Assembly (NCBI RefSeq): GCF_000150275.1
Contig: NW_002060981.1
Location: 62,001-126,000 of the forward strand
Direction: 5' to 3'
Origin: Trichoplax adhaerens
Taxonomy: Eukaryota; Animalia; Placozoa
Length of the DNA stretch: 64,000 nucleotides
This document shows, in pieces, positions 1 to 64,000 of the stretch (positions within the stretch are counted from its first letter, which is position 1; each line of letters begins with the position of its first letter). Position numbers and translations under genes: made by a program. The notes beneath the pieces were generated by a model. That model ran no database searches. It saw nothing but the letters and a program-made list of their open reading frames with translations, and was not told where the DNA came from.

Positions 1-1
1 G

Positions 2-1111
2 CGCCGAATTGCTTATTTAGTCATTGCCTCACTCATTGTTGGACAAGTTCTAATGATTTATCATGTCATTGTTAAAAAAGATGCTCATAAGTATAAAGTA
101 CACCAAATTAATGTATCATTCCATAAGAATTATTCTTCCGATCAAGATAATGATGAATTTATTGATATAACCAGCAATTTCTCCAGTGTTGTCATTGACA
201 AATTAAAATCAGAAGCTACTCTAAATAATGTATCTTTCCTGGCGCCTATGATAGCATCGCCGACGGCATGTGAATCAAAGAATTATCTATTATTAGTTAT
301 CAATTCCAAAGTGGAACATGCTGGACGCCGCTTAGCGATACGACAATCGTGGGGAGATGCCAAAAATATTGACCATTTCAATGAAAAGGCAAAAACAACC
401 AAAGCTGCTCCACCACTAAAATGGAAATTAGTCTTTATCGTTGGTCGTTCCAACACCGCTGATATCAATAAGAAGACAGAAGCAGAAGCCAAGCAATATG
501 GTGATTTAATTATTGGAGATTTTACCGATTCAATGAAATCGTTAACTTTGAAAACAGTCATGGCGATGCAATGGGCTAAACATTTTTGCTCTCCTGCAAT
601 TTATTATAAAGGTGACGATGATGTCTTTGTCAATCCTTATTTACTTTATCAGATCGCTGAAGGTTATGTTCGCAATAACATTAAGAAAGAATGGATATGC
701 CGTGCTCATATCCATCCTATAAGCCGTAGGCCTGTACGTAATAAAAGGCATCGCTATTACGTACCTTATAGTAAATATCGTCAAAAGTTATTTCCTTATT
801 TTTGCTCTGGTTTTGCCTATGTTATGACGGGTGATGCTTTAAGCAGCATGGTCAGTGTTGTCAAGACGACTCCAATCATCGATTCAGTAGACGATGCTTT
901 TGTTGGCATATTAGCTGATAAAGTTAAAATAAAACCAAAGCACGATAAAAGATTTAAAGTATATGATCGCTACGATCGTCGCCCCAATAGATTTAATAGG
1001 CCTAATGTTGAAATTGAACTAATGCGGAAGACACTCGCTGAGCATGGTATTTACTATCTAAAAATGAAAACCTATATGGCCAACACTAACAAGGCTATGC
1101 TGGTAAAATGA
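2..1111 (+). CDS. Beta-1,3-galactosyltransferase / GT31 (Galactosyl_T) family, type II Golgi membrane protein; 5' end truncated at window edge
   Basis: The frame is open from nt 2 (RRIAYLVIASLIVGQVLMIY, a signal anchor upstream of the ORF-track Met). GT31 motifs: RRLAIRQSWG, YGDLIIGDFTDSMKSLTLKT, KGDDDVFVN (DxD), FPYFCSGFAYVMTGD, DDAFVG. Intronless in the window. Confidence 0.95.
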   Translation, partial: RRIAYLVIASLIVGQVLMIYHVIVKKDAHKYKVHQINVSFHKNYSSDQDNDEFIDITSNFSSVVIDKLKSEATLNNVSFLAPMIASPTACESKNYLLLVINSKVEHAGRRLAIRQSWGDAKNIDHFNEKAKTTKAAPPLKWKLVFIVGRSNTADINKKTEAEAKQYGDLIIGDFTDSMKSLTLKTVMAMQWAKHFCSPAIYYKGDDDVFVNPYLLYQIAEGYVRNNIKKEWICRAHIHPISRRPVRNKRHRYYVPYSKYRQKLFPYFCSGFAYVMTGDALSSMVSVVKTTPIIDSVDDAFVGILADKVKIKPKHDKRFKVYDRYDRRPNRFNRPNVEIELMRKTLAEHGIYYLKMKTYMANTNKAMLVK

Positions 1112-2925
1112 AAGTCACGTCGACTACACAAGTCCCTACCTAAAATGATTTTTTTACACCGTAGCAAGCTCCACACAATAATATTGACCAACAACAGCCA
1201 TGTTCATGTACAAGGTAGTCTTTCTGAACTGATTCTACGCATCGAAGGAATGACCGTATTAATCATGCTCATATCGAACTCTGAACATTTCACTAGTTAA
1301 TTACGATTTCATATTGTGATGAAGAATAGGATGGGAAATAACTTAATATTGTTGTTTTATAGCATAATTTATATTTATTAGTAAAAAAATTTTCATTGCA
1401 ATATGATTACTTATTGGATTCAAGAATTAATTGAAAGTTGTCAATATTGATAATAACTGTTGCTTGCTCATAATAGCACTTTTTGACTTATATATATATA
1501 TTAAGAAGACAACAGGGAGACATCATATAGATTTCAGTAAAGTCAACTCTCAGTAGCTTATATATTTTTAAAAACTTTTATTTCCATGATATACTTATTA
1601 TTCTATTCGTTATAGTATCCTCGTTAAATGATTACTTTATATTTAATCAAGTATAAACGATTGCCTATTATATAATTATAATTTATAATAAGTATGGATA
1701 CATTAATAGTAGCTCCGGCTACAGCATGTATATATAATTTTTCTCTTTGTGATCTAATGTACAGATCAAATAATAAAAAAACTGCGTTAACTTCTTTTTA
1801 CAACTTGCTATTATGTAAATTATAGAACATTATTGCCATTGTCATTCCTTGTACCCTTTAAGTACTGTAGGAGAATAGTGGTCGTAATGCACATCGTAGG
1901 TATTTTACCAGGGACTTCTCTCTTAGAAGACCCTGGTATTGCACTAACCTGATAAAATACCAACAGGTAATCGGATTCTTAAACATCAACATAATTAAAT
2001 TCTAATTACACTTATAGGCTTATAGCTAGTAAAGTTAGTGAAAACCCTCAATACCAATATCCGTGTCTTAGTTCATCACATGCAATAATTTGGCATTGAG
2101 TGATAACAATCAACGTAATTAATGTTTCACTGATTTGATAGATTTACTGATGTAATAAGTGGTGAATGATCGATTAGTTCTCTCATTTATAGTAAATGTC
2201 GCTGTATGTCACAAGTTACTGTTGCAGATCCTTCTGCTACTCTACTGCTGTATAAAATATTAAATAATTATCTAGTTCTTAATCTCGAAATTACCCATCA
2301 ATTAATTATTATTAATTAATGCTTACAGAATAACACTAAGTTAAATACAATGAACATTTAGAGCTTTAGTTAGACATAGAGTCAGGCTGATCAAAAGTTC
2401 TTTGAAGCCATCATGGTTCTTAAAGCAAGAATTACATCAGAAAGCATTCAACTATAGTATAAAAATATACTGCATACTTAATTGGTGTATTCGGCTAGTT
2501 ATCAGGGGCAATACTGCAATATGTACAACAAAAGTTTTGATATTACAATGCTTTAGTATGATGATTTCATATAGTAATTCATTTAGTTTACTTCATCAAC
2601 TGGAATACGCGTATTAGCAATTTTAAAAAATACTATTACCAATTAAAGGCATATCAATGTCGTCATAACAATAGTCTTTCCTATCGTGAAATGAGTAATA
2701 TTATTTTTTAAAACAATTCTACCAAATGTTGAGCTGTACAAATTTAAATCTATTAGTAGATGTTAGGCACTCGATCTGTTTATAAATATACAACTTTACC
2801 AATTTCATCATATGAGTTAAGTTAAATATTCTTTTTGATGGCACATTACAAAATAGATTTTATCAAAAAACTACTAATTACATATATGAACTTTCCTTTA
2901 TCCGCTAATAATTGCAGTTTCAGCT

Positions 2926-7849
<4,924 letters not shown>

Positions 7850-7954
7850 TGCCGTTGTACGCTTATTTCTAGAGGTATCTACCAGTAAATATAAAGCATT
7901 AATATACGAGAATATACCATATACAGCATTAAATTACTGTACTGTACTAAACGG

Positions 7955-9235
7955 TTATGGCACAATCATCTATGACGTCGATTTATTCACAGAGTGCAGC
8001 TGCTATTAATAAAGGATGATGATACGTGTATACCACAATTCTATACTACTAACAAACCAAGATTTGGTTTTTGGTACTCGTACAGTATTTAACCATCATT
8101 GCAAACTCATCAATCGTAAATTCGATACTATTCTACTCAACGGTCATGTGCTATTAAGTAACTGCATGATACAGGTTTATTTACAGAGTGCAGCTGCTAT
8201 TAATAAATGGTGGTACAACGGGCGAGATAGCTTGCATTGATCAAATAGGCAATAGACCACACTTCTATGCTACTAGTATGCGATAACTTGATTTTGGGTA
8301 CTTGTACAGTATTTAGCCATCATGACAAACATGAAACTATTTGAGTCAACAGTTATGTGGTTATCATGTATGATATCGATATCATTCACTGCGTAGCTGC
8401 TATTAATTAAAGGCGATGATGTAGGTGGGATGGTTTGCATGGAAATACCCTCACTGGTAAATAGGCGAGACTTCTATGCTGCTAACATGCCCAAGATTTC
8501 GATTCTTGTTACTTGGAAGTATTAATGCATTATTGCAATCTCGTCACTAGCAACTATGAGACTATTCTACGAAGCAGTCATGCTACTACCATATATGGCG
8601 TTGATTTCATTCACAGAGCGCAGCTACCATTTATAAAAGGTGATGATATGGGTGAGATTGTTTGCATGGAAATACCCGAATCAAATAGGCAAGGTGTCTT
8701 TTCTGTTAACATACTCAAGACTTTATTTGTTGTTACTGTACTTGTATTAAGACATTATTGCAAACTCATCAGTGATCAATATGAAATCATCTATGAAACT
8801 ATTCTACTCAATAATCATGTTGCTAGCACGTATAACGTCCACTCTATCGACAGAGCGTGGCTGATCAAGATGATACGTGTATGAGTGAGATAGCTTGCAC
8901 GGAGATATCCTATCTAGTAGGCAAGGCACATGCTAACAAACCCAAGATTTCGTTTCTTGTTTGTCACTTGTATCGTATGAAGACATGGTGGCAATCTCAT
9001 CAGTAGTCCATAGGACGCTATTCTACTCAACGGTGATGTTGCTATCATGTAATATGATGTCGATTTCATTCACACAGCCCGGCTACTATTAGTAAAAGGT
9101 GATGAGATGGCTTGCATGGAAATACAGCACTGTGTACTGTGCAGTCTTTTAGCCATCATTGCAAACTCATCCGTAGCAAATACATGAGAAATTGCAATGA
9201 TGACAGCCAAACAACATGCTGTAATCATGTCGATT
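7955..9235. repeat. Degenerate tandem array, about 6 units of 195-240 bp
   Basis: Recurrent blocks TTCACAGAG(T/C)GCAGCT (about 7986, 8180, 8385, 8610, 8847, 9069), TTGCATGGAAATAC, GCAAACTCATC and CTATTCTACTCAACGGT. Confidence 0.85.
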
Positions 9236-9389
9236 TACGCATTATTATTATTGCATTATAACTTTGTTTGTGGTACTTCTATCGTATTCCTGACCAGCCT
9301 AGGATAAGGTCTAGAGACCATGTAAATCTCCATTTTATGAATAACTACATTATTGTCGTGTTCAATACTAAGGAGCGATTGGGATTCAA

Positions 9390-9567
9390 ATGCAGCTTAG
9401 GAAGCCGACTATTGAAGAGGTACAGGACATTACTGCAGTCCAATCAATGTCAATTTCTATTTGCTAAAAGAACTACAACCTTGTCAGGTTCAACAAGAAG
9501 CAATTAGAATCCCAATGCAGCTTAGGAAGATCGCCATTCAAGAGGTCCATGCCTGCAGTTCAATCCT
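9390..9567. repeat. Two diverged ~50-bp direct copies
   Basis: ATGCAGCTTAGGAAG...AAGAGGT...CTGCAGT.CAATC at about 9390 and 9515. Confidence 0.7.
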
Positions 9568-10087
9568 AGCAAGCATACGTGCTTTAGTAGGGAGTCATTT
9601 TTCACTACAAGTCAGCCATAGATCAAGTGATGCGCTGCAGTAGGTGAAGCACTAAAACAGTGACAGAAATGATAGTACATGCCTAGACATGAAACGACGT
9701 GACCTTTACCATCACGTACTGGTGTGAGTCGAATCAATGGCGATACGATAGTTGATTACCAAATGGCAAGTATCCATTTCGAGCTAAGCTTAGTGTTATA
9801 TTGGTAGACAGTTTTGTCAAGATGATTACTCTGTTAATGACTTTGTATTATTATTATCAATTAGCGAATTGAGAGTACCGTTGGATGGCGGAATAGCGAG
9901 GATAGTATCTTATTGGATCGCCAAACAAGTTAAAAGCCAAAGAAGTGCTTGACGAAAATAACGACACAGTATCGCAGTGGGTTGATCCAGGGACCCGTGA
10001 GCAAGAGAGAGTGATGCCACTGGCTCTGTTATGACGATGATGTGAAGATGTGACAACCGATGGAACGTCAATCTCCTTGCGACGATG

Positions 10088-10565
10088 CAGTACAGTATAC
10101 TGTACCCTACAGTTGTACAGTTATACTGTACTGTACTGTACTGTACTGTACAGTAGTGCAATCAAGGAATGGTAGTCTCAATATTGTTAATTCAACAATA
10201 AAGTAGGTAATGTACAGTACTGTCCTTAATGTCTGTCCGTACTATACAGTGTACATACAGTACACTGGTAGTCTGGTACAATAGTCTCAATATTGTTAAG
10301 TCAACAATAATAAAGTAGGTACTGTACTGTCCAGGATGTCTGTCCGTACTATACACTGTACACTGTACACTGTACAGTAGACCCAGCCATAATAACCCCG
10401 ATTACTCAGATACTCAGCGTAAATAGCTTATACTGTACAGTGTACAGTACAGTAGTGTAATCAAGGTCTGGTAGTATGGTACAGTACTGTACAGTACAAT
10501 AGTCTCAATATTGTTAAGTCAACAATAATAAAGTAGGTACTGTACTGTCCGTCATGTCTGTCTGT
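10088..10565. repeat. (TACTG)n/(CAGTA)n tracts interleaved with three copies of a ~70-100 bp unit
   Basis: TAGTCTCAATATTGTTAA.TCAACAATAA...AGTAGGTA...TACTGTCC starts at 10173, 10282 and 10500. Pure TACTG run at about 10124-10150. Confidence 0.85.
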
Positions 10566-10805
10566 CGATGGTATTTCAACTATCTGTAGATGCGGTCATG
10601 TGACTCATGCCGCAGTCCGGTCCGGTTCGGTTCATGCGATGCGAGATGATCATGGTACGCGTACTAGAGTTCTTTTTTACTACTATAGTATCAACTGATC
10701 AACTCTGCATGTCGGCTAATACCTTCCATACTGTGGACAGTACTAAATAGCTCTTGGAAAAGAAGTCCACAACCATTTAACCGTTGCTAACTAGGTACCA
10801 ATTAT

Positions 10806-10837
10806 GGACTACTGAAAAAGAATCTTTTCAGTAGTCC
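10806..10837. repeat. Perfect 13-bp inverted repeat (hairpin)
   Basis: GGACTACTGAAAA-AGAATC-TTTTCAGTAGTCC. Confidence 0.9.
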
Positions 10838-13800
10838 CATGGCAGAGAAATGCAAAGCACACTGGCAGAAGCGGTGGAGATTGGACAGCTGCTAGTCGGT
10901 GTTGAGGCTAAAATTGTTATTATTATTAACTGTAAATTACAGTCAATTAACCATAATGAATTGCAACAGAGAGGTCGACGTCATGTTTATGATAGGGACG
11001 GTTGTAAACTTTTTTCCAAGCCTCGTCGTTTACTGTACTGTATAGTGTATAGTTGATCTGTTTTTTTCTCCTGTTGTAGTGGCGTCGACAGAAAAGAAAA
11101 GAGCCTCGGACATACTGGCAGTAACAGTTCGTTTTGCACACTTTTGGTGTAAGAGTGCAGTAGCATAGAGAGCGATTGGATTAGTAGAATTCAGAATGTA
11201 CAGTAATAATTATAAATTTCATTGAAATCATTTGTCATGTCGACAGGACCTGGAGGAGATGAAGGATGATCGAGTGAAAATAGTATACTGTACTGTACTC
11301 TGCAATCGTAAGTAACAAATTACTGATGCAGTAGCTTAACCATGGCCAACTTGTCCTTTGATATAGAATAATATTGCTCTTGGCAGTAAGGCAATGAGGT
11401 CAAGGGGACGACAGCTCATTTTGCGCACTAGATGAGCAATACCAACCGAAAGTTACGGGCAAAATCAACTGCCAGTACCTCCTTTTCCTTTATCAGCAAG
11501 CAACATGATGGACTGGGGACTAGCTGCAACTTTGGTCTTTTCGACTTCAAATTTCGCATCGTAAAAATGAGGTCAATATTGGCAATGATTACATCATTGC
11601 AAGGCCATGGACTACTTCTCGAATTTCTTCCAGTAGTCCTTTGCAAAGCTAATATGCCGCACGCGTGCTCCTACTCAAATGCATCACAGGTGTGCAACCT
11701 TCTTAAGTAACTAAATAGATCTAAATAAATAGACCAAAATGGATGAAATTTTAACCAATCTATAGTAGAGCATAGTGGAGTAAGCGTAAAACACGCTAGA
11801 CGGACCGATGGAAGAAACTTAACGTTGTATCCGTCCTCAATTATGTAATCAATTATATAATGATCTTTCGACCATGATGATGAATTATTAATAATAATAT
11901 TGGTAGAAATATCAATTAGGATGCAATATGATTATTGGACTCCATGACGCAAACGCGTATCACTTCCATATAAGTGATCATTTGTAAATAAAGCACCTGT
12001 GCAATCTGTCTACTACAATCAATCATCGTTGTGGATCAGTCGTAAATGCATCTTGAGCAATACCTATTCTTCCTCGACTATTTTTATCATCAGCATGTTG
12101 AAAGTTAATTAATTGACAATAACAACACAATAGTTAGCGTGTAATAAAGGATAATGTATAAAAATGCCCAACATCTCCTTGCATTTCACACCAGAAAGAT
12201 GGGAAAAATTGGGGATACGGCATAACTTTAACGCTGTACTAGTAAACACAAATTAATAATATGGAATAGTCGCAGTTGAATCATTTTTAATTCAATTCTC
12301 CAGTGACGTCTAGTACAGTAGAGTATTAATAATTTAAAATTGACTATTAGTTGGTCTAGATAGCCATTTGTGTCACCAAAAGAGACATCAATTCTCTTCC
12401 TACTTTTCATTTTTTACTTCCAATTGATAGCTGATATCGATAGCATAACAAGTCGAGACTTTACGATAAGATCAGTCGACCACAATACAAAACCCATATC
12501 AATGAAGAAGAACGCTTTGTAACTTCTTCCATCTTAATCTGTTGATCCAAATCACACTTTGAAAAGTTTATCTACCATCATTGCATCCTACCCATCGAGT
12601 ATAGGACAAGGACAACCAAATGATTTAATGTTTTCCCACTATCGTCACTGCAATTAGAAAGACGAAGAATATCCTTTATTTATTTCTTGGTGCAAACGAA
12701 GAACCGCCATTGCTTTCAATCTATTGGTTCTGTGTCAATAAACCGACAATCAAAAGTTGCCAACTCTAGCGATGGATGGCTGTAAGTACTTCGCAACTCA
12801 CCTAGTTTAATACGTAGAAAACTAAAATAGCAGAAACTTGAAGCCGTTAATAAAAGTAGCATGTTAAGAAGGATATCGTCCAATCTTGATACTGTGCGCG
12901 GTAATACAATAATTTGGATAAATAATTCGATAGATTGTTGCACACCAGGAACATTCGAACCATAACGATAAAGTTTGATCGTGCTATCCTTCTTGAAGTG
13001 GAATCTAGCATAGCAATTTGCAATGATAGATAAATCAATCAAATTGGCTCATTCGTTAGAATAAGTTCTACATAAGATACTCATTATCAATTTGCTACTG
13101 TTTTTATTATTGAGCGCAATAGCGACTAAAATGACTCAAGTTATTGACTAGACGTCGTATTTGAAATAATATTTTTGTTATTTGTTAAACATCCAGTATC
13201 AATGACAGAGACAACCAAAGAGTAGCTCTGATCCAATTTACAAATTCAGTTAACTTTGTCATGAAATTATAAACTATGACTAGGCTAGACAATGATCACC
13301 ATTATTACCGAAGCATGCCCTACCATAATGTAATTTATAAATCCAATTGACATTTTCCAAATCATAAACACCCGGATGATTAGTGCAATGATATATCCTT
13401 TCGAAAAGATAACATGCAATCATGATTACATCTTTGCTTTACTTTGGCTTATTGTATAACTGGAGATGCTGAAACCTACAACTAAGATATAGGGGTTCCA
13501 ATACCTGTGATATTATATTAATTGATGTGTTTTCCATGTGCAATCTGAATAGGTATTCATGAAAATAATTACATTTTCCACTGGCGATGTATCTTTCCTG
13601 TATTTTCATAATTACTCTCTCACCCTACAATAACATATCGAATAGAAGATACCGACTACACGGACATTTCATGATAGTCATGATCCGTAACATATTATCT
13701 CGGAGGACGTAAAATATTACGACCATCCATTGCGATCTTAATAATTTAATTTAGCCTTACCACGACTATTATTCCAAAGCTAAATAAAACAATTTGCTAA

Positions 13801-16800
13801 GAATATTTTTTATTACCGGTACTTTTAATTTTACAAGACAACATGTCATTTTATGAATCATAAACAGCTGCTCATTATACTGTATATGAGATAGTATGTA
13901 AGGCAATAATTCTCTTTCTCCTAGGCCACTGCTAAGAGGCAATCGCGAAATTATTAAATGGGTTAAAAGCTACTGACAGTGAAGTTGTATCAAATTGATC
14001 TTTTTCTTAATTTGAAAATCGGAAATGATATGATTTGTTAATACGATTGTACATTAAAAAAGTAGCTAGCAAATCTATTCATGTTCCTATTCAAAATCGT
14101 GCTATCCACTGGTAAAGATAAAATTGAACTCAATTTATGATCATAAAATGATGACTTTATCACTATCACAACATAAAATGTTTAGTTTGATCCTTCTCCA
14201 ACTAAGCCTATCTCATTGCAAGATATTTCAATTACATTATCTATAAACTATAGCAAGATCATCATGGACACAATTCATCTTAGCTTAAAAATTATCACAA
14301 TACGATTCTCTTTTAGGTTCAAATTGAAAGCAAACATTTAGTCAATAATCCTAATCGATTGAAAGTTCAAATGTCGATGACATCCTTATTTTTATTTTAT
14401 CATGCTAAGGGAACATTAAAACTCTTAATATTTCTTTCAATAATATGACATTGCTATATTCATTTTCAATAGTAATGAATTACATGTTCTTAGCTTTGAT
14501 ACGAGATTTGTGTACATACACTATGGATACAACATAAACAATTAGATTTCCTAAAATGCGATACATAAAATTCTCACTTCTTCTATAGTAGTTTGAATAG
14601 AAATAGGGTACAATAAAGAAAAGGAATAAAAAATCTTACCAGCTATCAATGACAGATTATATTCACTGATTACGTCCAAACTACGTGTAATTGATGCTAT
14701 TTTTAAAAATACAAACACAATCACGATCACATCATTGCCATCTCTATTTTATTAATTGTGCATAGTAAGAATTGAACAACATAATTGATTGCTTGAACTA
14801 TTTTTAGTTATAAATGTAGAGGTAATTAAATTAAATTATTCATTTTAACATTTGTTCCATATGGTGTTATGCCAATTGTTTGTCATACTATTACTAAACA
14901 TGATTAGTATAGGATATACGCCAGATCTTCTACCTACATGGAAGGTACTAAGGCATCATTGCGTGATAGAAGAGAGTTTATGAAACGACTAGTGCCAATA
15001 AGATAGACATGTCAATGCTTTCAGATATTCAACGATCTCGTAAATTGCGGTAGATCATCATTGTAGGAGATGCTATACTTATCTAAAATAAGGGCTATGT
15101 TTAGATGATTTTAAGTTGCATTGAACAGCTATTATTTCAGCCTTTTATTACACCATACAAGTTAATGGTTATATATTTACTAGAAGGATCTAATATTTTC
15201 TCTTTCATTCCGTAGCATAATCCAGCTGTCGATACGATGAGTGATCAAAATTAAACTAGATTAAGTTGAAATACATATTCGACTACTCAGATATCAAAAA
15301 TGACGAATACAGGCTATTTTATAACAAACTAACGTTAATTCAGTGACTATCATTTGACTGCCATAAAATACAGATGGTATACGAGCACCAGTAAAAGAAA
15401 AATAGTCATTTTAGATATCACATTATGAGTACATATTCACTACGAAAATAGCTCTGTATTATATTGTTATTCATCTTCCTTGTTGCCATTTATTTTCATG
15501 GCAAATTAAAAATTAGAAAATGGATTATCCGAATATCTTCTTTAGTAATCCTATCGATGTTAAAAATTGAGCATAGTGTTTCTCTCACAATGATTGTCTA
15601 GCTAACCTAAGCGATAACTGAATTATTATAGTAGTAGAGTTAATAGCAATCAACTTATTACGTATATCCGTCCTGTTCCGAATAATCATCATTTCATTAT
15701 TTACCGGCCCATAGATTTAGCTAAATTAAATAATAATTATAATACGGGCAACTACAGAATTGTAGATGTTAAGATTGATGCTAATCTAGCTTACTAGTAA
15801 AGTAAACGCTGTTTCAAGTTAGTCTTTAAAGATAATGACATGATATAACCTTCTTCACTGCTATTGATGAGTACGCTTTAGTTTCTGATAATTTATAGCT
15901 AGCCAATCACAATCTTAGAATCAAGAATGTAGCAACGAATAAATAGCAGTGGAAGCTAGTGAGGTATATTATGGTAAATATACTCATATCAAAGTTTCGT
16001 TTCTAATTAATAGCAATTTAGTTAGGCCTTTTATTTTATGGAAACGAAATAGTAATTTATTCACGTAAAGACGACTATTTATTGCTAACATCACTATCAA
16101 TTTTTAACAATACTCCTTGATATTGATGGAATCTTGAGGTTACAATAATCGCGATAATGTTTCATGACTGGATTATCTTTCTATAAACCCGCTGTTATGG
16201 TGGATGACTTTAAAGTCTTTATAGTGTTTCTGACGCATTACAGTCATAGTTTATTTATATCCAAAAGCTCTACATTACTGTGTTTTATGCACTTAAGACG
16301 ATAGAAAAATGCTAATACTCACATTCTGATCTAAATTATCAACACAAGGCTTAAAACAGATTTTAACTACGAATGATTAAGGCTTGAAGTCAACTTAAAT
16401 TTGAGTATGATCAAAGTTTTTACATCATATAGGGAAAAAAGATAATTTAAAGCTTATACCTCAGACTGTGTTTATGTGCAGCGTGTATGTGCTCATAATT
16501 AATTTTACAAGTGAATAATGCAAGCTCTACTAGCATTTACTAGTATTCTGTAAAAAACTTGCGTCGATGAATGCGATCATTTGTTAATCAACAATATTTT
16601 TACTCCTATATAACTGGTATTAGCATAAATTGTAAATATATTCGTATGTATATCAGTACCGAACTACCTTCTACACGGATATAGATTAGTAGTATTTATC
16701 ATCGCCAACAGCTGCTAAAATTTTTTCAAATTCGTTTTAGACTTCACTATTTAGTTATGTTTTATTATGAGACAGCATCATTCTTCATTCATAGAAGGTA

Positions 16801-19800
16801 TTATTAGTACTATAATTCAGAGTGGGAAAGTGGCATGTGCTATCCTGAGATTAATTGTAGTTATCGATTTTGGGACAAAATGCAGCTGTAAGTATTAGCA
16901 TCGGATTGAGTTTTAACCATTTTTATCAGCAATGTTAGTGAAATGAACAGTCTAATCTTGTTACTTAGCTATTTGATACTGTCTCTATTTTGATTCAAAC
17001 TCGTTGATTCCATTGGATATTAGCAAAAATGAGATCCAGTTAATCCATAAAATGGATTCAAGATATCAAGTATTAGATTTAGTTTAAATTAATAATTGAC
17101 GTAATAGATCAACTCAATTATGGAAAAAAATACAAAGTAAATAAAAACATGTGCATCTGTTACACATGATACATATTCATTTACGTATAAGGTGTTGAGC
17201 ATAATTGAGAAAAGAAAATAACTCAAGATTTATTGTTACATAACTACCTATGTATACTTACATTGGAAAGATCATATTACGATAATAATGACGACTTTGG
17301 TGCCATTACGACATTGTAAAATTTTTAAAGCATTATGATGTATTCAACAATATAGGCGTAATTTGGAAAGACTGTCTATGCACTAGAACAACTTTAAATG
17401 TATATCCCCAAATTAAACCAATATATGAGTAACTTTTTAAAAATGTTAACATAGTTGATAGATATAAACTAAATAGTTTGAAAGACTGCTACCATAACAG
17501 TAGTAAACTTATATGGATGAAATTGAACGCACATGTGTATTACTGCTTAATACGATGCGAATAATCTAAAGCTGGTAGATTGGATGTTTTAAAAGATCAT
17601 ATTATGATGATGATGATGACGGTGGTAAGGACGCTGAAATTTTAAATACATCTGTATTCGATAGCATAATTTTGAAAAATACAGACACATATAATTATAG
17701 CTAAAGCAATACTCGTAGACATATTGTAAATACTGCGATATTTAATAAATACAAGTAAGCTGGAAAGTCTGCAGGATCAGCATAATAATGATGAGGTGAT
17801 ATTAAGAGTTTTCTAGTACGTAGCACATATGAGGTAGTTTAATTTTAAAGATTCTACAATGAATTATGCAAGTGCAAGAATAGAGCTAAATTTATACCAT
17901 AAAATCCGGTTAATACATTGTTGTTCAAAATGATGTTTAATATATTGTTGAATATTACAAAAAGCAAAGGTAGTAGTTTTTCCTGTGATAGTTTGCTATA
18001 ATTATACCTTTTCAGTCTTTGACAATATAGCTTACCTGTATATCAGGTAACTATATGACTTTATTAATAGAAATATTGTCTGAAATAGTTAAGTATGGTC
18101 GGAAACGGATGTTCCAATGTTATGGACAATATAATATCCAATTTATCTCTATTTACTGCCTCAACAACGGTTCCTGAAGCCAGGAGACATTTCCTCAAAG
18201 CGACTGCTACACACATTGATAATTGTTCTTCAGTATTCAAAATAAAATATACTGTACAATAATTCAAAGCAATCTATTTTTATATTTTTCCTATTTCTTC
18301 TAATGTATTCGTTGAATACGTTTATGAAGCTATGTGGTACAATTATCATACATTACTAAAAATCTCTCCTGGGTCAGTTTTGTTCCATATAATGATTAAT
18401 TACTTTGTGTATAAAAATACAAAAAAAGATAGAATAGCAGAATGCCTGCTAAATGCTAGTAGCAAACTAAAAATAATCGTCGTTGCACCTAGTTTGATTT
18501 CAGCGACGATAGCTCTAGATAATTCTGAAATTAATCTATTTTGGCCCAACCTTCATCGAGCTATGGCGCCTGTCTATTTAATTTATTGTAATCTATTGGG
18601 ATTATTTATTCATATTTTCTGCCATCATTGTCCTTTAACCTCCATCTTATTACCATGGAATGCCGTCTATTAGTGCTTTAAGTGCATGCTAGCATAATTA
18701 TTTGAGCAAAAGCTCATTCTTGAAGTAATCTTTCCAGCTATAGGAACTCTACATAGTAGACACAAAATAAGCTCTGGAAATAAGGTGGCAAGCATACATG
18801 TCAATTTTTTAAGAGGGGAGGGAAACAGCATAGAAAATACCCTTCTCTACATATTATTATTTTGTTCACTTCAGGTAGTACTTATCTTCAATCGTGAACT
18901 AGTCCTTTAAAAGTCTATCTGGTTTGTCTAGAGAAAATTCTATTACTACTATAGCATGCCAGTATATCATAACGGCTATCACGTCTTGGTTATTTTAAGA
19001 AATCAATCAAAATCTTTAGGCTATAAAAATGGACTAAATGGCATTTTTAGATAGGACAGTAAATAATATTTCTACATATAGTGACGCTATCGTCAATAAG
19101 ATTCTCTTCGTACGGTATTATTTATCGAATCGTAATCTAGCTTTTGAATTTTTCAAGTTCATGTCAGATGAGGATTAAAGCTTATGCTTACTAATATATC
19201 ATTTAAATAGTAGTATTCCGATTGGTGGTGCAGTTCAACGGCATCGGTTCAAACTATTCCCCCGATGTAAATTGAAAATATTAATGCGTTAGTAAGTATT
19301 ATTAATTCTACCATATAATATCCTTGATACGTGACATCAATTGCTTCGTTCTTTTAATACAAAAAGGGACAATTTTATTAAAATTTAATATATTGACATG
19401 ATCATCTTTCCCAGCAATTAAGCAAATCAGCGATGATGGTTAGAAGGTGGAAATGGGTCTACATTCAATTTTTTTAATGGTCACCGATAGTATAGTATAA
19501 TGCTTAAATAGGGTGTCTTTGTTAATAATGTAATAGCTACTGAGTAGATGAATAATATAAAAGAATAATTGCTAGTTAGCTATAGTTAAACGATTAAAAG
19601 GAAATATCCTAAAAATGAATAATAAGAGTTTTACACATTAAATTAAAGATCAGGATGTGCGTAACTTTACTTTTATCAAGGTTTAAATAACTACCGGTGC
19701 CCGATTTGATGTTTGTATCTGTATTTCCTAAAAGCCAGAAGGGAGGGAGGAAAGTAGATAGTGATCACAGGGTATTTTTAATCAATATTATTGATTGAAC

Positions 19801-22800
19801 TCCAAATGGATAAAATTGACGACATTGTATAAAATAGATTAATATTATGCTTCTGTTTTGTGACAACGTATTATGAGTCCGTTGGTAGTAATTTCATTCT
19901 ATCCAATCTGCTGTCAGACAGAAAGAATGCAATAGACTCTCCTCCCATTCCAAATTAATTTTACTTTATGCTGTAGGTAATTCTTGTTTGCATAACAATC
20001 ACTATGGAAATAGTAATCATATTAGAAAAGTTTTTGTATGATTATCATGCTAATTTGTGGCATCAGCTGCTGTTTTATTCCAGGGGAAGTAACAAAAAGT
20101 ACATTAGAATCTCAAAGTAGATGAGAGTTTTATTTCGCAGAACTGAAAGACTGAAAATGAAAATAGAGGATGGAAAAACTTGATCTTGAGATTTTTGATT
20201 TTATGAATTTCATCATTAATATTGACTATATCTTGGGCCAATTTAACTGATGCTTAATAGAGAAAGAGAGTTAGAATAGCAGCTTAATATTTGTATTCAA
20301 TCTTGTGTAATATAAGATTAAATCGAACAATAATATGAAAATGAAGTTATTTCTCCTTTGAATTTTATTCGTTGTTTGTGCATTAGTATTATTGAATTGA
20401 AATTTTCCATCTGGACTTCAACAAAGTTAGGGAAAAGGAATGAATCTCCGCACCAGACAAAATATCCTATGAATTGAAAGTATACTCTTTATTCGTAAAA
20501 TGATCATCAATTACAAAAGTATAATAACGATTGTAAAGTCTAATATTGACTGGAGTAGAGTAACTGTATCCATCAGCTTTTCTTTCACAGGGATTGGTGC
20601 ATGTAAGAATTGCCTATGAATATCTATGTGCATAAGTGAATCTCTTACAACTATAAATTTATTCTCCATTATAATTATTAACCATACATGAGAAAGGATG
20701 TCAAAGAATAAATGAAGCTAGCGAGCAAAAATGGAAATAGAGATTAGAAAGAGATCGTTTATTTTCTGTTGCTATATTATCAATTTTATTACATCATCAA
20801 AATGGAAATATTTCCTTACAACATTGAATATGGTATAGCAACTGACAAATAATTAATATGAAACATTTGTATATATTGCCAAGGTAAATACAATTAGCAT
20901 TACGGATATCTAGTGTTAGAACTTATCGTGATGCTAGTTGACGTATTAGGAAAGACTAATATAAATAATTTAATATCAACTATCTAGATTATAAAGAAAA
21001 GTCAGGAGAGGGAAAGAGATAGATAATAAAACCATGATTTTAACTTGTATTAATCTCCTTTTTTCTTAAATTAAATATAACCTGTAGTAGGATAATGAAG
21101 GGGAACTCCATAATATAATTATAATCCTACCATCAGGACTCTATACGTCAAATAAATGAAATATTAATAGACAGCAAAGTCAAGTGGATCATCGTTTACC
21201 TTGAAAATTAAATCAAGTCTTTGACAGTAGTCATGATTGACGTAGTTTTTATAATTAAATGTAGTTTACTATTCTCAATTTTGATCTAGCTGGCTAGAAC
21301 AATTAACCACATCATTCTACTGCCAATTTCTAGTCCTATCGACATCATGCCATTAAATCTGAGCAACTATTAACGTCATCACAACCGAAAATGGTGTACG
21401 AATAATAAAATGAATCGTCGAAATATCTATCTGACTAATACTTATAACTGATTGAATTTGATGGCAGAATTTGTACAAATAAACAACAACAAAATAGATC
21501 TTGATCATCACCTGCACTCTAATGTCATCCAGTTTTTGACTATAATCATTCAACTGAACGAACTAATTAACTATCCTAGATAATAAGTTAACACTAAGAC
21601 AGAAAATTGCATAGACTGACTATTATTTTTTTGAACTCCTTTTATCATAGTTAAAGTCTATAATCCTAAAAATAAAATAATTTCAACACTCCATCCTTTC
21701 TGATGGATTTATGTTTCATGATGGAAAGAATAGTAACCAATTGAGAAGTCAAAAAAGGAAGTCATTATTATAGCATCGATCCTTCTACTGTAGCCATGTA
21801 AAATATTTCGTAGCCGACCCATTTATTGCATATATTGTGTGCAAAAGGATTAATGAAATAGATCACCAGATTTTTATTTTTATACAAAAATAAAGAACAG
21901 AATAGCCTAGAAGAAAGCTTAGCATAACAAATAATTAATCTGGCCATGTATGTAGTCTTTGCTTTATTGAGCTATTTATTGGTTAATAGCAATAGACAAA
22001 CCACCAGAAAAGACAGTAACTGTATTAGACAATATCAACGAACGGATAATTAACTGGGCTGCATGTATTATTTGCTTAAAATTTTGATCAACTATTATCA
22101 CTTGGTGTTGATCTAGAAAATAATTTGACTATAGCTTTGATAATCAGACACATATTTTCGACCTGGAATTTGAAAACTATGTATTGTTATTTCTCCAGTA
22201 TCCTATGAATAGAAATTGAATTTGAATAGCTATCAACAGTTAATGTAGAATAGATTGGTGGTATCAATGTACGGGGTTATGGAGAAAGAATAAGATCAGT
22301 ATGAGGAATTTGATTTTATATGCAGCAAAATGAAAGTAAATAGCTTTTTACTAGGAATAATGAATTAAATCGGTGAAAAAAAAGCGATAAAATGGAAAAA
22401 TAATTAAGGCTGCTTTATAAACAGTATTGAAAATGAAAATTATGCTTTTTCTATGCCGATTGAAATTGGCTGTAGATAGAGTTGAGCTCGATTTGAAACC
22501 GTTGTTCAAGGGAAAAAGTCTTAAAGTTCTCTCTAATTCATCGCAGCATTGTGTTCTCCCTATTCTAACCACATAAATTCTATCAACTAACAGAAGCTTA
22601 TCAATAAGAATAATTTTATGTTGCTAACGACGATGGTGGATAACGCTTGCAAATGATAGTTGTCTCCTCCATTTCAAACTGATCGATGATATGGCCAACA
22701 GCACTTACTCAAGATAGTTCATTTTAATGGTTGCTATTTTAATGTTATTATTAATGGCAGCAACTGCGAGGAGTTTGATCAAGATTGATTAATTATTTTG

Positions 22801-23423
22801 AACAATCATTAAAGCCGTAACCAGTAGCACATTGAATCATCATTTATCTCACATCCAAAAAGAAAAAAATAATAAATAGCAGAAAAATATAATATAAGCA
22901 AGACAACATGAAGAAAGGAAAACGTTAGTTATTTTATTTTAATAATCTACAGGGCCCATTTGATGACTTATTTTTTTCTCTCTCCTTCCTTAATTGTATT
23001 TGTCTTGTGTTGAAGATAATTTTTAAATGGATTGCCTTTTTTATTCTTTTCATTCTACTCTTGCCAAGTGATTTTTTGTTGTTCAATATGATAACAATCA
23101 AGATGGAATTTTTACGTAGGGATTGCCACCTTGTGCCCATGTGACGCAAATCTATCATGACAGTCGATTAGAGAAATTGTTGACAATGTATTAATGTTTA
23201 ATTATATTAGTCAAGTTTTATTTCCACCTTGTACTCTAATAATACCCAAGTACACCTCAGCTATTCTTCAATAACCTTGAAACAATTTGATTGACTGTAG
23301 AAAACTATCAAGCATGACAAGAATAGTGATAGAGAGCCTGTTCAAATCTCGTACCCTTCTACACTATTCATTCACAAAAATTCTATATGACTGCTTTTGT
23401 TCAACAACAATATTACTATCCAA

Positions 23424-23425
<2 letters not shown>

Positions 23426-23457
<32 letters not shown>
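23426..23457. repeat. (TA)16 microsatellite
   Basis: Direct reading. Confidence 0.95.
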
Positions 23458-23458
<1 letters not shown>

Positions 23459-24063
23459 CTAGTAGACATGACGATACGTATCCGTCAATTTTTTTTTAGT
23501 CTTGGTATTCAACTGTTCTATCGCTCCATCCACTTAGCCTAGATGCACGCATATACTGTACGCGTATATATAGGCGTGTATTCTTCATTATAACCCAATT
23601 GAATCTTGATGATCATTTGAACGTAGAAGTAATACAGGATAGACTTTGCTAGAGTTCAATTTTTTTGTTGTCCTCATCTATTTCATTAATCATCGTGGAC
23701 CAATCGGATATTCATCAAAGCCCAATACATTGCATTAGATTAGTCTATAAGTAATCTACGCAGATCTAGTACAAAAATAGAGTATATCTAGACTGATTTT
23801 TAAAGCAATACTATTGCCGGATTACAGGTAAATACTGGCCTATTAGTTTTCTTTGATGAGTTTATAATTAATGATACTTGAGATTGCAATAGAAAAGTCA
23901 TCATTATTTTATTCTCTGCCTCAGTTCCAGCTGATATTTCAACAACTATCGTTATCATTAAGATATCTACTGTATATCTTGCAGTTATGCTTGTATTAAA
24001 TTGATCATTCCGTCTACTTCTTGCCCCTGACTTAAATCTGCAGTTTTTTTTCTCTCTTTTTAG

Positions 24064-27000
24064 TCTCCATTGGTATTGCAGTGACTATTGCAGTCTTATC
24101 AGGCATAGTAGTGGTTTTGGTCTTTTATTTAATCATTCGCATCATGTTTCGACTTCTTCACAAAAAACAAGAGCAATTTTACGATCCGGTGGCGGCTTGC
24201 ATTGAGCCAAATGAGGTCAAATCTGTTTCACCAAATAATTTTCATAGTTGCCCAGTGCAACCATCCATAGCAAGTTCTTTGGATAATTTACCGACACCGC
24301 CATTAACCAAAGTTTCTCGACCTCAACCTGCTAATATTATGGGCTACGATCGATCACGTCGAAGAGGTAGTAGTGAAAGTAGCGCAAGCCATGACTCATT
24401 TGGATACAAACAGTTGAGTTATCCTAACTCTCCCAGTTTGTCGGTACATAGTGGTCAAATTATCATGCCGTTATCACCAAATACTGCTAAAAAAGAAAAT
24501 TATGGCAAGCTAATGCCTGAATTATATCAGTAAGTCATTCTTTTAATACAATACGTATGTACATTTCCAATACATTTTTTTGTTTCTTTCTAATTTTAAT
24601 AGAAATCGTAACACATAAACAGTAGTTTGATGAGCTAATAGTTGCGATATCGAGTTGAATTCAACGTTTTTGTTTGTTACGATAGTTTTTAAACGTTCAA
24701 AGATTAAAAATGACATAGCAGGGAAGAAATAGAGAACGTTTCGATCGAAAATACTAGTGATTTTATGTAACTACAATGGATGACAGATGGGTTGATAGCT
24801 TACATTTCTATGTAAAAAACAAGAATTGATGATAGGAAAATAGAATATAAGCAACAGAATACTGACTGTTGTAGGCTGGAGGATAAAAATTGTTAAAATC
24901 AACAATATACCTTCCTAGTATTTAACATGGAAATTAAAGAAAACTTTTAGGCAATATGCTGAATTATCATTTTTCTTGCTTTAGGATAAAATAGAATATA
25001 GATTATGAGTTGAATCGGTATAAACAACTTAAATCGATATCTTCACGTCATCCTTTGCTATGCAAATAGAAATGAATCTCAATTTTTCTGTACAATAACT
25101 TCATAGTTGGATTGATAGTTGGATCGAATTATAGAGTGTAATTTATCATACACTTTATAAATTAAATACGGTCCATCAGAAGCAAAATGAAAGCACTGGA
25201 GCTAGTATATGTATTTATCGATTTATCAATCAATTTGTCACCAAAATTATACTCAATTCTACATGTATATTAAAATAATCACATCGCTACAACTGATATT
25301 TAAACAGTAGCTGCTAATAAGTGATGAAAATTTACGTTATACGATAGTATAGAAGCAAATTGTAAGTAAACTTCATGGAATTACATTACTGTACTCTATT
25401 ATAGATTGCTTTAGCAAATAATTCTTGAAGTTGAAAACTTTGAACATAAAAACAACGACTACCCTTTCAGGAAGTTACCCAACTCATCGTTTCCTTTATT
25501 TTTAGTGAGTTGCGTTACTGAATAAAGGATTTATTGCCATATTCTTTATTTTTTATGACTGTATTAACTACATCGAAATTTGAATAAGGTCTCAATAGTA
25601 ACTACTATCCCTACAAATAGTGACTAAAGTCATCATTTATCCGATGGCCGGAGAATTAGGGCAACTTGGTAATGGGTTTATCTCCATGCTTTACATTTTA
25701 TAACTGTATTAAAGTTTTTTGTACGGCATTATTATTAAAGCCTCAATTCCATTCTGATAACAATAAGACAAAATACTTCAAATTTTATATAACAGTCTAA
25801 ACTGAATATCTTGTAATTTTCGTTTTACTTTCTTTAACCGAACACGAATTTGGTAAAAAATCGATCATTTTAAATCTAGACGGATCGATTTCTTTCAATT
25901 TCATCAAGCTAAAGCGGAGAGCTAATTACAATTATTTTACTTTACAGCTAAGATAGAACGTTAAAATTTTTATCAAATCTATCGGCCATCAATGAATAGT
26001 CAAACTACACCATATCTAATATATTAATGATACAACAACCAATCAAATGACAGTATATTATATTATAATAGATATAATATCTATTGTATTTCAATTTCTA
26101 TATCAACCTTTTCTCCCTAAATGAGTTGCTGAATGTAGAGGCATAACCTTAAATTATTTAGTCTCAATATTGAAATCTTTCAAAATCTTTTGATCGACAA
26201 TATAATTAAGGTTAAGTAAATTAGATGAGATTATTCAACGTTAGCATTAATCAATCAATAAAAAAAAAATCTGTACGTTTGTTGACTACTTTTCAAATCT
26301 ACACTTTCCATGTAGACTTTAATTAGCGTATTATTCTTATTTGATGTTTAATATTTGTTGGATGTGATCCCTTAAGGCTGCGCTCCGAATTTTTTTTATT
26401 AATTTGTTCACATTCAAATCAGCAAATTGTATCATAGCAATAACAACAACATAACAATAGATGAAATTATTATTTAGCTTGTCGACAATACTCTATACTG
26501 TCTATCTGTGGTTGACGAAGACAGTATTTACAAAAAACGAAATACATAGTAAGGAGCGACATTACCATTAGTTTTGACAATATTATCAATACATTAGAGC
26601 GATTTTAGACTGAAAAATCAGTTGTAATAGTGGTAGCAATTCCTATAGTATGGGCCAACTTATTGTTTAAAGGATTAATTAAATTGTTCAAAATTCTTGA
26701 CTTATTCCTTCCATGATGATCGGGATTACTTATTAAAGTTGATAGCTTTCAAGATAAAAGTATAGATATTGAAATAGATTTTATTGCCACAACCCTAGTA
26801 ATAAACTCCTATCAATAAACCTTGTGAATTAACAATAAAAGGTTGTTTACATTCTCCTTAACCAGTTTCTCCTTTTTTCAATAATTTCAAAAAATGCGCT
26901 GGATGTCTATGGAAAAGGTTGTAATTAGCTTCCAATTTATTTCCGGAATATCATAGATGTCACTCTTGCCATGTCAATTAAAATAAAATAATATTTTATA

Positions 27001-30000
27001 TATCATCCACTTGCTAAGGGTTGGGTAGGCTGAATATAAGACATCAATATTTTGTTGTTGTTATTCATGCAGATGAAATATTGATTGAAATCACAATATA
27101 TAGTATAGGATAAAACAAAAACTCATGTTCAATACCTAATATCTTACTATAAAGAGCAAAAAATTAACATATATCTCGATAAACATCAATGCAGTAGATA
27201 GAAGTTGAATATTACTACTAAATAATTGCATCATAAATGTAAATTATACCTTAGAAATTAGAAATTAGCCCTTGTTATTGGCTGATATGAGAGGCAACAT
27301 TAATAGAATGTTCAAAATATTACTGATATAGAATTAGGACCACATTTAGCCATACCGATGATAATAGATGAGAATAATATCGATTAAAGGAAAACAATAT
27401 TTAGAACCATCTAATAATTACTCACTGTACAACTGAATGATAATACGAAAAACAATAGACAGTACCATTTTTAAGCAAGCAATATTAAAATGGATAATTT
27501 TAGACACATCGTAATTCTGACACCATCTTCGGACTAGCCAATAATTTTAATATCGTAAATTGCTACTTTGTTTCGAGGTATGATTAAAATCTACAGTATA
27601 TAATGATCAATAATTAAATTACTCATCATTTGTCTTTCAATAGCGATATCTTCATTTTAGAAGTTAGATGATTTAAAGTAAACAAATTTTCTCATCAATT
27701 TGATGCCGACCTTACCTTATAATTACAAAATTATTCACCTATTGCACCAATACTTGATATTAGTTTTGATTTGGTTCATATTTTTAGTTACGGTTGCGAT
27801 TAATTAACATGAAACTCTGAATAGGCGTACTCTACAAGTGGACATTAACGATAATACCTTAATAAAATAAAATTTCAACAAGAATACTCCGTTGTAATCA
27901 TATTGAACAAATTCCTTATAATGTACAATACTAATGATTATGGAAACAAATCCACGGGGTCTTCAATTATTTGAAGTTTATCGTTCTCCAAGTTAAGCAT
28001 ACTACAAGTCATGAATAGCAAATTTTTTTTATTTTGAATGCTAATATAATATTGGCTATTAGCTCATTTTCAATTATAGCAGACACACCCTAGGGATAAA
28101 CTACATAAACATGCCTTAGAGATTAGTATACAGTACAATAAAATTATAATTGAGAGGTAGGCAACTGCTCGCAGGTATTGTGTTTCTAGCTTGAAATTAA
28201 CTAGATGTTATGCAGCTTAATGAATTATTATAGGAAATTGTCGGAAGAATTTTTATTACTGCATATATTCTTCTTTTTATAATAAGTTTTTGTAAAATGA
28301 AGGACATAAATAATTTTAGAGAGAAAGGATCAGATACAATAACCCACATAACTAAGTACGATATGTCTATTTTATATCTACTTGCTGATTATAGGAATAA
28401 TGATGCCGATAATGAAGATATTGAATTTCCTCCAGGTAATATCGGTAGAATATGGTTCTCATGGGAATATCAACCTTCAGATGAGCGATTAACAGTAGAT
28501 TCTATCAAAATTCGCAATTTGCAAAATCGTCCTGGTGGAGGTGTCAGAAATCCACTAGTTAAAGTGTGTGCATTGCCATTTGAGCGGCAAACTAATCAAA
28601 CTGTAGTCAAAAAGAAGTCCAATAATCCGCGATACGATGAATCATTTCATTTTCAGGTGCCCATAAATGATATCTTCATTAATCTAGGCTAATTAGCTAC
28701 GCTAGTCATGCTTATAGTTTTTATCAATTAAAAAAATTAATGAATACTCTACATAATCTTGAGCTAAAGGGCTAAAAATTTATTATATACCGCTTATTTC
28801 TCCGACTTCGATTCTATCACTTATCATATACAATTCTTTACTTTAGATTTCTCAGACTGAATTTCAACGTAGTAGGCTTCGTTTGTCTATATTTGATAAC
28901 GAAGGAAGGCGCCAATACCCAATCGGCCATATTACTTGTCCGTTATTAGATTTAGATACATCAAGTAAGAAAACCGTCTGGAAAGATATCGAAAAAGGAC
29001 TTGAGGTACCTATTTATTGGAAGTTCTTATTACTGCATCTGATTTATGTGTAAACTTAGCTTGCAATATTAACAGTTGCTGTATAATACAGAATAAAATT
29101 TTCGACATTTCTTGTAGCATCAAAACAACTCTAATCATTATATTTATTTGGATTTGATTTCTTAAAATAGACATCGTACCAATTAGGAGCTATCACTTTT
29201 GCTTTGCAATTTATACCGCCTGATCGAGTGACTGTTACCATACTGAGTGCTAAGGACTTACCAGCTCATGAAAAGTTATCTCATCAATGTAAGATTGAAA
29301 TCATTGAAAGCTAAAATTACTCGTAGGGTTCAAGATAGTACTAATAAACCATTAGACATGTAACTACTGTAGTGTTCAATAAATGTTGCTAACGAGTTTC
29401 CAAAATGACCAAAATCGTATCAAGCTCACTAAACTATCAGAAATGATCACTTGTCAAGATATTGATCATCTATCTGTTAAGCAACAGCTGCGATGTAGAA
29501 TTGCTGTACACGTATTGCACATTAATGCGCATAATGTTCTTAGTTTCGATTTCTACTAGTGGCTCTTAGTTTATATTATTCGTTATTGTGATTTTATTTT
29601 CTAAATGTCCTTCCTTCATGCATGCTTTGATAAGGGAAAAATTTAAAGAATCTCTAAACATCAATTATAATTATTAGTTGGCAATTTTATTTCTATCGTG
29701 AATATGGCTTAGCAAATCGAATTAATGATGGTATATGTACGAATGCTCGTATCTATAGGTTTCTTGGTTAAAGCTACCTTAAGATATAATCAGAAGCCAA
29801 TTAAAACTAAGAAAACGAACATTGTTAAGAAAACTGTAGATCCTACCTTTGACGAATCGTTCCAATTTAAAGTATCAAAAGAGCATATTGAATCTACTGC
29901 AAATATTGTCATTGAAGTTCTATGCCGCTCTTCACATTCGTTCAAAGCTGATCGTAATGTTGGTCAAGTAATAATCGGTGGTAAAGATGTTGTTCGCGGA

Positions 30001-30081
30001 CAAGCTTTGGATCATTGGCAAGAAATTATCAGTTCCCCTCAACAAAGCGCCCAAAAGACTTATTCATTGAGTCCTCCCTAA
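24064..30081 (+). CDS. SYT15: Synaptotagmin-15-like (N-terminal TM + C2A + C2B, probably Ca2+-independent); start exon unresolved
   Basis: Exons 24064-24529 (TM segment IGIAVTIAVLSGIVVVLVFYLII; ends GKLMPELYQ), 28395-28656, 28847-29005, 29171-29288, 29759-30081, all GT-AG and phase-consistent. EFPPGNIGRIWFSWEY, NPLVKV, NPRYDESFHFQ and VWKDIE resemble SYT15 C2A. DPTFDESFQF and LDHWQEII mark C2B. The first exon needs an upstream phase-1 exon that I could not find. Confidence 0.88.
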
Positions 30082-31040
30082 TATTCACCGTTATCCGTAT
30101 AGATAGCATGAAGGAAATATCATTATAATAAGACTTTCTAAAAACTAGATATCAATCCATTTACAGCCAATAGGTCACAATATCTGTTGAAGATGTGTTC
30201 TATAAATTCTAAATCGATTACCACTGCCTTGAATTTATCATGTTAGAAAACTGTGTCAAGTTGACTTGACTTGAAACTAGAAAGTTTAATGATTAATACG
30301 ATGAATACAAGTTTTCGGATTTAACGAGTACATACGAAAGTAGACATCAGGTAGATTTTAGTTTTAGCAACTACTAGCTCGAAAAATTTTATCCTCATCC
30401 AACACTACAATTATTTGATAATGTACAGTAGTGATAGCCATGCTTGACCGTGTTGCTGTTATTAAAACCAATCAATTGTAAAATTTTTTATCAGGTTACA
30501 TTGCACTTTCTCACATGTACTCGTATATTTCCGTAACTTAACTGATATCAATACCAATTTCGTATGACTATAAATGTGATAAGTTGATGGAACGTAAGCG
30601 AGATGTTCCGCTACTCTAAAGTCAAAATAAGATTAATATTACGTGAGGTATATTTTAAGTTTAGATGTGAATCAACATCGGCCATGCGTCATGAAATACC
30701 AGTGTTAATATTCGTGACAACTGCGATTGGTTCATGTTAACTATAACTATGCTACATATCGCTTTTAAAGATATTCGTTCAATATCATAAAGGCCTTAAC
30801 TCCTTTTTTGCCATGACAAAAGAAATCTATGCTGCTACTGCTGCTTTTCTAAACGTTGTTGAGGGCATATCGCGTATAATTTTCTTCGATACTAGCATAG
30901 CTACGTCTTTTAATGCTGTAACTTCAATCTTTATAGTAAAATTTTGCTTTTGTATCAACAAAACTGTATTGAACACAACCAAGACTATATTTAAATAAAG
31001 TTAATTCTATATATCCTTTTTTTATCTGTCGTAAAAGCTT

Positions 31041-31046
31041 TTTATT
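31041..31046 (-). terminator. Polyadenylation signal AATAAA of RPS24
   Basis: About 55 nt downstream of the RPS24 stop on the minus strand. Confidence 0.65.
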
Positions 31047-31101
31047 TAACTGGCTGTATCAGACAAGCATTTGAGAATTATTTTGTACAAGCGGGATCGG
31101 A

Positions 31102-32958
31102 TTACTGTAAAAACAGAAAAAACAACAGTTAGTATTGAAATAGATTGCTATTGTCAAGATTAAATTACCTAGTAATCTATTGGGTATCAAGGTGCATAGC
31201 TACTAAGTCATGAATTAAGTTATAGAGTCTAAGTACGCCTATCCATTATTCAATTTTAGGATATATTGTTACCATAGCTAACACATACTGTATACAGTAT
31301 ACGTTGAGGACATTTAAGCTAATACTGCAATCTCTACCCTATCTGTGGTACAGTAATAGTTATAGTTAGTATTAATGTTCTGAACATACCTTCTTCTTGC
31401 CAGCACCAACTTTAGCTTTGGCAGTACCACGTACTTTCTTTTGTCTGTTCTTTCTCTCCTTACGTTGTTTCCTAGAAGCCCTTTTCCTCTCCAAGAAACC
31501 CAACTGATCAAATAAGAATAAATTTTACATTAATATCCTTGATGTTATAATTCAATTTACTTCAAGGTCTATCAACGCTATATTTGTGATAACTCAATTC
31601 CATCAATTGAAAAATTTAAATCTTAATTCAAGTTTTGTAGCTCGATCAATAATATTGTAACAGCAACTAATTTTTACGATCACGTAATCAGTATTGACTG
31701 ACAACTTACCCGAACCAAACGATGCTTGGGCTCAAATTTTTTAAGATAATCTAAATTATCGTAGATAACGGCGAAACCAGTGCTTTTACCACCACCAAAT
31801 ATTGTCTTGAATCCAAAGCAGATTATATGATCTGCAGCACATTTGTACATTTGAGCTAATCTTTCCTTAACGACAGTCTTTTTTACGGTAGCTTTACCAG
31901 GATGGAGGACATCTACGACCTAAATAGTTATTAGGCGAAATTTAATTTCATAGTATCGTCCAATACAAAACATATCGAAAATCCTGCTATAGAGTAGCAA
32001 TAAAACTGGTAGATCAGTATGAGCACTAAAGGATAACCATAACTCAAAAATGTGCAGGATAATCACCCTAATATGGCCGACCCCGCCAACACTGGTACTG
32101 GCTAGGACCGTTATTGTAGTTACCAGAGTTGCAAATTACAATACTTTCATACTGAACTGCCCCTGAACTAAATGCATTATCCAATCTAACTTAGTTCAGA
32201 AATAGCCTTCAAAAAAAGCTTTCGTAGGGGATACTATATCATTAAGATGTTATGTAACTAAACTGCAAATTACTGATATGACTGCAAGGTAAATAGAATA
32301 CTAACTATAGGATGAGTTTACAGGAATCCATCAATGCCATCTTCTCTCAGCTAAAATGGAATCGCCTCTGCAAACTGCTCTTATACCCACCGATTAATAG
32401 TAGTTACTCACTATGGATATTTTCTATTACTGTTGTACTCTATTCTGTATTCAAAAAATGATGTAGTGTACCAATCACAATTTAACGTTTACACTATAAC
32501 AGAGGCAGAGAACACTTACCATTTGCTTGCGATTCAACAAGCGGTTGGTCATAAACTTGCGGGTTCGAATTGTGATAGCACCTTCGCTCTACATCATGAT
32601 AATAGTAAGATAACATAAGTGCAATTTCAAGATCGAAAATGACTACAACATCAAAAAAGCCTATTTCGACATAATTAGGATCATTTGAAGCAATCTGTAT
32701 TGCAATTCATGTTGACTAGCAAGCAATCTCTCAAGCCATGATTACTACAACATGACTAGGACTTAGGATGTGTAAGTTGAAAATCGATACAATGAATATT
32801 ATCGTTCATCACACTATTCAATCTTGAATTAAATAATAAAAAATTCAAACCGAACGAAACAATAAGTTTTTTTCTTGAAGTTAACATCAAATGAAGGCTA
32901 ACTAATGCAGGATTAATTGGATATTGGATGGATTCGTATACGATCGGCTACTCACCAT
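31102..32958 (-). CDS. RPS24: 40S ribosomal protein S24 (eS24)
   Basis: Exons 32958-32956 (ATG only), 32588-32520 ([23 protein letters not shown]), 31919-31710 ([12 protein letters not shown]...[14 protein letters not shown]...FEPKHRLVR), 31503-31390 ([28 protein letters not shown]), 31104-31102 (TAA only). Confidence 0.97.
32014..32199 (-). ncRNA. Candidate structured intronic RNA element in RPS24 intron 2
   Basis: A 9-bp closing stem (32147-32155 with 32014-32022) encloses three hairpins, two of them with sense-strand G-U pairs. An extra 9-bp hairpin lies at 32163-32199. Confidence 0.45.
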
Positions 32959-32981
32959 TTTGAAAACGTTGGATCGGAACT

Positions 32982-33170
32982 GAAAAGAAACGGCCTTATC
33001 ACGCGTGAACTATTAATCATGCGCAATGGACAGTACAGAACAATGGCTCTTGTTCAATACAGTACAGTACAGTACTGTAAATAATGATACTTAGTATTGT
33101 ACTGGACTGTACTGTGTACTGTAGTGATCGTACTGGTAGAAGACCAGTATTCGTTAAAGGGGCGTGGCAA
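32982..33170. promoter_or_regulatory. RPS24 promoter region with 5'TOP/TCT-type start, possibly bidirectional
   Basis: Minus-strand TTTCTTTTC tract (32982-32990) about 25-30 nt before the ATG. Palindrome TCACGCGTGA (32999-33008), ATGCGCA (33019), CAGTA/TACTG tracts (33050-33135), GC-box GGGGCGTGGC (33159-33168). Confidence 0.6.
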
Positions 33171-34685
33171 GCTCTCTAAAATGGTCGAAAGATGTCTCAG
33201 CTATAGTATTGCTTTAAATTATGTCTTTCAATGGTGAAGAAATGGACTTTCAATTTGGCTCCAATTCTATGCAGACAGATCAGTATAACCTTGAGCAATT
33301 AGCTCTTGATATGTTGATTACTTTTTATCGCAGTATTGAGTAATTCTATTTCTTTCAAGTTTCTCATACAAACTATCAGTCGCTCTTACATGTTCGGTTA
33401 CTCCAATCATTTTACAACTCACACCGTAATACCGGTCAGTACTGCATGCGTAGGTATGGCAGTGCATGAGCCTTCTGTCGACGACATCTGTTGCATAAAT
33501 TGGAAATTTGCACAATTTGACCATTTATCATGCCAACTTAAGATAATTAATTCACTAGTAGCGTAACTATATGCTAGTGTTTTCAGAGTGGATAAGAAGG
33601 AAGACGCAAAACAATAGCGTACTGTATGCTACAATGATACTGTCATACTCCACTCTAGCTAGCCTGTGCTGCACACTGCTTTGATACAAGCATATTAATC
33701 TTGCGCAAATGGCGTACAGTATTTGCGGTTGGACATCACATCTAGTCATCTACTATTTTGATAAATAAATTAAACTTTTTATAAATTAAGGGATATTTGC
33801 TTTTCTACCAGGCTCTGAGTTACTTTGTACTCCACTTGGGGTTAGTCCTTATATATCGTACTTTTGACTCATTTTTACACACATATTTCACGTACGTAGC
33901 TAAGTTGCAGTTAACTTATGCATTCATTCAAGGCAAGTAAATAAGTGAAAATTTTACAGTGCAGGTTCTTGCACAACTTGAGATTTACTGTTAGAATGCA
34001 TTAGCACTACTAGAATTTTAGCTATCTATTGAATAATCGTGTAAGCCACCAATTGCATATTGTACATGCTGAAGCCGTACCGTAACATCTGACTGAGCGA
34101 GGTCGTCAGTTCAGGCCAAATACAATACTGTATATCTATAAGTTATGAGCTATCATGAGTAACTCATCCAATCATGTAGCCCACCATTCCAAAGATCTTG
34201 AAACAAGTAACCTTAAATTGTATTGTATATCAGAAACAGAACTTCTCATTGATCGTAATCATTCAATTCAATAAGCAACCATGGTCAAGACTGATAAAAC
34301 AACGTGTAATCAACATGAATAGCAAGGGTATCGAATGCATTATAACTTCGAAATCAACAGAGGACTTGATCCATTCATAAATAAAAGTTTAGAAAATTTA
34401 TTTACACATTGCAAAGTTGGCCAAGTCAATATCATAACAGCAAATATTAAATTAATTCAGATAAGGTCGATACAATTCATTAGCTGTCTCACTACAGTAG
34501 TAGTATTTGAATGATATACAGTATTTATTTATAAATCTGGATGAAAGTGTAGCCTTTACACTTTACACAGCGTATCGCGTTTTTAAGGCTAGATTATTTC
34601 GAATTTTCATACAGGGCAAGAAGGTCTTATTCTTAATTTAGGACATTCTCATTGCAGAATAACAATAACAGTGACATCATTTCCT

Positions 34686-35883
34686 CTACCTTCTTTGAGT
34701 GCGTTTATCGTAGCGCCTTAAAACAGAATTAATGACCTCTGCAGTGTTCTTTGAGCTGGCGTCAGTAGTCATCTCTTTCTCCTTACTTTGTTGCTAAAAA
34801 AGTATCAATGATCAATCGTTTCAATTTACCTGAGATACATACACATGAGTGGTTTTCAAGCATACGCACTACAACTAACAATTTTTTAATCTTGAATAAA
34901 TACATTACAGTTCAATGAAACAAACTTACAGCTGCAACTTGGTTCGTACATGCCATGAATGCTGTAATTTCCTTTCCACAAGCACTATCTTGAAACTCAT
35001 TCTCCTTCCAACACGTCATTAACGCAGCCATTTCATGAAGGCACGTAGCATCTTTACAACATACAGATAGCATTGTTAAAGCAGAATTTATGTACGAAAT
35101 GCCCTTCATTAAATATGAATTTACAATCAAGTATTATTAAATAACAGCAACTAGCGCGAATTCAACGTTGTACAGTTATTTGCAGCTTTCAATTTTAAGC
35201 ACTTTATGTCCATTCTTAAATGAAAGATTTTCTATTTTATCAAAAGCATCGATGGCTTTCCTGTTTATTCTGGTGGTTACAGAGGATACCTCAATTTGAC
35301 TAGAGCTATGTCGGTACTTTAATAGCTGAGATAAAAGGGCTGTCAAAATGATTTAGGCGTTTCTGATGGTACAGTATACTCGTCTAGGACATAAATTATC
35401 GGATCGACGAGGTGATCCAATTTATGCTGTAACTTATTTTGAATATTCCGACTTTGAGATAGTATAATAGGCAAAACTTGAACCTAGACAACACTTGTAA
35501 TTAATGTCATCATTACGAGTGTAGACAAGTACAACTGTCAGCAGACGATACAAAGTCTATCATACTTTAATTTGCACTCGGATCAATTGCAGTGAAATAG
35601 AACTGATCCTTGCATTGTAGACAGTATGCAGCAGCAATATTAATGAACGAGCTTCTGCAACAAGCAACGGAATCCCCCAACGGTATAACAGTACTGTACT
35701 ATACAACATATAAAGTCTTCAAGATTTACATCACTCATGAATAAAGCGAAGTTTGATCATACATATCTAATGTTACTCACTGCCAACATTACTGCCAGTA
35801 TTGGAAATGTAAGGCCTCAATTTCATTTCTTTGATGAGACCTTTAACTCTTTTCTTGCACAATGCGCGTGTAACTTGCACCAT
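34686..35883 (-). CDS. CHCHD1: CHCHD1 / mitoribosomal mS37, twin CX9C protein
   Basis: Exons 35883-35781, 35051-34930, 34793-34686, phase-consistent. ATCLHEMAALMTCWKENEFQDSACGKEITAFMAC is the CHCHD1 twin-CX9C signature. Basic N-terminus. Confidence 0.92.
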
Positions 35884-36039
35884 GATTCCTTTCTACCAGC
35901 TGTGTCTTGCTCGAGCTGCAAGGAAAAACTCCTTTAAGGTCACTTCAGCTCTACCCTAGCCTACCTTCGGTCAGGGACTGTTGCAAGACTACTATTCTAT
36001 ACAGAATAAGGGGGGGCCGTATCCTTTTTCCTCTCATTC

Positions 36040-36280
36040 CACTACAGTACCACAGCAACCGTCTAGACTGTACACTGTACAGTATTGTACTGTAGCCTAT
36101 GCGCAATCGCAGACAGTCTATCCATCGTTTCAGATATTGAGTTGAAATGACCAGTAAAATCGCCCATCCCTGCACTTTTGACTATACTGAATCAGCGTTT
36201 TTAAAATCGCCCATCCCCGCACTTTTGACTATACTGAATCAGCGTTTCGTGTCCTATCTTTCCTTTCGTCGTCGGTATGC
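36040..36280. promoter_or_regulatory. Bidirectional promoter region: CHCHD1 (minus) and a plus-strand transcript with a TOP-like start
   Basis: TACTG/CAGTA tracts (36045-36095), ATGCGCA (36099), pyrimidine tract TCTTTCCTTTC (36257-36267) followed by donor G|GTATGC at 36275. Confidence 0.5.
36155..36247. repeat. 47-bp tandem duplication with one mismatch
   Basis: TAAAATCGCCCATCCC(T/C)GCACTTTTGACTATACTGAATCAGCGTTT at 36155 and 36202. Confidence 0.95.
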
Positions 36281-36784
36281 CTAAAATAAAACGTGTCGTA
36301 CAGTACGTGTACATTGTACAATGCAGCGTGTCGTACATCCGACCGGCTGTCCGTAAATGGAAAGCAGAGTCTTCAATCTCTATCAGCTAGTTGCTCTACT
36401 CTAGCGTTGCAATCGGCATGTTTAGTGCCCTAAAATTGCGATGGCCTATCATTTCATCGGCCATTCTACTAATTCTACTTTACTCTACTACTCAAACCGT
36501 CGACTGCACTATCCAAAACCAATCTTAGAATTGTCTTCTATACAATATTCGTACATAGGATAGTTCATTGCAATCCTATAAATTCATGCGACATAGTCAC
36601 TGTGACCATGGTAATGGATGAGCATGGATACCATTTCAGCTTCAGTTACATCCTGGCAGTTTAGAAGTCCATAGCTAGTCTTACGATCACATAAGGAAGA
36701 AGTTCGAAAGTGTAGTAGAGTATAGCTTTGGTTAATGATTCCATTCCTACTGATCTTTATGATGTAGAAATAGTTTTGAATCCA

Positions 36785-36970
36785 TGACCAACACTGGATT
36801 GCAACATAGCTGATCATTACCCTCCAATTCCTCATTTGGTCAAATTACGGCATGAAGAATTGTTTTCTTGAGTCCATGGCTAGGAAAGGAGAGAACAGAT
36901 AAAGTTATTGCAGAGTTGAAGTTCAACTGCAGTCATTTCATTCCCTTTGATCTCTACCTTAGCCACATTA
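36785..36970 (+). ncRNA. Candidate intronic H/ACA box snoRNA/scaRNA
   Basis: Hairpin 1 (TGACCAA 36785-91 with TTGGTCA 36836-42), H box AAATTA (36842-47), hairpin 2 (TGGCTAGG 36877-84 with CTTAGCCA 36958-65), ACA (36965-67), splice acceptor at 36989. Pocket elements are complementary to recalled 18S and U2 sequences. Confidence 0.45.
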
Positions 36971-37793
36971 GGAATTTTTCATTTTGTAGGCCTTGAATAA
37001 TGCTGGAATGAATTAAGCAAAGGGCATGAACGCATACATGAAATGCCTGTATCCCTTCTAATCTCTATCAGTGTCAAGCTTTTGCAGTAATTACTATTCT
37101 AGATGCCATAGCCAATGTTGGAATGGATTGCATAAAGGATATCAGAATAGAGTCATGTTAGAGTATAAATAGGATAATACCGTTCCCTCTGATGTTTATT
37201 ATAGCCAACCTAGTAATAATTACTTGCAGTCTAGGACTAACGTTGGCATTAATTAGATCAAGAATATAACTGTATATTAGAAATCAATTTGATTATTACA
37301 ACTGTAAGAGTTAGGTAGAGTATTTGTGTGAATTATTTTCTATTGAGCTACTATCACGCGGAAACTATAAATTGTTTCTTCTTACTTCACGGCTAGAAAT
37401 AAAATTTTTTTTATGCCGTAAGGGTATGGTACAGCAAGAATAATTATGCCCTCACATCGTCATCACGGTTTATTGCTCCATGGTTAGATTGCTATAATGT
37501 TGATTTAAGAGACATCAGAATATGATAGAATATGAATTAAATAACTCCTTCAGATCTCTATTGTAGTAAAACCACTAATTAAGTCTGATCTAATCTGCAT
37601 GAAAGAGAGTAACGCATGTGCAGTATACTGAACAGAATATTAATGAATTAGTTACATTTCCTTTCTATATTCGTTGTACTAACCTGATGACTAAATCTCC
37701 ACTGATGAAGTAATCACGGTTGTATAAGAACAATAACCTCCAGAACGATTTGATAATATTGCAGAACGAAGCCAGAGTACCAGTAAAGTAAAA

Positions 37794-39256
37794 ATGGAGA
37801 AACATGAAGAGGATGCTATTAAGGAATGTTGGTCCGAACTTGTTAAGTCCATGCCGGTAGACCATATGAAAAATAAGCTATTTTCGAAGCGTATATTAGA
37901 GATATCTGATCTTGAAGCTATTGACGCTATGAATACTACTAATAAAAAAAACCAAGAAATTCTAAAATTAGTAACGCGATCACAATCTCCTGAAACCTAT
38001 AATATTTTCATTACTGCTTTGAGGGAAATCCCAACTAGAAATAATATCTTAGCGGACATGGTTGAAAAATGTAATAAAAAGAGCGTATCTTATAACTCAA
38101 GCAGCAATACTGCGTCTGCCAATATAAATGCAGACCAAACAGGTAAGCTTAATCGTAGGTTTAATATTAGTTGTTGGAAAAAATAAAACAATTTCACTAC
38201 GGTATGCGATAAATCCGTTGCTATCTATCAATCTATTACTAATTATATATTTTTAAGGACTAATTGTGATAGCAGAAATCATAAAATCAATTACTGCAAA
38301 TAAAGATAGTATTCGTTAATCAGATAACAAGATTACACCATGTTTGTCTAATGTTTAATATTAATATTGTAAATGATGAAACCAAGTTAGTCATAAATCT
38401 CATAGAATATCAGTAATGATTTCGCTATTACCGCATACTTCAATCTTGATAGCGCTCACTAGTTCGAGCAATCAGATAAAATTTAAACCATATTGATGTT
38501 ACATGATTTTATTTATCGGTTGTTTAACATTGTTTATTTAAACTGATATTACAGACTCTGTTGGAGTTGACAAATCCTCTGCTTGCGGTGAGAAATGGGA
38601 CGTCTTTTTGAGTTATTCGTGGAATAATAAAGACGAAGTAAAGAAAATTAAGAGTTACTTGGAACAGCAAAAGTGGACAGTTTGGATAGATGATGATCGT
38701 GTTGCAGGTGGTCAGAAATTGGATTCAGTTCTTTCAAATGGAATTGAGGCATGCAAGGTAAAATCATGAAGAACGTCGACAACCAGTACTCGCTACTACA
38801 TCGTAGGCTATTTTTCAGCGACAATATTACCTCTGAATAGGCTCTGATTCTGTAACTAATTGCTGATCCAATAAGTTGATGCACAGTTTTAGATCACTAC
38901 TTACTTTTTGCTTTTGATTAACTTCGATCTTTAATTCTGGCTAGGTGTTCGTTCCGTGCTTAAGTAGATCGTATGCTAATTCCGATAACTGTTACAGTGA
39001 ATTGTCACATGCTAAAGACCTCAAAAAGTTTATTATACCAATCGTTCTTGGTGATGTGGATCCTAAAAACGGTGGTCTTAAAGGCAAAAATGGTGACCTA
39101 AATTTTAAAATCACTGGCCTTACGTATATTAAGATAAAAGACTTTGAAGATAAAGCAACGACGAATAAAAAACTAAATGATTTAAATAAGGCAGTACATC
39201 GCCGATTAATAGGATATGATGAAGAAGCATCCAGCGTCAACACGCCATACAAGTAA
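37794..39256 (+). CDS. CARD (death-fold) + TIR (TIR_2/SARM-like) protein, 287 aa
   Basis: Exons 37794-38142, 38555-38757, 38945-39256, GT-AG and phase-consistent. The N-terminus has a CARD-like helical pattern (ELVKSM..KLFSKRIL..LEAI..T.NKKNQEILKLV..TYNIFITAL). TIR: WDVFLSYSW, VWID...GG, GIEACKVFVPCLSRSYANSDNCYSEL, IIPIVL. Confidence 0.9.
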
Positions 39257-42200
39257 ATATTATTTACTTCTTTTAATACACTGCAGTCAATATACGTATA
39301 ATTTAGCTGCGGAATAGCCGAAAGCTACCAGAACCATTGAAAGCTAGACTGCATGAAATACATATGCTTTTCGATTTACTGTACTTGTTAAGATAAGTAA
39401 AATTTTAAGTGCGATAAAGGATTCTTCGATCTATAGCGAATATGGCATTTACGATATATTATTATTAATCGCGCAGTTTACCAATAATTATAATGTAGGG
39501 TACTCTAGATACTAAACAACTTGCTACAACATTTTATGGTTAGATTAGTTATGTAACATACTACATTTAGTTGAATAGATGCAACTCTGATATGCATTTC
39601 ATACTCAGCCGTACATAAGCATCGTTCTATTCAGACCTTTGCAATAAAAGGCTTTAGGATGCAATTGCAGCGAAATCATGATATTATACAAGATTATAAT
39701 ATTATGGCGTATCGATTTTTACGTTTATTTGTTAATTTTAAATTCTGTAAGCAACATTTAGCTTTCTGTTGAAAGACCTTGTGTAAGTATAAACCAGTTT
39801 TATGCTAAAGTAATACCTGAGTCATAACGTCATTACTCCATAGATTCCTACAGTTGCTTAGCTATTTACTGATTTTGATGTGATATAATTTATGTTAGGA
39901 CAATTACAATAGTTAGGTTGAAATGGTAAAAATGAGCATTTATTACCTTTAGCGTGTAGATATGCGATTTTTTTTATCCTTATATCCGGTATTTGTGATA
40001 TGAATAAATCGATCTTCTTAATTGCCGTTTCAATTCTTAACTACATCATAGAATGACAATGTAAGATATGCTATATCGATCCACTGTTCTAGAATCTATC
40101 CATTACTTTGTTAGTACAGTATATACTTGTATAATAGGAATTTGTGGTCGTTTTCCGATAGACAAGGATAGATAAAGCATTACAGAAAAGCAGATATTTT
40201 GCCAGCATTCCTCTGATTGGGATGCCTTATGCGTGTATACATTTTATCAACTTCGAATAGTAATAGGAGCTGTTTTAAGAGACAGTTCTGAACAATTGAG
40301 ATCACTAATGTTCTAGAGTCATTATTTTAAAAATGTTCTGCTTCTTAAGTCCAATCAAAGATACAGTTATAGTATTTTTTAAAGTATTAATGGCGTATCT
40401 TGCAATAGAAATTTAAAAGCATACATGATAATAGTCTCGAAGGATTAAGCAACAACTTCTATCAATCAATATCTATGATCTAGTTTCAAAATCTATGGCC
40501 TTTGGCATATAATCCATCTTTCCATATCATAGCTTCAATTATTAAGCGCGTACATTAAGCCTTTGCTTAAATCTATCCAAATCTTGTATTTTGTGATGTA
40601 AATGATAGACCGTTATACTATCTAGAATACTTCGATAAATTAGTCAATTCCATGTGATAGCAATTGTAACTGCATGATATTTAATTATAGTCTAGTAAAA
40701 TCGGTTTTAGCTTTTATTATTAAATAGTGATAAGATAGCATGAAGACACCGATGACTTTATAGTTTATTACAAAAATTCTATAAGATTTCCACTGCATAT
40801 ATGGCTTTTGATTTTTTAGGTTCCATAGCTTCTATTGATGGCCAGTATTACCATTGATTTTATAGTATTGTCCTAAGCCGTCTATGATTTTTATCAAGAT
40901 ATCAATCTTATGTCATTAGAAATGAAAAGGCTAAAAATATTTTCGCTAGAGCTTAATTAAATTAGCTTATAGCTTCCAATCTTGGATGATGGTGATATAC
41001 TGTAATATTAAATCGTCCACGATTTCCTAAAATCAAGATCATATGAATTGAAAATTTCAACTTTACAGTGCGTAGATTGATACCGGATGCAGCCAGACTA
41101 TATATAATCTCTGTTATGATGTAACGTTCTTAATATATTACTAATAGCAAGCCTAGTTTGCCTTCAACCTCTACTGTAATTTTTAATACAGATAGCTAGG
41201 TACAGACATTTTAACTATCAAGGAAATCATTGGTAACAATTAGTAGGTATTATGACCTGAAATTGAAGTAATAGTGACCTATATGATTTTATGTGATAGT
41301 ATTACAATATCGATTATGAATTTAGAATGACGGACCGATAATAGATAGATGCACCGGAATAATTTTAAGCCTGTAAAGCCTTAGATCGTTGATACTTTAT
41401 TGAAATTTAGAACTAGCGTGAATTCGTTCCTACCGGCAGAGCTTTCACACATGATCTAAGATGGTATATAGTGATTACCTTATTCACGTTACTTAATTTA
41501 AAGAAACTTTACGATAATTTCTTTGTGTTTAGAGAGAGGGAGATAGCTACCGTACCAACTCTTATAAATACTGTAAATTTAAAATATTTGCCTAAAATTA
41601 TTGCAAGACTAACCCAATACTTTTACTAAAGAGGATTCGTTCTAGATTAGATTTATAGTATATGAATATTTCTATCATTTTTCACATAAATATAAATACC
41701 CATACAATCTGGCAATGTTTATATTCCAAATCATTTCGTAGCATGTCATCCTACGGACATTAGAAAGCTGGTGACTTGTGGCTAAAGTTTTATAAATCAT
41801 GATGGAGATACTATCATAGACAATGGAAATTTAACACTGATGCTAAATAAAAGCTTTATTTACTCCAAGCCTTATTGAAAAATTAAATGAATTTATGGTT
41901 ATGTTAAATTACTTCAGATATTTCAGATCATTGTTATAGTAGATTACATTAGTGTTACGAGCTAAACAAAAAAACTAATCAAGCCTTCAGTTCCTATATC
42001 GCATAATAAATTGTCACATATTTTACGGAGACTTTGTTAATAGACATTTTGAAATCTATAAGCTAAATTTTTTCCCCTGGTCTAATGCCTTTACCTAATG
42101 TATCGTTATTCGCCTACTTGTTAATCATTTTTACTTCAGATACGATCAAGTCTTTTTCATATATAATAAGATTTTATGCAATATTGTAAGTCGAGTAGCT

Positions 42201-44405
42201 AAAATTAGTACATTTTAATTTCAATAAACGACAAGATTTAGTTGTCTGGTATTACGATTTTTTATTCCTAATTGATCTACCTTGAAACGCCTAATAATCC
42301 GGATAGCATCAAAACTTTAGGCTCTAGAGTTCTAATTTCAATACAAAGTTCTTCTACTCAGCTACTATAATTTTTCTCTTCATTCAACTAACGTTTTAAT
42401 TCGATCAGATTTCGTTGTTTTAAATGCTATATAGAATAAGACATTACTTATGGCTCTAATAACAACCTTAATTATTATACTTTTATCCGTGTAAGTGTAT
42501 TTGAAATATTAGCTAAGTTTTAGGAATATAGGTGATTTACGTACACAATATTTGTCCACCTCCACTAATGAATACCTTTATACCTGACCGCAAATTTTAT
42601 GCTCGTTTCATCATTACTACAATATATTTATGATTCAAACACTAAGCCATGTGATTACTCTATCATAATGTACTTAAAAATAAAAACTCGTTTAATTGAT
42701 CAATACCGATGCAAGTATGTGACGATAACGAACTAAAAGCATAAAACTTATTAATTAATTAAGTTATTGAAGTATATAACAAGGATTGTTCATGAATAAA
42801 AAGTGAAGTATCCGATTGGATGAATAGTACAGTAATAAACTGTGTAAATAGAGCAAAAAGAAATCCAACGGTACATTAGCATAGTATACACATTGATCAC
42901 GAATTGTTTGTAGGTTGAAAGGTAGAGCAGTACCAATTATATCAGTACATAGACTAATGTTTGAGGAGCGATTCTACTTAATATTATGTGGCGAGGTATT
43001 TTTACTGGATCAGTAAAGGTATAGTATCCCCATTTTATAATATCTACTTGTGGCACAACCTCGGTCATGACAAAGAAGTAAAGATATTTTCAAATTAAAT
43101 TATGAGTTATCATCTACACTCTTGCCGCTATATTTTCCAAGTTAATGAAAATACAGTTAGATTTAATTTATTCCGGTAAAAATTTGAAGCTAAATGTTCA
43201 TCGAATTAAGGATTATACCCCTCTATGATATTTAACCAATCATTTATTATGTGATATTTAACTAATATAACGTGAGTTATGATGTTTTTAATTTGCGTAA
43301 ATGACTATGAACTTAGTACCGCTTAAAGTCTTTGAAGACCGTATGCGAATGTACCAATTTGAGTTAGGAGGTTAAGACAGAGAATTGAAATGAAGAGATA
43401 GTCCATTTTTGCTACTTCGAACTGAATGAGTTCAGATTAGTGATTAATTATGAGTATTTCTTGCAAAAATTACTTATCAATCCTACTTGCGCTATACTCA
43501 AGATTAAAAAGAATGGATTTTTTTCTTAATTTTTTTATCGCTCTAATTGAGGGAAAGTCTCTTTTGCGAAATATTATTTCTTCCTAATTATACAGTACTA
43601 ATTATGACATCTTAATACTGAATTTGATTGCAAAGTGACAACATACTGTATAAAATGTAGAAATGACCTCAAATTTTTAAAGTAATTTTATTTTATTGAT
43701 AATACGTTCCCGCATTTTAAAATTTTAATTGAACAGAAATCATTTTTGAATATCAATTCAAAACCGCAAATTAATCGTTTAAATATTAGTAATTATTCTA
43801 TTTTATCGCCTCGGCATAGCAACATCGTGAGATAAAAATGTCGGCTGCGATATTAAGTTTAAAATTTTGCTTCTTGCTTCATTACTTAAAGCCTTAAATA
43901 ACATAGGCTACGTGAAAAGAATAGAATCAGATAAAAAATTTCATCTTCGCTTTTACTTATAAATACTACTTAAATTCTGATACAGTCGGATATAAATGAA
44001 ATATTAAATTATTTTAGTATATAATATTCTAACTGAATATCTATTTTACCTTCTATCTCAATATCATTTATTTCCATTTAAAGTACCCTAACCACAATGG
44101 AAACCAAGTAGATTCATTAATATATTATTAAAATACTTTAATCGATAAACTATTCGATAAAATGATAAAACAAATAATTTTTCTTTAAACGTATCGCTTT
44201 GAATATAGAATTCGCATATGAAAGGATTATTATACTAGAGAACGTAGTCAATTATTTAAACGTCGATAAAAATTTTAATAATTTGATACAATTACTTCAC
44301 TTAATTACTTTCTTTGTATAACCACTACTGATGGTCATAAACTTAAATAATAGCAGATAATCGTGTAAAATTAGACATAAACCGCTAGCACATCTTTTTT
44401 AATAT

Positions 44406-45242
44406 TTATGCTAAGTTAGTATCCTCCATTTCACTACTTGATGGGCATGGAGAAGTAGTGATAAAGAAGGCTATCTCATATGCGCTGCTAGGCTCTGCAA
44501 ACTTCTCCTTAAATTCGTCTGCAATCCAGGAGACTTGGTATTTAAATTCGACTGTGGTCCTCGGGCTACTGATGGTCAAATTTTTAATTTCTTCTTTTGA
44601 GCATCCTCGAAAGTCACAGGTTTCATAAGTTCTAGTCTCTGGCTTACCAGGTGTAAGTTCTAACTGATTAACCTCTAGGATTGGAGGTGGCACGATCTTG
44701 GTTACAGTTCTTGGACTGCAGTTACTTTTTGTCTGTGCTTCTCTCTTGTGTCGGATGTGCTCTTCTGCAGCGATTTTGGACCGGTGATTTTCTGCAATGA
44801 ATTTATTGTCAGAATCTCCAAGGCTGTTTTTTTGAAGGGGTTGCTGTGATGGCCGACCGCTGGCTATTGGCACTGTAACCATAATAGCAATGGTAACATA
44901 GATGAATAAGAATGCACTGGTTGAAGTTTGGTCAATCTAAATTTTAGGATCAAAATAATATATTTTGTAAAACATTAATAATTAATTAATATAATCAACC
45001 TGTAAATTGAATAAAAGAAAGAGCAATCTTTGACTGTTAATGCAAATAATTTCTGCTTCCAATTACTATTATTTATGCGTCAGAGAGTTACAGCGAACAA
45101 TAACCCTATTTTCGCTAATGAATATGCTGCGTATTAGTTATCTACGAAAATCGATAATTAAATAGGACTAGAGGAAATCTATAGAGTAAACTAGGACATG
45201 GAATAACCTTATACAATTAACTAATAGATTACACCTTACCAT
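44406..45242 (-). CDS. Secreted prepropeptide, divergent cystine-knot-like family, member A (4 Cys)
   Basis: ATG-only exon 45242-45240 (ATG|GTAAG) joins in frame to exon 44936-44406. Signal peptide SAFLFIYVTIAIMVTVPIASG, furin site RHKR, mature region homologous to the 63.6-kb ORF. TATA-like TATAAGTA at about 45338-45345. Confidence 0.8.
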
Positions 45243-48108
45243 CTTCTTAAACGGAAGTTGCTGTAGGATTTTCTAAATCAAGTCCAAATCTTAAAGATCG
45301 AATAGCTTGTGAATAATGAAGTTCAAAGTGAGTGCGGTACTTATAGATTTCAGTAGTGCAAACTAGGGGATATATTTCCATTTTTTGATTAGTTTTTCCC
45401 AATTTTTGTCATACGAATTCTGCCTTCAAGATGTTTAATTACCTTTAGTCAAAGTAATATCAATAATGTAAATATTAAATTTACTATAAAAATGTGTGCG
45501 TGGCAGGAAAAATAAATAAACAATTTCGTTAGCCTGCCTCCATATCATGGATAGGAATTAGTGGTCGGAATTTGACCGTAATACAATTTTGCCTCTCCAC
45601 TACTCTATACTAATCAATTAATTGATAGTATGCAACATAGTAGCCTATGTGGCCGAAATGATTCATAGTTCCAGGGAATTTAAGGTAAGGAATTTCGATA
45701 AATCTAAACTTAATCAAACTGAATATTTGCTACTGATATCAGTCAATGGCTGCTGCGGAAAGGAGCAGCAATAAACGAAGCAACAATAGGTAAACTATAA
45801 CTACTATAGATAATTTAATTTATTTAGTAGGTTAATTCGAAAGTCACATGTAAATGATCCTATTTCTGTACTATTTCCAATTAAATTGACATATCGAAAA
45901 CGAAGACTGTCTTATTTTATATACAAACTAATTTTATCTTGTAGCGTAAAGTTGCAATCAATCATTTTGTATATTATTGAACAATTATGAGATATGCTTT
46001 GACTCTAAGAATATTTTGAGCAATCTACTTAGCAATTAAATTCATCATCTATTTCTAGTAATCAGTTAGAAAACATTCTGTTACTAAATTCTTTCTCGGA
46101 GAGATTGTCGTATATGTGTTAAATATTAAAATGATACAATTAGTGGAAAAACTGTCATGTCGAATTTAAGAAGGCTGACGATATGCTAGTAGTAGAACAG
46201 CACAAGTATTACGTAGTCTTCTATCAACACCATTTTAGAGTTGCAGTATCTGTTTGATCACTAATTGCTATTCGAAAATGGTTGTATGTAAATATATTTA
46301 TCTATTTTTATACGTATACTAATCCTTGTCTACTTTGCGATCAACTAATTCACTTTAACTTGTGAATAATCCAATTAATCATTACTAACCATGACTGCAA
46401 TTTTCTTAATTTGTTAAAAGAAAATATTTACCTATCGTCTTAGTGGTCCACTTTGAAGTTATATGAATTAGCTAATTTTAGAGAATTCATGGCAGTCCTG
46501 TATGATTAACAGAATAAAAAACTTCTATATTTAAGTTTAATATATTTATAGTAGTCATGGGCTATACTGCTGGAATTAAACAACAGTGATGAATGGTGGG
46601 GAAATCAATCGATCGGTGCGGAATTATAATATTTTTGTTTTCCGTCCATATATTGTTTGGACAGGTACCTGCGAACGATGACATCATTGTATAAATTTTC
46701 TCTCTTAAATTTACCAGTTGATTAAATAAATGCCGTAACCTCACTAAATAGTTATTTTTAAAGATTGCAATTAATAAGAATAGGAAATGTAGTCATCCAT
46801 ATGAACTGGCGGAGAATGTTTCATTGCATTTCATAATTCGGCCTTTAACACTTTAATTTCTATTTCGTCCTATTATAGCATTATGGAGATAGCGTAAACA
46901 ATGGATTTATTTTGGGCTAGTTAATGTAAATTTCCGTGCTTGTACTTCTAGGAAAAATCAAATATTAATGGGTTTGATAAAATCCATTACCCCGTCTTTC
47001 CGTAAGGGTATTACATATTAAAATAAGACCTAAATATACATTTATCACTTGGTACTGTTGGACAAGCCAATTTTATGCAATGAAGTAAAATTTTAGAAGA
47101 AATTTTAGTTATTACTAGCCCATTTTGTATTTCACGATAAAAATTAGACAACGAGGTAACTTTAGATCAAGTTTAATTGACACCCTCTTGCATGGCTATA
47201 ACGTTAAAAAGTAATTATGGAACGCAGTACAGGCAATGTAAACGGTATACTGTAGTCACACCTTCTTCGATTGCTTCGAGTATTGCCATTTCTATATAAA
47301 TCTTTACTATTGTGCTGCAAATAGACTTTAAAGGTTTGGATATCGCTTAGTAAGCTATTAGGTCCATTAATGCAGCGTTACAAAATCTTGCTCTATAGCA
47401 TTGCTTTTCAGCACAATAAAAGAGATACTACGATGTGATAGTAAGGCTGCAACTTCGATCATTTTATTCTTTATTCCTTTAAAATTTATTATCGGTGTAT
47501 AGTTTATGTATTGCATTAGGATAATTATTTTCATTACTATTACTCACACTAATATGAAAAGAAAAATCTCCTAAGAGTTAATTTCCTTTCCAAGCTTATT
47601 TGGGTTACAATCATGTCAGTGACTATCACAGTGAATTATAATTTTACTTAGTACGTTAGTATTTTAATTCTGGATTTGATAGTATGTTACTTTGTTATCT
47701 TCATAGTACGAAAGTTCTATTCAAATTACTTGATTGACTAAACTTCGTTTTCCAGGAAATTTATTTTTAAAATAAATTGATATTTATAGTATACATATAT
47801 AGTCTGTAGTTAGAGAAGAAAATCTATTATCTACGTCGATGCTAAAAAGAATATAGCTGCACTACTTTGAATTAGATTAATTTTACTCGTTTTATATACC
47901 GTATACTTTACTTCATTATATATTTATAGCCTATATGCTAATTACCATTTTTATCCCCAAAATTACAAGTGTTTATAGCGTAATAGATCTTTCTCATTAA
48001 ATATCGTTGCTTTCGTCTATAATACCATTGCAAGAACGTCATCAGTTGTTTTCTTTCTGCATATTATATCATTTCCAATTCTTCACACTAGATTACAGTA
48101 AATAAAGA

Positions 48109-51100
48109 TCAATGTATTCCCAGAAGACCCATTGTAAATAATGCTAGACCTATCGATAATAAAGTATATAAAGATAGTCCAGCTGCTCCGTTGACTTCAG
48201 TAGAATCCGTTGTTATTGCTGCAGTATTAGGTCCTTGCGTTGACGTTGCATAAGGCAATGTCGTAATGGAGGCTACATGAAATCAATACCAATCAGGTAA
48301 AAAGTTACTCTAAAGAATTTAGGCAGGGGTTAAAGAATTTTCAATTTATACTACCTAAATAATTCTATCCTGAAATTTAATTATTACATCTCGCAGTGAG
48401 TTAAATTTTATGCTAGAGAAAATTTATAGAATAACTAGAAGTGAGCTTTCCATTTGATAATTTACGTGGCGCATGACTATTGGTCAATTTATATTCTCGT
48501 TCGTGTTTCTAACAGGTAATAGAGATTAAAGTAAAACCTATTTTTAGGTTATTTGTGATTTATCTTCTGATGTTTACATAATTAATCTAGCTATACTTGA
48601 ATGAAACAGAATTTAATTTGTCTGCTAGTTTAGGCTAAAGAAAGACTTTCACCTACGTTAGCTTTTCTAGAAGCTTAGAACTAATAGCAATAACCAATGC
48701 TAATAATTAATAGTCAAATGTCAAACAAGATATGAGAGTGAATATGGCAGAGTTGCTTTTTTAACATATATAATTTTCGATCATGTCATTTACACCGTCT
48801 TTAGTTATACTAAACATTATCGTCTTTTAAAGTCAATTCTGATGTAAGAAATAGCTAATTTGCATAAGTAACACCAATAATATGTATATAATTTAATCTA
48901 AAGGTAAAAGGTGTAACATAAATAGCTATTACAAGGGATTTTAAAATTTTACATTCCGGTATAGAAAAAATTTTTTTTTTTTCTTGACATTTAGTGCTAT
49001 CATCATTTAAAACCTACGACAACATTTTGGATAAAGACTGTTGTTCATTCAAGTATAGTAATAATTTAACGCTAAAAGGTTAATATGTTATAAACCAATG
49101 CGATCATAATTATGGTTATTCTACAGCCATAAAATACAACTAACACTACACTAATACAGCAACTAAAATCAATGGTCGTTGATATTCAAGTACCGTAAAT
49201 TTTTTTAGAATCATTAATCTGTATGCACACTGGTATTCATTAGGAGTATAATAAGATTTGATCTAGGACTTTCAACTCAAGTGAACCGATAAGTTTAAAG
49301 AACGGTCTTAGATTTAAAGATAAGAAATTGATTTACTTTCTCTAGTAACTGAATAATTTCACCTTTTAGCGTCGTTGCTTCGTAAAGCTTCACTAACTTT
49401 CATCAATAGCACATTAAAGCAAGAAAAGTAATTTGGAACTATTCCTTTTTAATCCTATTTTTATACTAGAAATTAGGAAATACTTTCGTGTACTGAAATC
49501 TTGATTGACTTTCTTATTGCAACTCGGTAATAGCATACGGACACCACTTCTAGTCCATAGCTAAGTTTAAAATCATAGCTTTGCGCGTACTCCAGGAGGT
49601 AAGAGTAAACTGATGATTTAATAGGGAATTCTAGTAGTATACGTTATGGATGTTACTATCTAAAGCTTAGAAATAACTTTTAAATACTATTTGGTGATAG
49701 AATTAATTTTTGTACTTAACATACTTGTAAGTAGCTGAATATCGAGCGTTTTTTAAAAATCGATTGCCTTGCTCTGAGTTACTGAGTTGTGATTCCTACG
49801 GTTATAGTTATATTCTATCACAATATTATATTACAATCAGTCTGTAGCCTATTTACCTCTGTGGCATAGATAATTCAGCTTACTATCGCAACTCTCAGTC
49901 AGTAATTGCCAATGAGAGAGGAAAAGCGAGACGCATTTTTGAGCCCCTTTTGCTAATTCAGGTAATCGACTCCATCCTGGACTAGCTAGGTCAAATTTTT
50001 GTCCGTTGATCCATTTATATTCGTAGTACTTTCCAGAGTCGCCTTGTGTGGCTTGCATACCGATCCAAGCTAAGGAACCATAATTTTTATATAGCCGTTG
50101 TACTATTTGGGCCATGCTTGAGTCCAAGAGCAGTAATAATGTTCCATTCTCACTAATACAAGAATTGTTGGCTTCATTCCATTCTAGATGGCTGCCATTA
50201 AATAGCTTAAAGCAATCGTTTCTAAGATTATCTTGGTGCATAAGCCAATTATCAGGGCAAGTATGGATTTGTGAACTAGCTATAAAGTGGCAACGGAGTA
50301 TCATATTAGTTTTTATGCCAGCTGTAAATGAATCATCTTCAGTTGAGACGCTTACAATAAAATAATTAAACAGATTTAAATAAAGAAAATAATTTGCAAA
50401 GATTGATTTTAATGGGCTACAATTTATATTGTCCAGCTATGTAACTGATGAACGCATTTTTATATACATGATGCTAGCTGAGTTTTAAGAGCAGTGAAAC
50501 TTAGAGTTCACAAAATGTTCTGTAGCCAGATTTACTCGCAATTGATATAGTTAACATAATGGAACTAAATTACAACGTGGCAAAAAATTGTAGTGTAGGA
50601 AAGTGTGGTAATAATGTTTATTACAAAATTTATGTCTTAATAATAGTTTTTGTTCGATGTATTATAAACTTCTTCTCTTCAATAATAGTATTTATAGACT
50701 AACTCAGCTCTTATTATTGCACAATAAGACAAAAAATTGTAGAGTAGGAAAAGTGTAGTCGCATTGCACATTTTAATAAATGAAATTCCTTTAAGAGATA
50801 CGAAATAGGATATACGATAATCAATAATGCATACTGATATAGCTATGGCAAGCATAACATTAATTTCTATCAAAATAAAGTTATATTTCTCAGTAGTAAC
50901 CTTTAGAGCTAGCAATACGTTCCACTACTTTACAATGTGATAAATGCTATGATATTTGGTAGAGTCTGATGATGTATTTTATTATGGATATAGTAACGAT
51001 CAAATATAAATAGAACTGATTTATCAGACTTGTTAAAGAGACTATTTATCAAAATAATTTTATTAGAATAAAATTATTTCTGTTAAGTAAGAGTATGCAT

Positions 51101-52708
51101 AGCCGAGATAAGATTCTTCTATTTCGCAATAAAAAGTAATGTATATGTATGAAAAGATTTGATTGGTGTATTATTGTAAATTGAACTATTATAATTCGAG
51201 ATTACTTTAGCAGATTAGAATGTAAAATACCTATTATCTGTAAAAAAGTAGAAGTAACTATGGTGCACCCAAAATAATTTCCTTTATGAATTATTCTTGT
51301 TGAACGGTAATTTATGAACTACTTTCTATGATTTAACTATACTGCACAAAACTTATTTTACAGGGAAAATTTTGACATGATTGCTTTACTACAGGCAGGA
51401 TTATATAGACGGAAATGAACTTAAAATAGGATATAGTGGTATCTACTAGTGCGTGATAAAGTACAATGTCATTGTTATTTAGTAAAAATCTTAATAAGAA
51501 AGGAAGCATGCAGATCTACTTGAGTAATAATCGCATGTCGTTTACATGTTATTCAACACTTAATTAAAGTATTTGAATACTCGGATAAGAAAGTAATTTT
51601 CTAATTTTAGATTTTTTAATATGTAAAACTTGCAACGGATTGAACGCCTTTGATTAGTATAAATAACAAGTAACAGTAATACTATCTACTCTTAATTTAA
51701 ATTACACGCAGTATAGTATAAATGAAACCATTTCCTTTACAATTAACCTAATAGTTAGGCTCCCTATCTGAAATGTAACAGTAATATGATAAATTGCAGT
51801 TGTTTGACGTCAATCATATAAGGATTGGCATAATTATAATCTAGTCTGTAATACAAGAGCAATACTAATTATTAGGGACAATAACGTATGGTAATAGTTT
51901 AAATATCTACCTACAATACTAAAAATCAGAAGTAAGGTATAAATTATTTTTGTAATTTGTTTCTATGTAAATTTTGTAGGATCAAAATATAAAGGTTAAG
52001 GCAAGACCGGCAGATACTAAAAAAGTGTGGAAAAATTAACGCAATCGTCTTCAGCTATAATAGCATTAGTATGTTTTGTAATTTTAACTTTTTATAGTTT
52101 TACTTATTTGAATTTAAACAACTGTGCTTTGGAAAGACAAACCACTGCAATAGAAATCCTAACGCATGTTGAAAATTCAGTAAAACTAAGCACTGTATTA
52201 AAAGAAGTCTACGCCGTATGATATAAACAGGCAGATACGAATATTTCAAATTTTCATTCTACTCAATATATTAATCAAGCTCAAATTATAGCGATTATAA
52301 ATTATAATTCGTTAGTAATGCAGCGAACTATGACATTAATATTAATTGAAGAAAATGGATAGGACGCAATCAATACTCTTTTATATGTTTACCCTATTTT
52401 CTTAATTGAAAAACACAAAACTAAAGTTACGGGAGAATCTATTTTGTACAGCTGTATATCTTACTATACAGCACTTATTTTATATTAGATAATTCAAATG
52501 GTTGCATTATATAGAGTTCTTTCTTGTAGTGTTAAATTGTTTTTCTGATTGAATATTAATTAGAACGATTATTCAATATCATAGTGCCTATATAAATTTA
52601 AAATGGTAAATTCTATGTTTATGTAATAATTATGAATATACTATAGACTGACGATATAATACAGCAATACTCACATAATCTTCCAGCCAATGCCGCCAAA
52701 ATCAAGAG
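48109..52708 (-). CDS. GPI-anchored C-type lectin-like domain protein; start exon unresolved
   Basis: Exons 52708-52675 (LLILAALAGRL, signal peptide core), 50279-49857 (CPDNW..CFKLF..WNEANNSC..AWIGM..YKWING..KCV..CDSKLNYLC), 48272-48109 (S/T-rich stalk, N-G-A omega-like site, hydrophobic tail LSLYTLLSIGLALFTMGLLGIH then stop). Phase-consistent. Confidence 0.85.
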
Positions 52709-55700
52709 CTAGATGAAAAGCAGTCATGGAGAACAATAACATATTGTTAGTAAATAAAGTGGTTCACGTAAATAATTAATACAGTATATTCCATTTTGAT
52801 CAAATTTCGATTAGTAGCAATATAGTTTCGATTATTTTAAAAAAATGCTTATGATTCATATCCAAAATAAAGCAATATAAAATTGTTCATCAAATAAGAC
52901 ATTGATTTAAAAAAAAACTAAAAATGATTTACGCAACAAAGGACGAAGGTCTGCTAATATGGTAGATAACGTGCATTTATATCTCGGGTCAACAGTATTT
53001 AGAATAGTACAATACTATCACGAAATTTTCTTAACAATAATTTCTATCGATGTAGCGTTTGTGGCCTTAGACTTGTTTCTAATTTATGAGCATCAACATA
53101 AGTAAGGGAATAGGACGGATGCAATAAAAAGATGATATCAACTTCATAATCCCAGCTAGCAGTTCTTAATATTATTCATCAACACTGTAGTTACGATAAC
53201 GTATTGTTATTATCTTGATGAAGTGAAATTATATTCTTACAGATGATGTTTTCTCACAAATTCCCATCAGTTTTCTATAGACAATCTATGTATGTTGCGA
53301 TCATTATAAACACTATATTGTCGTACTATATTCCATTACTCTTTATGGATCATTTAAATTTCGCAATCAATTATTATTTTTATGGCGTACAATAGTAATA
53401 CTGTAGAAATTGCTGCATTTCAAATTGAAGATGTAGCCTCTGAAAATAAGCCGATATGATACATTAAAACCGAGATATTAAATGTTAATCTAAAGTACTA
53501 ATATCGTAGGGTATGTCATTTAATAGAGAAATTTCGCTATCGATCTCTGCTTGTATTTTTAACAGAGGAGGGCACTAAGATCGACAAAGTACTCGCGATT
53601 CAAATAATATTAACTGTAAGTAATTTAATATTATAGTATTGGAGACTTATTTGTGGCTACTACCATATGGTAATAATTCTTTCTGCTACTAATTTGTTCG
53701 TGACAGCGATATACCAAAGATTAGCTAAGCTTATAGAAAGAGTTATTGTATTGATGTATTAAATTTAAAGGTATACCTATATTGTATTTTGGCTTAGATG
53801 ATGTAAAAATTAATTTACAACTACCATAAATTGATGAAATGTAATGAGTCGCAATAACCAGCGCGATCAATTCCTATTGTAATTATGATTGATGAAAATA
53901 ATATTGAGATAGCTTCATTCCAGTGATAGAACTACCAATATTGAAAATTTCAATTATTACAAAACATGTAAACACATTGGGATCTCATAACATTCTAAAA
54001 CAGCGTTGCTATTCCATACCAATATAACTGATGTCATTTTATACCTATTTCAATAGACTTTGACTTGTGACTATTCTACGACATTGTGCTATAGCTGGTG
54101 ATAATAAGTTAGATGAATTCAATAGCCCTATAATTAATGGCAGATTTGGTCACTTTGAACTATAAGTCTTATCAAGACTTACTTAAGCTTTTGATACGAT
54201 GTATACGTCAAATGATCAATTTAAAATATTTTCTTGTAAGTATTGATTAAATCGTGAAGTAGACATTCAAATAGATAGGGAAGAAAGAGATATAATACTA
54301 AAAGATAGAAGAAGTTCAATATCCGAAAGTTGTGCTTCAGATTTTGTTTGAATATACTGGAATCAGTATAGTGCAGATTGTGTGCTGTGGCTAAGAATAA
54401 CTGTCTGTCTAAAAGAAATATCGACATGTAATCTTAACTCTCATAAACAATAGAAGTTAGAATACAATTATTTTTCTCATAAATTTACTTTCGCCTTAGC
54501 CGCGCCATTTTATTTTAAGGATTTTCAGAAGTTGATTAATCGTATAGACTTATAATTATGGATGTGATCGAATCAAAAATTTTTCATTAACTTTATCTCA
54601 TAACCATGTGTTAAGATTGTACTACGTCCCGTATGAAATATAGATATCTCGCAGTATAGGTTAAAATTTTCAAAACTGAATACATAAAATATAGTATCTA
54701 AGATAAATATATAATTATCATGCTATGGTAGTGTGCTATTGAGAGCAAAGGAAGTATTTAGATTACGCATATACTAAGAATGTTAATCTAATCATATTTG
54801 AGATTTGATACAGGGACAATTGATTAATTACCGCCAATGAGCGAAACGGATCTGTCACAACGAGAACTACTCAGTAACACGAAATATTCATCATAACACC
54901 AAGCAATAAAATATTTAAATGACTTTAAGGTATATGTTAATGCGTCCTCCTTAGCATATTTATGCGTAGTTTCTTTTAAAAGAATATGCTAATTTGATTG
55001 AAGATTATTTATAATCTATAAATTCAACGTAAGCTTCAATATTTAATACGGTAACGCACAATTTTACTCTTATTGACTTAGAGTTTAATTCAAAAAGCTA
55101 TTGCGAAATAGAATCCATCTAAGACAGTATCCACATCACATACATGTCATAAAAAATAGAAAAAAACATTAAGCCTAAGGCAATATACTTCGAACTAAAT
55201 AGCGGCTCTAGTGCATTATACGGATAAGTGATGTTTTATTATTTTTAGGTGGAAGAAGGAATTAAAGTCAGTTTTCTAGTCCAAATTAGATGATTTTTTT
55301 AATGGTTACTATGATATATGTTGTATTGTGAAATATATTCTGTTGCAATCGTAGCTACAGAGTCAATTTCGTTTTGGATTACAGTTCAATCAACGCTATA
55401 AAATTAATTACTAGTATTTGAAAAATACTATCAAAATACGGGCTAATATAGCATAGTCTTCGAATATAGTGTATTATATATATAATTTGGAGGTAGTTTG
55501 AATTATTTTCTGGTAGAATATCAGTTTCTACTATCGTTTTTATTCTCCGTGATAGCATTTTAAATTCTTTTAGTTATAGTTTATGAATTTTAGAATACAA
55601 TTGTTTGCTATCACGAATCAGATACTACCATGTTTTGATAGTGACGCAAGTAATAAGATGAAAATGTAAATATTCATAATATTAACATTTCCCTGGGATA

Positions 55701-58700
55701 TATACTGTATTCATTGTACAGTCTACAATAATTACTATCGAATCAAAACACGTTTATTATCTATATGATACTGTAGTAAGAAAATTAAAATAATTTCTTA
55801 AAGGGTATACTCGATTTTAAACATATCTTGCCGCCCTACAGAACAAACAACATCGATAAATTGATCTAGTTAGAGTAATGGATATCTATTTTAACGTTTG
55901 TTTATAAATCTCAGTGCCATTTTAAAAACCATCTTCTCATTATAACGATTGCATTTGGCAGTAATTTAGATTAATATCGTGTTGAACTACACTATTCTAG
56001 CAATAGATCAAGTTATTAGCAAATCGGTGGATATTAAATATCATTCCCTTCAAGCACAAATTTGAAAACAAATCCAGACACTTTGTAAAAAACGTGCTTA
56101 CCAACAACAATGATTTTAGGATCATGGCTTTTACGTTGTATTTTTACGATTGTGAGAAATGATGCGGGCCCAGTAAATGGAGACTTAAATATAGTAGGGA
56201 ACAACCTAAGGTATATCATCCGAAAGTTACGCCTACTATTGAACTATAGAATGTCCACTATTAGTTTTATATTGAATTGAAAACAATAGTTTGTCCTATT
56301 TTATCATTAGAATGCAAAATTAATATTGCTGTCTCATCATGGGGGTACTCTGCAGTCTACACTATAGAGTGGACAGTCATTAGGATTGCATCATGTAATC
56401 ATATTACTAATGTATCAAGCTTAAATAGCTATTTTTAATAGTTCAAACTAGTTTAAATTTGAAAACAGTATCAACAATCGTAGAATATAGAATATTTCTT
56501 AAATATTTTATAGGAAGGATTATTGACAGGCTATGCATATTCTAAGCTACAATGGAATGCAACGTGCATGGAATAATGGATTAAAATAACATTGAATAAA
56601 TAGGAAAGACTAGACAATATTTCTCAGTTGGAGTAATTAGCTATCAAGACCTTTTACCTTTCTTTTACATACTACACTATTTTACCATACATATAGTGTT
56701 GGCTGCAGTAAAAAATTTTGCTTTAAACACAGCCAACAGAGCTAGGAATATGAGAGTACATAATCTGGAAACTTATAGTGACGTGAACAAACTTTCATCA
56801 AGACAGCCTATGATGTTGCAATTTTCAAGAGTACTTGATATATAAACTTATACCGATTTGTAGAAACCTTTTATTTTTTGACGCATCATGCTCCAGTAGA
56901 GTCTATGTATAGGATAATTTCATTTTCTTATCCTCACATTTGGATTACAAAGCGTTTAAATTTCTTTATATTGCATTATTAAACTTAATGGTGGATGTTA
57001 CAGCTATAGACGGATTCTAATGTTTCACCAGCCTTAAATGGACGAAAAATAACAATAGTATGTCCATAATTTTGAATGGGATGGCTGGCTAATCAATAAC
57101 GCAACGAGCATTATAATTCTTACGGCAATTTTAAGTGTCCACCAAGAATTTCTATTCAAATAGTCTAGCTTTTTTGTTTCCGTGCTACTATGATCATAGA
57201 AATGTGCGTCAATTGCTAGATCTTTTTTCCAATATTAAACCGACATTAAACAATAACGGGTTACTACCTTAGCACTATGGCTGCCGCTATCATTATTATT
57301 CTACATTGTTAACTGGCATACCCGCTAATGTACCTTCTCCATTACTACTTGACCTTGTCATCATCATTACAATTAGTACCTCTTAATCAAAGTCGGCTTT
57401 TCGAACTTATTGTGCTATCTCTTATTATCTTACTAGTAAATGGAAGTGTTTTAATTTTTCGCGATTACTTACCTTATTATCGTTCTTAGTCAATACTATC
57501 TCAAATTTGATATATAATTTGTATTGTGGCTGGCTAGTATTCTACTACTTTATAGTCTCTTTTGCTTTACTTCTTTAATTAATCGTCGTTTTTTAAACCG
57601 CTCGCCTTTTGTTCGGCTAGTAGGTTATTGATTTTTTTTTTAGACTGCTGATCTATGCACTTGGATGTTTGAAGAATGGACTAAAGATACTTGTAAAGCT
57701 GACCTAGATTAGAGATATCTACAGAGTAACAGTTTGCTCTTGCACGAGAATTATTTCCAAAGCAGTTCATGTATAACGAATGATATAAATCACACAAGAT
57801 CAATAAATGATTTACTGAGTTACCTATGCAAGCAAAGAAACAATAAAGGTCGATCTTTAATTTAATAGCGACCGAATAATTTCTATTTGAAGATTTTTGT
57901 CAACAGTAGCACCAACGTATTTTACAAATCTTTCATTAGAGTTACCGATAGGCGTGGAAGGTAAAGCAATCAAGACGACTACCCTACACAAACCACTATC
58001 CAATGAAATGTATGCATACAATAGCAACTATGCAACTATAATGAATAAGTTCACGCATTCCATCGTAATTGATTTAATTACGATTATCAGTTCGTAGAGG
58101 GTGAGGAATACTTTGGTGAACAGTTTGATCTAATGCAACTAGATTGGACGAATAATCATATTGAGAGGGTATGAGTCATGCTTTTCCGCAATAAAAAGCC
58201 AATGAACTACTGACAAGGTCGAGATGCTCTGTTCTAGTTAGATTCCTGGCAAAGGATAGAAATTCTACCCGTCAGATGATTACCATTGATAAATTAATTT
58301 AGTATTACTCACCCTTCATTCTTGACATAGCTGAATAATGAGGTAAATAACTAGCCATCATACCGAATGGTACCGGCAGTTATTAACTCTATTTGAATAA
58401 GAATGCAACAGTTTCTGGCATTATTATAAAGTTTACCATGAAATACATGGATATCAACATGAATTTAGTACTATGGTTATGCCTACCCTCACTTATACAG
58501 TACATAACTTAGAATGGAAACGGGATATCTTCGTTCTTGACGGGCTTGGATGTCATTCCGGCTTACTGAAATGCTTTTAATTAAAAAGCATTGTCGTCCT
58601 TTTCTAGAGATTTATACATGGTTGAATAAATTATCGGTAGCACTTTGACCAATATACGTATTTATGAGGTAATTTTTTATCTCCAAGAAATTTGCTATTA

Positions 58701-60156
58701 ATTATTAAATAAGAGATGGTCAATGCAGTGGCTACTACATGCAAACGCCTGTTAGGAATCATCTGAAGAGTAAGAGTGAAAAATTTCAGAATAGTTATCG
58801 CGAGGATTTCGTATTTTCGATGTTGTATCAATAGATAAATTTTACCGCCACCATATCTTGTAATTTCATGGAATACTCTGAGACAAAAAATAGCAAGGGA
58901 CGATAAACAATCTAGTTCCACTCATAAAAACTTAACAGGAATTAAATTTAAATATTCTGATAGCCAATACTTCGGAAAAGTAGACTGTTCCATATCATTT
59001 ATTTTCAATTTTAGTATATTAAAAATGTCAGTAGTGGGAACTAGAGTCGTACTTCTGTGAAAAGTCATTATTGATTGTAAGCTCAGGATGAAACTGGAGA
59101 GCGGGAAAGTGGGCGTTTATGTTTAAACTCTTTACTGTCGAGTAAATGCAGATATAAAACGTTGGATATTATAGAATCAACCACTTTTAATATACTGTAC
59201 AATACAAAGGGATGCAATAGGCTAGGGTATAGATCTTGCTTATGATAGAGTTCAACACATTCAGAGTTTTTCTCTATAATTTTTCGTCATAATGGCGACA
59301 GTACACTGTATTTAGTTAGGGAGAAAAATTGAGAAATTAATCACTTCTATAGGCAGTGGAGTGCTTAATCATTGCACATACAGTAAGTGTTCAACTTGAT
59401 AATGCATAGTTATGATATTCTAATTGCATTACAAAGTATACGAACCGGAGATTATTATCTGTCCCAGAATTTCTGCAGTTGGTAATCGGTGTAGATCAAT
59501 TGTTAGGCACAGGTTTGAGATTATTCTGAAGAAAGACCCATGCTACATGCTAAATTATTTCTTAATCTGTAAAGCAAAAGTGCACCACGGTTACAAACAC
59601 TAATTGTACACCGGATAGAAATACGGCGGCGGAAATCAGGCCCATTAAGTAAGATTTAAGACTTTAATATGTACTAGAGCAATTGCAAGTGCTATCCAAA
59701 CACTGATTGATCTATTTATCAAGCGAAAGAGCTAGAAAAAAAATTGCAAAGGTACAGGACATCAAAGGTAGAAGTAACCATCATTTATTTCGGGATAGAC
59801 TCTACTGAACAGAATTGGAACGCTAACTTAATGATGAGCTACGATCGGTAAACTGTACAGGGTATGATTCGGTAAGGATGATCGTAGAAATATCTTCCTT
59901 TCTACAAATGTAACACTAAACCCCTATTTCCTACGCATGTAGTAATTAATTTCTTCTTTTTCGTCGCATAGAACAGTATACCATAGATGAGAATTACGGT
60001 GGTTCTATTTGGGTAGATGTTTTAATTTGATGATGTAGGCAAGCCGTAACGTCTAAAAATTTTTATTTATTGTCTGTATCTTACTATCACATAAAATTTA
60101 TTTTTCATGAATAATTTTCTTCTTCATCAAAGTGTATAATAAGTAAACATGAGAGT

Positions 60157-60300
60157 TTACGGAGCAGCGGTTGTGTCCACCTGCTAATAATTACCATCAT
60201 CTTTACGGGCCATCGCTAGCTGTAGTAGATAATTGTTATGGGACTTCATATTCCATTCTATTTTTACTTATCGGCTTCATGTAGAGACGACCGTATTTTG
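60157..60300 (-). pseudogene. Possible decayed fragment of the cystine-knot-like family
   Basis: AATAGAAT-GGAATATGAAGTCCCA resembles AATAGAATTTGAATATAATGCACCA of the 63.6-kb gene. It ends AACCGCTGCTCCGTAA versus AACTGTTCATGCCCGTAA. Frameshifts and stops present. Confidence 0.3.
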
Positions 60301-60391
60301 CAACAATCTTAGACAAAAATTATTTCAATGTTGATCTTATAAATAATTAATCAATCCAAATCATTTGGTAGCTGAAAAAGAAAACCAACAC

Positions 60392-60497
60392 GATATATTC
60401 CTTGTCCTCAAGACATTATTAAAGAAAACAATTTTAAATATAGTAACATACTTGCATGATATATTCCTTGGTCCAAGACATTATTAAGAAAACAATT
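60392..60497. repeat. ~40-bp direct duplication
   Basis: GATATATTCCTTG..CAAGACATTATTAA.GAAAACAATT at 60392 and 60458. Confidence 0.85.
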
Positions 60498-63400
60498 ATT
60501 AGCATCTCTTTAGCTTGCATTACTAGAGTAACTGTTTTCTTGGAAATTCAAAGTGTAAGGCATCGAGCATAGTTATAAAATGGATAATCGCAGTTGGTAG
60601 TAAGACTAGACCATAAACAAATGGAGAAATAAGCTTTGTGTTGAATAATATAATTTGATCAGCAATAGTATATAAAGATTTTAATAGTAGCAGTAGTTGT
60701 GCATCTATGCGTAGATAACATAATTTTTTTCAATGACAATAATCGATAGTTAGATAGCTAAGTTTATTTATATAATTTACACACAAAAACATCAACATAA
60801 TTAAAAATACAGTATTTGCTGATATCTGTATGTTTTAATTACCGTACTGTAGATATTTCAAGCACTTGCACGAGTAGATTTTAATTCAGTGTCAGATATG
60901 ATGACTCCTAAGATTTGTTGTTCGCCATTGATTTTAATACGTAATAAAATTTTGCTATAGTGGAAAAACTGGGCAATCGGTGTATTGTGAGATGGTGTCA
61001 CTAGCGAAGGATCTCAGTTACTTTCCAGTTTATTGGATTAAGGTGCACCTATTAAATTTTAATTTTAATAGCATAGGTCACGGTTCGAGCTGATTGATCG
61101 ATTGAGTTAGTTAAATTTTTCCAGTTCCATCTCTGCACCAAGGAACTTTAATTTAAAGTATGAGTTCCAAATCTTTAAGAAATCTAAACAAATGTTAGGC
61201 TCTTACTTATATAAAGTTATAAAAGTACATTCGTATCAAGTAAATCGCATATGAATTTCCGTATTTTGAAATGCGGGTAGGGTTACTGCGACGCTACACT
61301 CTTCGAAGTCTCTTGTCATTATACAATCAATGGTTTATGTATAAATTTCCAACTCATAAATTTTTGCCGGATTTTCAAGTAATAGAGTGACATGCGATGA
61401 TATTTCTTTGTCTCCGTAAAGATGAAGACAGTTATAGAATACCAGTATATCATTTGACAATGATCTTAGCCCGTTATATGTATAGCTGACAAAACTATTA
61501 AGAAATATAAACCCTTCAGTCATTTAAGTCTTACATTATGGATGTTATTTCTGTTTCCTATATTGATAACGACGTTAAGCTCACGAGAGACTGTTGTTAT
61601 CTTCAATTAGGATTATTATAATGCCATATACTGTATAATACAGTATTTGCTGTAATAGACGGTGCATATTTTTAGATTAATATAACATAAATTTGCTGCA
61701 TATGGTCAGGATAAATAAGTAATTGGCAGAATTCTTACGACAGTTCTCTCTCTTCAGTAGCTATCACATAAATGCAAACGAAATTTACATTTTCTGAGCA
61801 CCTAGTAATAAAATTATGATGCAGCCCTAATGATTTAATACTACCTTTTTCATTAATAAGTGAAACACTGTAAACACTTTACTGCTACTACGATAACAAT
61901 TCAAGTTTTACGTCATTTAAGGTGGTCTTTGATCTTTGACGGTCCATACTTAATAGTATAGCGAAAGATCCTATTAATCACCAGCTGCCGGTACTGCTCA
62001 CTAGCACTTTATCCAGCATAATCTTCTATGTACAAGTATATTCAAATCTCATTAGGTTATAATTTCGCAAATAACTAAGTAATAAGCATTGACAAAAATG
62101 AAAAGTAGCAACAGTTAAGGTTGCTTTTCACTTTAAGAGAGTTTTAAATTTATCGCGAGCGGCGATTATGAACTGTGAGGCATATTGAATAATTACTACA
62201 CGTATATTCAATGGCGCTATCGTTATTACCATTTCTTGCATCCCTTACTTAGATCACACATTTTAGATTCCGTTTTCTGCCGATACTTAACTAGGAAAGC
62301 AATCGGTTGCTATAATACTAGGATGCTGATCACATATTTTGCACTCCCGGCATCTTATGAAATATGAAGTTCTCATCTAAGGTAATCTTAATCTTAATCC
62401 ATGGGAAAAATTATCCAATCCGTAATTCCTACTGTATATTTTGAGTCCAATTTTGACCTTCATAGGTTTGTTAATTACCGCTTACTGTTATGTTTATTTT
62501 GTTGCTTTTGACAGTATTTTATTTTATGTTAGATACAAAATCGTAAAAATAAGTCACTTGTAATATTTTTTTCCTTTTCGGTCTTACATTCATAGTACCG
62601 GGTATAGGAAAAGGATATTAAACTTTCTAAATTGGATAAGCCGCACACATGCAATCAGCTAGAATTGTTCTGTTCTATTTGAATTATTGAAAGCTATTCA
62701 TTAATTATAAAGACCTAGTATACCATTACTAAATGGTAGATCATCTTATTAAGTCAAGAATGATGCTATACCTCATTTTGTAATACTAGTGTTAAATAAC
62801 TGTTTATTTTGTATCTTTAGTTTATAATATCCGCAGTATAGGAATTTCATGATAAAACTTTCGCTAATTAATTAGTGTTATATGAGAATCAGTAAATATC
62901 AATGAGAAGAGACACACAGAATTTACTTATTCAATTGTCCATTTATTTAATTCGAAATACAATTACACGTACGCACTTCAATGGTTACACCACTGACCAC
63001 TGAGTCAGTCATCGAAATGGCAGGAGTTACAGTTGTCACATCAATTCTGCATAGAGTTCTATCATTAAAATTAATTAAAGTGTGTATGAAATACAATAAG
63101 AGCCTACAAGGCTGTACGTTATGGAGATTTCAGTCGCACAATACCAATATGAGTGCTGCTTGAATAATTAAGTAATTTTCAATACACCTATATTCCTCAT
63201 AGTTTCGCTGAAAGTGGTTATCATAGTAGCGATACCTGCATTATTTATTCGCTATACACGTATATAAACATATATAATTATATAAGAAGTGTTTTTTCCT
63301 GTAATACTTTCAATTTATACAGTATATCACTACAAGTAGAATGCATTTGACCTGCATATAATTTAGGTCAAAATTGCTGCTAACATTGTGCAAGATAAAG

Positions 63401-63556
63401 GCTACAGATATAATTTTCCACGTATTATTCTACTTTTAGCTACTATATTTCCGGTATTGTCAGCATAACTTCTTTTTTACAAGTTGTGACTATTACTGTA
63501 CGATATAAGTGAAAGTAATTTAAGATTATAGTATCAATTTGAGTATTTTTAGCATA

Positions 63557-64000
63557 TTACGGGCATGAACAGTTATCTGGAACGAGTATGGATAATGTTA
63601 CTTTTTTGTCCGTTGACGGCCAGGTACTCTCTGGTGCATTATATTCAAATTCTATTCGCTTTTTTTTATTCGAGCTTTCACACGCTTTAATTTCTTTTGG
63701 CGAACAGGCTTTGTAACTACACTTTGCATATAAATGTCCAAGTGGGCGGCCGTACCCGTAACTGGCTGATATCCATGGAGCCGGGAAGAATTTTCGTTCT
63801 TGCTCGACATGGCAAGGTGGATCGAATTCATTAATTTTTGGTGATCTTTTAACAAAGGCTGATCTATCGTTGGACTCTTTCGTGTTATTACCTTCATTCA
63901 AATCGGACGAATTAAATTTATTCTCCTTGGCTACTGCTTTTGAATAGTCAGCCGGCCACGCACTACCGTATGGTAGAACGACTAAAATAATCACAATAAA
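63557..64000 (-). CDS. Secreted prepropeptide, divergent cystine-knot-like family, member B (6 Cys); 5' end truncated
   Basis: The frame is open to the window edge (FIVIILVVLPYGSA signal peptide). Polar pro-region, KR site, mature domain C...WI...C-x4-C...C...C-x-C at the extreme C-terminus. Confidence 0.85.
   Translation of the reverse strand, partial: FIVIILVVLPYGSAWPADYSKAVAKENKFNSSDLNEGNNTKESNDRSAFVKRSPKINEFDPPCHVEQERKFFPAPWISASYGYGRPLGHLYAKCSYKACSPKEIKACESSNKKKRIEFEYNAPESTWPSTDKKVTLSILVPDNCSCP

Follow-up and report, generated by a model that had tools for sequence, protein, structure and literature searches.

A spliced and expressed CARD-TIR gene of Trichoplax adhaerens as a candidate NAD+-cleaving effector recruited through its CARD

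SARM1 activity depends on clustering of its TIR domains, which is driven by SAM-domain octamers, and the activity of plant TIRs is switched on by induced oligomerisation. A Trp that precedes the catalytic Glu (W638 in SARM1 and W204 in AbTIR) is important in NAD+-cleaving TIRs. To our knowledge, plants have no CARD, and MyD88 is the only characterised animal protein that combines a death fold with a TIR; its signal runs in the direction opposite to one in which a CARD would serve as the input. In bacteria, a Death-like-domain-STAND NTPase is paired with a Death-like-domain-TIR protein, and it was proposed that the bDLD3/EAD-TIR effector is recruited by the same adaptor domain on the NTPase sensor (Kaur et al. 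2021, PMC8195603).

In placozoans, two proteins with both CARD and TIR have been described and called "MyD88-like" (Kamm et al. 2019, PMC6321704). According to the same study, placozoans have many CARD-bearing Apaf-1-like NB-ARC proteins, have neither TLR/IL-1R nor an IRAK with a Death domain, and are without a transmembrane TIR receptor able to feed a MyD88-style adaptor. Concerning catalysis, the beta-A Ser (SARM1 Ser567) adjoins the catalytic glutamate and was given a role in catalysis (bioRxiv 10.1101/2025.04.09.647920). In addition, a recent preprint (Hurieva et al. 2026) reported that most non-TLR animal TIRs retain the Glu, and that activity was seen in only 12 of the 61 Glu-bearing animal TIRs assayed, with Trichoplax TIRs outside the tested set. 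In that work, cADPR could be made by Glu-bearing non-TLR animal TIRs as well as by the TIR of TLR4, a classic scaffold, whereas TLR2, IL-1R9 and IL-1R10 retain the Glu yet were inactive. Note that the CARD-TIR gene and its architecture are already known, since the gene is annotated and Kamm et al. (2019) published the combination of CARD and TIR; the 2026 preprint has already put forward, in general terms, that Glu-bearing animal TIRs are enzymes. What we add here is a checked gene model, a residue-level comparison of the catalytic-type Ser and Glu, the absence of the Trp as a caveat, and two opposed models.

Gene structure, transcripts and conservation

Positions 37794-39256 of the window (the whole stretch of DNA that was analysed, 64 kb) hold a spliced, expressed Trichoplax gene, whose 287-aa product consists of a CARD, a disordered linker and a TIR_2-type TIR. 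The initial annotation had read a three-exon gene at this place, and its coordinates as well as the motifs it quoted (DVFLSYS, VWID and SRSYANSDNCYSEL) were all found in the sequence. The exons lie on the + strand and sum to 349 + 203 + 312 = 864 nt, giving 287 codons and a stop. Mechanically called ORFs cut the gene into pieces of 130, 53 and 103 aa, in agreement with the splitting that had been pointed out before. The parts of the gene are as follows.

37649..37793, + strand: 5' UTR (minimum extent); spliced contigs of X14 and X4 reach 51 and 39 nt, respectively, upstream of 37700, with no extra joint
37794..38142, + strand: exon 1, with start codon, CARD and linker part 1; ends in phase 1, GT at 38143, joint 38142/38555 in three runs
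38143..38554, + strand: intron 1, 412 nt, GT..AG; skipped in X4, X5 and X14 contigs
38555..38757, + strand: exon 2, with the linker end and the first half of the TIR (beta-A to alpha-B); AG at 38553-4, GT at 38758, TIR_2 profile positions 1-51
38758..38944, + strand: intron 2, 187 nt, GT..AG, phase 0; interrupts the TIR ahead of beta-C and is skipped in X4, X5 and X14 contigs
38945..39256, + strand: exon 3, with the second half of the TIR, the C-terminal tail and the stop; AG at 38943-4, TAA at 39254-6, TIR_2 positions 54-109
39257..39400, + strand: 3' UTR (minimum extent); X4 and X5 contigs span 39090-39340, and X4 reaches 39400 or further

In assembled transcript contigs of X4, X5 and X14, runs that come from three independent studies (one labelled RNA-Seq), two segments were missing, of exactly 412 and 187 nt and each bounded by GT..AG. 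Both introns were thus absent from the RNA of all three runs, and the exons are joined as had been presumed. An in-frame stop is located at 37755-7, upstream of the ATG. The three exon translations together with an Asp from the split codon equal the database protein P0016 (287 aa); that is, the gene product is identical to the annotated TRIADDRAFT_62327, which is UniProt B3SDH1 and XP_002118283.1. Full-length analyses were run on the database proteins P0016 and P0001, and the exons were searched one by one.

Synteny of the locus is conserved in Trichoplax sp. H2, where intron 1 is identical at 411 of 412 positions, and introns plus 5' flank together show just 2 differences over 1093 positions. 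The coding sequences of T. adhaerens and H2 are distinguished by eight amino-acid replacements and a single synonymous change, and the H2 allele carries an 11-nt insertion and has a shorter C-terminal tail. The excess of replacements is only suggestive, because few changes were counted and the 3' flank has diverged as well. A paralogue on contig C1404 shares the exon layout, with intron 2 at the same position. TIR_2-type domains are frequent in bacteria, a point that could favour bacterial contamination, and a non-functional gene or an annotation artefact may likewise be considered. However, the GT..AG introns with spliced transcripts from three studies, the open frame in two placozoan lineages at a syntenic locus, and the paralogue with identical exon layout make such readings extremely improbable. 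We therefore rejected pseudogene, artefact and contamination on the basis of the spliced transcripts, the H2 synteny and the frame that is open in both lineages.

The neighbours of the gene are C2-domain, RPS24, CHCH and lectin genes. Neither a CARD partner nor a CARD-NTPase sensor was found next door, that is, in the 64-kb window or at the syntenic H2 locus.

Domains and catalytic-type residues

The features within the protein are given below.

37794..38078, + strand: CARD, residues 1-95 (Pfam PF00619, AF2 model, superposition of the Apaf-1 CARD)
38103..38142, + strand: Ser/Asn-rich disordered linker part 1, residues 104-117 (pLDDT <50 at 107-109 and 113-127)
38596..38757, + strand: first half of the TIR, residues 131-184 (AF2 elements 131-136, 139-154, 174-182)
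38611..38613, + strand: codon of Ser136, equivalent of SARM1 Ser567 (exon 2 against SARM1 TIR, DVFLSY on DVFISY)
38945..39211, + strand: second half of the TIR, residues 185-273 (AF2 elements 183-190, 198-209, 217-219, 246-248, 254-273)
38999..39001, + strand: codon of Glu203 on helix alpha-C, the putative catalytic residue (matched in alignments by the Glu of TIR-1 (HKEL), Cat1, L6, Roq1 and TLR15)

The N-terminus matched the CARD model PF00619 well above the cut-off of 23.9 bits, both as exon 1 (E 1.9e-9, 37.9 bits) and within P0016 (42.8 bits), and the Death-domain model (PF00531) gave no match on the exons or on P0016 in the same Pfam scan. In the AF2 model, helices at residues 3-11, 13-19, 22-31, 37-44, 49-62, 66-77 and 84-103 (pLDDT 90-98) form a six-helix antiparallel bundle, in which helix 1 is broken in two (3-11 and 13-19). 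The Apaf-1 CARD superposed on the CARD-TIR model with Z 15.2 (second match 15.1) and an rmsd of 1.7 A over 92 of 93 residues, and a PDB search with the family profile matched the CARDs of Apaf-1, CED-3 and RAIDD at E 5e-10 to 2e-7. The CARD-like N-terminus of the initial annotation was hence borne out by a Pfam score above the cut-off and by a death fold modelled at pLDDT >95. Pfam domains and the low-pLDDT linker, which covers about 30 disordered residues between CARD and TIR, also agreed with the proposed order of CARD, S/N-rich linker and C-terminal TIR. The nearest relatives of the CARD are CARD-DD, CARD-CARD-DD and CARD-only proteins. A search of the Trichoplax genome for CARD partners, which had been suggested at the outset, yielded at least 24 CARD exons, whose products are potential partners. 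Among the Trichoplax CARD proteins are TRIADDRAFT_58059, which is CARD-DD, and TRIADDRAFT_61417, which is CARD-CARD-DD.

By its sequence, the C-terminal domain belongs to the TIR_2 type. Searched exon by exon, TIR_2 positions 1-51 fell in exon 2 (E 4e-10) and positions 54-109 in exon 3, and a profile that continues in this way across intron 2 would not arise by chance. P0016 scored 76.0 bits on TIR_2 (PF13676; cut-off 28) and 38.9 bits on the TLR-type TIR model. Against PDB sequences, the full-length single sequence matched Cat1 (1.6e-6) and L6 (3e-5), followed by Roq1, RPP1, AbTIR and SARM1; almost all of these matches were NAD+-cleaving TIRs, the sole scaffold-type one being SIGIRR, which came last (E 0.92). 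The proposed likeness to the enzymatic TIRs of SARM1, plants and bacteria is in line with this TIR_2 score and with the matches to Cat1, L6, Roq1 and SARM1. With a profile as the query, the matches included TIR-1 (E 5e-12) and SARM1 (E about 3e-7), and the family profile also matched the TIRs of TLR15/TLR2, TLR6 and TLR1 (E 2e-11 to 2e-5), their Glu falling in register. When the exons were used singly as queries against PDB sequences, exon 2 reached SARM1 and AbTIR below significance, and exon 3 found nothing but a chance match to neuroserpin (E 0.39); this search called for full-length and profile queries. In structural superposition, the RPV1 TIR fitted residues 129-275 of the model with Z 17.9 and an rmsd of 2.5 A over 143 residues, and plant TIRs (Z 17.9-16.8) were followed by SARM1 (16.5), MyD88 (16.0) and IL-1RAcPb (15.5). 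Since the range from 17.9 to 15.5 takes in enzymes and scaffolds alike, the TIR fold does not decide between the two.

A feature search of the Atlas placed the protein nearest to clusters of TIR_2 proteins from bacteria, haptophytes and rotifers, among them bacterial fusions of an effector-associated domain with a TIR (EAD7/EAD8-TIR). Word-indexed homologue searches with the H2 orthologue or with the TIR region alone returned only the query itself and one Ank-TIR; such a blank says little, as the relatives were reached by profile search alone. In a tree of related TIR domains, both Trichoplax CARD-TIR proteins fell outside the Death-TIR_2 family on long branches with weak support, and for this reason we draw no origin from the tree. 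On Trichoplax contig C986, a TIR and then a P-loop NTPase are encoded in one open frame.

The initial annotation had further stressed an intact catalytic Glu. This residue, Glu203 in CYSEL, lines up with the catalytic Glu of TIR-1, the orthologue of SARM1 in C. elegans, and with that of flax L6, Roq1 and Cat1, so that the claim stands as far as the alignment goes; it falls short as a diagnosis, because the aligned TLR15/TLR2 TIR has the Glu too, and TLR2 is inactive (Hurieva et al. 2026). The Glu on alpha-C is necessary but not sufficient and does not tell enzymes from scaffolds. Among 42 related TIR domains, Ser136 is invariant and Glu203 is kept in 40, and both residues recur in the paralogue P0019, in the Ank-TIR P0018 and across a large family of invertebrate TIRs. 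The ARM-TIR-SAM protein of Trichoplax has Gln at the position of Glu203, so a TIR does not carry the Glu as a matter of course. Where the Trp would be expected, four positions ahead of Glu203, the protein has Asn199 (Asn-Cys-Tyr-Ser-Glu), and Asn is the rule across the clade; the four-residue segment that bears the Trp in SARM1 is absent from the CARD-TIR protein, and Asn199 stands there.

Enzyme or scaffold: weighing the readings

We regard a CARD-recruited NAD+-cleaving effector as the most likely working model, and we hold it tentatively. In such a model, the CARD would be the input and would dock through homotypic CARD-CARD contacts onto oligomerised CARD-bearing proteins; this docking would gather the TIR domains, and the clustered TIRs may then assemble an active site centred on Ser136 and Glu203 in which NAD+ would be cleaved, with either NAD+ depletion or an ADP-ribose-derived signal as the outcome. 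The model is favoured by the TIR_2 score (76.0 vs 38.9 bits), the prevalence of NAD+-cleaving TIRs among the PDB matches, and the alignment and conservation of Ser136 and Glu203. Placozoans having many CARD-bearing NB-ARC proteins and no transmembrane TIR receptor (Kamm et al. 2019, PMC6321704) also speaks for it, with the bacterial Death-like-domain pairs as a precedent and the cADPR-making Glu-bearing animal TIRs as a base rate. On the other hand, only 12 of the 61 animal TIRs were active, TLR matches have the Glu as well, Asn199 replaces the Trp, the fold is uninformative on this point, the neighbouring genes include no CARD partner, and MyD88 works in the opposite direction. From these data we infer enzyme activity, a need for clustering and the direction of the signal, and NAD+ cleavage upon clustering appears plausible. 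The CARD may be the receiver of the signal, as we have drawn it, and the opposite, MyD88-like direction would fit the data about equally. More broadly, and with considerable doubt, the two placozoan CARD-TIR proteins might serve the expanded set of Apaf-1-like CARD sensors as an output that bypasses caspases, where CARD assembly would switch on NAD+ cleavage by the TIR.

The opposite direction would make the protein a MyD88-like scaffold adaptor, a reading with a substantial though minor share of our expectation. The TIR would take the input through TIR-TIR contacts with an activated sensor, the CARD would nucleate CARD partners (such as the two CARD-caspases or CARD-DD adaptors) as the output, and catalysis would be unneeded. 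A death fold followed by a TIR is the domain order of MyD88, in keeping with the published label MyD88-like (PMC6321704); the MyD88 TIR superposes nearly as well as those of enzymes (Z 16.0), TLR TIRs are matched by the family profile, the Trp before the Glu is missing, and the CARD resembles the caspase-recruiting CARDs of Apaf-1, CED-3 and RAIDD. Cytosolic Trichoplax TIR proteins, such as the one with TIR and P-loop NTPase at C986, could act upstream. However, the protein has no Death domain and no MyD88 orthology, and placozoans have no Death-domain IRAK (PMC6321704). Moreover, the TIR_2 score is twice that of the TLR/MyD88-type model, MyD88 is not among the sequence-level PDB matches at E <= 1, and a pure scaffold needs neither the invariant Ser136 nor the Glu203 kept in 40 of 42 domains. 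Evidence for an enzyme and for a scaffold is not mutually exclusive, and the TLR4 TIR, a classic scaffold, makes cADPR (Hurieva et al. 2026); a dual-function node, where the TIR both assembles and catalyses, the CARD receives and propagates, and NAD+ cleavage and caspase recruitment meet in one signalosome, is nevertheless the least economical reading, and we consider it unlikely. Also quite unlikely is that the protein serves as a negative regulator or decoy; it would then cap assemblies of CARDs or TIRs, in the manner of CARD-only proteins or SIGIRR-type TIRs, and would be evolving rapidly under pressure from pathogens. Small size without another effector domain, the eight replacements against one synonymous change between T. 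adhaerens and H2 (with 2/1093 in introns and 5' flank), and the tail shortened in H2 by the 11-nt insertion would suit a decoy, whereas the catalytic-type residues are conserved, SIGIRR (E 0.92) is the only decoy-type match, and the counts behind the replacement excess are small.

Comparison with known systems

MyD88 is likewise a small cytosolic protein with an N-terminal death fold, a linker and a C-terminal TIR, and the two TIRs superpose with Z 16.0. However, the Trichoplax protein has a CARD where MyD88 has a Death domain, and its TIR is of the TIR_2 type with the Ser/Glu pair of enzymatic TIRs. MyD88 did not appear in the PDB sequence search at E <= 1, nor was it one of the 60 best profile matches, and this result, together with the lack of a Death domain, upholds the earlier statement that the protein is not MyD88. 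SARM1 and TIR-1 are matched by the profile, with Glu203 and Ser136 (Ser567) aligned, and SARM1 superposes over its residues 561-700 with Z 16.5. The CARD-TIR protein has no ARM or SAM, is not an orthologue of SARM1/TIR-1, and would use its CARD as the clustering domain. Plant TIRs (RUN1, RPV1, L6, Roq1 and RPP1) superposed best of all (Z 17.9-16.8) and were also matched significantly by sequence, their catalytic Glu lining up with Glu203; they differ in that their motif reads Trp-Cys-x-x-Glu, that an Arg follows the beta-A Ser, and that they either stand alone or are joined to NB-ARC-LRR.

The invertebrate Death-TIR_2 family (Capitella CAPTEDRAFT_72501 and Haliotis 'tirA-like') shares with the Trichoplax protein a death fold joined to TIR_2, the Asn-Cys-x-x-Glu motif and the beta-A Ser, whereas its TIR is highly conserved, has a Gln-Met-Gly-Gly-Gly-Asp loop and is often in tandem. 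A metagenomic member of that family, P0028, has the order CARD-TIR-CARD.

If CARD assembly does activate the TIR as an enzyme, this small protein would connect TIR NAD+ chemistry with death-fold signalosomes, both of them pillars of innate immunity, in a very simple animal, and a compact two-domain system of 287 residues would be at hand for studying induced-proximity activation of an animal TIR. The bacterial bDLD3/EAD-TIR proteins, in which the sensor and the effector adjoin, differ from the Trichoplax gene, which has no CARD-NTPase nearby and whose adaptor domain is a genuine eukaryotic CARD, with the Apaf-1 CARD as its closest likeness. The bacterial proteins resemble the Trichoplax protein in being small and in combining a death-like adaptor domain with a TIR, and EAD7/EAD8-TIR proteins are among the nearest Atlas look-alikes of the latter. 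The Trichoplax protein, if the model is true, would be part of the first animal death-fold signalosome that drives TIR catalysis, a eukaryotic counterpart of the bacterial pairs of Death-like-domain sensor and TIR effector.

Structure and transcription of the CARD-TIR gene

The initial annotation had described a three-exon gene encoding a CARD and a TIR domain, and this observation was borne out in every detail. Reading of positions 37500-39600 gave the exons listed here, which total 864 nt and correspond to 287 codons and a stop codon.

Exons of the CARD-TIR gene
37794-38142, + strand, exon 1: GT at 38143; the ATG is preceded by an in-frame stop at 37755
38555-38757, + strand, exon 2: AG at 38553-4, GT at 38758
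38945-39256, + strand, exon 3: AG at 38943-4, TAA at 39254-6

As had been pointed out, this gene appears in the mechanical ORF list as three separate, unlinked pieces (130, 53 and 103 aa). When Pfam was searched exon by exon, exon 1 matched CARD (E 1.9e-9, 37.9 bits; cut-off 23.9 bits), exon 2 matched positions 1-51 of the TIR_2 profile (E 4e-10), and exon 3 matched positions 54-109 of the same profile. Because the TIR_2 profile runs on exactly across intron 2, a chance arrangement of these exons is very unlikely.

When the CARD exon was used as query in an exhaustive HMMER search, it retrieved a 274-aa protein that shares 99% identity over the CARD and whose sequence spans both predicted exon junctions; a cluster look-up identified it as TrispH2_008615 of Trichoplax sp. 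H2. The same cluster contains the T. adhaerens protein TRIADDRAFT_62327 (XP_002118283.1, UniProt B3SDH1, 287 aa), which carries the database label "TIR domain-containing protein" and equals the translations of the three exons, piece by piece, plus a split-codon Asp. These two database proteins were the queries in the full-length analyses. In Trichoplax sp. H2, Kamm et al. (2019, PMC6321704) found 16 TIR proteins, and they describe two placozoan proteins with both CARD and TIR, labelled MyD88-like. This CARD+TIR pair probably includes the gene studied here, since the H2 orthologue has the same Pfam domains and exactly two such genes were found. In the library of papers searched, none names TRIADDRAFT_62327 or uses the phrase "CARD-TIR". 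What is attached here to an already known gene, annotated and with its architecture published in 2019, is a proposed function.

The joining of the exons was tested as a possible refutation of the fusion. Transcript contigs assembled from X4, X5 and X14, sequencing runs from three different studies of which X14 is recorded as RNA-Seq, lack two segments of exactly 412 and 187 nt, both with GT..AG ends; the exons are therefore joined. The spliced contigs extend from before 37700 past 39119, and others take the 3' UTR to 39400 or further. Another run, X9, includes the introns and resembles DNA or unspliced RNA. Within the 5' UTR, as delimited by the transcript contigs, a short open frame (37618-37713, +; ATG codons at 37687 and 37705, stop at 37711-3) could be a uORF.

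Domain folds and catalytic-type residues

The T. adhaerens protein was modelled with AlphaFold2 (mean pLDDT 85.4) from A2, which aligns CARDs and TIRs of placozoans in 20 rows. Residues 1-103 form six helices (pLDDT 90-98), the first being split into 3-11 and 13-19; residues 107-127, the Ser/Asn-rich linker, are disordered; and residues 131-273 form an alpha/beta TIR. The Apaf-1 CARD superposes on residues 1-95 (Z 15.2, rmsd 1.7 A, 92/93 residues; VIA-align), and the A2 profile matches the CARDs of Apaf-1, CED-3, RAIDD and BCL10 (E 5e-10 to 2e-6). Together with the Pfam match, these results confirm the death fold proposed for the N-terminus and identify it as a CARD. The best structural matches to the TIR model were RPV1 (Z 17.9), RUN1 (17.6), RPP1 (16.8), Hydra TRR-2 (16.8), SPARTA (16.6), SARM1 (16.5), MyD88 (16.0) and IL-1RAcPb (15.5), all within about two units. 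As modelled, the fold establishes a TIR domain and does not separate an enzyme from a scaffold.

At the sequence level, the TIR scored 76.0 bits on TIR_2 versus 38.9 on the TLR/MyD88/plant TIR model. The significant PDB matches of a single-sequence query were all NAD+-cleaving TIRs, namely Cat1 (1.6e-6), L6 (3e-5), L7 and Roq1; weaker matches included RPP1, AbTIR and SARM1, and MyD88 and TLRs were not among the matches at E <= 1. A family-profile PDB search retrieved C. elegans TIR-1 (5e-12) and SARM1, and also TLR15/TLR2 (2e-11), TLR6 and TLR1.

In the printed alignments, Glu203 (Cys-Tyr-Ser-Glu-Leu) aligns, as had been claimed, with the Glu that in TIR-1 (His-Lys-Glu-Leu) corresponds to SARM1 E642; it also aligns with the Glu of Cat1, L6 and Roq1 and with that of the TLR15/2 TIR. 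Ser136 (Asp-Val-Phe-Leu-Ser-Tyr) was aligned to SARM1 Ser567, which is reported to be needed for NADase activity and to lie 2.6 A from the glutamate (2025 preprint). Among 42 related TIR domains, Ser136 is kept in all 42 and Glu203 in 40. The Glu is not kept by default, since one Trichoplax TIR, that of an ANK/ARM-TIR-SAM protein, has Gln at the position that is Glu in the other Trichoplax TIRs. The latter is a 690-aa open frame with ANK/ARM repeats, TIR and SAM (locus L028, G000:C1413:2447784-2451146; TIR at 1486-1899, +), and its TIR is probably non-catalytic. Four residues before Glu203, Asn199 stands in place of a Trp that is important in SARM1 (W638) and AbTIR (W204), which counts against the enzyme reading; Asn at this position is the rule across the whole clade of related TIRs.

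Hurieva et al. (2026, bioRxiv 10.64898/2026.04.20.719644) reported that, outside the TLR/IL-1R clades, eukaryotic TIRs mostly keep the catalytic Glu, that of 61 animal TIRs assayed in E. coli 12 produced cADPR in a Glu-dependent manner, and that TLR2, IL-1R9 and IL-1R10 were inactive with the Glu present. Their tables list Trichoplax TIRs, none of which was in the set assayed, and do not mention B3SDH1 by name. The Glu, which the initial annotation used as its key argument for an enzyme, is therefore weakly diagnostic, given that the TLR15/2 TIR is aligned with this Glu and that TLR2 is inactive.

Relatives, neighbourhood and divergence

The T. adhaerens assembly searched (105,631,681 bases, 1414 contigs) contains at least 24 CARD exons, and exactly two CARD-TIR genes were found. 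The second, TRIADDRAFT_59582 on contig C1404, has the same three-exon layout and is 31% identical; its first exon matches CARD at 29.9 bits. A degenerate copy of its exon 3 with two stop codons (L013, G000:C1404:1789397-1792672; contig 1790897-1791172, -) lies ~27 kb from the intact gene and is probably a pseudogene fragment. Related TIR exons occur on C1246 and C1398, and the exons upstream of them encode a Death domain (33.8 bits) as well as a CARD-like piece. These two loci (L025, G000:C1246:3000-10000; L026, G000:C1398:119000-127500) are nearly identical and have the same TIR exons; the former is on a 10-kb contig and the latter on a large scaffold beside a run of N. Rather than two genes, they probably represent an alternative haplotype or a duplication in the assembly.

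The closest CARDs are 42-48% identical and are found in other architectures: CARD-DD (TRIADDRAFT_58059 on C1408, with a RAIDD-like layout), CARD-CARD-DD (TRIADDRAFT_61417 on C1392) and CARD-only. The closest paralogues of the CARD are at two loci.

Loci of the closest CARD paralogues
L022 (G000:C1392:44500-54499), 1771-2166, 3067-3330 and 5041-5307, +: CARD-CARD-Death gene TRIADDRAFT_61417
L021 (G000:C1398:74000-83999), 2020-2439 and 9651-9998, +: two CARD exons in tandem, separated by 7.6 kb

The CARDs on C1398, C1392 and C1408 form a small placozoan-specific subfamily, and these proteins and the CARD-TIR proteins could belong to a single interaction network.

Two other TIR loci are noted. 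L027 (G000:C1410:4250504-4253842) has a Death-domain exon (2131-2397, -; Pfam Death, 50.3 bits) and, just downstream, a complete single-exon TIR_2 (1408-1848, -; 86.4 bits) with the Glu kept. This is a candidate Death+TIR layout with the domain order of MyD88; its TIR belongs to a widespread invertebrate Gln-Met-Gly-Gly-Gly-Asp family, and no DD+TIR protein was listed for placozoans (Kamm et al. 2019, PMC6321704). In L015 (G000:C986:2068-4179; 1501-2112, +), on a short contig, one frame leads from the second half of a TIR, with the Glu kept, directly to a P-loop NTPase motif (Gly-Pro-Glu-Asn-Val-Gly-Lys-Ser), with weak Pfam GTPase/AAA matches. This locus may encode an animal TIR-NTPase sensor with a layout like that of plant TNLs.

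Beyond the placozoans, a large invertebrate Death-TIR_2 or "tirA-like" family was retrieved by the profile search, and it shares the Asn-Cys-x-x-Glu motif. One metagenomic CARD-TIR-CARD protein has a TIR within this family, so the combination of CARD and TIR_2 is not unique to the gene studied here and pairs CARD with two TIR lineages. The environmental relatives are L043 (JGI metagenome 3300050598, Ga0509103_011924; 106-1287, +) and L045 (ENA ERZ23486757 scaffold_110028; 646-1467, +); one of the pair is CARD-TIR-CARD in a single uninterrupted frame and the other Ank-TIR, the TIR of which is 49% identical to that of TRIADDRAFT_62327, including the Val-Phe-Val-Pro-Cys-Leu-Ser and Asn-Ser-Asp-Asn-Cys motifs. 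Support in the TIR tree is weak around the Trichoplax clade, and we draw no history from it. At the H2 locus, which is syntenic with the window, the neighbouring genes are a C2-domain gene, RPS24, CHCH, an uncharacterised 177-aa gene and a C-type lectin gene; they include neither an immune cluster nor a partner next to the CARD-TIR gene.

We compared 37794-39256 with the Trichoplax sp. H2 locus (L044, NOWV01000152.1, 10001-11425). The 5' flank is identical (494/494) and the introns differ at 2/599 positions, giving 2/1093 for non-coding sequence; the coding sequence is more diverged, with eight replaced codons and one synonymous change over 274 shared codons. T158K, D164N and K171D fall in or beside the beta-B/alpha-B loop. 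An 11-nt insertion in H2 after position 39213 cuts the tail after the last helix, making the protein 13 residues shorter, and X4 and X14 contain other haplotypes with further exon differences. Fast protein evolution is often seen in immune genes; the divergence here looks like it but is at most suggestive, as the counts are small and the 3' flank is also divergent.

Possible modes of action

The gene is expressed, and its product is a cytosolic protein in which a linker joins a CARD to a TIR; each fold is intact, and the TIR has the Ser/Glu pair found in catalytic TIRs. Our preferred reading, held tentatively, is that of a CARD-recruited, NAD+-cleaving TIR effector, and the CARD-triggered NADase of the initial annotation is a reasonable hypothesis, which withstood three of the four refutations named with it, those concerning the death fold, the alignment of the Glu and the joining of the exons. 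Oligomerised CARD proteins, for example Apaf-1-like NB-ARC sensors or CARD-DD adaptors, would recruit the CARD, the flexible linker would allow the TIRs to pack, and the packed TIRs would cleave NAD+. The TIR_2 class and the conserved catalytic pair favour this reading, as do the reports that CARD sensors outnumber CARD-caspases in placozoans and that transmembrane TIR receptors are lacking there (Kamm et al. 2019, PMC6321704).

Signalling may also run in the MyD88 direction, a possible and only slightly less favoured reading in which a TIR-bearing sensor recruits the TIR and the CARD nucleates a caspase or adaptor assembly. No other direction is known for an animal death-fold-TIR protein, as the single one characterised signals this way; the Trp before Glu203 is missing and the family profile matches TLR TIRs; moreover, cytosolic Trichoplax TIR proteins could sit upstream, for example that on C986, whose TIR precedes a P-loop NTPase. 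A dual role is unlikely, and a decoy role is slightly more doubtful still. The CARD-recruited effector is further favoured by a bacterial precedent: in bacterial gene pairs, one Death-like domain is found on a STAND NTPase and another on a TIR (Kaur et al. 2021, PMC8195603), the same logic as a CARD-triggered TIR.

What the first reader, a model, noticed from the sequence alone, without database searches (positions are those of the whole stretch)
44406..64000. Small clustered family of secreted prohormone-like proteins with a non-canonical cystine-knot pattern
Seen: two minus-strand genes about 19 kb apart share a signal peptide, a short pro-region, a basic cleavage site (RHKR; FVKR) and a ~95-110 aa mature domain. 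Ungapped core alignment: YETCDFRGCSKEEIKNLTISSPRTTVEFKY versus YAKCSYKACSPKEIKACESSNKKKRIEFEY (11 of 30 identical). Member B has six Cys ending in C-x-C. Established: that is the count and order of growth-factor cystine knots (TGF-beta, glycoprotein hormones, DAN, trunk/PTTH), but those typically have C-x-G-x-C, whereas B has C-x4-C with no Gly. Inference: a lineage-specific signalling ligand family with an enlarged knot ring. I cannot assign it to a known family.
Basis: partly seen in the sequence, partly recalled or inferred. Interest (0 to 1): 0.8.

Follow-up and report, generated by a model that had tools for sequence, protein, structure and literature searches.

The report
Placozoan IL-17/Trunk-like cystine-knot cytokine genes
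Two real genes in this Trichoplax window encode secreted, protease-processed cystine-knot signalling proteins. They look most like the IL-17 / Trunk-PTTH / neurotrophin branch and may be the unidentified ligands of the placozoan IL-17-receptor-like pathway, but no test here proves that.

Summary
Genes A (window 44406-45242, minus) and B (63557 to beyond the window end, minus) are true paralogs in Trichoplax adhaerens. Each has a signal peptide, a pro-region, a dibasic cleavage site and a 95-111 aa Cys-rich domain. The genome holds four members; C and D are a tandem pair on another scaffold, which the scan had already noted. All four have an intron directly after the ATG.

AlphaFold models (pLDDT 81 and 75) give a two-finger cystine-knot fold. 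The best solved matches for B are PTTH (Z 5.5) and IL-17A (Z 5.0), statistically tied with DAN-family and BMP proteins.

No curated family claims these proteins. Pfam IL17, Spaetzle and NGF give no hit. A profile search of 1.84 billion proteins finds only placozoan-like relatives.

C-x4-C, a 44-residue gap, then C-x-C is the IL-17 spacing, and invertebrate IL-17s keep all six cysteines (Huang 2015; Chen 2024).

The genome also has a Death+SEFIR adaptor resembling CIKS/Act1 and a transmembrane SEFIR gene, with no known ligand.

Best reading (about 0.45): divergent ancestral-type IL-17-like cytokines. Receptor pairing and expression are untested.

Verdict: new member of a known kind, moderately interesting.

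The parts
45240..45242 (-). Gene A, first coding exon: the ATG start codon alone, followed by a GTAAGG donor at 45239
   Evidence: Sequence read. The 177-aa model P0009 equals M plus the translation of 44936-44409.
44937..45239 (-). Gene A intron, 303 nt, phase 0, directly after the start codon; ends in ...tttag
   Evidence: The same intron position is seen in paralogs B and D (D model P0008).
44856..44936 (-). Gene A signal peptide (with the upstream Met): IDQTSTSAFLFIYVTIAIMVTVPIASG, predicted cleavage ASG|RP
   Evidence: Translation. It has a hydrophobic core and small residues at -3/-1. The A|RP or G|RP junction is conserved in A-type relatives. No SignalP-type tool was available, so the cleavage site is inferred.
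44742..44855 (-). Gene A pro-region (38 aa) ending in the furin-type site R-H-K-R
   Evidence: The column is dibasic in 9 of 10 family members.
44409..44741 (-). Gene A mature cystine-knot domain, 111 aa, four Cys: knot positions I, II-x4-III, and one of the terminal pair
   Evidence: AlphaFold model with pLDDT 74.6 and strand/helix order b1-b2-helix-b3-b4. Eleven of its 13 best solved matches, including the top 11, are cystine-knot growth factors; Z is at most 4.2.
44406..44408 (-). Gene A stop codon (TAA)
63959..64000 (-). Gene B, in-window end of the signal peptide (...FIVIILVVLPYGSA, cleavage GSA|WP). Exon 2 starts at window-equivalent 64036 and the ATG-only exon 1 lies at 64320-64322, both outside the window.
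   Evidence: the extension is read in L001.
63845..63958 (-). Gene B pro-region (38 aa) ending in the dibasic site V-K-R
63560..63844 (-). Gene B mature cystine-knot domain, 95 aa, six Cys at 11, 42, 47, 55, 92 and 94 (C-x4-C ... 44 aa ... C-x-C)
   Evidence: AlphaFold model with pLDDT 80.8. Best solved matches are PTTH 5aoq_L (Z 5.5, rmsd 4.1, 75 aa) and IL-17A 7uwn_B (Z 5.0, rmsd 3.2, 70 aa).
63557..63559 (-). Gene B stop codon (TAA)

Best explanation
A and B are two of four Trichoplax adhaerens genes for secreted cystine-knot cytokines.

How each protein is made:
- It is synthesised as a pre-pro-protein.
- The signal peptide is removed.
- A furin or prohormone-convertase-type enzyme cuts at the conserved dibasic site.
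- This releases a 95-111 aa two-finger knot domain.

The domain belongs to the IL-17 / Trunk-PTTH / neurotrophin-Spaetzle branch of the superfamily, not to the C-x-G-x-C branch of TGF-beta, glycoprotein hormones and DAN.

Within that branch the most likely identity is a very divergent IL-17-like ligand.
- The B type keeps all six knot cysteines, like the ancestral 'T1A' invertebrate IL-17s.
- The A type has lost Cys IV and one Cys of the terminal pair.

The proposed mechanism is that the released ligand, probably as a dimer, binds the placozoan single-pass SEFIR-domain receptor and signals through the Death+SEFIR adaptor, which resembles CIKS/Act1.

Shown here: the gene models, the paralogy, the fold class, the absence from curated families, and the presence of SEFIR genes.
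Inferred: the cleavage, the dimerisation, the disulfide pairing, the IL-17 affiliation and the receptor pairing.
For: Real genes and a real family:
- The genome has four loci, with profile E-values from 3e-54 to 6e-50.
- A, B and D share the phase-0 intron after the ATG.
- Relatives with the same Cys and motif pattern occur in other assemblies.
- One of these, P0003, sits next to the ortholog of B's neighbouring lectin.
- The A-type and B-type clades separate at 100/99 support, and each holds rows from more than one organism.

Fold:
- Model confidence is pLDDT 80.8 for B and 74.6 for A.
- The top 30 solved matches of B are all cystine-knot cytokines.

Branch within the superfamily:
- The best matches are PTTH (Z 5.5, 19% identity) and IL-17A (Z 5.0, rmsd 3.2, 17% identity).
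- For both B and A, taken separately, the nearest named ESM-Atlas cluster carries Pfam IL17. It is followed by clusters carrying IL17/NGF/Spaetzle/Noggin and none carrying TGF-beta, DAN or PDGF.

IL-17-like details:
- The ring is C-x4-C with Gly before Cys III in 9 of 10 members.
- There are exactly 44 residues from Cys III to Cys V, as in IL-17A (my knowledge of IL-17A numbering, consistent with the alignment ranges).
- Pro lies 8 residues before Cys II in 9 of 10 members, as in the IL-17 motif P-x-x-[IL]-x-E-A-[RK]-C (PMC4517768). B alone also has A-K-C immediately before Cys II.
- Six Cys is the ancestral invertebrate IL-17 state (PMC4517768; PMC11087794).

Pathway context:
- SEFIR occurs twice in the genome.
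- One copy is in a Death+SEFIR gene, with Death at 1.9e-08 and SEFIR at 2.6e-07. This is the architecture Chen 2024 calls ancestral CIKS.
- The other copy is downstream of a transmembrane exon.
- Kamm 2019 (PMC6321704) reported both genes and no ligand.
- Toll-like receptors (PMC6321704) and Trunk/PTTH/Torso (PMC6660194) are reported absent from Placozoa.

Neighbourhood: a CARD-TIR gene and C-type lectin genes flank A and B.
Against: - No sequence method links the family to IL-17. Pfam IL17 gives nothing on any member at E up to 10, and nothing in the six-frame genome.
- Family profiles find no solved IL-17.
- A HMMER profile search of 1.84 billion representatives found no IL-17 at E up to 0.001.
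- The structural Z-scores (about 5) are low. They are tied with PTTH, Gremlin, NBL1, sclerostin and BMPs. For A, IL-17A ranks only 12th at Z 2.8.
- Cys IV lies 8 positions after Cys III, which is closer to PTTH (6, from memory) than to IL-17 (13, position of the Ser/Cys in LN[SC]VP).
- A pro-region with a dibasic site is typical of NGF, PTTH, Trunk and CFSH, not of vertebrate IL-17.
- No IL-17R-type FN3 ectodomain is detectable in the genome (exon scans).
- UniRef labels paralog D a Spaetzle-domain protein.
- I have no expression data, no disulfide data and no binding data. The homodimer co-fold gave no verdict.
Confidence: 0.45

Rival explanations
1. Trunk/PTTH-type neurotrophic hormones. The same processed knot ligand acts through a receptor tyrosine kinase or another non-SEFIR receptor, as Trunk and PTTH do through Torso.
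For: - PTTH is the single best structural match (5aoq_L Z 5.5; 5aoq_M Z 4.9 with 21% identity over 75 aa).
- The pro-region plus dibasic cleavage is PTTH/Trunk-like.
- Cys IV follows Cys III closely, as in PTTH (my knowledge).
- Trunk-like peptides reach back to cnidarians and a ctenophore (PMC6660194).
- Chen 2024 derives IL-17 from a Trunk-like ancestor and finds PTTH and CFSH close to IL-17, so the two readings overlap.
Against: - De Oliveira 2019 found no Trunk, PTTH or Torso in Placozoa (PMC6660194).
- The ring spacing is x4, not x7.
- The HMMER profile search found no Trunk or PTTH relatives.
- Z 5.5 against 5.0 is a tie.
Confidence: 0.17
2. Spaetzle/NGF-type neurotrophin ligands acting on LRR-type or p75/Trk-like receptors, as UniRef's automatic name for paralog D suggests.
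For: - UniRef names B3RKC2 (paralog D) 'Spaetzle domain-containing protein'.
- NGF/Spaetzle clusters are among the nearest named Atlas neighbours.
- The pro-protein architecture fits.
- Kamm 2019 proposes bipartite LRR plus TIR/SEFIR receptors in placozoans (PMC6321704).
Against: - Pfam Spaetzle and NGF give no hit on any member or in the six-frame genome.
- NGF is only Z 3.4 in the wide search. Spaetzle is absent from both top-50 lists shown. Its Foldseek hit is weak (7b1c_D, E 2.1, TM 0.29).
- The ring is x4 against x9 in NGF (my knowledge).
Confidence: 0.1
3. A different class of knot protein. It could be a ligand of one of the many orphan Trichoplax LGR receptors (like glycoprotein hormones, bursicon or norrin). 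It could equally be a secreted BMP/Wnt antagonist of the DAN/sclerostin kind.
For: - Gremlin, NBL1, PRDC, sclerostin, norrin and the C. elegans alpha2/beta5 hormone score Z 4.3-4.9, tied with IL-17A.
- These proteins and PDGF/VEGF lead the list for A.
- The best ESM-Atlas shape matches are DAN-family clusters at TM 0.57-0.58.
- Trichoplax has 46 LGRs, 41 of them outside the three canonical types (PMC9545775).
Against: - These families have the 8-membered C-x-G-x-C ring and extra cysteines, which are absent here.
- Separate bursicon/GPH-like peptides are already reported for placozoans (PMC4079206).
- The language-model neighbours are IL17/NGF/Spaetzle/Noggin, not DAN or Cys_knot.
- These families normally lack a cleaved pro-region.
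Confidence: 0.13
4. Not a signalling ligand. It is a fast-evolving secreted knot protein with an extracellular effector role (antimicrobial, adhesive or digestive-mucus component) that merely shares the stable fold.
For: - Divergence is very fast. B and its positional counterpart P0003 are 33% identical, while the adjacent lectin is about 72%.
- The genes sit beside secreted lectin genes.
- No receptor is shown.
Against: - Conserved convertase-type processing, conserved knot geometry and two old subfamilies are typical of cytokines and hormones.
- Fast evolution is itself typical of IL-17 ligands (PMC11087794).
Confidence: 0.1

Closest known systems
Invertebrate IL-17 ligands with a complete cystine knot (type T1A of Chen et al. 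2024, PMC11087794; Huang et al. 2015, PMC4517768)
   Same: - Secreted two-finger knot with six Cys.
- C-x4-C and C-x-C ring, with 44 residues between Cys III and Cys V.
- Gly before Cys III, and Pro 8 residues before Cys II.
- Small multigene family, very fast sequence divergence, and tandem or clustered genes.
- The genome also carries SEFIR receptor-like and Death+SEFIR adaptor genes.
   Different: - No Pfam IL17 match at all.
- Cys I lies 31 positions, not about 22, before Cys II.
- Cys IV sits 5 residues earlier than the IL-17 position, inside a predicted short helix.
- There is a cleaved 38-aa pro-region.
- The A type lacks Cys IV and one of V/VI, a pattern not among the five types Chen 2024 describes.
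- The phylum was not sampled in that study and was reported negative in Huang 2015.
PTTH / Trunk (Torso ligands); solved PTTH 5aoq
   Same: - Best structural match (Z 5.5).
- Pre-pro-hormone with dibasic processing.
- Six knot Cys ending in C-x-C, with Cys IV soon after Cys III.
   Different: - Ring spacing is x4 here against x7 in PTTH (my knowledge).
- No interchain Cys.
- No Torso, Trunk or PTTH is reported in Placozoa (PMC6660194).
- No sequence-level match.
Spaetzle / NGF neurotrophins
   Same: Pro-protein cleaved to a C-terminal knot domain, a larger-than-8 ring, and C-x-C at the end. UniRef's automatic name for paralog D is Spaetzle domain-containing.
   Different: Pfam Spaetzle and NGF models do not match. 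The structural similarity is weaker (NGF Z 3.4). The ring spacing differs. Toll receptors are absent from placozoans (PMC6321704).

Membership tests
Cystine-knot growth-factor/cytokine superfamily | Two-finger beta fold (b1-b2, b3-b4) held by a knot of Cys II-V and III-VI, with I-IV through the ring | tested here: met
   The fold is met. The models have pLDDT 80.8 and 74.6, and the top 30 (B) and 11 of the top 13 (A) solved matches are knot cytokines. The disulfide pairing itself could not be read, because no coordinates are returned. It is inferred from Cys positions.
IL-17 family (Pfam PF06083) | Significant match to the IL17 profile | tested here: not met
   No hit at E up to 10 on any of 10 members. 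There were no candidates in the six-frame genome search. HMMER's filters may hide weak matches, and profile-profile comparison was not possible.
IL-17 family | Ring geometry C-x4-C ... C-x-C linking strands 2 and 4 | tested here: met
   C-x4-C is present in all 10 members and C-x-C in the B type. The Cys III to Cys V gap is 44 residues in B, C and D. The spacing equals IL-17A Cys94/99/144/146 (my knowledge). The structural alignment of model 12-95 to IL-17A 71-147 agrees.
IL-17 family | Signals through a SEFIR-domain receptor and a CIKS/Act1 adaptor | not testable with these tools
   The genome has a Death+SEFIR gene and a transmembrane-plus-SEFIR gene (PMC6321704).
Trunk/PTTH | Sequence relationship to Trunk/PTTH and a Torso receptor in the genome | tested here: inconclusive
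   PTTH is the top structural match but is tied with others. The profile search found no Trunk or PTTH relative. Torso, Trunk and PTTH are reported absent in Placozoa (PMC6660194); I did not re-test this.
Spaetzle (PF16077) / NGF (PF00243) | Significant match to the family profile | tested here: not met
   No hit on any member or in the six-frame genome search. The UniRef name for D was not reproduced.
TGF-beta / glycoprotein hormone / DAN / PDGF knots | Eight-membered ring from C-x-G-x-C plus C-x-C | tested here: not met
   No C-x-G-x-C occurs in any member. There are no Pfam hits to Cys_knot, DAN, TGF_beta or PDGF.
Pro-hormone / pro-cytokine processed by furin-type convertases | Signal peptide, pro-region, conserved basic site just before the mature domain | tested here: met
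   A dibasic [KR][KR] site is found at one alignment column in 9 of 10 members, 8-11 residues before Cys I; A has the R-x-K-R form. Cleavage itself is not shown.

The most novel reading that the evidence does not exclude
These are bona fide IL-17 ligands of Placozoa. They would be the missing partners of the orphan SEFIR receptor and the Death-SEFIR adaptor. In that case a complete IL-17 ligand-receptor-adaptor axis, with a full six-Cys knot and a cleaved pro-domain, already existed in the common ancestor of placozoans, cnidarians and bilaterians. It would also operate in an animal that has neither neurons nor dedicated immune cells. The four-Cys A type would be a further, undescribed way of rebuilding the knot, in which Cys I is left to pair with an orphaned ring Cys.
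Probability: 0.4. Interest if true: 0.7.

Novelty: new member of a known kind. Interest (0 to 1): 0.55.

Why it matters
Published surveys found no IL-17 in Trichoplax (Huang 2015). The most complete study of IL-17 origins (Chen 2024) did not sample placozoans. Kamm 2019 described placozoan SEFIR receptor-like and adaptor genes whose function "remains difficult to deduce" because no ligand was known.

A four-gene ligand family with IL-17 ring geometry gives that pathway concrete, testable candidates. The animal has about nine cell types and no nervous system. That bears on two questions: whether IL-17 began as an epithelial or peptidergic signal or as an immune cytokine, and the proposed Trunk-to-IL-17 transition.

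If the family turns out to be Trunk- or Spaetzle-like instead, it still adds a neurotrophin-type ligand to a phylum where none is described.

Tried and rejected
- **Pfam scans.** Scans of all members gave only chance-level hits: APOBEC-like at E about 0.1 on A's C-terminal tail, plus KNOX1, Memo and others. I rejected these as noise.
- **PDB sequence searches.** I tried a single sequence and the 4- and 9-sequence profiles. Nothing relevant came up; FAF1 at E 0.12 is a low-complexity match.
- **Word-index protein search.** B alone found nothing, not even its own paralogs. The family profile returned only three A-type relatives. This tool was insensitive here, so its blanks mean little.
- **Foldseek against the PDB.** There was no hit at E up to 0.001, but the weak list is dominated by knot cytokines.
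- **Six-frame genome searches.** Pfam IL17, Spaetzle, NGF, IL17R_fnIII_D1 and IL17R_fnIII_D2 all came back empty. The controls were also empty, so these are weak negatives.
- **Homodimer co-fold of mature B.** The result was 'no answer', with score 0.00 and an uncertain fold in that engine. It is no evidence either way.
- **Spurious hit.** P0007/P0011 from the representative search is a tandem-repeat protein that shares only a C-S-Y-G-G-C-S word. I rejected it as unrelated.
- **DNA searches of L020 and L006 against this genome.** No match, so the origin of those assemblies is unconfirmed.
- **Hymowitz 2001 IL-17F structure paper.** I could not retrieve it. IL-17 residue numbers are therefore from my own knowledge.
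  - I did not type reference IL-17, Trunk or Spaetzle sequences, so no hhalign comparison with those families was run.
  - The multi-exon SEFIR receptor was scanned exon by exon only. The joined model and a ligand-receptor co-fold were left out.


Full report
**What the window is.** The window is low in GC (about 31%) and sparse in genes. Its assembly has 105.6 Mb in 1414 contigs. Cluster look-ups name the organism as Trichoplax adhaerens, and identical proteins occur in Trichoplax sp. H2. Nothing here looks human.

**The observation.**
- The quoted 30-residue core is 11/30 identical.
- Pairwise BLASTP gives E=2e-07.
- A nine-sequence family profile hits the two loci at 6e-50 and 1e-53. They are paralogs, not a chance resemblance.

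**Gene models.**
- In gene A the reading frame stays open upstream of the listed ATG, through a hydrophobic stretch, to an acceptor site at 44937/44936.
- 303 nt further up lies AAG-ATG followed by GTAAGG, with the ATG at 45242-45240.
- The 177-aa model P0009, returned by the cluster tool, is exactly M plus that exon.
- Gene B has the same build. An ATG-only first coding exon is followed by an intron. Exon 2 then begins 36 nt beyond the window end.
- Paralog D has the same build too (model P0008).
- A phase-0 intron directly after the start codon is therefore a shared, derived mark of the family.

**Family size.**
- The genome has four members: A and B here, 19 kb apart, and C and D in tandem 5.5 kb apart on scaffold C1414.
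- The scan had already noted that pair, and B, on other windows.

**Protein anatomy.**
- Each protein has a signal peptide with small residues at -3/-1.
- A pro-region follows. It is 38 aa in A, B and D, and 39 aa in C.
- The pro-region ends in a basic site at one alignment column: RHKR in A, VKR in B, KK in C and D, and KR in four more relatives. That makes 9 of 10 members.
- The mature domain follows.
- B-type proteins (B, C, D, P0003) have six Cys. In mature B these are residues 11, 42, 47, 55, 92 and 94.
- A-type proteins (A, P0004, P0005, P0006/P0010, P0012) keep Cys I and the C-x4-C pair, plus one Cys of the terminal pair. The alignment cannot say which one.
- The two types separate with 100/99 support, and each includes sequences from more than one assembly. 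The split is therefore old and the four-Cys form is not a decaying copy.

**Range.**
- A HMMER profile search of 1.84 billion cluster representatives gave seven hits at E up to 0.001. Two are A and D themselves. Four are relatives from sequencing runs and metagenomes. One is a spurious repeat protein.
- One of those assemblies is another placozoan lineage. Next to P0003 lies a C-type lectin exon that is 72-76% identical in DNA to the lectin just upstream of B.
- B and P0003 themselves are only 33% identical over 91 residues. The ligand diverges far faster than its neighbour.

**Fold.**
- AlphaFold gives pLDDT 80.8 for mature B from only four sequences, and 74.6 for mature A from ten. Both have the same order of elements: strand, strand, short helix, strand, strand.
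- An all-against-48,161-chain structural search for B returns cystine-knot cytokines in all of the first 30 rows.
- On re-alignment of Foldseek's list, the best match is PTTH (5aoq_L: Z 5.5, rmsd 4.1, 75 residues, 19% identity).
- Next is IL-17A (7uwn_B: Z 5.0, rmsd 3.2, 70 residues, 17% identity).
- Sclerostin, PRDC, Gremlin, norrin and BMP-6 follow at 4.6-4.9.
- For A the list is led by PDGF, Gremlin and VEGF-C at Z about 4.
- These Z-scores are low and tied. They establish the fold class and nothing finer.

**Which branch of the superfamily.**
- No curated model claims the family. Pfam is negative on every member. PDB sequence and profile searches are empty. Six-frame genome searches with IL17, Spaetzle and NGF are empty.
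- UniRef's automatic label 'Spaetzle domain-containing protein' for paralog D could not be reproduced.
- Three lines of evidence nevertheless point to the IL-17 / Trunk-PTTH / neurotrophin branch rather than the C-x-G-x-C branch:
  1. For B and, separately, for A (22% identical to B), the nearest named ESM-Atlas cluster carries Pfam IL17. The next ones carry IL17/NGF/Spaetzle/Noggin. Scores are 0.84-0.87, which makes them leads only.
  2. PTTH and IL-17A are the two top structural matches for B.
  3. The ring matches IL-17. C-x4-C, usually with Gly before the second Cys, then exactly 44 residues, then C-x-C is the spacing of human IL-17A Cys94/99/144/146. That numbering is my own knowledge, and the structural alignment ranges fit an ungapped match over this stretch.
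- The conserved Pro eight residues before Cys II also fits the IL-17 motif reported by Huang 2015 (PMC4517768).
- That paper and Chen 2024 (PMC11087794) show that invertebrate IL-17s keep the third disulfide. Six Cys is therefore the ancestral IL-17 state, not an argument against IL-17.

**What does not fit IL-17.**
- Cys I lies 31 positions before Cys II, against about 22 in IL-17.
- Cys IV lies 8 positions after Cys III, inside the predicted helix, against 13 in IL-17.
- The close spacing of Cys III and IV, and the cleaved pro-region, are more like PTTH/Trunk, CFSH or NGF.
- Chen 2024 argues that IL-17 arose from a Trunk-like neurotrophin and that PTTH and CFSH sit close to IL-17. An intermediate-looking placozoan family is compatible with that picture but cannot be placed firmly.

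**Pathway context.**
- SEFIR occurs at two places in the genome.
- One is a gene with an N-terminal Death domain (1.9e-08) and a C-terminal SEFIR domain (2.6e-07). Chen 2024 treats this architecture as ancestral for the IL-17 adaptor CIKS/Act1.
- The other lies 1.6 kb downstream of an exon encoding a classic transmembrane helix with a basic stop-transfer sequence.
- Kamm 2019 (PMC6321704) described both genes, found HHpred similarity to IL-17 receptors in the SEFIR region, and left their function open.
- No IL-17R-type FN3 domains are detectable. Chen 2024 reports that such 'degenerated' ectodomains are common.
- Reported absences in Placozoa remove the obvious partners of the rival readings: true Toll-like receptors (PMC6321704) and Trunk/PTTH/Torso (PMC6660194). 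I did not re-test those absences.
- The many orphan LGRs (PMC9545775) remain possible receptors.
- A CARD-TIR gene lies 5 kb from A, and C-type lectin genes lie upstream of both A and B. This gives the region an innate-immunity flavour, which is weak evidence.

**Mechanism proposed.**
- The proposed steps are: secretion, convertase cleavage at the dibasic site, release of a knot domain that probably dimerises, binding to the SEFIR receptor, and signalling through the Death-SEFIR adaptor.
- Only the sequence features and the fold are shown. Every functional step is inferred.
- I put the IL-17-like reading at about 0.45, Trunk/PTTH-like at 0.17, Spaetzle/NGF-like at 0.10, other knot classes at 0.13, and a non-signalling role at 0.10.

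**Limits.**
- The receptor gene is spliced. I scanned its exons separately by reference and left the joined model, and therefore a ligand-receptor co-fold, out.
- Model coordinates are not returned, so disulfide pairing is inferred.
- The homodimer co-fold gave no verdict.
- No expression data were reachable.

**Verdict.**
It is wrong that the ring is unprecedented.
- This is a new, very divergent member of a known kind of cytokine.
- It has a specific, testable candidate role as the missing ligand of the placozoan SEFIR pathway.

Noticed in passing
window 49849-50304 (-); L017 2670-3170 (-) and 2332-2643 (-); L005 2457-3122 (+): A C-type lectin gene lies upstream, on the same strand, of each ligand gene. 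One is 5 kb upstream of A (Lectin_C 1.5e-12). A paralog with a TSP1 exon is 2.3 kb upstream of B. The lectin ortholog in another placozoan-like assembly is 2 kb upstream of P0003. This looks like a duplicated lectin-plus-ligand two-gene cassette. The lectin is far better conserved (about 72%) than the ligand (33%).
   Followed up: partly
window 37794-38183 (+) and 38945-39253 (+): A CARD exon (2.6e-09) and a TIR exon (1.7e-04) on the same strand, 5 kb from gene A. This is probably one of the MyD88-like CARD-TIR genes of Kamm 2019, so an innate-immunity-type adaptor is a near neighbour of the ligand genes.
   Followed up: partly
L015 5498-6037 (-), 7547-7981 (-), 9170-9553 (+) (G000:C1414 near 6.76 Mb): This is the Death+SEFIR (CIKS/Act1-like) adaptor gene. 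A second ORF resembling a Death domain lies on the opposite strand, 1.2 kb beyond it. I judged that second ORF by eye only and did not scan it.
   Followed up: no
L016 4325-4501 (+), 6087-6281 (+), 6345-6767 (+) (G000:C1390 near 206 kb): This is the transmembrane-plus-SEFIR receptor candidate. Its upstream ectodomain exons (2280-3188) match no Pfam family, so the ligand-binding part is as unassignable as the ligands.
   Followed up: partly
P0007 / P0011 (ENA contig, 48 kb): A protein built of tandem ~52-aa repeats, each containing F-F-Y-V-S-C-S-Y-G-G-C-S-K-K. It matched the family profile only through that word (E 7.5e-05). It is probably unrelated repeat DNA translated by a gene caller.
   Followed up: no
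window 44406-44480 (-): The C-terminal tail of gene A gives several weak APOBEC/AID-like Pfam hits (E about 0.1, residues 122-149) around the S-P-C-P motif. I take this as chance, because the region is the fourth knot strand in the model.
   Followed up: partly
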